A stretch of DNA of 64,000 nucleotides, from NCBI RefSeq assembly GCF_006345805.1, contig NC_043015.1, positions 37,820,001-37,884,000 on the forward strand. The letters run 5' to 3'. The position numbers and the translations under genes are program-made. How positions within the stretch are numbered: the stretch's first letter is position 1; every line of letters begins with the position of its first letter. The stretch comes from Octopus sinensis. Its lineage: Eukaryota. A model generated the notes under the pieces. It had not been told where the DNA came from, made no database searches, and saw nothing but the letters and a program-made list of their open reading frames with translations. This document shows positions 1 through 64,000 of this stretch, piece after piece.

Positions 1-198
1 AGCAAGCACACACACGCATATTACGCGCGTGTGTGTGTAAAGCCTTTTGGATGGAGAGTGTATAAATTATATTGTAAGAAATCTCTTTTAATGCACCCAT
101 ATATGATAAACTTACTGTGTGTGTGTATTTTGATGTCTGGAGTATCATGACTACTTTCAGATATCGAAACTGCTTTAAAAATTTTTTGTATCTGCGTG

Positions 199-202
<4 letters not shown>

Positions 203-248
<46 letters not shown>
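203..248. repeat. (TA)n/(CA)n microsatellite
   Basis: Direct inspection. Confidence 0.95.
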
Positions 249-2190
249 TGCACGCAAGGGAAGCTTGCATATTTCTTGGCTGTGGTGACAATGTCTCTTT
301 AAACCTTATGTATTATATTGAACTGCTGCTGTTGTGTGTGTGTGTATAGCTAAGCGTGTATATGAATGTATAGATAATGCATGTGTATGATATGAACTGC
401 TTCACACCCACAATCCAGAGTAGAGCAGTTAGTTGCTTTCACACCCACACATTCAGATGTTTTACGCATGTGTGTGTGTATATATATATACACACACACA
501 CACACACATGTATATCAATTATAGGTACACACACATTGGTGATTGTGCAGTTAGCGGCTTGGTGTGGTATATTTTTAAGGCAGGTCTTTAAACTAAAAAG
601 ATTTTCTCCCTGATATCAAAACTGGAAACAATTTTGAGTGTGTAGATTAGAGACAAAGACTCTATTCTACCAAACACTGGAACTGGATTTAACTTCCACT
701 TGTCTCTCTCTCTCTCTCTCTCTTTATCTGAGGTTGATATCTAAATATTTTAAATATGGTGCTGCCTTCTCCTCTCTGAAATTCTAAAATTACTCGAGAT
801 AGACAGCCAGCTTTTTGTCTCTCTCTCTCTCTCTCTCTCTCTTTCACTATATGGGAAGTTCTTTGTGTTTGTGTGTGGACTGTATTGAAGATGGTGGGGT
901 GGGTGTTGTGTAACCCGATGCTACCCGATCCAGCAGGCCTGTGAGTCAATTCTGACCATCCCATACAGTAGGTTGTAGTTTAGAGGTAGCATAGCTACTA
1001 TTTCTAGCTCTTCAAGCGACCATGTAAAAGCTCTCGTCTAGTTCTGTTGTGTGTGTGCAGATTATTCGACAAATGTGTGTATACATACAGCCAGTCTCTG
1101 AGTTACGAATTTGTTATACGAAGCAGTTACACGTTCTGTTCGTATCTCGCATCACTTTACGAAGTGGTTTGTCTTACGGCATTGTGTGTGTATGTATATA
1201 GACTTCAGTTTTATTTTATGTAGTGTTTATAATTGTGTATATATATATATATGTACGCACAGCTTTTCGTTGTGTCGCAACGCCTTCCGCTTCGTTACGA
1301 ACTACTGCTGCGAGTCGAATTTTTAATGTCATTCTTTAATAGAGGCCTGTCCGTAACCCGAGGACTACCTGTATTATTTATGTGTGTATAAAAAGAAATC
1401 TACCGTGTTCACCCTATACATTCATTTGAGTGTGTGTATAGGTACATATTTGCCAACATGAAATGGCTATTGTGAAGAAGCAATGGTACGGCCACACGAA
1501 AAGTATTCCTGGATTTTTCAGTTGTCAAGAAAATGTGTGCCGCCGTCTTTGAAAAAGGAGGGCGGGCGGGTTGTTCCATAGAATGTGTGTGAAGCATTGC
1601 TTGACCTAGTGTTGCTATGGTCCCTCCTTGTCTGTCTAGAGAGGAAGGGAAAGAGGAGAGTGCAGGAAGGACATGTGGCGGTGGCGATGGCGGACTTTTT
1701 TTTTTTTTAGAAATGAAACAAATGGCTTTCTATATCTTTGACAGACACACACTGCTGGCTTTTAAATTAATGTGAAAGGACTTCTCTGTCGATTTAACAC
1801 GACATACTTTCTTATATATAATTAACATGTGTGATAATATATATTTATGGAGATAAACAGTTCCTGGCTTGTTAACCCTGTTCTATAGCATTACTCACTG
1901 GCTTTTTAAATTTCTTTTTCTTTTCGTTTTTACCTAAGGGTACGTTCTATTTTGATAAAGCATGTGTGTGTGTGTGTGTATGTATATATATATAACACGC
2001 GCGCGCACATCGCCCGCGATGAAGCCTCGTCGTATGAAAATGTCTTTGTTCCGAAACAAAGAGATCTGAACCATTGCGATACGGTTTCGCTGTCTGTGTG
2101 AGACATTTGGCTTTAAATTCAGATTCAATGAATTTTCGGTAATGTTTTCACCCTATTTATTAATTTACTTAATGCGTGTGTATGTATATA

Positions 2191-2230
<40 letters not shown>

Positions 2231-2442
2231 ACATGTCCACGTTTTCTGTTAATCACATGGCCCTATGCGTCTTCAATTTTCACTCAATCATCCATGTGAT
2301 GTTTTTTTTTCATTGACTAATATATATATGATAGCCTTATATATATATAGATATATATATAGATATATCCATGTATATTTCAGTGTGAGTGCGTGCGCGC
2401 ACACGTGTTCGTTGTGTGAAATAGTTTTTTGCCAGAATTGCG

Positions 2443-2479
2443 CCAATCAAGTCGGATAATTTAACAAAGAGATATAAAT
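2443..2479 (+). promoter_or_regulatory. Candidate core promoter: CCAAT box (GCCAATCA) and TATAAAT
   Basis: CCAAT at 2443-2447 and TATAAAT at 2473-2479, in a visibly CpG-rich region. A donor-like GAA|gtaagg lies at 2735/2736. Motif-only evidence. Confidence 0.35.
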
Positions 2480-4239
2480 CTGGGCAGAGAGAGAGAGAGA
2501 GAGATAGGGGGTAGTGTGAGGAGCGCAGCAGTGAAAATGTACTGTAGTAGGAGAGAGCGGTGGGGGGAGAGGGTTGCTGTCTCTTGGCTTGGGCTTAGCT
2601 TTCTAGTCTCTTTGTCCCTAATGGTGTGTGCGTGGGTTCGCCACTGTTTGTCGTCCCTCCTCCTTTGTGGGTCCAGCGGTGGTGGTGGCGACCGTGTTCA
2701 TTGTCTACTCGGGTCGATGTTTGAACTAAAAGGAAGTAAGGCAAAGTTAGGTTAAAGTCACCTGCAAGGCCATCACCACCACTACTACTACTACAACTGC
2801 TACCTCCCCCGTAATTTATCGCCCACCGCCATCTACGTGTGGTGGTGGTGGTGGTGACCTCTACTACAGTAAAATCCCGCCAACTTGTCTCTCTCTCCTT
2901 CTTCCCCTCCTCACTCGCAACTGCCATATTCTTTTCTCTGTCACATTGACGAATGGATTTCGTTTTTAAATTGTAGTTCATTCAGTGAAGAATATCTCTG
3001 TCCTCCTCATTGTGAGAATCTCCGCTGGGTTTTTCTGGGGTTTTTTCCTCCTCCCAATGTGTATGTTCTCGCATTGCCCAGTGATCGGCTGAAATACTTC
3101 CATTAAGAACTTTGCTTTTGTGTCGGTCCCTTAGTTATCTGGTAACACCCTGTGCCCGGTTTTGACCTCGGAACAAAAGGGATCGTAACATATTTTGAAG
3201 TATGACAACCCAGCATTTTCAGTGGCCTAGGTGGGGAACGGGCGGAACAGCTAGGTTTACTTTCCTACTGCATGGTTCCGAGTTCGATCTTACACTAAGG
3301 CAGTTTTTCTCCGAGGATTGTCGATAAATATATAGATCGATAGTTTAAGGAATGGGGTCTCTAATCGATCGACCCTTGAAGTCGTTAAATATTCTCTAGC
3401 TTTTTTTTATATATATTTATAAGTTTGTAGAGTTTACAGTTCGATCAACGTGCACTGAAACTAGGCGATCGGGAATTTGCTCCTTTTATATTGTAGAATT
3501 TCCTTGTTCTTAGGTTTTAGACTCTCTCAACCTATGCCGTTATTTTGACCAAAACAAATTTGAGAAACAGAAGACCCCTCTCTCTCTCTCCCGCCTCAAA
3601 CAAAATACTGTGGACGTATTGATTATTCTTTGAAAATGATGGTTTTGGGTGGTGGTAATGACCGTTATTTGAACTCGTTAATGGATTGCGTGTCTTAGAT
3701 GTGGTGTCGGTTTACACTTCACTGAATGGTTTTTAAAAGTGGCTTTGCAATCGTAGCGTCTCCGGTTTCGATTGCAGTGCATGACACTTTTTGCTCGTCC
3801 CCCGTCCCTACTCTAGCTTCAGGGTGATCCAAGTCTTGGAGCTGAATGTGGTTAGAAAGTCTGAATAAACTGCCACTGTCACACTAATTTCCGGTTCAGG
3901 GTTGCAAGTGTCTATGGAATTCTCAGCCGCTTCAAGCAACTAGAATAGTCATCTTGGAAACCGATGGAGATCCATTCCCTTTCATATGTTATTAGACTTC
4001 TTTGTAATGGTAATTCCTTGTAGTGTGATGTATTGGTTTTGTAATGTGACAGTGACTGGAGGGGACCTTGTTTGCTGACACAAACGTAATAATCATAATG
4101 AGCTCAAAACCTTTGGAAGGTAGCAATGGCTGCAATCCAGTGATTAAAACCCGTTAAGACTCAGAAGCAATGACTTCTACCCTTACCCCACACACAGAGC
4201 CAGTCATTGCTGCAAGGGTATGCTGAGCATGTGGCACAG

Positions 4240-4455
4240 TCAAGTCTGTTGTCAGTTTGGCACACGTGACACACTTGGATTGATGCTGAAGAGGGTCTTG
4301 ATACTGATAAAGAAAAAATCGTCTCTTCTATGGGCATGTGGCCTGAAATTTTTGGAGTTGATTACATGGACCTCAGTGCGTAACTGGTACTTAATTCATC
4401 AACCCTCAAAAGGATGAAAGGTAAAGTTGATCTTGGTGGAATTTGGACTCAGAAT
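4240..4455 (-). mobile_element. SINE family M copy
   Basis: actggtacttaattcatcaaccctcaaaaggatgaaaggtaaagttgatcttggtggaatttggactcagaa. Confidence 0.8.
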
Positions 4456-4493
4456 GCCACTAAGTATTTTCTCCAGTGTTCTAAAAAGTTTGC

Positions 4494-4615
4494 CAGCCTT
4501 TAGCATTCAAACCGGCCATATCAGACCTCTCACACGTATCCTACAATGTCATTCTAAAAATGACCAATCACATCATTGAAATCTCATGGCTATGACATAT
4601 AAAGTGTGAATAAGT
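4494..4615. mobile_element. MITE family D partial copy
   Basis: cctttagcattcaaaccggccatatc..ctctcacacgtatcctacaatgtcattctaa. Confidence 0.7.
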
Positions 4616-4869
4616 ATTGGACAGAAATATGAATGCGAAGAAAGAGTTTCTGATAGTAATTGTGTTGCTGAGAGGTTTGCTTCCGCGGCCACGTGAGTAG
4701 TTTCACTTCGGTCTCACTGTGGCATCTTGAGTGGATTTCACAGATGGAAAGTGAAGGAAGCCCACGTGTGTGTGTGTGTGTATAGATTTGTATGTTTCTG
4801 TGTCTTTTTGTTTTTTTGACATGTGTAGTTGTTGTCATACAAGCAGTGCCGTTCATTTCCAATACTCTC

Positions 4870-4998
4870 CGAGAACCTGTCTGGCTTTGAGTCGGCACTG
4901 CAGCCTTGCTTAGAAACCGGATAGGGTTTGCAGTGGGAAAGACATCTGGCTGTAGAAAATATACTACAACATGCTGTCGTGTCCAACCCATGACAGCA
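4870..4998 (+). mobile_element. Family C fragment
   Basis: gggaaagacatctggctgtagaaa..gtccaacccatgacagcatgggaaa. Confidence 0.6.
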
Positions 4999-5519
4999 TG
5001 GGAAATAGGGTAGGTGTGTGAGGCTGGATCTGACCAGCTTGAACTTCCAATGAGTAGAATATTTTGACCTGATATGACTGGTTTAAATGCTAACCCTGTC
5101 CCCATCTGCAAAAGTGAAAAAGTAAGCATTAAAGCAACGTTAGTGATGTTGAGAACACAGTAAATAGAATTGAAATGGTGAGTGTTGATAGAAATCTAAT
5201 CCATCCAGTAAATGGAGAGCCTGCAGTATAATTGAACCATTGTGGCGGGAGCACACCCAGGTTGATAGAATGAGGACACACTGACTCACTGCTTGTGGTA
5301 GGTTTTGTTTTCATGTTTTGGATCAATAATGTCATGTTGGAGGCAGCATGTAGTAGCTTGGTGGTGGTGGTGGTGGCTGTTGCCAACAAAAGACCTGTAA
5401 TTGTCATGTTGAAACAAATGGGCTGATTGATTGTGTGTTGTGGTTGGTGGTGAGAGCTGATCAATTGTTCTGGCTCAGAACCTGCTTCCTGCCTTGGAAA
5501 GATCGGTGGAGGACAGAGT

Positions 5520-5770
5520 GTTGTGTCTTCTTCAAGCTGCTTAATTAGTTATTACTAAACAGCCTGTCTGGTATGGAAGCACAAAACACTACTCTGACAG
5601 GCTGCAGAAAGACTGGTTGGTCTCACATATACAACACACTTTCAGGTTCCGTCAACCAAGTTCACTCGCAGGGTTCAATAAGCTTCGGATTAATAGTAGG
5701 CACCATGCGTTGGGACTGAATCCAGAACCGTGTGGTTAGGAAGCAAACTTCTGAACAGCACAGCCACAGT
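5520..5770 (-). mobile_element. SINE family A copy
   Basis: gggactgaatccagaaccgtgtggttaggaagcaaactt..cacagccac is the reverse complement of the tRNA-like head. Confidence 0.75.
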
Positions 5771-6629
5771 TGTTGTTCGTAGTAGCAGTAATAGACCTCT
5801 CACTTTGTCGATTCCTCTGAACACTTGGTTTACCTCTAATTTTTGTTGTTTCTTACAATGACGGTTGACCTGGCTTTTGTGTCATTTTGGACTATAAACA
5901 GGGCCATGAGATCAAACTGTCATCATTTGGGTGCTTCATTTAATTCCGAAATGACCTCCGTATTTGCGCCTAACGAAAGGTAGAGCTTCCATAAAGAATA
6001 TTAGCAACCGTTTTTTTTTTTGTCATTTCTGTTGTGGACCGCTAGGCTAGACACGTCCATGTTTGCTTCAGTTTGTATGGCCCAGTGGATTCTGCTACTC
6101 GGTCCTAAGTTTGAATCGTACATCAAGCTCTTGAAAGTTAGGACTGCATCGGTTGTGTGTAGACACACAGACACACATTGAAATGGCTTTGTTGCCTGTC
6201 GCTTTGGGCAGGTGTCTCCAGTCTGTCCAAATCCTTGTGACTAGATTTGGTGGTTAGAATCTGAAGGAGATCCAGTATACAGACGTGTGTCTGTTTACTT
6301 TTGTGCTCTGCAAAGGCCCCTCTCTCACTGCAAACTGTGTCGTTAATACTCATCTCGTTAAGCCGTCTGCTCACTTTGCACCTTTTGAAGTTGTGAGAGA
6401 TAAGAGCTCCCTTTTTCACAAAACAGGTATGGGTTAGCAACAAGAAGGGTATCTGGCTGTACAATAATCCCTTGATAATGTCTAACCCCTGCCGTCATGG
6501 GGAAAGCAGACAGTACAAGGAAGTAGTTCCGTTCCTTTACAGCCAAAGATTATGGCATTGTATTGACAAAAGCTTTCACTTTCAGTTTTTGTTCAACTGT
6601 TTGTCTAAACCTTTGCATCGTCTCCATCA

Positions 6630-6800
6630 TCGTTGTCATTTAACATCCATCTTCCATGCTGGTATGAGTTGGACAGGAGCTCAAAAGCCAGGGGACTGCA
6701 CCAAGCTCTTATCTGCTTTGGCCCCATTTCTGTGGCTGGGTGTCCTTCCTAAAGCCAACCGCTTTACAGTCGGCTGGGTACTTTGTGTTGGAATGGTTAC
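6630..6800 (-). mobile_element. Family C copy, degenerate
   Basis: tttaacatccatcttccatgctggtatgagttggacag..gctgggtgtccttcctaaagccaacc. Confidence 0.75.
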
Positions 6801-6993
6801 AGTAAAACACTTGCTTAAACACCCTGTAGTTTTGTGTTCATAGCCATTGTGCAACACTGGGCAGGTATCTTATTGTTTTAGGCTGACCAATGCCTTTTGG
6901 ATAGAATTTTTTAAGAGGAAACTATAGGAAGCCTGCTATGTGTTTTTGTGTTGCCCTATTATTTTGATATATCTGTTGACCAAGAAACTGTTG

Positions 6994-7179
6994 TTCAGCC
7001 CTTTAGCATTTAAACTGGTCATATCCAACCCAAACATTTTGCTTTATTTCCAAAGAAGCCAGGTTTGGCCTCTCTCACCTGCCCTACTTGCAATGACGAG
7101 ACAATGTGTGATTATTTTAAAACAACGTGAATCAATAAACATTACATTTGACAGAGTAATCCGAGTACTAAAGTTTTAA
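6994..7179. mobile_element. MITE family D copy, opposite orientation
   Basis: ccctttagcatttaaactggtcatatcc..ctctcacctgcccta..gtactaaagttttaa. Confidence 0.75.
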
Positions 7180-7599
7180 AACCATTCCTTGGTCTGCTTG
7201 GTCAGGTCTGACCTGGGATTAAACTGGTGTTTGCTTTTTTCTTTCTCTCTCTCCTTGATTTTTTTCTTCTTATCAATCCTATCATACTTGAACTACCACT
7301 ACACTAGACATCCCAGTCAGTGAACAGTGTTTCTCTTAGAATGCAGCTAAATGTTTTAATATTGAATTATCTGAGGATACATGTAGGTGCATGAAGACAC
7401 ATGACCTAATAGTTAGGCTGTTGCACTCATGATCCCTAAATTGTATTAGGTTCAATCCCCAGACCATGTGGTGCTTCAGTTGAAAGTGGGTAACTGTGCA
7501 GCAAACTGGCTTTTTAATGGGGTGGGGTTGGGGCTGGCCTGTCAAATGGACTGCCATCATTCAGAGGCTAAAACAGTGCAAAGCACATTGCGACCACAT

Positions 7600-8490
7600 G
7601 TAGGAGCAGATGTGGTTGTGTGGTTGAGAAACTTGCTTCATGAAAATGTTGGGTTTCGTGCTGTTGCCGCCTGTACAGCCCCAAGGCCAACCGACCCAAG
7701 TATTGGGAGTTGATTCGGTAGAAAGAAACTGAAAGAAGCACTTTGATTGTTGTAAATGATTGTCATGTCATACAATTGTTGTTGTTGTTTCCCTGGTGTG
7801 GTGTCAGGGAGAAAGGCATCCTGCTGTAGGTCTGGCACCGGCATGGCTGTGTGGTAAGACACTTGATTCCCAACCATATGGTTCCAAGTTCAGTCCTACT
7901 GCATGACACCTTGGGCTATAGTAGAAGCCTAGAGTGGATTTGGAATGTGGAACTAGACACATGCCCACGTCTTTGTGTTTCAACCCCCACCCCCCACCAC
8001 TTGACAACTGACAAAGGAGCTCGGTAGATTAAGTACCAGTCTCCAAAGAAGTTTTTTGGGTGGGGGCGATTTATTCAACTAAAAAAAATCAAGGCAATGC
8101 CCCAGCATGGCTGAAGTCCAATGAGTGAAACAAGAAAAAGTAAAATGCAGGTATGTTTAAGTTCTTTCTCTAAACATCTGTAGGCATGACCAAGTGGTTC
8201 TGGGTTCAATCACACTGCACAGCGCCATGGGCAAGTTCCCCCTCCCCTCTCCCATTTAGCTAAAGTTTGTGGGGGAAATTAATGGTTGGAAACTGCACAA
8301 ACATGTAATTTGTATATATGTATACATACATACACACACACACGTGTGCTTGCATTTCTTTGTTGGTTTGGCAAAAAAAAGAAATCAATAAGAATTAGTA
8401 CCAAACTTAAGTTCTGGGGTTGATTAGGTCAGCTAAGATCCTTCAGGGCAACGTGCCAGCATGGCTGCAGTCCAGTGACTGAAACAAGTG
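7600..8490 (+). mobile_element. Three consecutive same-orientation SINE family A copies (~7600-7745, 7840-8140, 8185-8490)
   Basis: Repeated heads (gtggttgtgtgg / atggctgtgtgg ..ggttc) and two ccagcatggctg..tgaaacaag tails. Confidence 0.75.
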
Positions 8491-9771
8491 TGTGTGTGTA
8501 TCATTTCTTTGCTATTGCCTGCAGTAACAAACCAGCAAGAGATGTTTATGTACATGCGTGTGTGTGTATAATGGCAATTGTTTTTGTTTTGACTGGTTTA
8601 TAGATGGACTATGTTTTTGTTTATCATTTAATATCCATCTTATATTGTTATAAGGTGGACAGTTCAACAGGACGAGTCACATTTGGAGGAAGTCTGAAGA
8701 AGTAATAAAGAGATAGTGAGTTGAGGGTTGTATCGGGGCTTGTAGTGAAAGAAAGGGTTAGCAGTGTGGTCTTGTCAACCAAAAGTTTCCAGGTTTTATG
8801 TTTTTTGAGTTTCGTCTGTTTCTCTTCCTTCCATTATAAACAGGATTTGTTGAGTGAACAGGAGCTGAACTGCTATCGGTTCATGTCCGCACTTGCACAT
8901 GCAGCCAGATAACAATTTATAAACTAAGTCAAGTTTAGTCAATCATACACACTCACACCTACACAAACAACCTGCGGTGGTGGTTGAACAATTATCTTAC
9001 ATTAACCAACATAGGTGTGTTACACTTAAGATTATATAATTGTGGGGTGGGGGTGTGCATGTATACACACACACAATATTCATTATTCTCAACCCAGGTA
9101 GGTAGATTGCATCAAGTAGTTTTTCCACTCATGCATTATTGTGTGTATAGACACGAGGACAAAGTAGTGTGGGGGAAGGGTTGCTGGTGTTGTTGCTAGG
9201 CGTTGCCATGTATTGTTTTTCCTCACAATATGTCACTCGTGTGTATGTGTGTGTGTGTGTGTGTGTTTCGGCCACCACTGGCTGTGTTGTATTGACCCTA
9301 AGCTAGTTGACTGCAATATATTTTCTTTAAAACATTTTGTCTCTGTGCGTGCTACTTTTTAATTAATCTGCATTAAGGAAACGTAGGTGTTGTCTCTCTC
9401 CCTCCACCGTGCACATTTCTCTGTGTGTTTAAACAGTCGCTATTTGCTAGCACAGACACTTAATCCCTGTTGTTTGGCTAGAAACTTCTTCCATGAATCA
9501 TTTCATTCTAGTAGTCTTGATGTGTGTGTGTGTGCTTCCTGTCTTCTGTCAAAATGGTTAGGTGCATAAAGTAGTATTGGAATCCTTCCAACTCTCTGTT
9601 CTATGTATTTGACTACGTTTCCATTTTGTTCCATATTCTTTACTCTGCCTCAGTCTACATGTCTGTCAATCAGTGGACTAGCCTGGGTTTTGCACAAAAT
9701 ACAAGAATGGCAGTATCTTCAGACTGGCAACCAAGTGCTTTTGCTGTGTCTCACATGTCTCTTATTGTTGT

Positions 9772-10140
9772 GACTCAGAAACCTGGACGTTATCAAAGAA
9801 GCTTGAGAGGCCGTTGGATGGAACTTACACTCGCCTCCTTATGAGAGCTCGAAATCTCTTGTGGAAGCGTCATCCAACCAAAGTACAAATATATGGGAAA
9901 TTACCACCTGTGTCATCTCTTGTGAAAGGTAGCAGAGTCCAGTTTGCTGGACATTGTTGTAGAGCTGAAAACGAGGTAATTTCTACTCTTCTCCTCTAGA
10001 AGCCATCTGCATCGATACCAGAGGGCGCATCTTCATGGATACAGATATCCAGCAACAGGACCTCCGTAATGCTATGATGGACCGTGAAGTCTGGTGTAAC
10101 ATAGTACATTCCATTGTCTCGACCACAGTCAAACAATGAT
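9772..10140 (+). mobile_element. 5'-truncated RTE-clade LINE, 3' end of ORF2 (decayed)
   Basis: Translates as SETWTLSKKLERPLDGTYTRLLMRARNLLWKRHPTKVQIYGKLPPVSSLVKGSRVQFAGHCCR, then a stop and LRNAMMDREVW. This is a typical RTE C-terminal region; remnant GAT tail. Confidence 0.85.
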
Positions 10141-10509
10141 TTTAGTTGTGTGTCCTGGTACTAGAAACAAGAGCTGTTATAGGGGTTGCTCTATGATCTG
10201 TGGTTCTCGATACTTGGGTCTTTGTGGCACATTGCGCATTTTTTCAGTTAAATAGTTAATGGGGAGAATATCAGTTACCAAGATGATTCGCGTATTAGTA
10301 GATACTTTCTGTAAAGGTGTCCTTCAGTACATTGAGAAAGATTTTTAATGTTTGAAAAGCATTGTTATAGTTTCCTGCTGATATGTGAATGGAAATGCTA
10401 CTGACACTGGGTTTGGGGGTTGGAATAAAGTCCTTGATAGTCAGAAGTGGTATGATTGATAAGGCAGTCCGTTATACCATATCAGAGCATTGATCCAACT
10501 GCTCGGTTT

Positions 10510-10742
10510 TGTTTTTACCAATCGATCGTGGACGCTGCCAGCCTCCCCTGGTACCTGTGTCGGTGGCATGTAAAAAGCACCCACTACACTCACGGAGGGG
10601 TTGACGTTAGGAAGGGCATCCAGCTGTAGAAACACTGATGGATCAGACTGGAGCCTGGTGCAGCCTCCTGCCTTCCCAGACCCTGGGTGAACCATCCAAC
10701 TCGTGCTAGCACGGAAAACAGACATTAAACGATGATGATGAT
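10510..10742 (+). mobile_element. RTE-related short non-autonomous element (family C) with (GAT)n tail
   Basis: aaaaagcacccactacactc..gttaggaagggcatccagctgtagaaac..gctagcacggaaaacagacattaaacgatgatgatgat. Confidence 0.85.
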
Positions 10743-11119
10743 TGCTGGTTGACACCTCTTTTGCAGTGTTTTCATATCCTGGCATGAACCTAAGAGCTTC
10801 TTTGGAGAAAGGAATGTGTGTGTGTGACAAATCTAAACACTCGCACCTCTCAGACGTGATAGTGCTAATAAGTTTTTTAACATGTTAGATGTGTTGAGCC
10901 ATTGCCAGGGTGCAGTCAATCCATGGCTAAGGTCCATTAGCTCAAAGGTTCACAGACTGCTGCTTGCATTAAAATATAACCTCCAACCCCTTTTTGTATT
11001 GTTGAGACAGATTTTGCATACTTTGATACTTTGATAGGTTTCGGCCAATTGATTTTTTTTTTTTTTTTCCAGTGGTATTTAGTAATTGTGTTGAAAACCT
11101 TAATTTAGTTGAATGAAGC

Positions 11120-11345
11120 AATTAGCGTGCATGCTAGCCAAATGGTTCGCCTGTGAGGAATGCTTGGCAGCATTTCATCCGTCTTTGCATTCTGAGTCCA
11201 CATTCCACCAGTTTTGCCTTTCATCTTTCCAGAGTCGATAAAATAAGTACCAGTTGAATACTGGGGGGGGGGGGGGGGTTCGATATAATTGACCCCCTCC
11301 CCAAAACTGCTGGCTTTGTGCCTAGGTTAGAAATAATTGGAATGG
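11120..11345 (+). mobile_element. SINE family M copy
   Basis: ttctgagtccacattcc..gcctttcatctttccagagtcgataaaataagtaccag. Confidence 0.85.
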
Positions 11346-12169
11346 CAAGTTATCAGAATCAGTGGAGCATCGGGCAAACAGCTTTGCAATATTTATTCAG
11401 GCTTTTCCCAGATTTGAGATGAATTTGCTTTCCATCCCTCTGCAAATACCAGTCATATTACCAGGGTTTGACTGCTATCCCTCCTGTCAGTTTTGCTGGC
11501 CTCAAGCCTAAATTAGAAACCATTATAGTTCTCCGGCTTTTGCATATATTTTTAGTGTTTCTCTAATGCCAAGGATTTATTTTGAAATAAAAGCAAGAAT
11601 TGGGTCAAATTAGTTTTGTTTATCGTTCAGATAGTTTGATATATTATTTGGTGGTGGTGGTGGTGTTGAGTTGTTGCCAGATGGAGCTGTCTTAACATAG
11701 CTTAGCTTGGAATTTAATGCCAGTCAAAGACTGCAGACCAATCTTATTGGAAACATTAAACAGCAATTAATTGTCTGTCAGATATTTAACAGAATTCAGC
11801 TTTGAATGGTTAGCCATCTTTTATACAGCACCAGTGCTGCTACTGCTAAAGGTTAAAAATAATGGATGCGTGGATTTTTTTATTATTATTACCGTTTAGT
11901 CCCAATCAGTTGCGTCCTTCCTCTCCGTAAAGTAGTAAGGAGTTAGTTGCCATTTCTGGTGACCAGCTTTTATTTTCTAATGTTTTTTTTGGGTTTTTTT
12001 TCATTGGTCTGTGGCTGTGCTGGGACACTGCCCTAAATCGACCACAGTACTTATTTATAAACTTTAATACTTCTCTCTTTTACCAAACTAAGATGCAAGG
12101 ATATAAACAAAGCAACACCAGTCATGATGGTGTGATTGGAAGGCATCAAGCACATGCACACAGCACTTG

Positions 12170-12300
12170 AAGTTTCTATCTATCAAATTCACTCAATCCA
12201 GGGTTTATTGTAAGCACTTGTGGGAGAGTGCCACATGGTGGGACTGAACCAAAAACCATGTGGTTTGGAAGCCAACTTGTTAGCTCACAGCCATGGCTGC
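12170..12300 (-). mobile_element. SINE family A copy
   Basis: gggactgaacc..accatgtggtttggaagc..cacagccatg is the reverse-complement head. Confidence 0.75.
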
Positions 12301-12376
12301 AGCATGTTGCTGTTTGCTCGTTTTCAGGCTCAGCTTTATTCTTAACCGTTTCCCATTCAGACGATTCAGTCAAATG

Positions 12377-12562
12377 TAACTCCTTTATTCACATTGCTTT
12401 CTATTAATCCTGCATTATCTCTTAGCTTTGAGGATTTTGATGTGGTTAGTTTTTAGAATGACATTGTAGGGTAGGTGTGAGAGGATAGACCCGACTGCTT
12501 TGAACATAAACCAGGTGGAATATCTGGGCTTCATATGGCCAGTTTAAATGCTAAAGAGTTAA
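12377..12562. mobile_element. MITE family D copy
   Basis: ttagaatgacattgtagggtaggtgtgagagg..ggccagtttaaatgctaaagagttaa. Confidence 0.75.
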
Positions 12563-13639
12563 ACATTGTCCTTCCTTAAGAATCTGAACAACTTGGTGCT
12601 GTTACCAATTTATTTCCTCCGTAGCACAGATATTTTGTGCTAATCTGAAAAATCTTTTGATTATCCATAAATTAATACTTTATTTCATTTAACCATCATT
12701 AACTTTCTCATTAGTATCTGTGCAAATATTTTCTAAGGGTCGTTAGATTAACCCCTGGTCTTAATTGGCTTAGAAATAATAGAACACCAATTTGTTAACC
12801 ACATCTTACAGGCACTGGATTTCCATAATTATCAGTTGTAACAGCTACCAAAGCCCAATCATGCTGTGTGTCTACATACATACATATATAGTATATATAT
12901 ATATAATATGCTAGCCATGGTATTGAATAAACCATGACTTGCTAGATTTTCTTTTCTTTTTTTTTTTCTGCTCCAGTAAAGACAGCTGTCGCTCTGTTAT
13001 TGGTTGTCAACATCATGGAAAAGTTTGATGATATCCAATATTTCTAACGACATATTGTCTAAAAGTTATAAACATGTCCTCTTCACACTCCTCAACTGCT
13101 AACGGCAGCAGTGGTGGTCTAAATGAGGTTTAATATATCCATGAGACGGATTCCATGGTGATAGTGCTTTGTTTTAAAATGGTCTTTTGCAGCTATCAGT
13201 ATTTTGTTGTTGCTTTGGGGAGGGAATTGGCTGCTTGCGATCCTTTTTAACTATTATGGTATGTAGGGGGTCCACGGGTGTGCTGTGGCTTTTTTAGGTA
13301 ACTTGGAAAATACCAGGATATTGATGAAATTTCAGTGTTTTTAATGCATTGACCAGTGCATATGTATTCTTTTCGGATCAGGCACAATGCATACAGGTCT
13401 GTAGGTGGAGCTGTATAAATAGAAATTGGTGCCTAAGTGTGTTTTAATGTTTACTGTTCCATGCTCGGATGGAATCCATTGGGGCAGGAGTGGAGGGCTG
13501 CCCTCATGTTGCCAAGCAGGTCTCTAAGTAATGTAGTATTCCCACCTGGTTGGGCATTGTTTTTGCAGAAGATACAAAAACAACACTGCTTGTATGACAG
13601 TGATTCTCCTTTACAACAACCATTCTGTGTTATGGTAAG

Positions 13640-13830
13640 GAGACACAAACATAGACACGCAACACATATTCGATAGGCTTCTTCAAATTTCCATCTACCA
13701 AATGCACCCAGGGTTGTGTTCAGTCAAGGACTATGGCAGAAAACACCAGGCCAAAGTTCCACTCAATGGGACTGAACCAGAGACCATGTGGTTGAGAAAC
13801 CAGCAGCTTCTCCACACATCCATGCCTAGA
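13640..13830 (-). mobile_element. SINE family A copy
   Basis: ggcttcttcaaatttccatctaccaaat..gggactgaaccagagaccatgtggttgagaa. Confidence 0.75.
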
Positions 13831-14517
13831 CCTGTCCAAATTAGGTTTCGCTAGACAAACATAACTCCACGTGTGTGTGGAAACATTTAAAATAAATGGT
13901 GTGGGCCATAACACAGTGCCTTATTTAATGGGTCATGAATCGAGGAAGTTAGAGTCACTGGTTTAGATATTTAAATCTTTTTCTGTGCGAATGGAAGTGG
14001 GTTTCTCATTCATTCCCCCCCCCCCCCCCCCCCGTTTCCAGCCACTTAATTCTAAAATTGAAACCTTGAATCAAACTATGGTGACGGAACTTAGGCTTTA
14101 TTTCTCTCGAAGAAAAAAAAGTGAGTAATGCTTAGACCTCAGTCCAGTGGCTGTTTTTTTTATTGACTTAGCATAGTTTGTTGACCTCTGTTGCGTTTGA
14201 CCTAATTCCGCTTCGTTTCATGTAATTACTCCATTTACCACCCTAGTCATTATCAATGGACCCTCCTCTTTGTATATATATCCTAATTACATGTTTGTGA
14301 TGATGTTAGATTGAATTTTGTCAGTTCTACAACAGATTAAAGACAAGAAGCGTCTTTAAATGTGTGTGTGTTAACTTTGAATATTTGTGAAAGCAGTGTG
14401 GTTGGTTTTAGTGGTAGTGATGGGTTTTTGAGGAATTTTCAGATTCAGCCCATTCATATTGAGATTACCTTGTTGTATTGTTTTGAATTAATCATGCAAT
14501 TACCAATCAAGATATTT

Positions 14518-14590
14518 CTATAGAATGACATTGTAGGGTTGGGGTTGGAGGCTGGATCTGGCCATTTAGAGTGCTTAAAGGGCTAAGCTG
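14518..14590. mobile_element. MITE family D fragment
   Basis: tagaatgacattgtagggttgggg..ctggcc..gtgcttaaagggctaa. Confidence 0.65.
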
Positions 14591-14721
14591 TATAAAGTAA
14601 CAAAAAGTATGATAGACCGGTCCCTGTCTGTATGGAAAAAGTGCTTCTGGTCCTGTTTCTCTTGAAATACACTGGCTTTGCTTCAGTTAAAACTTTGAGA
14701 TAATCAAGAATTTAATAATCT

Positions 14722-15030
14722 CATTGTTTGATGTCCGCTTTCCATGCTGGCATGGGTTGGAGAGTTTGACTGGGAACTGGCAAGCCAGGAGGCTGCACCA
14801 GGATCCAAACTGATCTGGCAAGGTTTCTACAGCTGGATGCCCTTCCTAACACCACTCCGAGAGTGTAGTGGGTGCTTTTTACATGTCACTGGCACAGGAG
14901 CCAGTCTGGTGGCACTGGCATCAACTACACTCGAATGGTGCCTTTTATGTGCCACCAGCACAGGAGCCAGTCAGGCAGTGCTGGCATCTACCACACTTGA
15001 ATGACTTTTTACATATCATTTAGCACACAT
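14722..15030 (-). mobile_element. Family C copy with internal tandem subrepeat
   Basis: gtccgctttccatgctggcatgggttgg..tttctacagctggatgcccttcctaac..gagagtgtagtgggtgcttttt. Confidence 0.88.
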
Positions 15031-15445
15031 TAGCATGGATGCTTACTAGATCCAGGACTGATTGGTTTCAGGTGGGTTTGTATCAGAAGGGATAAATGAT
15101 GTTGTGGTTGTCATCTTGAATCTAGATATACTGGTTCCTTTGTTCTAGAAGCAGTTATTTAAAAGATGTTAACAAACAGGAAACCTCTTCCTTTTAAAGT
15201 TGCTTATTTGATAACATCTTTTGAGACGAGTTCCTTGGACTGCTGCTTAAATTTCCCCATAAAATAACCTTTATTGACCAACACTGTCGTATTTGCCTGA
15301 GCAGAAGTTGCAGGAAAATGAAACTGATATGATTTGAGTGCCCTTCTGAAGGAATCCTCATTGACTGTTGTTAGATGTGCATATACGAGGTGTTTTGGAA
15401 AAACTTTGTCTGGTGAGAACCACCGAAGGGTTGCACAAATCCAAT

Positions 15446-15567
15446 CAGTGATTCTCAACTAGGGTCCATAGACTTGAAAATTTATGTACATTGACTGGCT
15501 GTGGGAGTGTGGTGGAGTAAAATAGAAATCGAGGGGTCCCTTGGTAAGAAATGGTTGAGAACCACTG
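15446..15567. mobile_element. hAT/Charlie-type MITE, 122 bp
   Basis: TIRs CAGTGATTCTCAAC (15446-15459) and GTTGAGAACCACTG (15554-15567), 13/14 match. No intact 8-bp TSD. Confidence 0.75.
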
Positions 15568-17049
15568 AGATTGTTAAATTACTGTCAGTCCAGTGGTTGG
15601 TCTGTTCAGTGTGGATACAGCAAAGGGATATTGCAGACGAATGGCTTGTAATATTGACGTCTTTTTAATATCAGTAAAACATTATGCATATCTAGTGGCT
15701 AGGAGGAGGAGGGAGGTTCAGGTTTTTTATGTTCCTTACTATATTGTTTTCTAAGGTAACCCAGATAGTGTTACAGGAGGTTTGTAATAAACAAAAAATC
15801 CATAGTTCCATCTCATCGATGTAAATTAAAGATTAGTTTGCAGTCACGTGTATAACTTTGATTGTTATCTAAGATGTTGGCAGAAATTTTTGATAGATAT
15901 AGAAGGGTGTCTTTTTTTTTTTATACCAGCATTGTTAATGTGTGGGGAAGGGCCATAGCCATGTGGTCCAGGACTTCCCTTGACCAATCACATGGTTTCA
16001 GATTTATTCCCTCAGCATGCAAATTGCTATCACCTGATGCTGCCTGATTCTTTGTGTGTGGTATTAATAGGCAAAAACTGTTCAAAGCCCTTCGTATGTT
16101 CGTGTGTTTGACTGTTTGGATCTTCTCGTTGTCTTGGGGCTCATTTATTCACTGCGTAAAGAAAGTACCACTCTGTTTATGATCATACTTGTTTACAATC
16201 TGATGCAGCAAGATGTCCAGCTATTGGGGTGTTGGTGTTTTTTTTTTTATAAAATAGGGGGGAGTGAGTTGGGTTTGGCTACAGGATGTGCAGTGTTTGG
16301 TCTGCCCCTTTGCAGCGTGGGAAAGTGGACATATTTGTTTCATTTTTCATCCCTTTTGTGATGCTATTTATGTTAGGTTAATGGCCGGATGATGCCCTTT
16401 CTGACATTCTTATATTTCTCAGTTAAGGGACCTTATTTTAGATATCTTGGAAAGAAGGCACAGGACCCGCAAGGTTTTTTTTATTATCTTTAGGGTAGAG
16501 ATGATATTGCCACTTGTGGCTTGCAATATTGATGGGTCATCCCTCCCCGCTATATTTCCCACTGCTTATATTTCAAATAGAAACCTTGCACCTCAATATA
16601 GCAACAACTCTTTGGTCACTGAAGCCACCAGACTTGCATGTTTTCTCTTCAAAATAAAATTTAAGAATTAGAATTAGTGTGCAGCTGTGATGTTGTATTA
16701 TGTCTTCCATTAACTTTCGATTGATTTGCCAGATGTAAACACACCCAAATGTGTGTGTGTGGTGGCCACACTTGCACGGTCAACTACATTCTCATCAGAA
16801 AGTAAGATGCATGATTGCATATAAATGCAAAGATCTTCCCTACTGAAGAATGTACCCCTCAGCATAGATTAATGATTAGCAACTCCAGGTTAGAAAAGTT
16901 CCAAGAAACAGACCTGTCTGGAAAAAGGTTTTTTAAGTTTAAGGATCCTTTAGTCAGATTTTAGGGGCATCCCAACTGAAGCATTTGAGGGGGAACAGGA
17001 GCTAGGCATATACATAAAATGCATCTTAATGAGTGCTGCAGATCAAAAG

Positions 17050-17545
17050 GTAACTAAAGATATGATGACAGGAAAATGCCTCCAAGAGGGGAGGGGGTTC
17101 ATCAGGAAACAACACTGGGCCACTTAAAATATCTGGCCTGGTCATCTGTAGACTTGTGGGTTGTCCACAAGATTCGTACCCAATTATGGCGATATCAGAT
17201 TGCTTGGCCAGGTGATGAAAATTACAGAAATGGTCCTAGCTCAATTAATTAGGAAGCGGGTTGGCTTCGATGAGGTTTTGTGCCAGAAAGAAGCACTACT
17301 GATGCTATCTTCTAGGTTCTGCAACTGCAGAAGTATTTATCCCCAAATACCTCTGTATTTGGCTTTTGACAGGGTCCCCTATTCCCTTATCTGGTGGGCT
17401 ATGCGGGAGCTGGGGATAAACGAGTAGTTGGTGAGAGTTGTGCAAGCCATGTACAGGGATGTGGTCAGCAAAGTGTAAGTTGGCAATGAGTATAGCAAGG
17501 AATTTTGTGTGCACGTATTTCACCAAGGATCAATTCTCAGCTCCT
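17050..17545 (+). mobile_element. Decayed RTE-clade LINE reverse-transcriptase fragment
   Basis: NYGDIRLL..MKI.E..LAQLIR; agcactactgatgctatc (STTDAI in a shifted frame); AFDRVPYSLIWWAMRELGINE*LVRVVQAMY; HQGSILS. RT motifs with stops and frameshifts. Confidence 0.8.
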
Positions 17546-17964
17546 TTTTGTTTACTCTGGTCCTCCAGGCCATAACAGCAGTTCCTCTAAGCTGATGACT
17601 TTGTTTCTAGAAGCAAGGTCTGGAATTAAAGAGCCTTCAGTGTTAGCAAAGACCAAAGCCCTATTAAGTAGGAAAACAGACAAACCACTTGTCCCCTGAG
17701 TGAGAAAGCCCTTCTTGATATACTGGGATGGTGCTGGTAGAAACCACATACACTGTACACAGTGCAAACTATGGACAGAGGAGATGCAGTGGTGGTATCA
17801 CAGAAAGATTTAGAGAAAGCAGTCGTTTGTATGTGGCAGATGTGCAGGCAGAGTAAGCATTAGGAATGTGCAGAAAATAGATTCCGGCTATTGACATGGC
17901 ACCTGAGTAACTCTCCAGCTGGCCATATTGGCATGAGAACAGATGTTGAAAAGGAAACGAAAAA

Positions 17965-18110
17965 TGCGATTTAACATTCGTTTTTCATGCTGGCAAGGGT
18001 TGGACAGTTTGATAGTAGCTGGTAAAGCTGGGGACTGCACCAAGCCCCATTGTAGAGACATGGTCTCTACTGTTGGCTGCCCTTCCTTATTCCAACCAGA
18101 CACATTATGG
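17965..18110 (-). mobile_element. Family C copy, degenerate
   Basis: tttaacattcgtttttcatgctggcaagggttggacagtttg..ggctgcccttcctt. Confidence 0.75.
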
Positions 18111-18124
18111 TTGGATTTATACCC

Positions 18125-18245
18125 ACACACAGTTTCAGATTCCCTTCACCAAACCCAATCACAAGGCCTTGGTCAACCCTGGGCTATGATAGACAACATT
18201 TGCCCAAGGTGCTGTGCAGTGTGGGGAAAAGAACTTCTTAATTAA
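18125..18245 (-). mobile_element. SINE family A fragment
   Basis: cacaaggccttggtcaaccctgggctatgatagacaacatttgcccaaggtgc. Confidence 0.7.
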
Positions 18246-20317
18246 CCCTATATTGTGCATGCAATATAAAACTCTTGGGCATTTTTTGGCAATTTCGCTT
18301 TTCAGGTTTCTTTGTTAAACATGTAACGCTATTAAGACTGCAGAAGTGATGTGAATTGTACCAACATTTTGAAATTAATCAAATGTTTGAATGTGTCTAA
18401 TAGTCTTTCGATGATGTGTTTATAAATCAAGCAATTTGATTGATGAACAAACTAAATAATCGTTTACTGTAGCAAACTAATTAACATTAAAACCTCTACC
18501 TGATTTATTTATTTGGTGATGGCTAATTTCACTTTGCTATCTGTGTATTTATTAATACTTAAAGAATCATGTTTTGCCTCTCTCTCTCTCTCCTCCCCTG
18601 CCCCAGGTCGAATGGGGATTTGGGTCAATACCATATCCCGCTTTCATGTCTATTGTTGCGTCTTTTGTCCTAAGGTAAAGGCACTTCACACCTTGGTAGG
18701 GTCTTATAAAGTTATTTGATTCTCACAGGCTTTTGTTACAAACTGTCCATTCCTTCACCGATTTTGCTGTAGTTTCATAAATTGTGTGTGTTGCCACATT
18801 TTGTTAGGAGCATATAATAGTGCTGGTATGAAATGAATACAGTTTGCATGTGTCTGTATATTTAAATGATTGTGTTTAGGGTTGGGTGGTCAGGACAGGT
18901 GTTCTGTTGTATGTAGGCACACCTTATAGGTGTATAATTAGTTGATTTTGTGGTTCTTACCGGTGTACAGCTTTTTTATGAAGCAGTTTTGAAGGTGCTT
19001 TGATGCTTAGCTTCAGTGGGAGACATATTTGTCTTCTTAGTTCATACAGTAATAATCACTTGTGCATGCAAGCCACTACATCATCAAGTTGCTATTGCAT
19101 TAATCTATCATCTCGGAAATGGTGGAACCTTCTGGTCCGTGTCCAATATATCTTGGAAAAAACAAAAAGTAAATGTGCTCCTTTTCGCATTCAAAATGCT
19201 CGTTATAATTCCAGCCCAGATTAACACGGCAATTTACAGCAAATTGTTGGTTTGCAGAGAGTTAGCAGCAAGCATAAAAATATATCTAAACCATAGTAAT
19301 TATTCGTTGCCGGAAAGTGTTGGTGATAATTACAGGGAATTAAAACTGCTTTGATGTGTTGTATAATGGTTAGCATGTAAGTGGAACTTTTATCGGTTCC
19401 ATTCCTCTTGATTTAAAAATCTTGAATATTAAGTCTGTAATGGGCAATTGTTAGGTGGAATCATTTTATTGAGGAATTTGTGTGTGTGTGTGTGTGTGTC
19501 CTTGTTTTGTAATCTACAATTAATTCTAGTAAAAGTTGTGAGAATATATAAATTCTTTCATGAAGACACCCATTTGTAGCTGCAGCAGTTATTGTTGTGG
19601 AATCCTTTATTAATAAATTCACCTGGATGTGAATATATCTAATTCAATAAAAAGGTGGGGATGGGAGGGGGGGCATAGATGGTTGTGGTAGGAGTTGCTT
19701 TGGCAACTATGGGGACTTGGGTTCTGTTTGTCTTCTTTAGCCTCATCAATAGAATTGGTTGATGGAAATTACATGGAAGCCCAGCTTCTTTGCATAAGAC
19801 TGCCTGAGCTTAGAAGTCTATTAGGATACAGCACAGAAAAATGGTCAAAGTGAACAAGCGTGTAGCAGCTGACATGATTTGTGTAAGTGCGAATTGTTAC
19901 ACATCAGCTCTTCTCTCTCTCTCTCTCTCACTAAAACAGCACTAATTCTGTACCTTGGATATGTTTGCGTCAGAATATTTTAGTAGCAAGCCCTGGTTCC
20001 AGCATCTTGTACCATGACATGATACCTTGGGGTCCATAGATGCTACTTAATAGTGGTGCAAATTGCTAGGCATGACAGCTAAATGTTCCTCCTGGTCTTC
20101 TTTTACAAATAGTGGTGGGAGGGGGTACACAGATTATTGGGTTGATGTGGAATTACATAACTGCAGACCATGGGGCAGTGTCACACCATCCTCAACCCAG
20201 TGTTTAGCCCTCAACTCCTGTGTGATTCAAGATTTGGACGCAATTTTTAGATTAAAATTACTCCTTTGTGATGTTCATGTCTTGCTAATTATTGGTGTTT
20301 TTAAGGCCTAATAGGCA

Positions 20318-20460
20318 ATTACTGGTGTGGCAGGGTGGTTTAGAAGTTAGCTTTGCAACTCTGAGATTTGGGTTCAAATACACAGCACTATGACATGTGT
20401 CTTTAGCATAACCCAGAGTCAACCCAGGCCTTGTGAATGCGTGGGTGGATGGAAAATGTA
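20318..20460 (+). mobile_element. SINE family A copy, degenerate
   Basis: gtggcagggtggtttagaagtt..gggttcaaatac..aggccttgtgaatg..gatggaaa. Confidence 0.6.
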
Positions 20461-20769
20461 AAAAAAACATCGGGTGGACAGTGCTGACAGCCCTGCTTGG
20501 GAATTAGAATAAGAGTGCTTATGTCAGGGGTACTCACCCACTTTTACTGGCTGAACACCCATCCTTTTTGACAATCTATCTGCATGACTGTAGAGACAGG
20601 TCTTTCGTTCTCAGATAAATGAGGGTTTTTCCATTGGTCTCTTAAAAATACTGATTGCTTGAATGTAGTTTGTTTTCGGTCACTTCCTCATAACCCCTGA
20701 ACATGTCTTGGCAGCTTTGGTCTCATAACAATCATACAGCAGCCAAGGACTGGGAACACTAAACGAGTG

Positions 20770-21070
20770 CACTTAGGGTTGTATGAGTAACCTTGTAGTT
20801 TCAGGTTCAACCTCGAGTGTGTGTTTTCTACGATAGCCCTCGACTGATCAAAGCCTTGAGGGAGTTCCGTAGATGGAAACTGTATGGGAGGCTGTTGTAT
20901 GTGCACGTGTCTCTCTGTCTACCACTAGACAACCACTGTTGGTGTGTTTACATCTCTGTAACCTAGTGGTTCGACAAATGATATTGATAGAATAAATTCT
21001 TTGGTCAGTTTGTTTGACTAGACTATTCAACCAGTAAGGCTGCCGTCCAATGACTGTAACAAGTAAGATA
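20770..21070 (+). mobile_element. SINE family A copy
   Basis: ttctacgatagccctcgactgatcaaagccttg..gacaaccactgttggtgtgtttacatc..ccaatgactgtaacaag. Confidence 0.75.
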
Positions 21071-21829
21071 CTAGGGGGGGGGGGGCTGAACCTGCTCACA
21101 TAGCAATACCTGGATTGCCCTGTAAGATTGCATTTCAGGCCATGTTTTTCTCAGTACACCAATTGTGATGGGTTAATTTCATCAGCTGTTCTCTGCCAGT
21201 ACACACCATCACCCACTGGTTGGTGGTGGTGGTGGTGCTATTCCCAACACCATAATTTTGTAATTTAAAAATCTGTTATATACTACTACAGTGTGTGTGT
21301 GTATTGATTTTTACTGATTTATGCAACTGCATCGACATAGTGCATATTAGCAGCTGCTGCAAATTTGTTGGCATGTTTTAAATTTTGAGAGAAACGGTGA
21401 AAATGATGTGCATATAATGACTTAGTTACCAGATGAGATTAAAATTGTTCACCATTATAGAATCTATGAAACCTTTTTGGCATTTTATCTGATGCAGAGC
21501 AGTTAAGTATTTTTACGAATATTATCCAGTGTTTATTGGCTTGAGTGATTGTAGTCAATATATTGTGTGTGTAGTATCGAGTGCGGGTACGGCTGTGCTT
21601 AAGAAGTTAGTCTGAAAACCCTGTTACTTCAGGTTCCACCCCACTCTGCAATATTTCACTTACGCCTCTCCTCATGAGACATGAAGCCACCTACCTCTCA
21701 GTTCTGTTTTCTCCTCTCCCCACCCCCTCAGTTGAGTGGGTTGTCTTGCAGGTTAATTAGTAGCACTAGCCAGTGCCATGTAAAAGGCACACGATGCCCA
21801 TTAAACTGGTTGGTTTTGAATCATAATCG

Positions 21830-22085
21830 TTTAACGTCCGCTTTCCATGCTAGCATGGGTTGGATGAACGACTGAGGGCTGGCGAACCAGATGGCTTCGC
21901 CAGGCTCCAATCTAATCTGGCAGAGTTTCTAAAGCTGGATGCCCTTCCTCACGCCAACCACTCCAAGAGTGTACTGGGTGCTTTTATGTGCCACCAGCAC
22001 GGTGGCCATTCAGGCAGTACTGGCAACGACCTCGCTCGAATCTTTTACACATGCCACCAGCACAGAGACTAGATAGCCGCTCTGG
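21830..22085 (-). mobile_element. Family C copy, well preserved
   Basis: gtttaacgtccgctttccatgctagcatgggttgg..gctggatgcccttcctcacgccaaccactcc. Confidence 0.9.
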
Positions 22086-23539
22086 CAACTATCACGATGA
22101 TAAAGAGAACAAAAAGCTGTGCAGTGCTTGTTTCCTCTGAGTTTTATATACACAGTTCCTTGTCATTTGACACTTGTTCAGAGAAATAAGTGTGAAATAA
22201 TATAACCTAGAATCTTTGAAGAGTCCAGAAGAATCTTCACACTTGTAAAATGCCATCCGTTTGAGAGAGATCATCCTGTTACAAGAGTTAACCATTGTGT
22301 TGGTCTTGTTTGTTGCTATTCCAAACACAGCTGGAGATTGGTACCACATTCAACTGACCACCACTGCTATTTGGAGAGCATGTAATTGATGCAGCCTATA
22401 AGAAATGCTTGGAATGCCAGAGGAGAAAGGAAAAACGAATCATTACCATAATGTTAACTTCGTGGAGGTGGGTGGTTGTGTTAAGCTGCATTTTTTGGGT
22501 GGAGTTTTGAGGTTTGCTTTTGCAAGTAACATTGTAGTTTAGTGTGTGTCCTGCTAACAAGGGTTTATTTCTAGGTAGATTCTGTCAGTAATTCCAATTG
22601 GTTTCATATTCCGGTTCACTAACGAAGCTTCTTTGTTGTTTTAGTCCGAAATTTGGCCAATTTTAAGCATGTAGAGGACATGCTAAATGAGGCAGCAACC
22701 ATTCACAGCTTATTGAGTTACGAGACTTAACCCGTTTCCTTGTATGATTTGTCAGTAATTACACTTAATCAGTCAGTCATTATAACCTCATATGTCAGTA
22801 GTTTTGGGGGTATTTTGCACACACGCATATCTACGTAAATTGGTAAATGTAAAGACACTTATATCATTGAGTAGGACAGTGGTAGTAATATCAAAATGGT
22901 TGATATTAAATTAGTTGCCCTGAACTGACCAATTCTTTGCTAGTGGAATTGGTTAACAGAGACTGCATGAACGTCTATCGAGTGTGTGTGTGTGCAGTTG
23001 TCCATTCTGCCTCTTCTGAATCGGCTCATATTTACATACCAAGTGATCATTGTCTTACCACTCTGCACTTCACAATAAAAAGATCCCTTCTGGCAAGAAG
23101 GCAGAGAGTATCCAGCCATAAAATGGAATCTTAAGTAATTCTCTGTCCACTTAATGTCCATTTTATAATAGCATGGAGCGGGCCTAAAGGTAACAAGGGT
23201 ACATTTACTTTTAATGTTGTTGCTAAATAAGTGTTGTGTTCATCGTTTTCCATCATTTAGCATTCATTTCCTAAGCTGGCATGGTTTGCACAGATGGTGA
23301 TGCAAATGGGACAGGCTTTGGATGTCCTTCCCATTCCTAACACTTGTTTTCAAACAAGGTATTTTCCCATTCGTAGACATTTGCAGGAGACCCAGACAAA
23401 CAACCTCTCTTTTATGATGGTGTTACACTCATTTACACCCCATTATATGACCCATAGACAAGTACATTCACAAGTTTCTTTCAGTTTCCATCTACCATAC
23501 CAACTCATACAGCTTTGGTTGATCCAAGACTACCTATTT

Positions 23540-23744
23540 CTTTACAAGGGGCTTAATACAGAGAGGACAAACGAATTAAGTCAATTATATCGACCCCAGT
23601 GCTTAACTGGTACTTAATTTATCGACCCCGAAAGGATGAAAGGCAAAGTCGACTTCAGTAGAATTTGAACTCAGAACGTAACGGCATATGAAATACTGCT
23701 AAGCATTTCGTCCGGTGTGCTAACGATTCTGCCAGCTCACCGCC
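23540..23744 (-). mobile_element. tRNA-derived SINE family M (Meta-domain-like), near full length
   Basis: Reverse complement: ggcggtgagctggcagaatcgttag (A box)..gttctgagttcaaattc (B box)..gcctttcatcctttcggggtcgataaattaagtaccag. Meta-domain similarity is from memory and not verified. Confidence 0.9.
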
Positions 23745-24139
23745 AAGACTGCATCTGCATGACCAGGAAGCAAAATTCTAAATAAGAACAAAAGAAAAAA
23801 AAATGTTTGAGTTATTTTTCTAGCTGGATGCTCTCCCAGCTGCCAAGCCCTTTGCAAAGCAAGTGCTAGGTGTTCTTTTGTGCCACAGACAAGGAGTGTT
23901 AAACTTCAAGTTTGGTAATAACTGTTTAATAGTTGTGTAATAGTTACCTGGAACACGATTTTATTCTATTAAGAATTAATACCCTTGCATGTTGCTGTGT
24001 TCACGTGTGCATGTCTGTGTAAATGCAATGGTTGGCTGCTTAAGCAGTGCCAAGCTTCTCGTTTGTGATTCATACCTGTTCTAGGTGATTACCCACAGTT
24101 GTGTAGCAACTGAATTATTGACAAAATATGTTGTCATCT

Positions 24140-24176
<37 letters not shown>

Positions 24177-27100
24177 ATTCCACCGTCACCAATCTCGAGT
24201 CTGGCGTGTCACTTAATCACTAGTCCAGTTATTCTCCTTTAACAAGCTGCAGTATCATTAGTCAATAGCTTGCTGATGAATAATCCTTAATCAGCTTGGC
24301 TATTGATAAATCTGGCTGGCTGAAGAGAGAGGCGGACAGATTTAGTATTTGCACTGAAATCCAGAACTGTGCTGGTCAGTGGCAGCATTTTCAAAACTGC
24401 GTCTGTTGCTTTACTCTCTTTTAGTTATCTTTTCGGATATAGAGAAAAATGTTGTCTTTCCATATTTCAGAATGAAGAAACAAGTCTTTCTTCTTGTGTC
24501 TTCTATTTAGATTTCATAAATTGTAAAAATATAATCTGCTCTTTCGTTATACTTCCCCATTCGTCAGCTCGGTTCTGGCGTAGCTTGGTAAATGACTGCC
24601 CTCCTACAGAGATAGCTTTTTGGAGTTGCAAGACTTCGCTTGTGTAGGAATAATGTGTGTGTGTGTGTACACTGCTGCTGTTGTTATACTACAGCAAACT
24701 TTGCACTACTACCACCAGGTGGCGTGATTTCTGTGGAATCATTTTCATATTCTAATGTGGCAGTAGCTGGTTCCTTTTTGCTTAATTTCCTTCATCTTAA
24801 TCAGCGCCATCTGTGCATGAGACAGAACATCTGTTAGTGTACAACGTAAATAGTACAGATATATAATTTCTGTATATATTTTTATATATAAATACCTCAG
24901 GTTTATATTATAAAGTTTAAGAAGAGAAAGAGCAGGATATCTTCAACTTATTTGCATTCAGCTTTCTGTGTTGCGGTGGGTGAGGGTCTTTTCTATTTGC
25001 ATAAGAATTGCTAAATCTTTCTTTCTCCAAAAGCACACAGTGATAAATATACAGATTTTTTTTTTCAAGTTGAATAAAAGATTGAGAAAAGCAGCAGCAG
25101 CCGAATTGCCCCGAGGAACTGCTTGCACGGCGGCGGCGGTGGCAGCTGAGATGTTGAATAATTGTAGAACTGACAGCGACCTTTCGCTGCACGTTTGTTC
25201 TTCTTCTTCTTGACTTTCCAGTGAAGGCATCAGTTGAAATGACTTTCCAGGCCGAGGGCAAAAGCATCTAGCAGCATTAAGATTTTTCATCGTTTCCTGC
25301 AAATCACTGCAAAATTCCTTATATGGTACGATCCCAAGATAGCTGTCTGCAAATGAAATGCGTATCTGTTACGGAAATGTATTACAATTCATTGATTTTG
25401 TCTTTTATTCAACATGTTTATCCCCCCCCCTTATCTCTCTCTCTCTCTCCCTCCAACTTCATCAAAGACACTGGTTTTATCAAATGACATTTCAAGTCGG
25501 TACTATCTGCTAGCAAACTGTGTGTCCTTAGAGACCAACATGGTTTAAATATATAGCTAATGAGATCATTTCCTTCTTGCTGCTGGTCGTTGAAGAAATT
25601 TTGTTTGAGAACTTATTTTTAGTTTCTAACCGATTGTTACTTAATTTCCCTTGACGTTGAAAGAGAACGAGTGTTGTATATAATTACTGTAATTGTTTAG
25701 TTACAGTTGCTGGCGGTGGACAGAGAGAGGGAAGATTCAAATGGAAGTAGGTGAGCGTAATTTGCCGGAAATGACATGCAAGTCTCTATCTATAGTGGTA
25801 GAGGAACTGAGACTGGCGGCTGTCATATTGCAATGGTAATGGTTGGTCGGGGGTGACAGGTTCAAACATCTCTCTGATTTACCTGTAAGTTAAAAATATA
25901 TAACATTTATTATTAGACCATGGAGTGGCAGAAACATTCTGAATAGAATGACTACCTTGGTCGTATTCAGCCCCGCACTGTGTGTGTGTGTGTTGCAGGG
26001 GTCTGTCAAAAGAGTAATTATCAAATACAGTAATTGATTCACTTAATTATTACCCCCCTTTTCTAAAACTGTGTAAGCCATTTCCAAATTGGCCTTGCTT
26101 TGCCACGGTACCCTTCATTGACTTCCTGATAGTTTTGTGGCATAAAGTTTGTTTTGAACTGGGTGAAAACTGTCATCCCTCAGGTCTGACTGCACCCTAA
26201 TTCTTCCAGGAAGAGATCTCGGCCCAGGACTGTTGCTATAACCTTGAAAGGGGGATATATACTAAATTAACTGTAGCAGGAATTGAACTAAGAGTGTATA
26301 GAACCAAAATGATAACCAGAGAGCTATTTGTGTCGAGGTTCTACCAACTCTCCCAAATTTAGAGCTTATTGGAAGTGACAGAATAGTTAAGTGAAAAGTT
26401 CTCCATAAACTACAAAATCTGTTTGTCTGAGGAAACTGTTTCTTTTGATGTATTTTCAAAGATCACCATTGTCAACACTGGCGTTGGTGATTGGACCAGT
26501 TGTGACCATATACAGCCTGGTTTTATGACCAATTTCTTTTAGTTCCTAACACATTCTCTGTTACCAGCACAATGAAGTCTAGCTGCTGTGAAGGTGAGAG
26601 TTTTGGTCAGTTCAGCCAGTTGTGTTGCTTTGCTGTGGGTACAACATGTCCAGATGGTCAAGAGGTGTCTCTTCACTATCACAAGGACCCTACTATATGA
26701 TGTGTGTTTGACTTTATTCTTGGGTTGACTTCAAAACGTGCAAGTAAAATTGGGTTTGACAGAAACGGTGCTAAAGGTGTGACAAAATAATTTTCCCCTC
26801 AAATTTAAAATTCCTCCTCCTACTCAGGGGTTGATTCTATGCACTTTAATTAATTGGGCAGGGAGTTTACTTGATGAAACCTTTTCTATTGAAATCAATA
26901 AGTCCCTTTATTTTTATGTTTAATAGCATAAAAGATACAAAGACATCAGATGCACCCTAATTTCAGCAGCAGAGATCGGGGGTGGAGGCTAAGGTTTTCG
27001 AGTTAGGCTCTTTGTGAGTTATTAAGGCTTTTTGTTTTCTTCAGTATCTTACTGTTTAGCTGCTTTGTTGAGGGTTCATATCTACTTGTATTACTACTAC

Positions 27101-28556
27101 TACTTCGTCTGCCTATTCTGCTGCTGCTGCCAAGGCCTACAGCAACCTCTCATCCTCGTTACGCATTAATGATTCTATTGTTGGTTAAACATCAGTCTTC
27201 TAAAATCTCATTCCTGTACCAATGCTCTCAAAGCAACCAGTATTAATCTGACCATAGACCCCCATCAACAAGGTCGAACTCCTTGTCTCTTCCTTTCAAA
27301 TTGAAATATAAACCAGATCCTGTTACTGGTATTCCTCACAATGGTGGGGTCCTTATCTTTATTGAAACGATTTGTAAATTTCAAAGACACTTGTGGGTTT
27401 ACAAGGTGTTTTTTCTTTATTTAACCATCTTCTTGTTTAATAGTAAAGTTTTATATTTTGTTTAAAAACATTTCACAACTATGCTTTGTGGGTGCAGTAA
27501 TCTATGGACCTGTTCACAATTTCAGGGATCATAATGAGTTCTGTAAGGCTGCTATTTAACTCCTCCTTGTATAGGGGTCAGCAGATGTATTTATATAGCC
27601 TTAAACATCCTTTCTAAGTGACAGGTCAACTGCCTTTCATCCTTCTAGTTCGAAGTAATCTACGGTGGGGATGGGGTGGGGGGGCACTACTACGCCCCTC
27701 ATTGCTATCCTTGTGTCAGTTCCTGTTCAATGTCTTCAATACAGGATGCTACAAGAAAGATTCTCTCCTTTATTTCTTCGAATTTCTTGCTCTATCTTCC
27801 AATGATGTATAATAGAGAAAAACAACCATGGCTTAGAATTTATTTGGCCAGCGCAGCTATCATTGATTCTGCCTCAGTCTAGAAGCTTCTGCAGATAATT
27901 TAGTTTAATAACAACACTTAAAAGTTTATTGCATTCTGTAAACAATGACCTTTTTTGTTTTAAATCCACAAGCTGCCTAATAGCAACCCACTTGGAGAAA
28001 GTTCTTGTAAAGTTCTGTTTTGGCCATAACTCGCTGATTGGTTGACATACAGTTATTGATGCTTAAAGCCGGAAAGCCTACAACAGTTGTGTAATTAAGT
28101 CAAGTGCATTTACATTCATCTGCATGGACCCATTGTCCTGGGTTGTTTTTTAATTTCTATGGAGATATTAATACTTAAGTGGAGGACTGTGGCCATAATA
28201 TCTGCAGTTACAACTTTAAAGTATCATTTTCTCGTGTTGATTTTTATTTAAATTTATCGGTTATTTTACTAAATTCTCTTGAAATTAATTTGATATAAAA
28301 TACAGGCGTGGCTACGTGGTTACAGTTTTGCTTTGTAACCAAGTGATTTCAAGTTCTTATTTCACTGTATGATACTTTGTGCATTGTTACCTGTGCTGTA
28401 GCCTCGAACCTTCCAATGATTTTAGTGGTTTTTAAAATTGGTGCCTTCACGTGAGACTGTTAAGCAAAAGAGAAGAAAAAACAATGTTATTCCTTGCTAA
28501 AAAAAACCAAAAAGACTATCCTGTAACTCTGGTCTTTTGAAGACAAGTGGAACATA

Positions 28557-28915
28557 GGCGTAGGAGTGGCTGTGTGGTAGGTAGCTTGCTTGCTGACCAC
28601 ATGGTTCTGGGTTTGGTCCTGCTGCGTGGCACCTTAGGCAAGTGTCTTCTGCTATAGCCTCGGGCTGACCAAAGCCTTGTGAGTGGATTTGATAGACGGA
28701 ATCTGAAAGAAGCCCGTCGTGTGTATATATGTGTGCGTTTGTGTTTGTCCCCCAACATCGCTTGACAACCAGTGTTGGTGTTTTTACATCCCCGTTACTT
28801 AGTAGTTCGGCAAAAGAGACCAATGGAATGAGTACTAGGCTTGCAAGGAATGGGTCCTGGGGTCGATGTGCTCCAGCATGGCCACAGTCACATGACTGAA
28901 ACAAGAGTAAAGAGT
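28557..28915 (+). mobile_element. tRNA-derived SINE family A (CORE-like), near full length
   Basis: A-box-like TGGCTGTGTGG, degenerate B box, CCTTAGGCAAG core, body gaccaaagccttgtgagtggatttg..aagaagcccgtcg and tail ccagcatggccacagtc..tgactgaaacaag, shared with many copies here. Confidence 0.9.
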
Positions 28916-28939
28916 ATATATGTGTGTGTGCGCGCGCGT

Positions 28940-29085
28940 TTCCACCTATCAAATCCACTCGTAAGGCTTTAGTCAGCTTGAGGCTGTAGTAGAAAACCCT
29001 TGCCTGGGGGTATCAATCATACAATGGGATTGAACCCTGGGCCATTTGGTTGGGAAGCAGATTTCTTACCAACTGGCATTGGTGT
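28940..29085 (-). mobile_element. SINE family A, 5' part, inverted relative to the adjacent copy
   Basis: Reverse complement reads ggtaagaaatctgcttcccaacca..ggttcaatccc..aggcaag..aaagccttacgagtggatttgatag. Confidence 0.85.
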
Positions 29086-30798
29086 TAATTTCATCACTTG
29101 TTTTCTGTGGTATGAAAGCCTTTTCGTTGGGTTTCAGGCATCAGTAAATAACTTTCATCTAACATTCCTTTGTTGAGGAGGCACTCTGTGTAGGCTGCAT
29201 TCCCTCAGTCAGCTGCTGGTTCTGCCAAGGAGAAAGTTCCATCATTAAATACGTTTGCTCTAAGTACTTATCAACTGAGAGCGACCAAATTCTTGATTTT
29301 TTTCAAAATTTATTGAAACACATGGCTTAACTGTTTCAATTATTTCATTAGAGATATGTCAACCACCAAAAGAGTTTAATGAAGCCAATTGTAACCGAAG
29401 TCTTAGATTATTTCTTTTAGTATATCTTCTCTTGAAGAATGTCATCAACCTTCTTGCTAACAGAATCTGGGTGAAAGGCATTTTATTGTGCTGTCAACCT
29501 TCTCAATAACAGAATCTGGGCGAGAAACTTGCACCCTTCAAATCATTTCTCTCTCTCTCTCTCTCTCTCTCTCCCCTCCCCGTTCTCTTTCCCTCTCTTG
29601 CGTACTTCCAATTCCACAAATTATTTTAATAGCCTTTGGCTGGATATAAAATTACTTCAGTTTCGAGATAAACACAATAATTAAGAGTTAGATTTTCACT
29701 GTTACAAGCCCTCCCTAGCAGGGTTGGTAGGTTGGCTTGGGTAACAGTGCTTGCTGTAAACGTGTGTGTGTGTTGAGACTTGACAGATGTTGCAGCAGCA
29801 ATTTTGGTGAGAGGGGAGCAAGAAATTAGATATTGAATCAACTCATTGCCTAGCTTAGAGGTTAATTCCGATTGGTTGTGTGGTTGTTCAAGTTGGCCAA
29901 TCAGCTCTTGGCAAATGCAGTTGACTGTTTTTTAAAGTATATAATTTCGCATGAAATCTCTCTCCCCATTTCCCAACTTTCTCTTTTCTCTCTCCACATT
30001 CTCCGTGCTATCGTTTCTTGTTCCTACCTGTCCATTCGAATAACTTACACTCAGAACAGTTCCTTCTCATACAAATATATTGGTTGGTTGAGGAATGGTT
30101 TTGAATTTTTTTGTGGCGTTTTCTTGGTATTCTAACAAGAAAAAAAAAGAATCTATTTTCCTTGGTTCCTCTCTCACACACAACTTCAGGACCCACCCTG
30201 CACTTTAAGGTTTGTATGGGGTGGCGGGAGGGGGGCATTGTTGCAAGCAATGTGACATCGCAAGACATCTTTTTTTTTTCTTTATGACATTGGTAACATT
30301 TGAGAACCTAAAAAGCTGCTGCTCCCCCTCCTGTGTCTGCTGTGTACTTTAATAAGCTGGAAGGTAGTCGATGGTTTCAAGTGACACGAACTACTCGTCT
30401 GTAAGTTGGCGTGTCTGCGTGTGTGATGAACGGTTCTGGTATAGAAGCTATCTCTCTCACTCTGCACTCTCCATGCCATGTAGACATATAAAACTATGGA
30501 TTTGGTAACATCTGTTTTGTTCACCACACTACTACTACTACTACTACTACCATTCCTCTCTGACTGTGTTGCTACGTCTCTGCTGCCATTATTACCACGC
30601 CTGTACTTGTCACTACCGTACTTGTCCGTATTGGGAATTTCTGTGGCAAATGGTGATGTGTATGTGTGCCTAGTTGTTCCACGATCGAACATCTGTTGTA
30701 GGAACATCTGCCATTAATAACAATCCGAAATTACTGGACCATCCCGGAGACAAAAGCGCCCATTTGACACGCTCTACATTTCTGCTCGATTCGATTAA

Positions 30799-30870
<72 letters not shown>

Positions 30871-31069
30871 TGTTTGTAAACACACGTCTCTCCTCTGGTT
30901 ACTCAAGTTTCTCATAATAATGTTTTTGTGGAGCCGTATTGATTTTTGTTCTTTATTGAAAGGCACGGAATTGTGACCAACTTTCTGAAAATAAATGTAA
31001 ACTTGTTTTAACATGTTGCATTGTTTACTGGACATTTGTGTGTGTGTGTATTATTATTATATATATATA

Positions 31070-31126
<57 letters not shown>

Positions 31127-31151
31127 GCGTGTGTGTGTGTGTGTGTGTGTG
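30799..31151. repeat. Microsatellite cluster: (TC)n 30799-30867, (TA)n ~31058-31126, (TG)n to 31151
   Basis: Direct inspection. Confidence 0.95.
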
Positions 31152-32615
31152 TTAAGCACTGCTTGATCAGTGACAGCTTCACAGGGCTTACGTAATAAAT
31201 AAAAAGAAAAAGCTCTTTACCTTCTCGCAATTAATGTCTGCGCTTAGTGACTTATGTGTGTGTGTGCGCGCGCGCCCAGCCCCTTGCGTACCTGTATTGT
31301 CGTTTGTGGTGTGTCGTGGTAATAAGCGTTCAAGTCTTCCTGTGTACTCAATTGATTTTACATTTATACATTAACACATAGCTGGGAGAGAGAAGGGGGG
31401 GCGGCACAATCGATCGTTGACAGGTGCTGCACCCCCACCACCACCTTCCACCACACTGTCTACTATGTATTTTATAGACACACACACACACACACACAAA
31501 CTCCTACCTGATTGCCTCACCTTGAAAGTAAAGAACGATTTCCTTTTCTGTTATTTTCCCTTCTGGTGACCCTGCCCTTATCTCTCTCTCCCTTTCCTTC
31601 CCCTTTACCTTGTCCACTCCTGTTTAGTAATGGTCGGAATGCAATTATTAGATTTGTTTTAATCTTGTGGCAGTGAGAAAGGGCGTTTTGCTTTTTAAAA
31701 TTATAAAACTGTAATCGTGTCCTTTCAAATGACGAGTCCCCCCGGTTTGTATGATTCATGAGGGCTGGGTGTATAATTTGTTCCTGAACTACTGTGTGTG
31801 TGTGTATATCTGTAATTGTTTGTGCACAATATATTCTTTCGGGCTGTGTATAGCGTGTATATATGTATTTATAGTTATGTAGCGTGTCACTTTTTTATTG
31901 CTTCGTCGCTCTGTACCTGTTAAGTTTCAATACGACGTAGTTGACTCGTTAGTTACCTACATTGTGGATTATTGAATCAAAGCTTATTTGGTTTTACTAA
32001 ATTTCTTTCATAAAAGGATTGTGGTCCTGTTTGGGATGGGATGTCCCCTATCAATTCCCCTTTAATTGAGCCTTACCAGAAAGTATATTTTAGAAGCATT
32101 GAGGTGGTGGTGGTGGTGGTATATATGTATTTGAAGCAGGTGTGATTAACTGGAAGGTCTGTCTGTCTGGATTTCTTTCTGTATAAAAAAAATGTAGGGC
32201 AAAGTAAGGGAGGGGGGGACATACCAGAAGATGTTGCTTTGTCTACATTGTAGGGGAGATAAATGTTACGGTACTTCGCGTGCCACCTTTTTTTATTTAT
32301 TTATTTATTTTTTTGTAATCTTTAGAAATATGAACTTCGAAAGTTGTTTCGGGATTTTTTGTCATTTTCTTTTTAAGACTTGATTTATATCGCCTTTAGA
32401 ATATTTTTATCGATTATATAAGATGCTCTTGTTTATTTTCTTTTTTTTTTTCCTAAGGGGAATAACTCATTCTCGGATGTTATCCGATTTGCTCCCCTTG
32501 ATGTTTCTTCCGAGTGCTCTCCCTTGAACCATTCTGAATGTTTTTAACTATAAAAGGGGAGGGGGTTCTTTCTGGTTTTTTTAATATATTAATGATTTTC
32601 TTTTTTTTTTTCCAG

Positions 32616-32640
32616 GGATTTCCTGTCGTCTGGAACAAAG
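32616..32640 (+). CDS. PTBP1: PTB 25-nt upstream coding exon (G GAT TTC CTG TCG TCT GGA ACA AAG = xDFLSSGTK), counterpart of vertebrate PTBP1 exon 2
   Basis: Long U tract then ccag| acceptor, AAG|gtaaag donor. Splicing to 43913 gives GTK|RGS, as in human GTKRGS. It needs a phase-2 upstream exon, which I did not locate. Confidence 0.8.
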
Positions 32641-33278
32641 GTAAAGGCAATTTTTATTATTGTCTCGTGTTTTATTTTACGTTTATTTTATTAAAAAATA
32701 TTAAATACTTGGTCGTCATAAACTTTCAATAGTGCCTGAGCTGTGTGTGTGTCGGATTACTGCTCTGCTTACATTTAGAGGTCTATCAATTGTCAGACGG
32801 ACAGTGTGTGTATGTGCTATATATATATAAGGTAAATAAAGATGTTCTTTGTTCTTGTGGCCATTGTATGCTTCTAGATAAAACGTTGGTCAAATAAGTT
32901 AATGGACATGGTGGTGGTAGTAGTAGTAGTAGTAGCTAGTCTGGGCGACCATGTGCTGCTAACTAAACATTGACAACCTCTTTTTATTATCGAGAACAAT
33001 AGGTCTTCATGATGTTTACAGCTTTCTCCGTAGACTTTCTCTCTTCAAAGCAGATAGTGGCGACATTAAGATAGGGCAATACAACATTTATTCTCTTTCT
33101 CTGTCTCCTTCTCACTATATTTATATATTTGTGTGTGTATGGCTGTTGGTTGTTAGCATTTGGGGAAGTATGGCTGTTTCCCATCAATAACCGCTTAAAA
33201 GCAAACTTGATTGATATTCAGAAAACACTTTCTGTTTAATTATTTAATAATTAATAAGGCTTGTGTTGTTCCTGCTGG

Positions 33279-33462
33279 TAGTTTCCAAACTTTTCATCGA
33301 GGCCCACTTTCTAAGACATTCCAAGGAATCTGATTTGAGATTTATTTTAAATGGAAAATAGTCTTGAAGTAAATATAGAATTGTGGCTTTCATTGTGCAA
33401 TACATGCTTTTACATTTTGCATTTTAATATCCCAAAGTAGGTGACTCCTAGACTGGAAACTA
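33279..33462. mobile_element. Possible degenerate hAT MITE
   Basis: 9-bp inverted termini TAGTTTCCA / TGGAAACTA, followed internally by AACTTTT as in hAT MITE ends. Confidence 0.4.
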
Positions 33463-34289
33463 GTAATGTGTCTATCAGATTTCGTCATATTTGGCAACAA
33501 CAGTCTTGGGAAAAGCAGGTAGGGAGCTATATAGTCAGTGCCACTCTTGTGCCGCATTAGTAGTTGTCATCCTGCTGGGTGACGACACCCTTGGAATAAA
33601 TCTGTTGCTATTACTAACAAGGTGTTAGGAGGAGGTAGTGATTGGGTCACACCCATCAAGTTGTGTGTGTGACTTTCAGAATTGTTGGTTGAGGGCGGAG
33701 GGAGGTTACATAAGAGTCCGGCTGTCCCTTCATGAGGGGCAGGTATTGCATTTTAAGGTAGTGATGTGGCTCTAAACCCATGGTCAAGTAACGAATGTGA
33801 GCTTGTTGTGCGGTCTAATCTTTGTAAATGTGTGTGTTAGGATGAGGGCTGGTTTTTAGATAAACATCCAAGATTATAATGAAACCACATCCATCCTCAT
33901 TCACTGCCACTCCACTTTGGTGTCCAAGTGGAAACAGACCTTGCCAACAGTTCTCCATTGTTCCTTCAAGTACCAATATCCTGTCGTGTCTTTCTAAATC
34001 CTTATCAGCTTCACCAAAACTTCTATAGGAGTGCTTTATCCTTTGTTTTTAACATTCCAAAACATTTTCTTTTCTCTATTTTATTGTCAGTGTAAGTTAA
34101 GGACCAACCCACACTTTTTAAGGGTTTTTTTTTTAATACTATACAATATTTGTATAAAGGACTTTCTATTGTTATTCTGAAATAATCTGGAAACCTATTT
34201 CACAAGGTTTTAAAGAGAACTACTTCTGAGACTATAAGAATAAGGATGTAAGGCCTGAAATTGGTGATGGGGGTTGCTAGTCAATAACC

Positions 34290-34400
34290 ATGTACCTGAA
34301 TACTTGTGGTACTTTATTTTATCGACCCTGAAGGGATGAAAGCTAAACTAAGGCCTGTGTGGGATTTGAACTCTGAATGGAAATAGCCAGCAGAAAGTAC
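34290..34400 (-). mobile_element. SINE family M fragment
   Basis: ggtactttattttatcgaccctgaagggatgaaagc..gggatttgaactctgaa. Confidence 0.75.
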
Positions 34401-36500
34401 ACTAACTACAATGGCATTTTCCCCTGACATTCTCTCTCTCTCTCTCTAAAACATGGAGGTGTGATAATATATTCGTGATTGCTCTGTTAAAAGTTGTATT
34501 ATTTCTGTTCTGTGTAAAAATGTCCCAATAGAGTTTGTATGAGAGATGTTTTAGCAAAAAGTCATTTCCTCCTGTTCTCATTCTCTCTCTCTCTCTCTTT
34601 AATATTTTATATCGCTGTTTGCTAGATTCTATGTTAATTGCTTGCCTTCTCTTCTTTATGGCAAATAACATTGCTAAATGTCAACACATTTTTCGAAATT
34701 ATGTTAAAATGTCTGAGTGGTGCTGCTCTGCCGTCGACGGTGGCAGTGGGGGGAGGGGGAGCTTAGAAAAGCGAGCTTTACACGGATTAATTTGTCTTAA
34801 ATGTCATAAGATGACTGGGATATTGTAATTGGCAGCATTTTGTGAGCTACTGGATGGAATATGATGGTTGCTCAGTTTTGGTAGTTGGCGAGGGCGGGGG
34901 GGGGGGGAGGCCCTACCCCACCCCCTCTGCTGTTCTTTGTGGTCTTTTTTAACTTCCATCCCAACACGGCCTTTTTTCTTTTTAATACATGTGCGGTATC
35001 TCGATCTCCTAGTTAAAGGGTTGTAGTATACCCGAGATGGTCACGGGTGGAACTGTTGTGATTATACATCTACCTGGTCGGCAAAAGGAACTTCACGTGA
35101 TAATTATAACTGAAGGCAGACCTTTCTTCAGAATTGAATAGTTGATAGTATAAGCCCTCAATATATTGTCTAGATGAGAGATAGACGGGGTGGTCATAAT
35201 TGGAACGTTTTTGACTACAAGTTTACTGGACAGAACTCTTAGTGTGGTGTTGTCATAGATATTGTTTGAAAAAGATTTGGTAGATCTTGTTTGATAAGAG
35301 ATTTTACTGGATCCAAACGGATCTTGGAGTAAATGACCACTTTTATGCTTTACGTGTATGTCGGGGGGGGGGGTCCCTCCATATCTCTATGTTCCAGATA
35401 AAATCTGCTTGGCTTGATGGCCCCTATGGGGTCACAAGCTTATATGCTACCACTGAGTTTGTTCTACGCCCAAGGCTTGGCCACGGTCCATTGAATGAAA
35501 CTAATAAACTTAAAAGAAAAATGGTATTTGGGGAGTTTTAAATGGCAGGGTGTGATGTGTCTCTAACCAAAATGATGACCTCTGCAATTTTGAGCAGAAC
35601 ATTCCAAGGGAAAGAATGGAAAATCTGTGGTTTAGCGTCGCAGCCAGGGGTACGGAGTTTCGACTGTTATGAAATTCTGTTATCGTGGTTCTCCCTGGGT
35701 CCCTTTTCTTGATTTTTTTTTTTTTTGACGTTGATTGCCTTTATCTTTCCATTGAACTCCTCAAAGGGGGGTGGGACCCATTATCCCCCCTCCCCCATTG
35801 TACTCTGTCACCGCAACCATATTGGCTTTGTATAAATGTTGCTGGTGAAACACTTCCTCATCGCTCATTAACCTCCTCCCACCCCCTTAATTTTTCTTAT
35901 GTTAATTATTTCATTAGCATCTACTTTTGGCAATTAATAATATTTGTTCTGGCATGTCGTCGTCCCCCCTCCTCCCCTCATTAGCTTTCGTTTTCATTTT
36001 GTTCATTTTTTTTTTTTTCCTTTTTTAAATTACTTTCCTCTTCATTGTCACTCATTATTACTGTTTGTTAGTATTGTTTCATTATCTGGTTTACATCATT
36101 AATTTTGTTTTTGTTTTTTTTGTTTTTTTCCTCTTTTAATAATTGTAATTGATTCTCAACACCGCCGCCACCACTGTACACTCCCTCCATGCCCCCCACA
36201 CCCTCTTCTTACCTTTCTATCTCTTTGTTTTGTGTTTTTCTTTTTCCCCATTTCATGTTCTACTTATTTATTCATGGTGATATTAAGCTGGAATGTGGAC
36301 ACTTCGGTAATGCTCCACCACATGGGACCTTTCGCTCTCTCCTCCTCCTCCTCCCTCTGTTTACCTATGTTTGCCTTCCCCCCTCTCCACCACCTCCCTC
36401 ATATTTTACCGCCTTTTCTCTCTCGAAATAAATGCGCAGAGAAGAGAAGAGAGGTGCAGCTTCTTGAATGTTAACTTTTACATATTTCACTAGAAACGCT

Positions 36501-36503
<3 letters not shown>

Positions 36504-36543
<40 letters not shown>
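36504..36543. repeat. (AT)20 microsatellite
   Basis: Direct inspection. Confidence 0.95.
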
Positions 36544-36545
<2 letters not shown>

Positions 36546-37740
36546 ATATATATCCATGTATATCTAATATTTAGAGTATGTATTTGTGAGTGTATGTGTA
36601 TGTATGTATAATTTAAAATATGAAGTGTTCTGGTGCATGCTAAATGAAAGGACTGCTTGTTGGCCTTTGATATTTCGCTATTGTCAGGCATTCGGTATGC
36701 TTGACCAATTACTTAGTCCTACCTCCACCACCACCACCACCAGTTGCTTCTCTCTCTCTCCTCTCACCGACCCAACCTAAACTTTTCCACGACGGGTTCT
36801 GTCTTGTTTTCAAGCTTTAAAACCCATTGTCACTATTTTTTCAATAGGAGAGGAGAGCACTTAAAAATCTATAGTGCGGTGGCGACGGTGGTGGTGGTGT
36901 TAGCAGCCTCTCTGCTTGGAAAGAGGAGGGGGGAAAAAAAGGAAAAGAAGAATGAGAGAGAGAGAGAGGGAAAGTTGGGCTTTTACCATGCAAAATGTAG
37001 CAATTGTATTATTGTGCCGTCGTCACCACCACCAGCAGCAGAAATGTTACAGCTGCTGCTGTTCAATATCGTAGCCAGTGGTAGAAGTTGATTCCAGCTT
37101 TTTCTCTCTCGATCTCTCTCTCTCTCTCTTCCCCCCTCGTCAACACCACCAATACCACCACCACCACCGCTGCTGTTCACTAAACTAAAACTAACGAGAT
37201 TTGCCTGTGTGAGAAAAATAAGGCTTGTGTGGTTTGGTGGTGGTTCATATATTTATTTTTTTTTATTTTGTTTTTTTTTTCTTCATACTGGGACAGATCT
37301 GGTGACAAGAGAGATACGCACTCACATACACATACACGCTCCTCTTCTAACACTCATTCTCTGTGTGTCTCTCTCTCTCTGTCACACACTCACACACATA
37401 CATATTACAGTCAGCCAGTGTTCTCTCTCTCTCTCTCTCTAGAACCGAGCCTCCAGTTGCTGTCTGTACACAACAGCGCCTCTGGTGGCACTAGTTCGCC
37501 CGCCCGTATATCGGGCACCTGTCAATGACTACACCACCAATATTAGCGTTATCACAACTGGAATTTACGATGATTGGAACGGCATCATCATCGCCGCCGC
37601 CACCTGCACCACCACGCCGGATTTATTGACACCCTCCCCCCACACAAATATATATATATATATATATACATACAAAATATATATAAATTCTTGGAACAAG
37701 AAATTGTTGTACACCCCACCCATCTCGCAACGGTCCTGAG

Positions 37741-37902
37741 ATGTATTTATGCTGGTATCCGACTTACAACCAAGCTCCACTACATGTACCTCCTGTACAC
37801 CCTCTGCCCACCCTTCCAGCCCCGGGTCCACCACCACCACCCAGTGAGATAATATTACCATTACAGTTTGCCACTGAACAAATTTTCCCTGTCAGTAGGA
37901 AG
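37741..37902 (+). CDS. PTBP1: PTB alternative first coding exon, 54 aa proline-rich N-terminus (MYLCWYPTYNQAPLHVPP...IFPVSRK)
   Basis: ATG at 37741, open for 162 nt to a strong AAG|gtgagt donor in phase 0. Splicing to 43913 gives SRK|RGSEEL. Confidence 0.7.
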
Positions 37903-38005
37903 GTGAGTTTTTCTACCAGATATAAATCAGCATTTTCTATATAAATACGTGTGTCTCTCTCTCTATAAATACGTTTATATATACACATATACACACACAT
38001 ATGTG

Positions 38006-38038
<33 letters not shown>

Positions 38039-38504
38039 TGTATGTCACCTGTTTGGTTCTGTGTATAGATTTGCCATTCGTATACTACTTCTCTTAAGTG
38101 GCCTTCGATTTTTCTATCCAAAACGGTTTACATGCTATTATTTATAGTTTTAGGTGCTTCGAGATCCACTGTTTTTCATAGAGAGACTTCTCACCACTGT
38201 GATTTTGTGTGTATTATGTATAGTTAGATGTATGTATAGAAGTGTAAAATAAGTGTAAAACCCACGAGGTTTCTCTCACATAAAATGTTTTGCTGTGTTT
38301 GTTTTACGAAGTTTTTTTTTTTTTTATTTCTTTAATGTGACTGTGATGTTTCGTTGTCCTGCTACCATCCTCTTGGCTACTGCCCTTTCATGACCCACTA
38401 ATTATGGGAAGGGCATAAATGTCACATAACCACACTTGGAACCTTCTCTCTGAATATGGGTCCTCCTTGTGTGTGTGTTTATAATCTTATATGCTTGCCC
38501 CTCA

Positions 38505-38539
<35 letters not shown>

Positions 38540-38994
38540 GAAACCTGTTCTATTAAATGCTTGCTCCCTTACCTTCCCTTCCCAGCCATTCTCTGATCTT
38601 GTTGTTCCTTTGTGGTTCCTCCCTGAACACCACACAATAAAACCCCAACACAAGCAGCACATGGTGCTTAAGACTTTCCTCTCCCTTACTCCTCTTCTAT
38701 CTTACTTCCCTTTCTGCTTCTTTTGTTTGGCCTTTTTTTCCCTCCTTTTCCATAATAACCACCGCCGCCACCTCCTTCTTCCCCTGCTTCTCCTTTCAGA
38801 TATCTTTTTTCTGCTTTCACTGGCTCTGGGAAGCCTTTTTATTGTTCACCCATGTGTGTGTGTGAATACCAGTCTATGTTGCTGTCTGTATGTAGCCAGA
38901 GCCCGCCAAGTGGTTTCGATTCCCTCAAATTTATTTTAAATGCCCCGGGGGTGGGGGTCTGTAAATATATAATAGTCCCACCTTATTACAGACA

Positions 38995-39125
38995 AACATG
39001 GCTGTGGTTAAGTTTGCTCCCCAACCACGTGGTACCAGGTTCGGTTCTGCTCTGCTGCACCTTGGGCAAAATTTCTTCTATGTCACAAGACTTGGGTTGA
39101 TCACTTGTTAAGAGTGAGAGTCCGT
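38995..39125 (+). mobile_element. SINE family A 5' fragment
   Basis: catggctgtggttaagtttgctccccaaccacgtgg..ggttcggttc..gcaccttgggcaa. Confidence 0.75.
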
Positions 39126-39779
39126 TTGTGTATACATGTTTAATAGTGGTGTAACCCTTTATTTCACAAAAAGAATAAAGGGGTGGTCGATTTCTGCCCC
39201 AGATGTTGATGCCAAAATTGAGAGAAAGTTATAAATTTTGATCACCATTTTATAAACAGGAAGTTTATACCATGGAACCAGGGGTGGTATCACGTTTTGT
39301 GTGTGTGTGTGCCCAGTAACTTAACAGCTTCATTAGATCTGTTGGAATAATGGAATTAAAACAATCTGTAGAAGTTGGGGTCCACTGGCAGAAACTTGTA
39401 AAAAGAATTTTTTTTTTTTTTTCCTTTTTGTAATGAAAAAATTTTCCGTATGTAAAAGTTTGAAGATTCTAATTAGCTGCCAGGCTGACCAACAAGTATG
39501 GGATTTTGATGGTGGTGCTGGTGTGGACAGGTCCCTACTATGAAGACCCCCCTTCCTTTCTTTTCAGGGTTGTTTTTTAAGCATCATCCCCTGGTCTATG
39601 TTTCTATTGAGTCATCATAGCTGTATGTATTGATGACTGGTTTAGGTCACTGCTGCTGCCGCCATTGGGCTTCCATACTAACGTATTGATCCAACTGATC
39701 CAGGAGAAAGTCAATGGATGGATTGTCTTGCTAGTTTTTAATAATTTATACCACACTACACAGCTGGCAGTTGTGCGTC

Positions 39780-40050
39780 AAAGTGCTCAATGACCTTTCT
39801 TGGAACTGCCTTTCATCCTTTCAGAGTCAATACTGACCCTGGTACCAGTTATGTACTGGGCGTCACTACCCCTTAATTTGCTGGTCTGGCACCAGAGTTT
39901 GAAACCTTTATTATTGGGTTTCTAATTTAAACAATGGTCCTGCAGTTGCTATCAGGGGAAAGGACCATCAACGTCCATACTTGATTTTCTCGACAAACCC
40001 TTGATGAGGAAAGTCAAGGTTGCTGACCTTGGCAGAATTTGAACTCTGTG
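39780..40050. mobile_element. Two SINE family M fragments in opposite orientation (~39780-39905 on +, ~39990-40050 on -)
   Basis: gcctttcatcctttcagagtcaat..ggtaccag, then gaccttggcagaatttgaactctg. Confidence 0.6.
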
Positions 40051-41477
40051 GTCAAGGGGAACCCATGACATTTAAGTGTTTCTGCCGCCTCATTGCCATA
40101 ATAATAACTGGAAGGTAACAATAAGAATGTTTGTACAGAGTAGAAATATTAGTGTTGGCAGGAGCAAATTTACCCATTTCTGGGAGCCAGTTGCATGGGA
40201 CCTGGTGGTGATGCTTGTATGTCTATGGTCTGCTCTGCCCTATGTAAGTGTATACAGTCACCACCACTGAAAGAAAAAAAGAAGTTATATCTGGCAAGTT
40301 CAGCAGAGTCCCAGAAGCAATACAGGGAGCCATATGTAGTTGCTGTTGGTTAGAACTGATCTCAGATCCTTTTCAAAACTGGAATTTTCTTGACTGTTGT
40401 CAATTTAGGAACTACATTACTATAATGTGTGTTTTAGAGGACCTTGTAACCCCTTGGTTTGTTCACCAGGTGGTTCCGTGGCAAGAATCTTACTGATGGC
40501 ATTTGTTGTACTTTAATCCAAATATTGTCTTAAGCAGTGGGACTGGGGGGTGTACTCATGTCACTGGAGTACAGTGCATACAAGGGAGATAATCCTACTG
40601 CCAGTGCCCTGTCCTTCCACCTGTCTGCTTCGGCAATAGGTGAAGGTTAACCACTGACTTGGTTCAGGTGGGTTAGTCATGTGTGGGGTGATTCTGTCCA
40701 GCTAACATTATTGCGGGGCGGGGGGAAGCTCTGATGTCTACTGCATCCATCCTACCACTGTCCATATTCTGTAGTTATATAAACATGTTAGATATTTTAT
40801 TTACTGTGAAATAATTGTAAATTTCCTCCCCTCCCCTCACTGGAATTGTTCATGAATCTGTCCCTGGGGTGGTGGAGAGATGTATCATATTTTCAGAAAC
40901 TGTATTCATCCTTTGATGTTTGTTTGGAAAAGCTGGTGTGTTGTTGTTGTTGTTGGGAATGAGATGTGTTAAGTTGCAGAAGCAGCTGTCACTTTTGGTT
41001 TCATGTGGCCCACATTCATTAGCAACAACACTGAGTAACAATTGTAACAGCTGATAAAGTGAGGTGGCGGCCATGGGGGTGGTGGTGGTGGAATGTGTGT
41101 TTTCTGTTCAATTACTTTTGTTGTTGTTGTTGTATAAATTCAGTGGGTGAAGTCAGGCAAGACCTGGTAGTATTCACACATCAATTAATAACTATTGATA
41201 GGGGCCACCCCCACTCCCACCTCAGCAGAGATGAACAATAGCTGGTTCAGTGTGCTCTCTGAGCCTTTCTTGGGAGTGAAGAAGGGTCATGGCAGGAGCA
41301 AAAAATACCATCCCCTTCACTGACCACTGACCAAGAAATTTTCCCTTCACTTTTAAATGGTTTAATGTAAAATTTTAATTCAAAGTAGTTGACATCGCTT
41401 CTGCTTTGCAATGTTTTTAAAATTTGATTTGGTCTACAGCAAGGAGTGGTATATTTTTGTCTAGTTTGTCATTAGAT

Positions 41478-41752
41478 TGTGGCCATGCTGGGGCACCACT
41501 TTGAAGAATTTTAAACCTGCTAGTCTATCACACTCTTTGGCTGCAAGCAGTGATGGTGGAACAAGTACGGAAAAAAGAAGACACATGGCAGGCTTCTTTT
41601 AGTTTCCATCTACCGACTGAATCCACTTACAAGTCTTTGGTTAGTCTTAGGCTGTGGTAGAAGGCACTTGCCTGAGTTTCCACACAGTGGGACTGAGCCT
41701 GGGACCATGCGGTTAGGAAGCAGACTTCTTACCACACAGCCATGCCTGCACC
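41478..41752 (-). mobile_element. SINE family A copy
   Basis: gtggccatgctggggcacc tail and gggactgagcctgggaccatgcggttaggaagc..accacacagccatg head, both reverse complement. Confidence 0.8.
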
Positions 41753-43912
41753 TCAATTTCTGGGGTGGGTGAATTACACGCTTCAGGGTGTGTGGGTGGA
41801 TGATTAAATGATCCGAATTGAAGAACCACAGTGTTTCAGAGAATTGTTTTTTGTAGAGGTTTAAAAGGCAAAGGAAAACCGCTGTTGACTTTCCCCATCA
41901 ATTGGAGTTCCCTCGATGATGGATTTAAGATTTCGTAAAAGCCCCCAGTCACTATTTTAACATACTGACATGATTATGTTGTTAGAATTATCGGCTTTAG
42001 CAATCTGTTCCCATGTTTTGTTTATTTACAGAAAGCTTTTAAAGATTGAAGATGGATGGTGTCAGTGCTTCACCTCTTCCGCTTCTTAAATACTTTCATT
42101 TTTCTCTTCTAATATCCAAAATTTTTTTTCACATCCTGGCACTTTTAATGAAAGCCATAATGTCAGTGTTCCGTACCCCCCCCCCTTTCCTCATCAAACT
42201 TGACTGGAATTATCAGCAAAAGGGATCTGTTTGAACTGATAGCTCTGGCTGGCTGTGCTGCTACTCCTCCTCCTCACTGGCTCTGTCTCTCCATCCATGC
42301 TGCCTGCCTTGTTCCTCCTCCTCCTCTGGCTTACAACTTTCCCCTTTCATGATCTGACAGCTTGCATTAAAGCACTCTACATCAACCTCTCTCAATAATA
42401 CAGTCTGGGCTTGTTCAAATGTCAGGCCAAACTACTGGCTGTTGTTACAACTACATTATTATTCCTTGTGTATAAAAGAGAAGGAGGGGGAAAAAAAAGT
42501 TCCCTTCTGACTGACTCATTCAATATGACTCACGTATTGGGTCCAAAGTGTTTAGCAGAGAAGAAGACAGAACTGCACTGTTGTTGCTGATATATAATAT
42601 ATATACACATAAAACATATACACACACCACACGTGGTGGTGGTGATGGTAGTAAAAGCTATATTTAGTATTACTACTACTACTGTTAGGCCATTAGGCAT
42701 TATGGAAGTATGTAATCAGAGATATTAGGTAAGAAGTGTTTCATTTACTGCGTGTGAATTGTGGATCGTTAGTCAGTTTTTCAATAATTATCAATATGAC
42801 TGAACGAAGAAATCATTTAAATTGTATGGTGTTGTATTGTTGGTGATGACCTACTCAAGTTTTGGGAACGTAGGTGTGAGTGTGAGAGATATTTTTATGT
42901 ATTGACATTTCAAAACTGGACTTCATTTAGGATGGTTTGTATTGAATGTCTTTGTGTATATAAATGTCTATACACACAACACAGGTCTTGTTATTTGAGT
43001 GAACTCTTTATGTCTCTGTATTATGTACTCAGGTTCAATGATTCATGAGTATTTTCTGTTAAACGTGTTTGCCAGTTACTGGCTTCCCATGCACACACAC
43101 ACACACACACACACATTCCTCAGTGTTTACAATTCTCTCTGCAATTTAGTATTAAAACTTACTCTCCCATTATCTGGCAATTTTCTGATTTAAAAACCAT
43201 AATCTGTAGCAGTGTCGTTGCTAAATTTATGGTATATTAGCAACTGGCAGTAATGTAGTAGTCACCACCACCACCACCACCACAAAGGGTGAGAGTTGTG
43301 TCTGCAGCTGTATCTAATAGCTACCTTTTCCTCTCTCCCTCTTCAGTGCCAGTGGGTACGGGGCTTGTATTGCAACCATTTAAATTGAAGATGGCGCTGA
43401 AATGGTTAACATAATTATGGCTGTTGCGTCTCCCTCCATGCACCAATGCACTATTAATTAATAAGCCACTTGCTGGCTCTGTTTCATTTAGCACAACTTA
43501 ATGAGACACTTGGCTTCATTCATTAATTGTTAACGAGGCAAGAGTATTTGGTTTAGGCTTTGCTTTGGTTTGTTTTATCTTTTCTGCTTCTCGGAATTCT
43601 CGACTGGTCAGTCGGTACTTACTTATAACATTGGAATTCAGTGTGGTGTGTGCAGTTGGTGTTTGTTCTAAGAAATGCAGTCGGCTTGTGGGGCGGCAGG
43701 CAGGGGTGGATGCCGACATTTATAATGAATAACCTCTCAATTGTTTGAGCAAGTCTTACCGGGCAAATCAATTGCTTTTCAATTCTGTGTGAGTACTGAG
43801 TTTTCTGTCAATGAATACAGAATTAACACAATCCCCACCAAAAAAAGAAAAAATTGTTGGATAATATTACAGTTTTTGTTGATTTGTGACATTGCTGCCT
43901 ATTTTATTACAG

Positions 43913-44017
43913 AGAGGATCGGAAGAACTTATGTCCCACAGCCCAATGGTTACGAACGGGACCGGGATGAGCCCCCACCACGTGGATAGTGCAGATATGA
44001 ACAATGATGCCAAAAAG
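43913..44017 (+). CDS. PTBP1: PTB exon RGSEELMSHSPMVTNGTGMSPHHVDSADMNNDAKK
   Basis: ttacag| acceptor, AAG|gtaagg donor, 105 nt. Matches human RGSDEL...VTNG...NGNDSKK. Confidence 0.95.
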
Positions 44018-44768
44018 GTAAGGAGTTTTGTGAACTTTTGCATGTTACTCTTTATATGTATTCCCCCAGTGTGCTTGTAACTTGGAATATTGAAGTCCCT
44101 CCCTGATTAGTCGCGTGTGGTGGTGATGTTAGCTGGCAACTTAGTGCTTCTTTGTGTCTGGCCATGTGTTTCTGCTACGAATATCAAGTGAAACTAGTTG
44201 TGTGCAAGTGTGGGTGCTGAAGTTGTTAGGAGAGGCCAGACGGTGATGAGAAATTGTAGCGTATAGATACAAACGTTAAGTGTAGGTGCCCGTGTCCCAA
44301 ATACACATCTTGTCTGTTTTGTTGCCGTTGCAAACTGGAATTATATTCTCGTTATTAATGTTAGGAATTCCTCTTTTTTATATATTGGGACCTTACTGTG
44401 TTTGTGTGATAACTCTGGAATTGTGGTGTTTTAGTACATACAAATATTTCCTATCAATATTTAGTGATGTTCATTTATACACTGTTGAGAACTGTTCAGT
44501 TTCTACACTCATTCTTGGATGAATTATTTCGCTCTCCCTCTCTCTCACTCCCCCTTCCCTCCCTCCCTTGGCAGTGTAACTGTGGCTGGCAGGGTGTTTA
44601 TTTCTTGCATTCTGTTTGTGTAATTAATCGCATCAGACCATCAGTCCATTTCATTGCTGATGATAATCTTGGATGAATAAAGAGTTGTTAATAAGTAAAA
44701 CATTTGTTTTGTTAATATTTTCCATAGAAATATGAAATAAAATGTTTTTTTTCTTTTTAAACTTGTAG

Positions 44769-44918
44769 GTAAAACTGGAGCAGAGCCAGGCAGCTACAGT
44801 GTCTAAAGTTGTTCATCTGCGTGGTCTCCCAATAGAGGCATCTGACCAAGATGTTATTCCTCTTGGCATACCTTTTGGCCGCATAACCAATTTTCTACTC
44901 CTGAAGCAAAAGAATCAG
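44769..44918 (+). CDS. PTBP1: PTB exon, RRM1 N-half (VKLEQSQAATVSKVVHLRGLP...LLKQKNQ)
   Basis: ttgtag| acceptor, CAG|gtatgc donor, 150 nt. Homologous to SRVIHIRKLP...GLPFGKVTNLLMLKGKNQ. Confidence 0.96.
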
Positions 44919-45012
44919 GTATGCATTCACCTTTTAATTTCTTTGCAATTCACACTCGAGTAGAGTTTTCCACTTTGCTTGGCCTTCATCCCTTTGAATG
45001 ATCTGTGAAATG

Positions 45013-45042
<30 letters not shown>
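45013..45042. repeat. (CAT)10 microsatellite just upstream of an exon acceptor
   Basis: Direct inspection. Confidence 0.95.
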
Positions 45043-45043
<1 letters not shown>

Positions 45044-45085
45044 TTGGTTGCAAACTTAATCTTTGCCTTTTGTTTTTGTCTGTAG

Positions 45086-45232
45086 GCTTTCATGGAATTC
45101 TCAGACGAGAGACAAGCAGAATCAATGGTGTTATATTACACAAACGACAAACCTAGAGTACGCAACAAAGATGTCTATGTCCAGTTTTCCAACCACAAGG
45201 AGTTGAAGATAGACGTAGCACATCCTTATCAA
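45086..45232 (+). CDS. PTBP1: PTB exon, RRM1 C-half (AFMEFSDERQ...VQFSNHKELKIDVAHPYQ)
   Basis: ctgtag| acceptor, CAA|gtgggt donor, 147 nt, QFSNHKELK motif. Confidence 0.95.
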
Positions 45233-45331
45233 GTGGGTTCACTACTGTTTTCTTACTTACTACTACTACTACTACTACTGCTACTGCTGCTGCTGTAGTG
45301 TTTTCTCTCACCTGTAAACCTCTAAATTAAA

Positions 45332-45519
45332 TTTCATTTCTCAACTGGGGTCCGTACAAGAAAAAAATGGCAAATTGGATCCATGAAAAAATGTTGCTTT
45401 GGGTGTGTTTCTACAGACTTTTGGAAGGGACATCTTTGAAGTAAGATTGGTTTGGGGATCCACCAGAGTAAAATGGGTCATCAATAGGTTCAAAAATAAA
45501 AAGTGGTTGAGAATGACTG
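45332..45519. mobile_element. hAT/Charlie-type MITE, same family as 15446
   Basis: tttctcaactggggtccgt...aagtggttgagaatgactg; left TIR decayed. Confidence 0.65.
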
Positions 45520-45584
45520 TCCTGGTGTCAGGAATGTGTTCTGCCCAGAAACTCCTCTGGGTTGGTGCTTGTCCCTGTTTGTAG

Positions 45585-45780
45585 CAGTAAAACAAGTGAG
45601 GATGTTGAATGGGATGCCAGTCTATCGCAGGGTTGGGTCACACAGCTCCTGCTGTTGGCGCTCATTTTCAGATAAACAGGCTGCAGCCAATGTAGAGTGC
45701 AATGACTTGCCCAAGGGCATTATATACGGTCCAGTCAGAGGAGGATTGATCCAATATCCCCTTAACCTTTAGGCCACATA
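45585..45780 (-). mobile_element. Degenerate CORE-type SINE of a different family
   Basis: Reverse complement contains cccttgggcaagtcattgcactct..aaccctgcgatagactggcatccc. Confidence 0.55.
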
Positions 45781-46108
45781 CATTCACTATAACGTTCGGC
45801 AAGGGTTTACTTTTATCATGAATTTAAATTTCTCTAACCTCCTCCTGTTCTATGGTGACTCGTGTTTCTAGAACTGGCTTTTATGGTCAGCTGCATTCTC
45901 TGATAGTCAACTGCCAAAATGTGCGAGTGTGATTCTGTGGTGCAGGTAAGGTTTTCTGTTGACGTGACTTCTTCTCTGGTGCACACAACGAGTGAAGAAT
46001 GTGTTGGGGTTCTTTCTGCCATTTGTTCTATACTCAAAGATTAATCTCCTGCGATATTTTCCATTTTGTTTGTATATCTTGTCCTCCAACGTTCCTGTTG
46101 TTTTCCAG

Positions 46109-46240
46109 AACACAAATACTCAAGCAGCTTTGCAGGCTGCACAGGCCATCATGGGAAGTCCAGAGGAAATGAACAAGACCATTCTGAGAGTTATTATAGA
46201 TAACATGGTGTTCCAAATCAACATAGACATTCTGTATCAG
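46109..46240 (+). CDS. PTBP1: PTB exon, RRM1-2 linker and RRM2 start (NTNTQAALQAA...TILRVIIDNMVFQINIDILYQ)
   Basis: ttccag| acceptor, CAG|gtaaag donor, 132 nt. Confidence 0.96.
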
Positions 46241-46349
46241 GTAAAGATGATAACGAGATTTATAATTACGGCTTTGATGTAATCAAGATTCATTGATGTC
46301 TTTGAATTAATCAATCATGTGACCACCACTTCTGGTCTGTTTTTTTCAG

Positions 46350-46401
46350 ATATTTTGCAAATTTGGGACGATTCAGAAGATTATTACATTCACAAAAAAT
46401 A
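46350..46401 (+). CDS. PTBP1: PTB exon, RRM2 (IFCKFGTIQKIITFTKN)
   Basis: tttcag| acceptor, A|gtgagt donor, 52 nt, phase 0 to 1. Confidence 0.96.
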
Positions 46402-46840
46402 GTGAGTATATTTCTTTGAAGTTTGTTTCCTAAAGAAATAGGTGGCAGGAGCACTCTTACAATGTTAAAGACTTAACCCTTGCTTCTCTGACAACAAATC
46501 CCATCAAAGTGTACACACTCTCTATTGGTGCCACTTCTCCTCAAAATGTCGCCGCTCTTTTTAATTGCAAAACAGCCAGCATGATACACCGTTCAATTTA
46601 AAATGGAGTTTTTTTTTTTGTTTTTTTTCTTCCCCTCACAGTTAAGCAAATTTGAAAGGGAGTGTGGCTACCAACATAATTTTGCATGAGACATTTTTTT
46701 TGTAAAGTTGCATTCAGACTCCTGACGATGTTTTAGTAATCCCCCACCAAATTCAAAATCAAATAAGTCTTAGATAATGTATCTCCTGCAAAACCTGCTT
46801 CTGACAAAGCTAACTGGGCTTCCAACTCTTTTCTTCATAG

Positions 46841-46899
46841 ATACCTATCAGGCCGTCATACAGTTTAGCGACCCAGTCAGTGCAAGAAGTGCCCGAATG
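46841..46899 (+). CDS. PTBP1: PTB exon, RRM2 (NTYQAVIQFSDPVSARSARM)
   Basis: tcatag| acceptor, ATG|gtaagt donor, 59 nt, phase 1 to 0. Confidence 0.96.
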
Positions 46900-47519
46900 G
46901 TAAGTACAGTTTTTCACATCTGTGAAGGGTTTACCCCCTGTAGTTCATGTTGGCAGTTATTTTGAATCCTTGTTCGTACTTAGGTTAGTGGCTGCTTAGA
47001 AAAGCTGCAGTCGTAGCTGAGTGGTGAAGGAGTTTGTTTTTCAACTTTGTGGTTCGGATTGTCCCACTTTGCAAGCACCTTGAACAAATGGTTTTAAAGC
47101 TCTGAGCTGTCTATGAAATGTTGCAAGTGGATTTTATAAGCAGAAGTGTGTGTGTGTGTGTGTGTGTGTCTGACCTGTGCTAGTAGAAGTCAGCTATAAT
47201 TAAGGGCTAAGTGAAACCTGGATTCCTGTATTTTCTCTTCTAAGCAGAAATGTCAGCTGATGCCCCCCCCCCCAAAAAAAAAAAAACTAGTTCTAGCATG
47301 GCCATTGATCTAATGCAGGGTTGGCAAAGTAGTTAATACTGTTGAGGGTCACTTTGGCTATTTAAGATCCCAGAAAAAAATGTTAAGTTTTAAACGCTGT
47401 GAAGATAGTGTGGATATAAATTTAGAAGAGCATGAAGAATTTAAGGCTAAAAATTCAATAATTTCCATCCAAAACCTTGATGCAATCAACCCATATTCAC
47501 CAAATTCCAAGTACCATCC

Positions 47520-47672
47520 TCTTCATCATCCAACATCTTTTCCATGCTGGCATGGATGGCTTGGACAGTTTGAGAGGTGCTGGAGAGCTACACCAGACTC
47601 TGGCAGGGTTTATATGGCTTGATACCCTCCCCAATGCCCAAAATGAACCGGGTGCTTCTTATGTGGCACCCC
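47520..47672 (-). mobile_element. Family C copy, degenerate
   Basis: catcatccaacatcttttccatgctggcatgg..ggacagtttg..gggtgcttcttatgtggcacc. Confidence 0.7.
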
Positions 47673-47758
47673 CTTTAGCATTTAAACTAACCTGATCTGG
47701 CATGTCAAACATTTTGTAATTTTCATTCAGAAATTTGTATGATGGCCACTGGTGGGAT

Positions 47759-47880
47759 GGGTGAGGTCAGTGATAGAAGTTTACTGGCCCCTACTGGTGG
47801 GGTGGGTGAGGTCAGTGATAGAAGTTTACTGGCCCCTACTGGTGGGTGAGGTCAGTGATAGAAGTTTACTGGCCCCTACT
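47759..47880. repeat. Three identical 37-nt units with 8- and 3-nt G-rich spacers
   Basis: gggtgaggtcagtgatagaagtttactggcccctact at 47759, 47804 and 47844. Confidence 0.95.
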
Positions 47881-47906
47881 CCAATGGTTTGGTTTCTCTC
47901 TTGTAG

Positions 47907-48069
47907 ACTTTGGATGGTCAGAATATTTACAATGGGTGCTGTACGATGAGAATTGATTATTCAAAAATGACGAGTCTTAATGTAAAGTACAATAATGAGA
48001 AGAGCCGAGACTACACCAATCCCAGCCTCCCTGCTGGTGACGCTTCCGTGGATCAGGCTTTGACTTTTG
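47907..48069 (+). CDS. PTBP1: PTB exon, RRM2 end ([20 protein letters not shown]...DQALTF)
   Basis: ttgtag| acceptor, G|gtaagt donor, 163 nt, near-identical to vertebrate PTB. Confidence 0.97.
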
Positions 48070-49357
48070 GTAAGTACACTTCCATCGAATCCATCAGTCC
48101 TTATTCTTGTGCATGTTATGAGAAGAGTATAAAACCGGAAATATGTAAACAGTTGCAAGACTGTCGTTATTAGAAATGATTTCTACTTTACATTTTACCC
48201 TTCATTGCTTTAATTACACTAATTTAAAGACAATTAAAGCCATTGTTAAGCTCAGTGTTTTGTGACTTCTGTGAAGCACTTTCTTCGTACTAATATCAAC
48301 ACAAATCATATCTTTACTTTTGGTTTTGTTTTCTTTTCCATTTCATCTCTGTATGTGTGTATACACACACGTATATACACCTAACATTCATTCCAAGCTG
48401 ACGGTTCGCTGTTATTACTCAGTTTTAGACAAACGTCTGATATATTTCTACCTTGTATTGTTTCTTTTTGTGTTCTTCCATTTTTTTATATATACATGTG
48501 TGTACACGCATACTACAACACACATGCACACACACACTTGTGAAATGTACTGAAAAGCGATTTTCCAATCAACTCATGAATTTCTTTCTTTTTCTAATTC
48601 TGTTTCTGCCATGAATTAACCATTTCTTGAGACACTCTGAATGTGTTTGGTGTGCGAGCAAGAGAGAAATGTTCTGAACTCGAGTTTCTTCCCACGGATA
48701 TGATTGTCTGTTTTTTCCATCTCTTTCTGTTGTGCTTCTTGCTCTTACCATCATCGTCATCCATCTTATCTCATTTGTGCACCTAATGTTTTTGGCCTTG
48801 GACTCGCCTTCGCACTGGAAGGCAGGAAACCCTCCCACCTCCAATGCTTGGTTGCTCTGCTCACCTGCTTTTATTCTTCCTCGACTACCCTACCTTCCTT
48901 CCCATCCATGTTCTTCCTCATCTGACCCTGTCGAAGAAATCAATTTAACCAACTTTAGTGCTACACAGACACAAATTTTTGGCCAGTCCATGTTGCATGA
49001 AATATCTTGTCTAATGAAATCCATTTTGGGGCAAAGTTGGCCAGGCTCTTAATTTAAGATTTCATTCTTTTTATCGTTATTTTTATTATTAATTTTTATA
49101 TTTATTTTAGCGTATGTTCCATCTAAGCTACTAATTATGAGTAATCTCAAGTTTTAACAGTGAAATACTTTTATAAATTCTACATATTCTGTACAGGTAT
49201 GCGTTTAGCATATCAGATAAAACTCGTTGGTCGTCAGATGCTTTTCGATTAAGAGTTTCTCGTGAACTCAACTCTAGATGGAACGTATGCAAGAGTCCAG
49301 TTGGTGTTGTTAAAGCGTTGGATTAATCGCATGCTCCTTGTTTACGAATGTGTTAAG

Positions 49358-49480
49358 GTTCCCCTGGTGTGTTGTCGTCGACAATTGCAGCTGTGCCTGG
49401 CCTAGGAACTGCCCCACTAACCACATTTGGTGCCGCACCCGGAGCTACGCTGCTTTCTGACCCCAGTCAGCAGTATATTG
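49358..49480 (+). CDS. PTBP1: Probable PTB RRM2-RRM3 linker exon (GSPGVLSSTIAAVPGLGTAPLTTFGAAPGATLLSDPSQQYI); 3' boundary uncertain
   Basis: ttaag| acceptor in phase 1, open Ala/Gly/Pro-rich frame resembling vertebrate alternative exon 9 (GAPGIIS...). Only weak donors: 49465, 49480, 49507, 49540 (phase 1) and 49472 (phase 2). Confidence 0.65.
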
Positions 49481-49592
49481 GTGCTGATATGCAGATCTGC
49501 ACTTCTGGTAGTGTAGCATTTTTAATTTTGATAAGCCAGGGTGGTAGTTTTGAACATGCATGCTTCTAATATCTCTTTTGTGTTTGGTCTAT

Positions 49593-49633
<41 letters not shown>

Positions 49634-50268
49634 TCCCCCAGCCCTACTGCATTTCATATAATGCAACATCTGTTTTTTAAAAAAAAAATCCATTCTCTCT
49701 TTTGCGTGCTATTTGCATTTAATGTCTAACGATCCTTTTTCTCTTAGGACTTCTGGTGTGTAAAATAATCTAAAAAGCACTACTACCCTGGTTAAACTTT
49801 ATGGCATGGATTTAGCTTTGCTTGCTCCTCTGACAAACTGTCCTGGCTATATCTTTGCTAGTTCACTTCAACCAAGGTGATGGGAGGTAGAATTTTGCTA
49901 AATCTTTCTAAATGCCTATTTTCAAACTCTCAGCCATCTTCTCTGTGTTTGTTCTAATTTAAAAGAATTAATCACATTTTTCTCTGCTGGATCTTAAACC
50001 CCATCAGTCATCTGTTCTGGGTTTGGTAAAAAAAAATCTTTTCTCTTTTGCTTGGTCCTCTTCTCATGGTTTTTCTCTCTTGCATGCCTTGGTCCTTGGT
50101 CTTGCAAAATCTTGGGGTACCTTGTTACATTTTCTTGACTTACTTACAGGTAATCTTTTTCTTCTTCTTCCCCGCCCACCCTTCTAAACTTTGACATGTC
50201 TTTAATCCTCATAAAAACCGTTCCTTCTGAGGCTCTAGCCTGATTCTTTGCATTTCTCTTGCTTGTAG

Positions 50269-50289
50269 CTCCCGGAGTGGGTCCGCCAG
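50269..50289 (+). CDS. PTBP1: PTB 21-nt linker microexon (APGVGPP)
   Basis: Pyrimidine tract then ttgtag|CTCCCGGAGTGGGTCCGCCAG|gtaagt. Phase 1-1, frame-preserving, consensus donor, GC-rich island in a U/C-rich intron. Confidence 0.75.
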
Positions 50290-50624
50290 GTAAGTCTCTC
50301 TTCCAACTCTTTTGGTAGCCTTATCCCCCCCACCTTTTTTTTTTTTTTTTCAACTCTACCTGTAATGTTTCTAATCCCTCCTCTCTCTGCATGTTCTGCT
50401 GTTTGTCTCTAACCATACTCTCCATTCTCTTCTTTCTCATTTCATCTCTCTCTCTCTACTAACAACTGCTGCTGTGAGTTTTCTATACTGTTTAGTCGTT
50501 AGTCGTGTAGTGTTTGTTTATCAGGACTGACCGGTCTTCTAATTAACTTCAGCATCCAACTAACGAGGAGACTGATTTGACTAATGTCAATTAATCTGAA
50601 AGGCATTTTATTGTCTACAAAGGC

Positions 50625-50625
<1 letters not shown>

Positions 50626-50668
<43 letters not shown>
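50626..50668. repeat. (CT)n microsatellite
   Basis: Direct inspection. Many further (CT)n, (CA)n, (TG)n, (CTA)n and (TAA)n tracts are not listed. Confidence 0.9.
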
Positions 50669-50672
<4 letters not shown>

Positions 50673-51019
50673 CTCTTTCTTTCTTTCTTGTTGAGGCTTC
50701 GTTACTAATCTTGTAAATCTCTGTTGATTGTGAGTCTGTCTGTCCGTCCTGTTATATGTTAATAAAACTGCTGTTTTGTCCCTGATCTTTGCTTTGTCAA
50801 CACTGAACAAGCAGACCATTGATCAAAATCATTCCAACCATGACCATCCCGTGTAAACATTTAGAACTCCAATATGATTGCCATTTTGAGATGAAGTGTG
50901 GTTTGAGGGAGATCTCTTTTACTCTGGGTCTACAGGGACCAGCGATTGGTGACCCTCACCTATGATCTTTATTTAATAAACCTCTACACTCATGCATATG
51001 TTTTCACATGCATCAGCAT

Positions 51020-51275
51020 TAGACTATGGCCATGGTGAAGCACTGCCTTGGAGAAATTTTGATTGAACCCATTGACCCCTTACAACATCGGTCTCTGTTG
51101 CTAAACCACTGTTATGGAGATGTCGACACACCAACGCCAGTTGTCATGGTGGACAAACACAGACTCTCACACACACAATCTACTACATATGACAGGCTTC
51201 TTTCAGTTTCCATCTGCCAAATCTACTGACTTTGGTTAGACCAAGGCTAGAGTAGAAGACGTTTGCTCAAGGTAC
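51020..51275 (-). mobile_element. SINE family A copy lacking head
   Basis: gacaggcttctttcagtttccatctgccaaat..gtagaagacgtttgctcaaggt. Confidence 0.75.
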
Positions 51276-51758
51276 TACTACTACCACAGTCACCCCTGTA
51301 CCTATAGCATTGTGTAATAGTTTTTCTGGGGTATCTGGATATGTGTTTTGGGTTGAATTGATGTCTCCTTTCTGTAGAATATGGTTTTTGTCTCTTGTAT
51401 AATGCAAGTCACTTCATTCCAAGTCCATTCTCCCGTGCTAGTATGGATTAGACAAATGAAAGATGCTCTCCTAAGAGGTCACCCATGTTGACTGGCCTAT
51501 AAGAAGCACCCTACCCCACACCTCAAAATTACCCTGGCTCCTCAAAGCTGGACAGCATATAAGCTAATTTTTGTCCCTGGCACTCTGTATATGCCCTGCT
51601 GAAACTGGGATGCCTCCACTCCACCCGTGTCTTTTGTGCCCTCAAACACGGTCGTTGCCATGGGGATTCACAACAGAGAGTGGAAAAATAGTTCTTCTGT
51701 TTTCTCTTGGTGATATTTTTACCAATTTGGGGCTAAATTGGTTAATTTCAAATTACCT

Positions 51759-51954
51759 TTAACCCTTTTGATATTCAGCTTACCTTGTTAAATGTTCTGT
51801 TTGTTTATTCACATTGCTTTGAATTATTCATGCAGTATTTTGTACCTTTGAGGTGTGAATAATGAGATTTTTAGAATGTTGTAAGGATAGGTGTGAGGGG
51901 CCAGTTTGGACAGGGTTTAGATGTGTCCAGTTTGAAATGCTGATAACAGGTTAA
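51759..51954. mobile_element. MITE family D with TTAA-flanked CCCTTT termini (piggyBac-like)
   Basis: ttaaccctttt...aatgctgataacaggttaa. Internal tagaatg..gtaaggataggtgtgag is shared with other copies. Confidence 0.7.
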
Positions 51955-52717
51955 TGTAAAATGGTGTGTGTGTGTTTCCCGACCCCTTTTTGACATTCTG
52001 GTTGTCCAGTGATGTTAACTTTGTCTTCTTGACCCCGTGAACCATTGTTTCATGTTAACATCGGTGAACATTGTCGTTCACTGCACTGTTTACAGGCAAA
52101 TTGGTAGGCGATAAGTAAGCATTGTAGTAATTAGCAGTTTCGTAAATTCTTCGTCTGGAACCAGACTTCACAGCAGCAACATTTGTAGCACATCTCTGAA
52201 CCACCGTTTAATGAGGGGCATCTTTGTGGGGTCCTCCTACTTAACTGCCACTTTCCCCCCATTTTCTTCTCTCTCTCTCTCGTTAATATTCTTGCATGTT
52301 TCATTTTATGTATCTATCTGTCTTACTCTCTCTCTCTTTCTCTCAATACTAACCTACTTTCATGTATTTTTTTTTAGATTCATTTTTGCATTTAAAACCA
52401 AGACTTTACAATTCCAATTTAGAAATTTAAAATCAATCCACAATTATTTATATTTAAATAAAATTATCTTTGTAAACTGTAAAGCTTATTGCAAACATCT
52501 TATTAGGAACAGCCCTGCTTCATCATCACTGTTAGCCAAGTTCTAAATGATTAATACTAATAATACTAATAATAATAATAATAGTGTGAAGTGACAACAG
52601 AGTGTTAAACGACAACGGCTGCTGCTGCGGTTACAACTAAACTCAAGGTGTGGGTTCTTCACTGAAGCAGGGACTAATGTAGTCAAATTAATTGTGTTGC
52701 TTTTTTTGTTCTATCAG

Positions 52718-52836
52718 CTGTACCGATGTCTGGCTTTGGTTTGACTGCTGCAGGTATGGGTGCTGCACGGCTCAGTATGCCCTTACAATCTCAAGCTGGT
52801 AACTGTGTGCTCTTGGTTTCCAATCTGGATGAAGAG
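52718..52836 (+). CDS. PTBP1: PTB exon, linker end and RRM3 start (AVPMSGFGL...AGNCVLLVSNLDEE)
   Basis: tatcag| acceptor, GAG|gtatgt donor, 119 nt. Human equivalent is AGNSVLLVSNLNPE. Confidence 0.96.
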
Positions 52837-54005
52837 GTATGTGCCCTTTATTTATTTGATACGTATATTGTCTAGTTTATACCCTGACATCTATACAGAA
52901 GAAAGAAAAAATAAAAAATAAAAAAACGTTTATCTGGACAGAAAGACTGGGGTATTAAGGTCTACCACCACCTCTACATTCGCAGGCCTCTACATTCTGC
53001 GACCTATCTGCCTGCGCCATCTCCTTTCCATTCTCTAATCTCACTGCATCATTTGAGTGGACAACTTCCCACAAAATGGCTGCCCACAAGTGTTTTGCTG
53101 TTTGACCAGGAATCTTTTTTTTTCTTCTTTCATTTTTTTTTTAGATTTTTAGAATTTGTCTCTTTCTCTGGTTCCTTCGCAGAACTTTTACTACCAAAAA
53201 AAAATATTTTTGTTGTGAAGACTTTTTCTTTTATCTCCTCCTCCTCCCCACCCCAATCCATGTGCTCCTCTGCCTAACAAACTCATGATGGATCAAGATT
53301 GGTTTTGGATATGGTGCTAACTGCAAACTTCTTGTGTCTTCCAAACACTGTCTGTAGAAAAAGCTCCTCCTCCTCCGACATATCACCTAATGGTTAGGGG
53401 GTGGGGCAGGATTTCTCATTTTTCTTCGATGCATCATCTCATGAGAAACAATTCTTCCACTTCTCAACAATTTCCTCCTGCTTTGGTCCACCAATTCTTT
53501 GTCTTTGTCTGCTGGAGCCACCCAAACCTCTGACCATTATCGCTGTGGTTTCTTGACCCAGTCTCTTCTACATCAGCTAGCTCTGTCCACATCTGACCAT
53601 CTCTCACAAAACCTCACAATTCCTTACAAATAACACTTGGCTCTTTTAGAATACCTTTTCCCCACCCCCCTCTCTCTCTTTTTTTTTTTTTTCCAAAATT
53701 TCAACCAAATGCTCCCTCTCCTCTCCTTCAATACTTCGTTATGCATGCTTCCTCATTAGCATGTCTTTTTTTTTTCCCTCCCTCTCTCTCTCTCCCCCTT
53801 CCCCCCACTAATTACCCACCTCTTCTCTCTCTCTCTCTCTCCTCCTCCTCCTATACTGATGCTACTGCTACACTAGCTGTCCAACTAACCACCCTTGACC
53901 AGCCACTGCTGCCTGTACCACACTGTATTACTTTCATTGATATTGTTGTTCTTGCTCTTTTTCAGAGTTTTATCTTCCATTTTACACACTCATGTATCAA
54001 CAAAA

Positions 54006-54170
54006 CTGATTTGTTCCTATTTTCTCTTTTTTTTCTTTTTTTTCTTTTTTTTTTTTTTCCGTCCCAACTTACTTCGCTGGTGTTCCTCCACATGGACTAT
54101 CTATCGCTCGCTCGGACACTGATCTCACCCTATCTTCCGCTCTGCTATATTCCTGTTCCTATGACTCTAG
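54006..54170 (+). promoter_or_regulatory. Candidate distant branch point and polypyrimidine tract for the 34-nt exon
   Basis: No AG dinucleotide from 53968 to 54168. CTGAT at 54006-54010 is followed directly by a ~50-nt almost pure U/C tract. Confidence 0.6.
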
Positions 54171-54204
54171 ATGGTCACGCCCGACGTTCTTTTTACCCTT
54201 TTTG
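54171..54204 (+). CDS. PTBP1: PTB 34-nt exon (MVTPDVLFTLF), counterpart of PTBP1 exon 11 / PTBP2 exon 10
   Basis: ctctag|ATGGTCACGCCCGACGTTCTTTTTACCCTTTTTG|gtatgt. 34 nt, phase 0 to 1, needed to keep frame. Human equivalent is RVTPQSLFILF. Confidence 0.93.
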
Positions 54205-54733
54205 GTATGTTTTTAAGCACTCTTTTATTTCATTTGACAATTTATATAGAAAAACTTAGAAAAGCTAAGTGACATTTCATTTAATGTTCTCTCTTTTAAC
54301 ACCAAGAGATGTGCTGCTGCTGCCGCTGCCACTGCTGCTACCTGACTGAGTCTCTATTGTGTCCAGCTCTATTTCTTTTAGTGCCAACTAACTTAACCAA
54401 ACCTTCTCCAAGATCACTCACTTCAGCTTCTTCTAAATTAATAACCAGTCTTGAAACCAATTACTTCCATCATGCTTTATTTATATATTTTTTTTAATTG
54501 TTTTTAGTTTTCTTTCTTTTTTTTTTAATTAATTAATTTTCTGACCCCTCCCCTCCCCCTTTTCATCTTTCTCTCTTTCTCTTCCTCTCTCCTGACAACA
54601 GGTGAGGTGTTCAGTGTTTGATTATTTTCCAACATAGCCTAAAGAACCGTTTTAATAAAGTATGATGGTTACTTCTTCCAAGGGCTGCGTGGGTTTTTCA
54701 TACATAAAGTTACACTCAAAAGATTACTTTTTT

Positions 54734-54770
<37 letters not shown>

Positions 54771-55447
54771 TCTTCCCCTCCTCAGGTAAGTGGTGGTGGA
54801 GACCCTGGCTGTGTCAGGAGGTTCAGTCAGGTATTTTAGTCTGGTATCATATGGTCCACTCTGCTCAAAATACGCATGCTCTTGAGATAGCACAGATTTT
54901 ATGTAACACACACACACACACAGTTTTGGTTTCGCTAATGGCTCATCCAATTTCCATTCCCAAAACTCGACCATTGGGCATTTTTAATCAGAAATTATGC
55001 AGAACCTCTTTAGAACAGCATTGATTATTGTTGTATTCAAAACTTATTCTGGCACCTTCCATTTTCACATATTGTTCTTGGGCGTTCACCACATGTTGTA
55101 CTTATTTTACACAATATTCTGATTCACTCCATGTTGACATGGAAACAGCTACACACACACTCACACATGTATATCCTAATAAAGCAATGCAGGCTCCTTG
55201 AATCCTAATTTGGGCCACTTTTAAAGAAAGAGACTGGCCTCTGTTGGCACAAAAACAAACTTGTCCTTCCTTGTTAAGGCCAAACCACTACGGTATGGTG
55301 CAGGGTGGGGTGTGAGTTCCATGTTAAGGTGTTTCGAAGACGGGGTTTTGGCTAGTGTCTTCCTAAGACCCAGTCCTCGACAAATCTAGTTCGGTTCATC
55401 GGTTTTTACTCCAGTCTCAGTACATGTTGTGCTTTTTATTTTACTAG

Positions 55448-55540
55448 GTGTGTACGGTGATGTGCAACGCGTGAAAATCCTTTTCAACAAGAAGGATAAT
55501 GCACTGGTACAAATGGCGGAGCCTCACCATGCTCAATTAG
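55448..55540 (+). CDS. PTBP1: PTB exon, RRM3 ([31 protein letters not shown])
   Basis: tactag| acceptor, G|gtaagt donor, 93 nt. Confidence 0.97.
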
Positions 55541-55683
55541 GTAAGTTCTCTCCTCCCTACCCCCCCTCACTCTTTGGCTCTTCCGGTTGTAATTTATCAA
55601 CTTAAATCCTTTCCGATCCTGACCCCCCACACACACACAACACACCTCTAATGTTTCGTTTTCTCTCTTTCTCTCTGTTTCAG

Positions 55684-55781
55684 CCAAAACTTACCTGGAT
55701 AAGCTGACTTTGTATGGCAAACAGATCAGGGTGGCTCCCTCCAAACACACAGTGGTCCAGATGCCCAAGGAAGGCCAGCAG
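55684..55781 (+). CDS. PTBP1: PTB exon, RRM3 end ([33 protein letters not shown])
   Basis: tttcag| acceptor, CAG|gtagca donor, 98 nt. Confidence 0.96.
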
Positions 55782-55888
55782 GTAGCAAATATCTATCCGT
55801 TGGCATTGATGGATTTCACTTGAAATTTGAAATTAATCGGTTTTGTTTTTTCTTGTATCATTCTGCTATTGCTTGGTTCTCGTTGCAG

Positions 55889-56007
55889 GATTCCGGCTTA
55901 ACAAGAGACTACACAAATTCCCCACTCCACAGATTCAAGCGACCTGGCTCAAAGAACTGTCAGAATATATTCCCCCCCTCAGCAGTTTTGCATTTATCTA
56001 ACATTCC
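55889..56007 (+). CDS. PTBP1: PTB exon, RRM3-4 linker and RRM4 start ([40 protein letters not shown])
   Basis: ttgcag| acceptor, CC|gtgagt donor, 119 nt. Confidence 0.97.
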
Positions 56008-56116
56008 GTGAGTATCCCCGGACCCACTTTCTTCCGGCTCCAAATCTTCTTGAATATTTCAGTTCTGCTCATGTTTTATTCCATTCATTGAATCTCTTTT
56101 ATTTTACCGTCTTCAG

Positions 56117-56191
56117 ATCTAATGTTCCTGAAGAACAGCTCAAAGATATGTTTGCTGAATATGGCACTGTAAAAGGGTTCAAATTCTTTCC
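56117..56191 (+). CDS. PTBP1: PTB exon, RRM4 (SNVPEEQLKDMFAEYGTVKGFKFF)
   Basis: cttcag| acceptor, CC|gtaagt donor, 75 nt, phase 2-2. Confidence 0.96.
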
Positions 56192-56228
56192 GTAAGTATT
56201 TTGTTTTCTCTCTCTTTATTTATGAAGG

Positions 56229-56400
56229 TTGGGCCAGGGGTGGTTTAAGAAGTTCATTTCCCAATCCCCTGCTTCCAGGTTCACTCCCACTGCACTGCAC
56301 CTTGGCCAAATGTCGTCTCTAATAGTTCTGGGCCAACCAAAGCCTTGGCAGTGGGGATTTCGTGGGCAGAAACTGAAGGATCTTTCTATGTGTGTGTTTG
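56229..56400 (+). mobile_element. SINE family A copy
   Basis: ggggtggtttaagaagtt..ccaggttcactcccactgcactgcaccttggccaa..ccaaccaaagccttg..gaaactgaa. Confidence 0.75.
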
Positions 56401-57513
56401 TGCCTGTATCTGTTTCCATTGGCATGTGACTGTAGTTGCTGTGTTTAGCTCACAATTTTAAGATCGTGGGTTCAATTCCTCACATTGCTCCTGTCCTCTC
56501 GACTGGCCGAAATGTGTTGTACCTGTAATTGCCACACTTCATGTAGTTGTGCTGTCCTTTTTTGAGAACTACATTTGGTTGGGGTGGGTGGGGCATGTCT
56601 GGAGTGCTCAGTTGATTGGATGAATAGGATCTGAGTGTCCAGTTTGGTAAGGTGGTCAGTGCTCTTCACTAGAAACTGTCCATCATCTGCTTCATGCTTT
56701 CAATGCCATGTGGAGTAACATCTTTCTTACTTAAAAATGTGGTTAGTGAGAGGAAAGGCATCAGGCTGTGAGCCAATGCTATCTAACTCATGCTGGCATG
56801 GAAAAGCAGACGTAAGACCTAATCTCTCTTGACTGGTTTTGCCAATGACCAAAATTCTTATCTTACCAAACGTTTCAACGCTCAGTATAGACGAGTGTGT
56901 GATTTAAGGTTTGGCCACCCCTCATCATGTGACTGCATAATGGCTCCCATGTTGTCCTTTCACTTATTAATATGGCTGCTGTTACTCTACACAGTAATAT
57001 ATTTACTAATTATTTAGAGTTATTTCACTTCAGTGTTTGCTGTTAATAAATAATGGTATTTAATGATGGACCCATGTAGACTGTTTTGGAAGTCACCCCA
57101 CTCGCCTTTATAAAATGCTGGGCAGCTCTGCTATCTTTCCTATTGCAATATGCCTGCGCTTGTTTGTCCACAATACTTTACCCTGACACAAACGCACCCC
57201 CTCCTCTCCTTCGTTGATTGGTTTGTTTTTTGGTTTTTTTTTCTTGCAAGTTACTTAGTGATTTCGTTGGTGCCAGCAGCAGAAAAAGATGCCCATTCAG
57301 TACAAACTGTAAATTGGTTGGCATTAGGAAGAGTATCCAGCTACGAGGGACCCATTTCCTGGCTGGCACTGGAAATTGATGCAGCCCCTCAGCCCACCCA
57401 GGTCCTGTCAAACTGTCTGGCCCATCCTTTGCATGGGAGTTGGAGGGTGGAATGGACAATGAATGGTGATGATTTGGTGCTTGGTCTACCAGTACTTTTG
57501 ATTGGCCAAAATA

Positions 57514-57640
57514 TTTAACCTGTTTTTACATTCAAACTGGCCAGATCTAGTCTTTCCCACCTGCCCTACAATGTTATTTTAAGATCTTGAAACTGAGAGA
57601 CAATTCAAAACAATTAAGCGTAATATCAATGTTATAGGAT
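57514..57640. mobile_element. MITE family D degenerate copy
   Basis: ttaacctgtttttacattcaaactggccagatct..cccacctgccctacaatgttatt. Confidence 0.6.
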
Positions 57641-57740
57641 TAAGTGGAGGAGTTAAAACTCATCGGCTGTATTTATAGTTTTTGATAAAAGTATTTGTAA
57701 AAAATTTTTCCTTTTTTTTTTTTTTTTTTTTTCCTTCTAG

Positions 57741-57804
57741 GAAAGACAGGAAAATGGCCCTCATCCAAATGGGATCCATTGAAGAAGCTGTGAAAGCTCT
57801 TATT
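57741..57804 (+). CDS. PTBP1: PTB exon, RRM4 (KDRKMALIQMGSIEEAVKALI)
   Basis: ttctag| acceptor after long U tract, ATT|gtaagt donor, 64 nt. Confidence 0.97.
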
Positions 57805-58390
57805 GTAAGTATTTGTTTCTCCTTAACCTGATTCATGCTTTGCCCTGTCTGTACATTGTGCTATTCTTACCCCCTCTAACCATGGCGCTCATGACTGATG
57901 TAGTACACTCTATTCTTGCTCTTCAAAATCCTTGGTGATGCAACATGTAGCTGGTGCTCATGTAGAATAGGATTCCATAAGTTGAGCAAGAAACCTTTAA
58001 CAATCCTGGCAATTGTCTAAGCTACTTTCTTTGATAGCATTGAAGACACCCCCCACCCCAAAAGAAAAATGGCTTGAAAAAAATAAAAGAAAACCACCCT
58101 GGGTACCTACATGCAGAGTTGGAACTCCCATAAGTTAATCTTATCCCTGGTTGTACATTTTTTTTTTTCACCTGCTGAAATCGTGCATCCAAGTAGTGCC
58201 ATGTATTTTGTCTGCCATCAAATACACTGTGTTGGTCACTGAATGTAAAGCCCCCCTTTCTTCCCTCCCCCCTCAAGCTTTTGTCAACGTCCCACTTTAA
58301 AAAAAAATGCCTAATCCTTGGGTCAATTCTGGAAATCCTAACCAAATGCTCTTCTTTTTTCTTCCTCTCTTTCTCTCTCTCTCTTTGCAG

Positions 58391-58459
58391 TGCCTCCACA
58401 ACTATCCTTTGAGTGAAAGCAATCATTTGCGTGTTTCATTTTCCAAGTCAACAATTTGA
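58391..58459 (+). CDS. PTBP1: PTB last coding exon (CLHNYPLSESNHLRVSFSKSTI*)
   Basis: ttgcag| acceptor, TGA at 58457-58459, conserved C-terminus HLRVSFSKSTI. Confidence 0.97.
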   Translation, partial: CLHNYPLSESNHLRVSFSKSTI

Positions 58460-61400
58460 AGCTATGAGGGTGTTGTTGCGAGCGGCAGATGGAGCAGTGG
58501 TGCCATCACCCAGCAGCTGTTGAGCCCAGTATTGTGCCACTGCACTACAGCAGAAACATGACCAAGAAGAGCCACCAGGAGCAGCACTTGCAAACAAACA
58601 CATTTGCCAGTGCTCTACACACACACACACACACATACACGTACACACACACGCCATTTTCATACCACAGACCTGTCCTCTCATTTGTTTGCTTGCTCAC
58701 TTAAAAGTTTTCCACTTTGCTGTGAAATTAATCTAGCTGATAAGTGCCTTGTTGAATCCAAGGATTTGCCCCCTCCCCTCCAAAAAGAAAATATTATAAA
58801 CAAGAGAAGAAAAAAAAAATATTCATCAATTCTTAAGCTACAGAAAAATCATAAAAGATTTCCCCCCTCCCCTCTCTCCCCCCTGACCTTTCCTATGTGA
58901 AAAATTCCATTTGTGACCGCTGGTATGGGATAATGACCACCACTAAAGACAGGAATATTGGGCAAACAGATGAAAAATAAAAGGAAAAAAATATAATTTT
59001 CATTCAAAGGTGGGTGGGGGGGTGAAAATGATTTTTGTCTTTTTTTCTTTCCCCTCACTATTTTTTATTTTATTTTTTTATCTTCCTGGGATTTTTTAAT
59101 TTGTTCCTTTTTTTTCCCCCCCATAAAAATATATAAAAATCTTAAATTATCTTTACACTTAGTGTTTGCGGCACACAAAGCTAAGAATGGTGAACTGGCT
59201 GTTTTGGGTGAGCGGCGCCCTGCTGTCTCTAATTTCCCTTTCTCCCTCCCTCCCTCCCACTGCTGATGGCACCTCCCCCCCCAACTCCTTGTGACACTTG
59301 AACTTTTCTTTTGTCTTTTTTTTCTCTCAATTCTTCCTTTCACACAACACTCGGAAAAAAAAAAAAAAACTTTCAGAAAAAAAACAACAAACAAAACTTA
59401 CAGGACCTATTCTGGTGTTCATCCCATTATTAATCCTCAAAAGTCTTAAAATATATTTTAATAAAAAGATGTCAACCAGCCAATTTGATAGTACAGCTTG
59501 TTCAGTGGTAGATGGCGGAGGAGAATGGCCTAAGACAACAACAACAACAACAACAATGATGATGGTGGTGATGTTAATGGTTAATCATTAATTAGGCAAG
59601 TTTGGTTGGTTAAGTGGAGAGCCACTCTGTTCTTGTGTGTGCAGTTAGTTTGGTGAGGGCCTTCAAGGTTTTTGAAAATATAAAAGAGGAACTTGGATTT
59701 TTTTATTTTTCTCTAGGATTGATAAAAACAACAAAATTAAATAGGTTTTGCTGCCTCCAAGAATTAAACTTCTGTTAACATATTACGTAGGTAAGTCCTC
59801 AAGATTTAGGTTGGAATTTTTTTTTTGCGGGGTGGGGTCCCATGCCCTGGTTGGGGTTTGCACCCCTCCCCTTTTGTTTTTTTTGTTGTTTTCATCTAAT
59901 TTCTCTTCTCTCTATCAGACTGGCCTGCTCCTGGACAAGATTAACTGTGGCCTTTGTGTGTCTTAGTTGCTATAGAAGAGGCGAAACCACTTTATCAGAA
60001 TGGCCTGCCATTTTCAGTTAGGATGATTTAGTGTTCCAGCTCGGCACCCCCCTGCCCAATACCCCTTCCCTTTCTTTGGAGTGAATGTTGATGGCTTCGT
60101 GTGGAGTTACTAACTTTTGGGAAGAATAGACCCAGCTTATGTCTTTTGTTTTTTTACCTGATTTCAAATATTTGCTTTTAGTTTGTCCACATTTTCTTGC
60201 CTGCAATTCTTGCACCTCTCCCTCCCTCGGACCTAAACCTTGCAGTTTCACTCTCTTCCGCTTTGCACTGTGCCATCTAAACCCACCCCCACACCCCCTC
60301 CCACACAGTGCTGTTGCTTTACATGTTTGGAACAGTCATCACTTTTAAAAAAAACAAACAAGGATAAGTCTACCATTACACGAAGAGTTTTGTTGGATGT
60401 AGTCAATAGCTTGGCTTTAGGTTCAGTTCTCGCTATCTCTTACTACCCATTATCATATATGTATGTGTATATATATATATATATATGTCATATATATGTA
60501 TGTATGTGTCATATATATGTATCATATATATGTATATAATAAATTGGCTTGTGGATATTAAGATGTAAAAAGATGCTGCCATCATGTGGTGATTTTTCTT
60601 TGTGCTTTATAATCCTCTCCATCTACAGACCACCACTTTGATGCTCAATGTATTGGCTTTTGTTTGGTGCTGGTAGGGCTTTATCCCAAGCTAGGCTGAC
60701 GTAGAAGAAAATATTGATGGTTATTTTTTAGGTCGTCTGTTGTGTGCGATTTGCAAACTTGAGGTCTGTTGGGACTCGCAGCGGTGAGGATGGCAACGGA
60801 AACTTGTTTCAAATCTTGTGCACAGTTATATTCACAGCCAAGTCTCAAACTTTGTGGGTCTTTGAAGTTCTTCCCCTTGTTAGCTTATCATAGTTTGAGA
60901 GAGAAAGAGAGAGAGAGAGTGAGAAAGAAAGAGAGAGAATTTTCAAACCCCATTGGTTCTGCTTCCCCAGTTTGGCAGCCCTAGTTGTAATTTTATACTT
61001 CATCCTATTTTTGCATTATCAAGTATTTGAAACCACAGACCTTGTTGGGGTTTGTATAAATATTAAAATATAATAATATATATATATATATTTTTGCAAT
61101 TTGAGAGTCTATCTTGTAGAAGATTTTAAAAGAAAGAATTTAACCAAAAAATTTTAAAATGGAAACTTATATGTATAAAAAAAAAACTTGAAAATCTTTT
61201 TAAAAAAATAATCTAAATATATATATATCTGTATACATTAAAAAAAGATTGAATATTTGAGTGAAAGATTGATTGTGGAAAAGTGAGGGAAATGGAGAAG
61301 TTTGATTGCGAAAGTGTGTGTGATTCTATTCGATATTGTTACCACCATTGGCCATATCTGACTGAAAAGATAGGCTTTCTACCATTCCACATCCTACCAT

Positions 61401-61748
61401 TTACCACTGGGTTCCAAGTGGCCTCTGTCGCTCGTGGTGACTCGGTACATTTCTGAAATCTATCTCTCCTTCCTTCCTTCAGCTTCTCTTAGCTTCTTCA
61501 CTTGGCATACCCCCAACCCTCACACCCAGCCCTCCCTCCCTGTTGCTCCGCACACCCGCATCCCTCTCTTTCTGTGGGAGTCAGTGTTGATTGAGATTAA
61601 CGTTGACTAAAGAATTTCCAAAAAAGAAAAAAACCTCGGACGCAATGCTGCCTTCACCCTCCAATGTTTTCCTTGTCTTTTCCCTTCTTGCATTCTCAAT
61701 CTTTAGTCAAGATGACTAAGATTGCTTTATGTACGTATATCGTGTGTG

Positions 61749-61792
<44 letters not shown>

Positions 61793-63508
61793 ACTATATA
61801 TATACACACACACTGTTTGTATTTATGCAGAAGGAGCGGAATTACCTTTTAAATTGGGAACGGGTTTTAAAACAGGGACAAAATGTTCGTTTTTAATCAT
61901 CTTAAAATGCACTCTTACCCTCCACCACTCCTCCTCCTCCTCCATTTGTCAAACTCTGTCACATTTTGACTTCTCTCTCTGATGATGACGGCTGCTTCTT
62001 CTCCTCCACCGACCTCAGGTGAAACAGATGGCTGCTGTTTATTATTCTCTCCCTCCCCCTCGCTCCACACAGGACACACCCCTTTCTCTATCTATCTCTC
62101 ACACACACACACACACACACCCGTAGATAAACCTTCTGATTTAAAGATGATATCCAACAGATTAAAAACCCCAGCTTAGAAAGACAACCTCACTATTTAC
62201 ATTTCTTTATTATTATTATTATTATTAGTCTATTAAAAACAAGAGCAAAATTCTAACTTTGCTAAAATTACTATTTTATCTTTAAATTTAATTTTATCAA
62301 CTCTCACTACTACTACTACTACTGCTGCTGATTTCATCCTTTTTTTGCTTTTTTTCTTTCAATTTTTGGCAGCTCATCATGGTTTTAAGTTCTCTCTCTC
62401 CTCTCTCCTCTCTCTCTCGCTCATGTTTTGTCCTCTCTCTCTCTCTTTATTTTCCATCTTCCTTTTTTAGTAAATGACTTTGTCTTCTTTCTCGGCTTCT
62501 CTTTGTCCTTCGTTTTCTCTCAAAGGTCTTCTCTTTCTTTCTATTCTCTACTCCTCACGCTTTCTTCTTCTTGGCAAACTTTTTCCCATTTTAGAAAGTG
62601 AATTCATATTTTCTAGTTAATTATTATTATTGTTGTGTGTGTGTTTGATTCTAAAAAAAAAAAATCTTTTTTTATATCTCAACATGACAAATGGGTGAGG
62701 GGGTGGGTTTCATTTTTAACACCATTTCTTCTTGTCATTCTTCTGGCTTCAACACCACCTCTACACACACACACACACACACACCACCTCTACACACTTG
62801 CACTCTCTCATTGCAGACTTTAATCGGGGTGGGAGGGAGGATTATTACAATTAAATACCCCCACCCCATCTGCAGACTGATCTTTGGTGTCTCTTCAACA
62901 TCCTATCTTCAAATATAAATCCATGAATCCAGCCCCCCCCCTACAATTGATCGGCAACCATTCACTTCTTCTATTTTCAAGAATCCTAGTTCCCCACCAC
63001 CACCACTCTTACGTTTTTAGCATTTTGAGTTCTTTCTTTCTTTCTTTCTTTCCACCTCTGTTGGCCATTCTTGCATGAGGTTGAGCTCTTGGATTAGACT
63101 GGGGGATGTCTGCATTTAGAACCTGTGGGTGCTGGATGGTTCGGGGTTGTTTGGTTGGTTTGTTTTTTTTTTTTTTTTTTTTATCCCATGGGAACAAAAA
63201 ATATGGTAGTTTTTCTTTTATATATATATATTTATATTTATTTATATATATATATATTAATAGCCGTGAGTTTAATTTATATGTAAAATTCACTGGGGTT
63301 CTTTTGATTTTTGTTTTTTTTTTTAGCATTTTCTTTTTCCTTTCTTCAATCTTACCTTAATAATAATAATAATAATCACTTTTTTCTTCTTGCACTGCCT
63401 AGAGGTTTTTCAGTTCTTTAAAAAAAAAAAAGACATATTTTGAAAGAACCAGCTGAAATCTTTTCCCAAACAACATTGGATGACAAAAAAAAAATATTTG
63501 AAAATAAA
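58460..63508 (+). other. Probable long 3' UTR of PTB; distal end unknown
   Basis: No coding signal after the stop, U/CU-rich, nearly free of the SINEs that fill the introns. AATAAA at 58976, 59460, 60538 and 63503. Confidence 0.5.
58744..58750 (+). promoter_or_regulatory. miR-124 7mer-m8 seed match (GTGCCTT) in 3' UTR
   Basis: Exact complement of miR-124 nt 2-8 (AAGGCAC), about 285 nt after the stop. Confidence 0.5.
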
Positions 63509-64000
63509 AAAAAAACACTACAGTTCCCATAAAAATGTATAAAATGTAAAAGTGAAATTATTAAAGTATATGGTTTTGTAATTAACTGTTGAGTGGTGTT
63601 CCATTTGCCAAGCACACAACTTAATTGGAGGTGTTTACATACATATATTACTTCATTATTATTATTAATATTATTATATTTTTGCTTTAGCAACATAAAA
63701 AAATGAAAAAAAAAAAAAGACCCCCTTTTCTCTCCCATTTTCTCCTCTGCCCCTTCTTTTAAAAGTAATCCGTGTTTCAGCTTTCTTTGGAAAAAAAAAA
63801 TACTTGCAACAACAACAAAAAGCTCTAAAAAAATATGCGAAAACGCCAAAAAAAAAAGGTCCTTCCTGCCCTGTCGCCGCCCCCCTCCCTCTTCCACTGA
63901 AACTCTATCTTACCTCTATTATTATTAATTACTATACGTTCTTTTAACCACAATTTCTCTGAACTAGTTTTAAGCACACCTTTTACTGTTCTATATATAT

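Follow-up and report, generated by a model that had tools for sequence, protein, structure and literature searches.

A 34-nt exon in the PTB gene of Octopus sinensis carries the architecture of the vertebrate PTB splicing switch

A switch that is both autoregulatory and cross-regulatory, acting by AS-NMD on vertebrate PTBP1 exon 11 and PTBP2 exon 10, is said to have been described by Wollerton in 2004. The architecture of this PTBP1 exon 11 / PTBP2 (nPTB) exon 10 switch has been characterized in detail (Gooding 2006, PMC1431707; Spellman 2007, PMC1940037). For human PTB exon 11 the AG exclusion zone extends over 381 nt and the branch point lies at -351; the zone measures 438 nt in nPTB and 590 nt in Fugu (PMC1431707, PMC1940037). 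The -351 branch point was demonstrated by mutagenesis and a good candidate at -51 is dispensable (PMC1431707). Furthermore, the extended conserved sequence upstream of the vertebrate exon occupies the same stretch as its AG exclusion zone (PMC1940037). An earlier note on the DNA studied here had called it established that the two vertebrate exons are 34 nt long, use a distant branch point and are skipped under PTB control to trigger NMD, and this literature bears it out (PMC1431707, PMC1940037). Vertebrate PTBP3 (ROD1) also has an orthologous 34-nt exon, as does octopus; this exon 10 is spliced from a conventional branch point, at -21, shows little upstream conservation, and there is no evidence that it is skipped (PMC1940037).

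The O. sinensis PTB gene lies inside the stretch of DNA analysed here (64,000 nt of NC_043015.1, hereafter the window), as determined by tblastn and by placing the annotated isoform P0003 exactly on the DNA. Three of its exons are central to the comparison.

52718..52836, + strand: upstream constitutive exon (...AGNCVLLVSNLDEE); octopus isoforms mapped exactly, GT-AG borders checked
54171-54204, + strand: 34-nt candidate switch exon (ATGGTCACGCCCGACGTTCTTTTTACCCTTTTTG); acceptor AG at 54169-70, donor GT at 54205-6
55448..55540, + strand: following exon, encoding 31 residues; its skipped frame reads VCTVMCNA and then TGA

The 34-nt exon lies precisely where the earlier note had placed it, with AG and GT borders. 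It is entered in phase 0 and left in phase 1, is located in RRM3, and encodes MVTPDVLFTLF plus the first base of a Gly codon. The exon is 74% pyrimidine, carries a UCUU motif, and its synonymous sites are almost frozen between phyla. The octopus RRM3 peptide MVTPDVLFTLF-G corresponds to RVTPQSLFILF-G in human, with xVTPxxLFxLF-G as the common pattern. Judged by its equal peptide, length and phases, the exon is a true orthologue of vertebrate PTBP1 exon 11 / PTBP2 exon 10.

The upstream exon ends in phase 0 (GAA GAG|gt) at 52836, with its donor at 52837, and the predicted skip junction 52836^55448 reads ...CAATCTGGATGAAGAG|GTGTGTACGGTGATG. Since the exon is 34 nt long, skipping shifts the frame and translation ends 8 codons into the next exon. 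From 55448 the skipped frame is GTG TGT ACG GTG ATG TGC AAC GCG TGA, which confirms the stop that the earlier note had read at 55472-55474 with five junctions downstream; in silico, five exon junctions and ~0.5 kb of former coding sequence lie 3' of this TGA. The predicted skip product has 371 residues and is without most of RRM3 and all of RRM4. The early TGA arises from the R-V-K codons CGN GTG AAR and is present in most of the 29 loci examined, being absent from shrimp and some oligochaete-type loci. Octopus is thus like PTBP1 and PTBP2 in its orthologous 34-nt exon, its phases, its RRM3 peptide and the TGA that skipping generates from R-V-K codons. An alternative 3' splice site was also seen inside the upstream constitutive exon, at 52756.

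The intron sequence that flanks the exon holds the following features.

53968..54168, + strand: AG exclusion zone, 201 nt, 74% pyrimidine
54006..54010, + strand: candidate distant branch site CTGAT with A at 54009 (-162), the best yUnAy match with the strongest U tract after it
54020..54060, + strand: U-rich polypyrimidine tract of 41 nt, C and T only, a candidate PTB site (CT-tract scan, sequence)
54041..54170, + strand: conserved upstream intron element (blastn, intron-only HMM, two-species octopus comparison)
54205..54249, + strand: conserved downstream intron element GTATGTTTTTAAGCACTCTTTTATTTCATTTG... (alignment, nhmmer)

The length of 201 nt that had been given for the AG-free zone is exact, the closest AGs on its 5' side being at 53964-65 and 53966-67. 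The zone ranks third among the 3287 AG-to-AG gaps of the window and first among the gene's 18 acceptors, where the others with at least 100 nt free of AG belong to introns of only 104-586 nt. The exon was recovered at 81 further loci from molluscs, annelids, a nemertean, crustaceans, insects and vertebrates. In a survey of AG exclusion zones across bilaterian orthologues, a check that the earlier note had proposed, the acceptor of the next exon was used as matched control, and the zone of the 34-nt exon was the longer in 22/22 lineages (median 171 vs 28.5 nt; paired Wilcoxon p ~5e-7). Between -150 and -3, the acceptors of the 34-nt exon in these lineages contain 22 AG and 103 GA where 80 are expected, AG being about 5-fold below GA, whereas the control acceptors (165 AG, 172 GA, 165 expected) show no AG depletion. 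Zones span 197 nt in O. bimaculoides, 162 in Patella and 118 in Magallana among molluscs, 153 in Owenia and 95 in Tubulanus among other spiralians, and 104 in Penaeus, 407-474 in Daphnia and 180 in a termite-type gene among arthropods; those measured in vertebrate loci span 410-572 nt. The octopus zone is shorter than the vertebrate zones described previously (201 nt vs 381-590 nt).

Two invertebrate lineages, contigs L016 and L041, have the orthologous 34-nt exon with a conventional acceptor. Together with PTBP3 exon 10 they indicate that the design can be lost, and PTBP3 exon 10, like these contigs, would represent the look of the exon after such a loss. Because the 34-nt exon can be spliced with a conventional acceptor in all three cases, the design argues for a regulatory role.

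The earlier note had further proposed that the exon uses a distant branch point. The CTGAT with A54009 at -162 and the U/C tract are all present, with 92% pyrimidine and 72% U in the 25 nt that follow, but an equally good match, ACTGATC, exists at -49 (A at 54122, 80% pyrimidine after it), so the distant A54009 is one of at least two candidates. Patella, Magallana, Owenia and Tubulanus each have a branch-site-like sequence with a U tract at the corresponding position, and the position of the U-rich tract at 54020-54060, which appears to belong to the candidate distant branch site, is kept in molluscs, annelids and the nemertean. Octopus and limpet both retain the -49 candidate, which is accompanied by a fair pyrimidine tract. 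A long AG zone, a putative branch-site and U-tract unit at the 5' end of the zone and a proximal look-alike are all shared with PTBP1 and PTBP2.

Additionally, the flanking introns are themselves conserved. The upstream element consists of the blocks CCGTCC, YGCTGRTG, (A)TGTGGAY, TCGCTCGGAC and CGCTCTGCTATA, ends in TCTAG, and contains five YGCY motifs as well as the ACTGATC with A at 54122; its YGCY blocks lie at 54075-54082, 54104-54115 and 54138-54150. The best blastn match of the gene between octopus and Patella covers 188 nt at 81% identity (E 9e-38) and includes 130 nt of intron; at other exons of the PTB gene at most 9 nt of intron are conserved between octopus and limpet. O. sinensis and O. 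bimaculoides differ by one mismatch in 214 nt at the element, against a background identity of 85%. An intron-only HMM with three molluscs as training set matched the polychaete-like L017 (2e-5) and L067 (6e-7) and Owenia (1e-3), and all matches abut the exon. On the downstream side, GTAYGTTT..AAGCACT.TTTATTTC is common to Octopus, Patella, Magallana, Owenia, the Paralvinella-type L053, L017, L067, L029 and L066 (nhmmer E 1e-4 to 0.3 for non-training sequences), and Tubulanus has the variant CAGCACT. The conserved intron shared by cephalopod, gastropod, bivalve and annelids amounts to ~130 nt upstream and about 21-40 nt downstream. Thus molluscs and annelids, at least, share the sequence of the flanking intron elements, and in having an extended conserved upstream intron with pyrimidine- and UCUU-rich flanks the octopus gene is again like PTBP1 and PTBP2.

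Intron-only nhmmer searches (--max; 3, 4 and 9 training sequences) gave no match to these flanks in vertebrate, arthropod or oligochaete-type loci, and octopus and vertebrate flanking introns share no statistically detectable sequence similarity. By eye, vertebrate PTBP2/PTBP1 introns do look octopus-like (TGGAYGATYTGT...CGCTC upstream, gtatgtt..AGCACT downstream); as nhmmer finds no match in vertebrates, we treat this resemblance as unproven. An Rfam search gave no match at E <= 1, which excludes a known intronic ncRNA. A structured RNA element was likewise rejected, since the single-sequence fold gave z = 0.37 with neither covariation support nor thermodynamic excess, as was a stem with the downstream AGCAC that loops out the exon, for the latter two reasons. 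The upstream blocks did not pair with the 3' splice site and the start of the exon more than shuffled sequences do, and a single compensatory change was seen.

Based on these features, we consider it somewhat probable that the exon at 54171-54204 operates as a self-limiting AS-NMD switch of PTB in octopus. In this mechanism, splicing of the exon would rely on a branch point and its polypyrimidine tract lying 100-160 nt upstream, A54009 being the best candidate, with a long spacer to the 3' splice site; such a distant unit is suggested by the AG exclusion zone, which is conserved and selectively maintained, and by the conserved distal U tract. When abundant, PTB would bind the pyrimidine tracts in and around the spacer, the UCUU-containing sequence of the exon and the CU tracts of the downstream intron. 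The conserved YGCUGRUG / CGCUCUGCUA blocks, together with the CUG cluster downstream, may recruit a YGCY/CUG-binding partner of PTB. PTB binding would then block exon definition and the exon would be skipped, a step that motif enrichment and the vertebrate precedent both suggest. Skipping would bring about the frameshift, the stop 8 codons into the next exon and the 371-residue product computed from the sequence, and removal of this mRNA by NMD would close a negative feedback loop on the PTB level. In octopus this loop is probable rather than established, being predicted from sequence; in vertebrates, skipping, sensitivity to NMD and dependence on PTB have all been demonstrated.

In Drosophila and C. 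elegans, NMD is independent of downstream exon junctions. The argument from five junctions may therefore not apply, though NMD would still be promoted by the length of the 3' region. Our full-text literature search found no report of this switch for cephalopods or any other invertebrate. A junction-peptide search of sequences that include assemblies of public RNA-seq recovered skipped ORFs of vertebrate PTBP2 as positive control, and it returned zero exon-skipped ORFs for octopus, oyster, limpet, shrimp, termite-, ant- and Daphnia-type genes, with low power for a rare isoform degraded by NMD. All annotated Octopus isoforms include the 34-nt exon. The Octopus vulgaris protein P0130 (402 aa) was considered as a skip product and rejected, as it is truncated at its N terminus and retains the 34-nt exon. 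The sole invertebrate protein that ends in the skip tail is Cryptotermes P0226, in which the gene predictor may have missed a microexon. The claim of a complete switch in a mollusc is therefore supported in its architecture, but no skipped transcript from an invertebrate was found by a low-sensitivity search that did recover vertebrate PTBP2.

These observations bear on the possibility that the exon is a constitutive microexon. It would then always be included, the AG zone, distant branch and intron blocks would form an ancient enhancer or exon-definition device, and vertebrates would have co-opted this device later, with no feedback in invertebrates. The exon's presence in every annotated isoform and the outcome of the junction-peptide search fit such a view, as does the extreme conservation of the exon and its synonymous sites, which is expected of splicing enhancers. 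However, L016, L041 and vertebrate PTBP3 (PMC1940037) splice the 34-nt exon with an ordinary acceptor and the design is thus unnecessary for inclusion, the exact same design is a repression platform in vertebrates, distant branch points are strongly tied to regulated skipping (PMC1431707), and the motifs enriched here are of the repressor type, UCUU/CUCU. We therefore regard constitutive inclusion as rather unlikely, and prefer the self-limiting switch.

A second possibility is that the exon is switched without autoregulation. Here other RNA-binding proteins, for example of MBNL/CELF type at YGCY/CUG motifs, would skip the exon and turn PTB off in particular tissues, in a manner nearer to PTBP2 cross-regulation than to self-limitation. 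The most conserved blocks lack classical PTB motifs, and YGCY forms the core of the conserved spiralian blocks and occurs upstream more often than expected across lineages (4.5 vs 2.9, p = 0.0015); downstream it is enriched in some lineages only (octopus 6.2 vs 1.3, mayfly-type 7.0 vs 1.8). Just 3' of the octopus exon, the gene's density of TGC/CTG reaches its maximum (15 per 60 nt; 99th percentile 8) in the following feature.

54297..54366, + strand: CUG/UGC-repeat cluster (GTGCTGCTGCTGCCGCTGCCACTGCTGCTACCTGACTG), +95 to +150 (density scan)

By analogy with the 'D' element of rat Tpm1 exon 3 (PMC3643581), this cluster is a candidate site for an MBNL/CELF-type co-regulator. Tpm1 exon 3, which is repressed by PTB and MBNL1, has its elements in the order distant branch point, PTB-binding pyrimidine tract, UGC/YGCY cluster, exon, UGC/CUG cluster and second pyrimidine tract (PMC3643581), an order that the candidate elements of octopus appear to match. 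Unlike the octopus exon, it belongs to an unrelated gene and is subject to a mutually exclusive choice with no frameshift and NMD; MBNL-type binding in octopus is predicted from its motifs. The case for regulators other than PTB is weakened by Tpm1 itself, where MBNL works together with PTB and not in its place (PMC3643581), and by the enrichment of PTB-type motifs, which is more general across phyla: in the 22 lineages the pyrimidine fraction is 0.67 vs 0.54 at the control acceptor, and UCUU/CUCU motifs, as potential PTB sites, occur at 3.7 vs 0.7 per 100 nt. Furthermore, a single PTB gene is apparent in most invertebrates examined (gutless-worm-type contigs have two), which leaves no paralogue for cross-regulation. 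Together these points make a switch that bypasses PTB improbable, and self-limitation by PTB remains our preferred reading.

Finally, CT microsatellites abound in octopus introns, AG-free stretches of at least 100 nt occur 51 times in the window and those of at least 200 nt three times, and the probability of no AG in 201 nt given the zone's base composition is ~0.034 for octopus alone, which is not extreme; yet the idea that the AG-free stretch is a by-product of local pyrimidine richness is very hard to sustain, as it is rejected by the AG-versus-GA control and effectively refuted by comparative data, with an orthologous zone in 22/22 lineages of very different genome composition, AG depletion confined to the zone rather than seen at control acceptors, and a sequence itself conserved across phyla.

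The earlier note had dated the design before the protostome/deuterostome split. For the architecture this holds, as it is common to molluscs, annelids, a nemertean, crustaceans, insects and vertebrates, and comparison of these loci makes it well supported that the exon and its AG-zone architecture are ancestral to bilaterians. With the design shared from worms to insects to fish, the feedback switch itself is probably more than 500 million years old. More tentatively, the switch including its distant branch point may be one device, essentially unchanged since the bilaterian ancestor; the spiralian intronic element of ~200 nt would then have been conserved for more than 500 million years, and its YGCY-centred blocks would dock a second, unrecognised co-repressor that works with PTB. 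We think this fuller proposal possible, and less probable than the switch as such.

To our knowledge, very few regulated splicing events are common to protostomes and deuterostomes. The PTB exon appears to keep its odd length, its AG-free upstream design and its stop on skipping across Bilateria, and in molluscs and annelids its flanking intron sequence too. Were skipping and PTB dependence confirmed, homeostatic AS-NMD would have a dated and testable case of bilaterian age, the more than 20 lineages, some of which lost the design, would form a natural comparison for learning what distant branch points are for, and a few deeply conserved blocks of intron would stand out as candidate binding sites of co-regulators. 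A single inherited bilaterian device would be among the oldest known regulated alternative-splicing events. Were there no skipping, the vertebrate switch would have been built upon an older constitutive exon-definition device, a result that is still useful. Similar to the switch proposed for octopus PTB, the ultraconserved poison exons of SR-protein genes (Lareau & Brenner 2015, PMC4379411) are self-limiting by AS-NMD, have a regulated region far more conserved than neighbouring introns and follow an ancient principle. In SR-protein genes a poison exon is included, whereas in octopus PTB an essential coding exon would be skipped, apparently the same exon across Bilateria; SR-protein unproductive splicing is, in the words of that paper's title, "conserved yet evolutionarily flexible" (PMC4379411).

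The dense TCTT/CTCT that the earlier note had reported on both sides of the exon is moderately so within +/-200 nt, where 8 occur on each side (intron mean 4.5, 90th percentile 10 per 200-nt window), but the densest CU tracts, at -407 to -320, -151 to -111, +362 and +523, are mostly farther out. Two regions with long tracts were delimited.

53764..53852, + strand: two long CU-only tracts (53764-53806, 53819-53852), -407 to -320 (CT-tract scan)
54566..54785, + strand: two long CU tracts (54566-54593; 54727-54783, including a (CT)n run) (CT-tract scan)

The upstream region is a candidate distal platform for PTB binding, a function suggested by its composition. In the downstream region, each tract ends in a juxtaposed pair of 3' and 5' splice sites (54601|54602 cag|GTGAGG; 54785|54786 cag|GTAAGT) and conservation relative to O. 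bimaculoides is above background, which makes the region a candidate downstream PTB platform, set of decoy sites or poison cassette.

The window carries a polypyrimidine tract-binding protein (PTB) gene on the + strand, and exons colinear with a human PTBP1 probe span about 43.9 to 58.5 kb. The nearest database proteins are Octopus PTB isoforms, and Octopus sinensis isoform X8 (P0003) matches the window at 100% identity. Coding-exon boundaries were set by isoform mapping with GT-AG enforced.

Coding exons of the PTB gene in the window; the two cassettes are from annotated Octopus isoforms
37741-37902, +, coding exon before the cassettes
43913-44017, +, coding exon before the cassettes
44769-44918, +, coding exon before the cassettes
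45086-45232, +, coding exon before the cassettes
46109-46240, +, coding exon before the cassettes
46350-46401, +, coding exon before the cassettes
46841-46899, +, coding exon before the cassettes
47907-48069, +, coding exon before the cassettes
49391-49507, +, cassette exon (117 nt)
50269-50289, +, cassette exon (21 nt)
52718-52836, +, exon preceding the 34-nt exon
54171-54204, +, 34-nt exon
55448-55540, +, exon following the 34-nt exon
55684-55781/4, +, one of the last coding exons
55889-56007, +, one of the last coding exons
56117-56191, +, one of the last coding exons
57741-57804, +, one of the last coding exons
58391-58459, +, one of the last coding exons

Annotated Octopus isoforms also include an alternative 3' splice site (52718/52756) in the exon preceding the 34-nt exon and a 3-nt alternative 5' splice site (55781/55784, with a GC donor at 55785). 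The annotated alternative events are located in the RRM2-RRM3 linker and after RRM3, and both cassette exons lie within long blocks conserved between Octopus species.

The exon at 54171-54204 is orthologous to the vertebrate switch exon. It measures 34 nt, as the earlier note had reported, with AG before and GT after, and encodes MVTPDVLFTLF, its last base opening a Gly codon; the human counterpart is RVTPQSLFILF-G, in identical phases. Its synonymous sites are nearly frozen across phyla. Skipping shifts the frame into the predicted stop: 52836, which ends in phase 0, joined to 55448 gives VCTVMCNA and then TGA at 55472-55474, with five junctions downstream. The AG-free zone upstream is exactly the 201 nt first described, the closest AGs being at 53964-53965 and 53966-53967, and is the longest among the 18 acceptors of the gene; the other zones of at least 100 nt are all in introns of 104-586 nt. 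The proposed distant branch point is one of at least two candidates. The CTGAT motif with its A at 54009 (-162) and the best U tract are indeed present, the following 25 nt being 92% pyrimidine and 72% U, but a second CTGAT (A at 54122, -49; then 80% pyrimidine) matches equally well.

Following a suggestion in the same note, we surveyed the zone across orthologues in named loci of O. bimaculoides, Patella caerulea, Magallana gigas, Penaeus japonicus, Owenia fusiformis and Tubulanus polymorphus, and in metagenome contigs scanned for a degenerate pattern that covers the exon together with its splice sites. The pattern matched 75 contigs (about 0.1 by chance, on our own estimate), all 75 of which encode the PTB peptide; four are cDNA. 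Peptide identity of neighbouring exons to named proteins assigned contigs to Paralvinella palmiformis (104/104 identical), Daphnia, termites/cockroach and attine ants (100% each), mayflies (98.5%), a polychaete-like annelid, a divergent annelid group with two paralogues, a teleost, vertebrate PTBP2 and a PTBP1-like gene. The 34-nt exon is at the same place in every surveyed locus, named or metagenomic. With one representative per lineage (n = 22, spanning at least five phyla and not fully independent), the median AG-free zone is 171 nt (range 86-572), compared with 28.5 nt for the next exon of the same contig, and the zone of the 34-nt exon is the longer in 22/22 (paired Wilcoxon p ~5e-7). Tubulanus is borderline, with 95 nt versus 80 nt. 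Two contigs have conventional short zones, L016 (insect-like, exon at 3727) with 37 nt and L041 (compact genome, exon at 1093) with 12 nt, and represent natural loss-of-design controls.

The AG exclusion zone is selectively maintained across Bilateria, together with an enrichment of repressor-type motifs. UCUU/CUCU occurs 3.7 times per 100 nt upstream of the 34-nt exon versus 0.7 in controls (p = 1e-4), and the pyrimidine fraction is 0.67 versus 0.54. The zone is more than pyrimidine richness, because positions -150 to -3 hold 22 AG, compared with 103 GA and about 80 AG expected from composition, whereas control acceptors hold 165 AG and 172 GA with 165 AG expected. In most of the 29 loci with both neighbouring exons readable, a skipped transcript would meet an in-frame stop within the first 6-9 codons of the exon that follows; this early stop is missing from the shrimp and from some oligochaete-type loci.

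The PTB switch mechanism is already well known in vertebrates, and the literature facts behind the original claim were verified (PMC1431707, PMC1940037). In human PTB exon 11 the AG exclusion zone spans 381 nt and mutagenesis has proven a branch point at -351, a good candidate at -51 being dispensable; the zones of nPTB and Fugu are 438 and 590 nt (PMC1431707). For the homologous ROD1/PTBP3 exon, the branch point is conventional and no skipping is known (PMC1940037). For cephalopods and all other invertebrates, we found no description of the switch, the AG exclusion zone or the intron conservation in full-text literature, a search to which subscription journals were mostly closed and which an earlier mention may have escaped. 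The octopus case would represent a vertebrate-type mechanism with unusually deep evolutionary reach.

By this mechanism the octopus exon would be spliced via a distant branch point and at times skipped, skipping would depend on PTB, and the skipped mRNA would be subject to NMD. We lean towards such a conserved PTB feedback switch over three other explanations. A constitutive exon-definition device is possible but distinctly less probable: PTBP3 and the two short-zone invertebrate lineages use this exon with a conventional acceptor, which argues that the special design was kept for regulation rather than mere inclusion and thus favours the feedback switch. A switch operated by factors other than PTB is less probable again. 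A compositional artefact is very improbable, since AG is depleted relative to GA and to composition upstream of the 34-nt exon but not at the control acceptors.

Flanking-intron sequence is also conserved across molluscs and annelids. The top nucleotide match of the whole gene between octopus and Patella is not a large coding exon but 54041-54225 (188 nt, 81% identity, E 9e-38), in which the 34-nt exon is flanked by 130 nt of upstream and 21 nt of downstream intron; all other PTB exons have at most 9 nt of conserved intron. Between O. sinensis and O. bimaculoides, 54036-54249 contains one difference in 214 positions, compared with 85% identity overall. The shared upstream blocks are, in order, a U tract, CCGTCC, YGCTGRTG, (A)TGTGGAY, TCGCTCGGAC, CGCTCTGCTATA and the TCTAG acceptor; downstream is GTAYGTTT..AAGCACT.TTTATTTC. 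Intron-only profile HMMs from three named molluscs, run on all loci after masking of the exon, matched polychaete-like L017 (E 2e-5), L067 (6e-7) and Owenia (1e-3), each exactly adjoining the exon, and gave no match in arthropods, vertebrates, the divergent annelid group or Tubulanus. These annelid-type matches point to an element common to at least Mollusca and Annelida. A broader nine-sequence profile found nothing beyond the mollusc/annelid group, and a by-eye likeness to vertebrate PTBP1/2 introns had no statistical support in the profile searches.

The conserved element matched no Rfam family. RNAalifold proposed that the upstream blocks base-pair with the 3' splice site and the beginning of the exon, a reading that was rejected: the stability of the fold did not exceed shuffles (z = 0.37), and in nine spiralian sequences the pairs showed no excess over column shuffles and a single compensatory change. 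YGCY motifs form the block cores and are modestly enriched upstream across lineages (4.5 versus 2.9 expected, p = 0.0015; control acceptor 1.6). Across the whole octopus gene, CUG/UGC density peaks 95-150 nt downstream of the exon (54297-54366, GTGCTGCTGCTGCCGCTGCCACTGCTGCTACCTGACTG), and a weaker cluster lies upstream at about 53857-53920. In rat Tpm1, PTB and MBNL1 jointly repress exon 3 (PMC3643581); the octopus clusters recall the MBNL-binding UGC elements on both sides of that exon, and the order of elements, with flanking CU tracts, mirrors it. Joint repression by PTB and an MBNL-type factor may be considered a lead rather than a finding.

Skipped transcripts were sought with a chimeric query built from skip-junction peptides, in which the end of the upstream exon is followed by the frameshift tail, against a protein collection including ORFs from assembled public RNA-seq. 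The positive control worked, as several vertebrate PTBP2 RNA-seq ORFs of 345-357 aa end ...SNLNEE+VFM(V/E)MCS(V/A). Skip-junction ORFs were not found for octopus, oyster, limpet, shrimp, termite-, ant- or Daphnia-type genes in these assemblies, where rare NMD-degraded isoforms are poorly represented; the normal oyster isoform is on dozens of contigs. This negative result lowers confidence in a functional loop without refuting it. The Cryptotermes secundus gene model B7P43_G07328 (P0226) ends ...VLLVSNLNEEVYMEMCSV, the exact product expected from skipping, which could equally reflect transcript-supported skipping or a gene predictor missing the 34-nt exon.

Daphnia-type contigs (L024, L054, L068) combine AG-free zones of 407-474 nt with downstream introns of only about 210-300 nt in a compact genome, which parallels the Fugu observation of Gooding et al. 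The gutless-worm-type contigs of the divergent annelid group carry PTB paralogues of RVTPDALFALF and KVTPDALFTLF types (L010, L028, L030, L045 and L049 versus the L015 group), each with the 34-nt exon preceded by AG-free zones of more than 100 nt; CUG/UGU repeats abound in their upstream introns in place of mollusc-type blocks. In octopus, the 1243-nt downstream intron contains juxtaposed 3'/5' splice-site pairs at 54601-54602 (caacag/GTGAGG) and 54785-54786 (cctcag/GTAAGT), each ending one of its longest CU tracts (54566-54593 and 54727-54783). They resemble recursive splice sites, and the 185 nt between them would make a frame-shifting cassette with in-frame stops; conservation of this region with O. 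bimaculoides is above background.

What the first reader, a model, noticed from the sequence alone, without database searches (positions are those of the whole stretch)
54508..54835. Two tandem acceptor-donor fusions just downstream of the 34-nt exon (candidate recursive sites 2 and 3)
Seen: a long pyrimidine tract with CTGAC then caacag|gtgagg at 54601/54602, and a 60-nt U/C tract then ctcag|gtaagt at 54785/54786, a perfect ratchet-point consensus. The second is followed by another donor, CAG|gtattt at 54830. This defines a 45-nt frame-preserving RS-exon-like unit (GKWWWRPWLCQEVQS) that would disrupt RRM3. Established: recursive sites usually occur in very long introns, and vertebrate ones use RS-exons. 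Two in a 1.2-kb intron beside the NMD-switch exon is unexpected. Inference: an extra regulatory layer, such as decoy exons, staged intron removal or PTB-gated skipping. This is the best candidate for an undescribed mechanism in the window.
Basis: partly seen in the sequence, partly recalled or inferred. Interest (0 to 1): 0.75.

Follow-up and report, generated by a model that had tools for sequence, protein, structure and literature searches.

The report
Acceptor-donor fusions in octopus PTBP intron
In the Octopus sinensis gene for the splicing regulator PTB, the short intron after its self-regulating 34-base exon holds two splice-acceptor/splice-donor fusions that are real, unlikely to be chance and kept in a second octopus, but their use could not be tested, and most of the supposed 45-base mini-exon is one arm of an older conserved RNA helix.

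Summary
The window is Octopus sinensis chromosome CM016877.1. It carries the PTBP gene on the + strand. Every coordinate in the finding is correct.

In the 1,243-nt intron after the 34-nt exon (the homologue of vertebrate PTBP1 exon 11), both strong pyrimidine-tract+CAG sites are fused to GTRAG. Only 0.16-0.35 such fusions are expected on the whole 64-kb strand.

Both fusions and the 45-nt unit are identical in O. bimaculoides. However, both introns flanking the exon are unusually conserved as a whole. The fusions are absent from a more distant, probably cephalopod, contig (site 1 only; site 2 lies beyond its end), a limpet and bird PTBP2.

No annotated isoform or database protein contains the 15-residue insert.

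New result: the 3' part of the unit, including its "donor" CAG|GTA, forms a 16-bp long-range helix with 54339-54354. All 16 pairs are kept in the distant contig, where the fusions are missing.

Best reading (about 0.4): these are PTB-tract pseudo-3' splice sites with a built-in 5' splice site, allowing traceless re-splicing inside a helix-closed regulatory loop. Whether they are used is untested.

Verdict: real, moderately interesting, unproven. It would be a variant of known recursive sites, not a new mechanism.

The parts
52718..52836 (+). PTBP coding exon ending ...VSNLDEE, with donor GAG|GTATGT. If the 34-nt exon is skipped, this exon joins 55448 and the frame shifts to a stop (…[11 protein letters not shown]).
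   Evidence: annotated Octopus isoforms; translation by eye.
53665..54060 (+). Cluster of four long pure pyrimidine runs (53665-53694, 53764-53806, 53819-53852, 54020-54060) upstream of the 34-nt exon. They are candidate PTB-binding tracts. None has a nearby downstream AG.
   Evidence: The AG-exclusion zone before the exon is 203 nt.
54171..54204 (+). 34-nt exon (MVTPDVLFTLFG), homologue of vertebrate PTBP1 exon 11 / PTBP2 exon 10, the NMD-switch exon. It has a weak donor, TTG|GTATGT.
   Evidence: The nucleotide sequence is 32/34 identical in the limpet Patella. PMC1940037 describes the vertebrate exon.
54205..55447 (+). Host intron of 1,243 nt between the 34-nt exon and exon 55448-55540.
   Evidence: It is 90% identical to O. 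bimaculoides over its full length, against 27-87% for other introns of the gene.
54339..54354 (+). Arm 1 of the conserved long-range helix (TACCTGACTGAGTCTC). Extended pairing in Octopus covers 54321-54373.
   Evidence: (I4), and (present in both MFE and centroid).
54541..54545 (+). CTGAC branch-point candidate for site 1 (A at 54544), 57 nt upstream of the AG, with no intervening AG.
   Evidence: the AG-exclusion zone is 94 nt. That it acts as a branch point is inferred.
54546..54593 (+). CU-rich tract 1 (pure pyrimidine run 54566-54593). It would serve as a PTB-type binding tract and as the pyrimidine tract of pseudo-3' splice site 1.
   Evidence: The substitutions relative to O. bimaculoides keep pyrimidines.
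54600..54607 (+). Site 1: AG|GTGAGG acceptor-donor fusion (junction 54601|54602).
   Evidence: Identical in O. bimaculoides. No counterpart in contig L013.
54727..54783 (+). CU tract 2: a 57-nt pure pyrimidine run, T11(CT)n CCCTTCTTCCCCTCCTC. It is the best pyrimidine tract before any AG in the window.
   Evidence: Repeat length varies in O. bimaculoides.
54784..54791 (+). Site 2: AG|GTAAGT acceptor-donor fusion (junction 54785|54786), matching CAG|GTAAGT at 9 of 9 positions.
   Evidence: Identical in O. bimaculoides.
54786..54830 (+). 45-nt unit. It is in frame and has no stop (KWWWRPWLCQEVQS plus a split Gly). It is an RS-exon-like body, and from 54796 onward it is also paired as arm 2 of the extended helix.
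   Evidence: It is not found in any annotated isoform or in the 5.8-billion-cluster protein database.
54818..54833 (+). Arm 2 core of the conserved long-range helix (GAGGTTCAGTCAGGTA). It contains the weak donor CAG|GTATTT (54830|54831). Extended pairing covers 54795-54855.
   Evidence: In L013 the orthologous arm sits in otherwise unalignable sequence and pairs with 16/16 Watson-Crick pairs.
55448..55540 (+). Next constitutive exon ([31 protein letters not shown]-). Its acceptor is tttattttactAG with a modest pyrimidine tract. The exon starts with GTGTGT.

Best explanation
The two AG|GT junctions are selected splice-site-like elements in the regulatory intron just after the PTB autoregulatory 34-nt exon of Octopus sinensis PTBP.

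Anatomy. Each site has three parts. First comes a long CU-rich tract, which is both a PTB-type binding site and an excellent 3' splice-site tract with an AG-exclusion zone and upstream branch-point candidates. The tract ends in CAG, and a consensus 5' splice site is fused directly to it.

Proposed mechanism. The sites act as traceless re-splicing (recursive) sites.
- When PTB does not occupy a CU tract, its strong pseudo-3' splice site can be used by the donor of the 34-nt exon, or by the donor of exon 52836.
- The fused GTRAGT then regenerates a donor that is as good as or better than the original. TTG|GTAAGT replaces TTG|GTATGT.
- The rest of the intron is removed in a second step, and the mRNA is unchanged.

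The 45-nt unit is not a coding exon. Most of it is the 3' arm of a long-range RNA helix (54339-54354 with 54818-54833, extended to 54321-54373 with 54795-54855). This helix is also kept in a more distant, probably cephalopod, species. It closes a 463-nt loop around both fusions and both CU tracts, and it buries the unit's weak donor.

Shown: the motifs, their non-randomness, their identity in O. bimaculoides, the absence of the insert from known proteins, and the complementarity and conservation of the helix.

Inferred: that the sites are spliced, that PTB binds the tracts, and the direction of any effect on inclusion of the 34-nt exon.
For: - Coordinates and motifs.
- Only 2 of 22 AGGTRAG in the window follow a tract that is at least 80% pyrimidine. 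Both lie in this intron, 184 nt apart.
- Expected GTRAG after the 104 pyrimidine-tract+AG sites on the strand is 0.16-0.35. In this intron both independent pyrimidine-tract+AG sites carry it.
- Donor ranking: site 2 scores 9/9 and 7/9 after ligation to the 34-nt exon, against 6/9 for that exon's own donor. The unit's donor CAG|GTATTT scores 7/9 and lacks +4A and +5G. A ratchet-point donor stronger than the RS-exon donor is the rule described in PMC8605326.
- AG-exclusion zones are 94 and 63 nt.
- Six of the window's 20 sense-strand pyrimidine runs of at least 25 nt flank this exon, against 2 such runs on the whole antisense strand. [quoted passage not shown]
- Both fusions and the unit are 100% identical in O. 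bimaculoides, against a background of 86% in aligned sequence.
- The insert is not in any annotated Octopus isoform. It is also not in any of 5.8 billion protein clusters, in a search that contained its 5-residue words.
- Helix: (dG -43, -40 and -34 kcal/mol in three species). One search finds 16/16 pairs in all three species, with two GU-to-AU changes. One search finds it is the longest stem in both species, with 0 of 200 shuffles reaching it in L013. Searches find it in the MFE and centroid structures of the whole region.
Against: - No splicing intermediates, lariats or junction reads could be examined, so use of the sites is pure inference.
- The host intron is only 1,243 nt. In short introns, recursive splicing has been described as infrequent and stochastic (PMC10156609).
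- Conservation is not site-specific. The first 631 nt of the intron are 92.7% identical. The 67-nt perfect run over site 2 and the unit ranks only about 41st in the window.
- The fusions are absent where deeper comparison was possible. The L013 contig has a pyrimidine tract followed by cttacAG|TTAATG instead of site 1. Patella and bird PTBP2 have no pyrimidine-tract+AGGT in this intron at all.
- The helix hides the donor that exon definition of an RS-exon would need. This fits a suppressing role at least as well as a recursive one.
- The window-wide Poisson test alone gives only P of about 0.01-0.05.
Confidence: 0.4

Rival explanations
1. PTB/U1 decoy module without catalysis. The CU tracts are PTB-binding silencers for the 34-nt exon. 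The fused consensus donors recruit U1 snRNP next to bound PTB, forming dead-end complexes that help repress, or time, use of the weak 34-nt-exon donor. The sites are bound but not spliced.
For: - Dense sense-strand CU tracts lie on both sides of the exon, as around vertebrate PTB and nPTB regulated exons (PMC1940037).
- Consensus donors sit directly after the tracts.
- The insert never appears in known proteins.
- From memory, not checked here: PTB bound next to a 5' splice site can contact U1 snRNA and block further assembly (Sharma et al. 2011).
Against: - A branch-point candidate, an AG-exclusion zone, a perfect tract and CAG together make an unusually good 3' splice site. Why keep the AG if only PTB and U1 binding matter?
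- No binding data exist for octopus PTB.
- Like the main explanation, it cannot be tested here.
Confidence: 0.22
2. The helix is the functional element and the fusions are incidental. The long-range duplex is an RNA bridge or loop-out. It shortens the effective intron and tucks away cryptic signals. The unit is conserved as arm 2, and AG|GTAAGT just 5' of the arm and AG|GTGAGG in the loop have no role of their own.
For: - The helix is kept in the L013 species, where the fusions are absent.
- The whole unit from 54796 is paired in Octopus.
- RNA bridges and loop-outs are established regulators of splicing (review PMC10790352).
Against: - This does not explain why both pyrimidine-tract+AG sites carry GTRAG.
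- Site 2's GTAAGT (54786-54791) lies outside the paired region.
- There are no compensatory double changes, only GU-to-AU changes.
- In the Octopus intron alone, the stem is reached by 7 of 200 shuffles when GU pairs are allowed.
Confidence: 0.15
3. Chance by-products. Any long pyrimidine tract must end at a purine. In a CT-rich intron under blanket constraint, two AGGTRAG arose by luck and are carried along by slow divergence.
For: - The window-wide Poisson P is only about 0.01-0.05.
- The whole region is conserved.
- The fusions are absent in L013, Patella and bird.
- O. bimaculoides has a third pyrimidine-tract+AGGTAAGG elsewhere in the locus (L012:32035). No AGGTRAG is listed near the corresponding part of the window, though the position was not aligned directly.
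Against: - Both of the only two pyrimidine-tract+AG sites in the intron carry the motif.
- Site 2 is a perfect 9/9 consensus.
- The upstream tracts conspicuously avoid AG. This suggests selection acts on AG placement in this region.
Confidence: 0.15
4. Genuine cassette exons. Either the 45-nt unit is a rare in-frame micro-exon that alters RRM3, or 54602-54659 is a 58-nt poison exon. Inclusion would be tissue-specific.
For: - The unit is in frame and has no stop.
- In L013 a 39-nt stretch between aatttaAG and the conserved CAG|GTA is also in frame and free of stops (my reading).
- The 58-nt alternative carries an early TGA.
Against: - No annotated isoform among more than 16 per species contains the insert, and no database protein does.
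- A W-rich 15-mer inside RRM3 breaks the domain match.
- A consensus donor at the exon's own 5' end would remove the exon after ligation (PMC8605326).
- The unit's donor is weak and buried in the helix.
Confidence: 0.08

Closest known systems
Drosophila ratchet points with cryptic RS-exons (Hatton 1998, Burnette 2005, Duff 2015, Joseph 2018; summarised in PMC8605326)
   Same: - An acceptor and a donor are juxtaposed behind a strong pyrimidine tract.
- A short cryptic exon (about 50 nt; 45 nt here) ends in a weaker donor.
- The ratchet-point donor is stronger than the RS-exon donor, so the exon should be skipped and leave no trace in mRNA.
   Different: - The host intron is 1.2 kb rather than tens of kb.
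- There are two sites 184 nt apart.
- The RS-exon body is perfectly conserved and in frame. Fly RS-exon bodies are poorly conserved and usually out of frame.
- The RS-exon donor is base-paired in a long-range helix.
- No intermediates have been shown.
Vertebrate RS-exons and EJC-repressed recursive splicing (Sibley 2015; Blazquez 2018, PMC6224609), and recursive sites found by lariats in introns of many sizes (PMC10156609)
   Same: - Recursion starts from exon definition of an RS-exon.
- The outcome is set by competition between the regenerated donor and the RS-exon donor.
- Recursive splicing is not limited to giant introns.
   Different: Those cases rest on RNA evidence, and this one does not. 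Here the sites sit in the autoregulatory intron of a splicing repressor whose own binding motif forms the recursive pyrimidine tract.
PTBP1 exon 11 / PTBP2 exon 10 autoregulatory AS-NMD switch (Wollerton 2004; Spellman 2007, PMC1940037)
   Same: - The exon is 34 nt long and sits at the same place in RRM3.
- Skipping it shifts the frame.
- The AG-exclusion zone is long (203 nt).
- The upstream intron is conserved.
- Many CU tracts lie on both sides.
   Different: Acceptor-donor fusions and a long-range helix in the downstream intron are not part of the published vertebrate description. Bird PTBP2 intron 10 has neither.
Long-range RNA bridges and loop-outs that regulate splicing (SF1, ENAH, Dscam docking/selector; review PMC10790352)
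   Same: Two conserved complementary boxes hundreds of nt apart in one intron. One box covers a 5' splice-site-like sequence, and the loop encloses splice signals.
   Different: - No compensatory double substitutions have been seen yet.
- No functional test has been done.
- The loop holds PTB-type tracts and acceptor-donor fusions rather than an exon.
PTB-repressed cryptic exons and decoy exons (Ling 2016; Parra 2018; recalled from memory, not read here)
   Same: CU-rich tracts upstream of non-annotated exon-like units that PTB would keep silent. The units could engage the spliceosome without entering mRNA.
   Different: Here each unit begins with a consensus donor, which would erase it even if it were used.

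Membership tests
Recursive splice site (ratchet point) with RS-exon | Juxtaposed acceptor and donor (YAG|GTRAGT) behind a strong pyrimidine tract | tested here: met
   Site 1 is caacAG|GTGAGG with 80% pyrimidines in the 20 nt upstream. Site 2 is cctcAG|GTAAGT with 100% and a 57-nt pure tract.
Recursive splice site (ratchet point) with RS-exon | A short cryptic exon (about 50 nt) closed by a downstream donor that is weaker than the ratchet-point donor | tested here: met
   Met for site 2: a 45-nt unit, with donor CAG|GTATTT at 7/9 against 9/9 genomic and 7-8/9 regenerated. Site 1 is only doubtful, with AAA|GTATGA 58 nt downstream at 5/9. Caveat: the site 2 donor is paired in a helix.
Recursive splice site (ratchet point) with RS-exon | Residence in a long intron (typical rather than strictly defining) | tested here: not met
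   The intron 54205-55447 is 1,243 nt. Shorter host introns have been reported (PMC10156609).
Recursive splice site (ratchet point) with RS-exon | The AG|GT motif is conserved across species more than its surroundings | tested here: inconclusive
   The sites are identical in O. bimaculoides, but so is most of the first 631 nt. Site 1 is absent in L013, and both sites are absent in Patella and bird PTBP2.
Recursive splice site (ratchet point) with RS-exon | The cryptic exon is absent from mature mRNA | tested here: met
   No annotated O. sinensis, O. bimaculoides or O. vulgaris isoform contains the insert, and no protein in the 5.8-billion-cluster database does. This is weak evidence, because it is equally expected if the site is never used.
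Recursive splice site (ratchet point) with RS-exon | Splicing intermediates: upstream-exon-to-ratchet-point junction reads, lariats starting at the ratchet-point donor, or a sawtooth read profile | not testable with these tools
   No RNA-seq reads can be accessed here. Protein-level searches for read-through or inclusion ORFs found nothing.
PTB-autoregulated NMD-switch exon (PTBP1 exon 11 type) | A 34-nt exon at the same position in RRM3 whose skipping shifts the frame to an early stop | tested here: met
   Exon 54171-54204 encodes MVTPDVLFTLFG. Joining 52836 to 55448 reads [11 protein letters not shown]. The vertebrate exon is described in PMC1940037.
PTB-autoregulated NMD-switch exon (PTBP1 exon 11 type) | Extended AG-exclusion zone / distant branch point, with a conserved upstream intron | tested here: met
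   The AG-exclusion zone is 203 nt, the longest of the gene's exons. About 135 nt of upstream intron can be aligned with Patella.
PTB-autoregulated NMD-switch exon (PTBP1 exon 11 type) | Multiple PTB-type CU tracts on both sides of the exon | tested here: met
   Six pure pyrimidine runs of 28-57 nt lie within 53665-54783.
PTB-autoregulated NMD-switch exon (PTBP1 exon 11 type) | PTB-dependent skipping, and NMD of the skipped mRNA | not testable with these tools
   This needs knock-down or over-expression experiments and NMD inhibition.
Conserved long-range RNA helix (RNA bridge / loop-out) | Two complementary boxes, both conserved across species, with pairing kept where the sequence changes | tested here: met
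   There are 16 pairs, all formed in three species. Two positions change GU to AU. It is the longest stem in both introns. Arm 2 in L013 sits in unalignable sequence.
Conserved long-range RNA helix (RNA bridge / loop-out) | Compensatory changes on both sides of a pair | tested here: not met
   No pairs show a change on both sides. Only two distinct core helix sequences (three species) were available.
Conserved long-range RNA helix (RNA bridge / loop-out) | Pairing shown in the cell, with an effect on splicing | not testable with these tools
   This needs DMS or SHAPE probing and disrupt-and-restore mutants.

The most novel reading that the evidence does not exclude
A PTB-gated, helix-timed recursive switch.
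- PTB occupancy of the two CU tracts decides whether the weak donor of the 34-nt NMD-switch exon is first spliced to a nearby recursive acceptor.
- That first step swaps the weak donor for a consensus one and deletes helix arm 1, which unmasks downstream signals.
- This commits the exon to inclusion.
- High PTB blocks the step and the exon is skipped.

Recursive sites would then be the working parts of an autoregulatory feedback loop in a splicing factor, not a device for long introns.
Probability: 0.12. Interest if true: 0.75.

Novelty: new variant of a known kind. Interest (0 to 1): 0.45.

Why it matters
PTB autoregulation through the 34-nt exon is a textbook case of splicing-coupled decay, but how the exon's weak splice sites are read is still only partly understood.

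If these fusions are used, recursive or re-splicing sites can serve in a short regulatory intron. They could act as a fail-safe that erases the consequences of using a very strong PTB-tract pseudo-acceptor, or as a step that PTB gates.

The conserved helix gives a concrete, mutable structure to test. The nucleotide-level conservation of the exon and its flanks from octopus to limpet suggests the regulatory core is far older than vertebrates.

If the sites are not used, the result is still useful. It would show that perfect ratchet-point look-alikes can sit silently beside a regulated exon, which warns against motif-only calls of recursive splicing.

Tried and rejected
- Coding micro-exon. A search that contained the insert's words, the read-through ORFs and the spliced junction peptide found no protein carrying it. 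The only hit was a genomic ORF from another species. No annotated isoform has it. The insert splits the RRM3 match.
- Known structured RNA in the intron. Rfam gave no match at E <= 1 over 52800-55500.
- Local hairpins around either site. Z-scores were +1.27 and -0.77, so none is significant.
- Transposon or dispersed repeat origin. Only the CT microsatellite part matches elsewhere in the window. The similarity between site 1 and site 2 is just CT-tract similarity (D1).
- Deep conservation of the fusions. The Patella locus and the bird PTBP2 locus lack them.
- Loci that gave no sequence to compare. The Solemya gene range was too long to fetch. The Pygathrix hit was an intronless PTBP1 retrocopy.
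- More cephalopod loci. Exact look-ups of shorter isoforms failed because only the longest product per gene is indexed. The HMMER representative search with the conserved flank ORF found only the same contig family. The species behind L013 could not be named.
- A second, Octopus-only 15-bp helix around site 1 (54467-54481 with 54654-54668). It is not significant against shuffles.
Full report
**What the window is**

The window matches Octopus sinensis GCA_006345805.1, chromosome CM016877.1, at 100% identity. Window 1-58959 equals L018 4192-63150. A polypyrimidine-tract-binding protein gene (PTBP) runs on the + strand, with coding exons from about 43913 to 58459. Most of the window upstream of these is its large 5' intron.

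The exons around the finding are:
- 52718-52836, ending ...VSNLDEE.
- 54171-54204, a 34-nt exon encoding MVTPDVLFTLFG.
- 55448-55540, encoding VYGDVQRVK....

The 34-nt exon is the counterpart of vertebrate PTBP1 exon 11 / PTBP2 exon 10. Skipping that exon, promoted by PTB itself, sends the mRNA to nonsense-mediated decay (PMC1940037). Joining 52836 to 55448 here shifts the frame to [11 protein letters not shown]-stop. The exon has a 203-nt AG-exclusion zone, the longest in the gene. Four long pyrimidine runs lie upstream of it and two lie downstream. This is the same architecture described for the vertebrate exons (PMC1940037).

**Observation check**

- caacAG|GTGAGG at 54601|54602.
- A 57-nt pure pyrimidine run at 54727-54783, followed by cctcAG|GTAAGT at 54785|54786.
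- tcAG|GTATTT at 54830|54831.
- A 45-nt unit that is in frame and has no stop, reading KWWWRPWLCQEVQS between two halves of a Gly codon.

The insert would split the RRM3 Pfam match.

One correction is needed. The CTGAC next to site 1 (54592-54596) is only 6 nt from the AG, so it is an unlikely branch point. A second CTGAC at 54541-54545 sits 57 nt upstream with no AG in between and is the better candidate.

**Is it more than chance?**

- The window has 22 AGGTRAG on both strands. Only these two follow a tract that is at least 80% pyrimidine.
- On the + strand there are 104 pyrimidine-tract+AG sites. By composition, 0.16-0.35 of them should be followed by GTRAG, and two are. The Poisson P is about 0.01-0.05.
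- Within the intron the only two independent pyrimidine-tract+AG sites both carry GTRAG. At 0.0016-0.0034 per site, this is of order 1e-5 before allowing for post-hoc choice of the intron.
- The four pyrimidine runs upstream of the exon have no AG nearby, so AG placement in this region looks constrained.

I conclude the fusions are unlikely to be accidents, although the window-wide test alone is only modest.

**Conservation**

The O. bimaculoides locus (L012) aligns to the window at 86% identity over the 78% that aligns.

Both fusions, the tract ends and the whole unit are identical in the two species. The perfect run is 54768-54834, 67 nt. This is not specific to the sites, however:
- The first 631 nt of the intron are 92.7% identical.
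- The two introns flanking the 34-nt exon are the best conserved in the gene.
- The window holds 61 perfect runs of at least 60 nt.

Deeper comparisons are negative.
- A genomic contig from another mollusc, probably a cephalopod (L013-L016; Logan runs; species not named by the tools), was recovered through a read-through ORF. It aligns for about 290 nt upstream and about 100 nt downstream of the exon. It then diverges, and it has a pyrimidine tract followed by cttacAG|TTAATG instead of site 1. The contig ends in a T-run about 577 nt past the exon, so site 2 cannot be judged.
- The limpet Patella caerulea (L017) has no long pyrimidine run and no pyrimidine-tract+AGGT in the equivalent intron.
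- Bird PTBP2 (L019) also has neither.

The fusions are therefore a lineage-specific addition. They are at least as old as the O. sinensis / O. bimaculoides split.

**Transcript-level evidence**

None of the annotated isoforms of O. sinensis, O. bimaculoides or O. vulgaris contains the insert. I ran a word-indexed search of 5.8 billion protein clusters. The query carried the insert, the spliced junction peptide and the genomic read-through ORFs. It found no protein with the insert.

This fits an RS-exon that is always removed. It fits a site that is never used equally well. No reads, junctions or lariats could be examined with these tools.

**The new element: a conserved long-range helix**

An inverted-repeat scan found 54339-54354 (TACCTGACTGAGTCTC) complementary to 54818-54833 (GAGGTTCAGTCAGGTA). 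As RNA this is 16 contiguous pairs, 14 Watson-Crick and 2 GU. Arm 2 contains the very "donor" CAG|GTA that closes the 45-nt unit.

- In Octopus the pairing extends to 54321-54373 with 54795-54855, so almost the whole unit is arm 2. The duplex energy is -43 kcal/mol in O. sinensis and -40 in O. bimaculoides.
- In the distant contig the same two boxes are present: TACCTGACTGAATCTC at 927 and GAGATTCAGTCAGGTA at 1268. They form 16 of 16 Watson-Crick pairs (-34 kcal/mol). Arm 2 there lies in otherwise unalignable sequence.
- The two positions that differ from Octopus convert GU pairs into AU pairs. There are no double compensatory changes.
- It is the longest stem in the intron in both species. 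Against dinucleotide shuffles, 7 of 200 reach it in Octopus when GU pairs are allowed, and 0 of 200 reach it in L013 with Watson-Crick pairs only.
- It appears in both the MFE and the centroid fold of the whole 411-571-nt region. The z-score is -2.87 in L013.

The helix closes a 463-nt loop in Octopus that contains both CU tracts and both fusions. It is kept in L013, which lacks at least site 1. It explains the perfect conservation and the odd G-rich, Trp-coding composition of the unit without invoking an exon.

**Mechanism**

Best reading, confidence about 0.4. The CU tracts are PTB-type binding tracts and at the same time excellent pseudo-3' splice sites. Each is fused to a consensus donor. 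If a tract is used when PTB is not on it, the regenerated donor lets the remainder of the intron be removed, and the mRNA is unchanged. After ligation to the 34-nt exon the donor becomes TTG|GTAAGT, 7 of 9, against 6 of 9 for the exon's own TTG|GTATGT. This is traceless re-splicing, in other words recursive splicing.

The rule that a stronger ratchet-point donor out-competes the RS-exon donor (PMC8605326) is met for site 2. The helix loops the module out and hides the weak downstream donor. It could suppress the pseudo-exon. Or, because a first step to site 1 or site 2 would delete arm 1, it could order the steps.

These last points are inference. PTB binding, actual splicing at the sites and the direction of any effect on the 34-nt exon are not shown.

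Rival readings:
- A PTB/U1 decoy module that is bound but not spliced (0.22).
- The helix alone is functional and the fusions are incidental (0.15).
- Chance (0.15).
- A true micro-exon or poison exon (0.08).

**Comparison with known systems**

The anatomy of site 2 matches a ratchet point with an RS-exon (PMC8605326, PMC6224609). It differs in four ways:
- The intron is short. Recursive splicing in shorter introns has been reported, mostly as a stochastic event (PMC10156609).
- The RS-exon body is conserved and in frame.
- The RS-exon donor is paired in a helix.
- There is no RNA evidence.

The gene context matches the PTB autoregulatory switch (PMC1940037). The helix belongs with RNA bridges and loop-outs (PMC10790352). 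I found no paper linking recursive splicing with PTBP genes or with cephalopods.

**Novelty and interest**

If real, this is a variant of a known kind: recursive sites placed in a short autoregulatory intron and framed by a conserved helix. It is not a new mechanism. A splicing specialist would find it a neat, testable hypothesis, but nothing here shows function. Interest is 0.45.

**Limits**

- Only three informative species were available.
- The background was estimated from one 64-kb window plus one orthologous locus.

Noticed in passing
window 54036-54240; L017 32480-32665; L013 680-860; L019 2100-2200: The 34-nt exon differs at only 2 of 34 nt between octopus and the limpet Patella, synonymous sites included. 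About 135 nt of upstream intron (ccgtcc..gctggtg..tcgctcggacactga..tccgctctgctata) and about 30 nt downstream (GTAyGTTkTTAAGCACTCTT) can also be aligned. The start of bird PTBP2 intron 10 (GTATGTTATTGTTAGCACTATAC) looks similar. This may be a very old intronic regulatory core.
   Followed up: partly
window 54467-54481 with 54654-54668: A second, Octopus-only 15-bp helix (one GU pair) encloses site 1 in a 172-nt loop. It covers an AATAAA hexamer and the weak donor-like AAA|GTATGA 58 nt after site 1. It appears in the MFE and centroid folds but is not significant against shuffles.
   Followed up: partly
window, whole + strand versus - strand: Pure pyrimidine runs of at least 25 nt number 20 on the sense strand and 2 on the antisense strand. 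Pyrimidine-tract+AG sites number 104 against 51. This is a strong transcription-strand asymmetry across the PTBP locus.
   Followed up: no
window 54835-54846: A 12-nt insertion (TTTAGTCTGGTA, flanked by GGTAT repeats) is present in O. sinensis relative to O. bimaculoides. It starts right after the CAG|GTAT of the unit's donor, and conservation drops from this point.
   Followed up: no
window 55776-55790: Annotated isoforms differ by one Val (QQDSG versus QQVDSG). The sequence CAGCAG|GTA|GCAAAT suggests alternative donors 3 nt apart, the distal one being GC rather than GT.
   Followed up: no
window 55448-55453: The constitutive exon after the intron itself begins with GTGTGT. Its junction with the upstream exon therefore regenerates a weak donor-like sequence: TTG|GTGTGT at 5/9 or GAG|GTGTGT at 6/9.
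   Followed up: no
window 1-43000 (for example 19312-19478, 1730-1863, 25864-25978); 48550-50330: Many long runs are perfectly conserved with O. bimaculoides in the large upstream intron, up to 167 nt. Runs in 48550-50330 lie where the alternative linker exons seen in the isoforms should be (exon positions not mapped). Their nature elsewhere was not examined.
   Followed up: no
L012 32035 (O. bimaculoides): A third pyrimidine-tract+gAG|GTAAGG fusion lies in the long upstream intron of O. bimaculoides. No AGGTRAG is listed near the corresponding part of the O. sinensis window. This is an example of such a motif without conservation.
   Followed up: partly
L013 1245-1283: In the distant contig, the stretch between aatttaAG and the conserved CAG|GTAACT is 39 nt. 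It is in frame and has no stop (ESQVQNRSFEIQS), echoing the in-frame 45-nt unit of Octopus. This may be coincidence or a hint of an old micro-exon.
   Followed up: no
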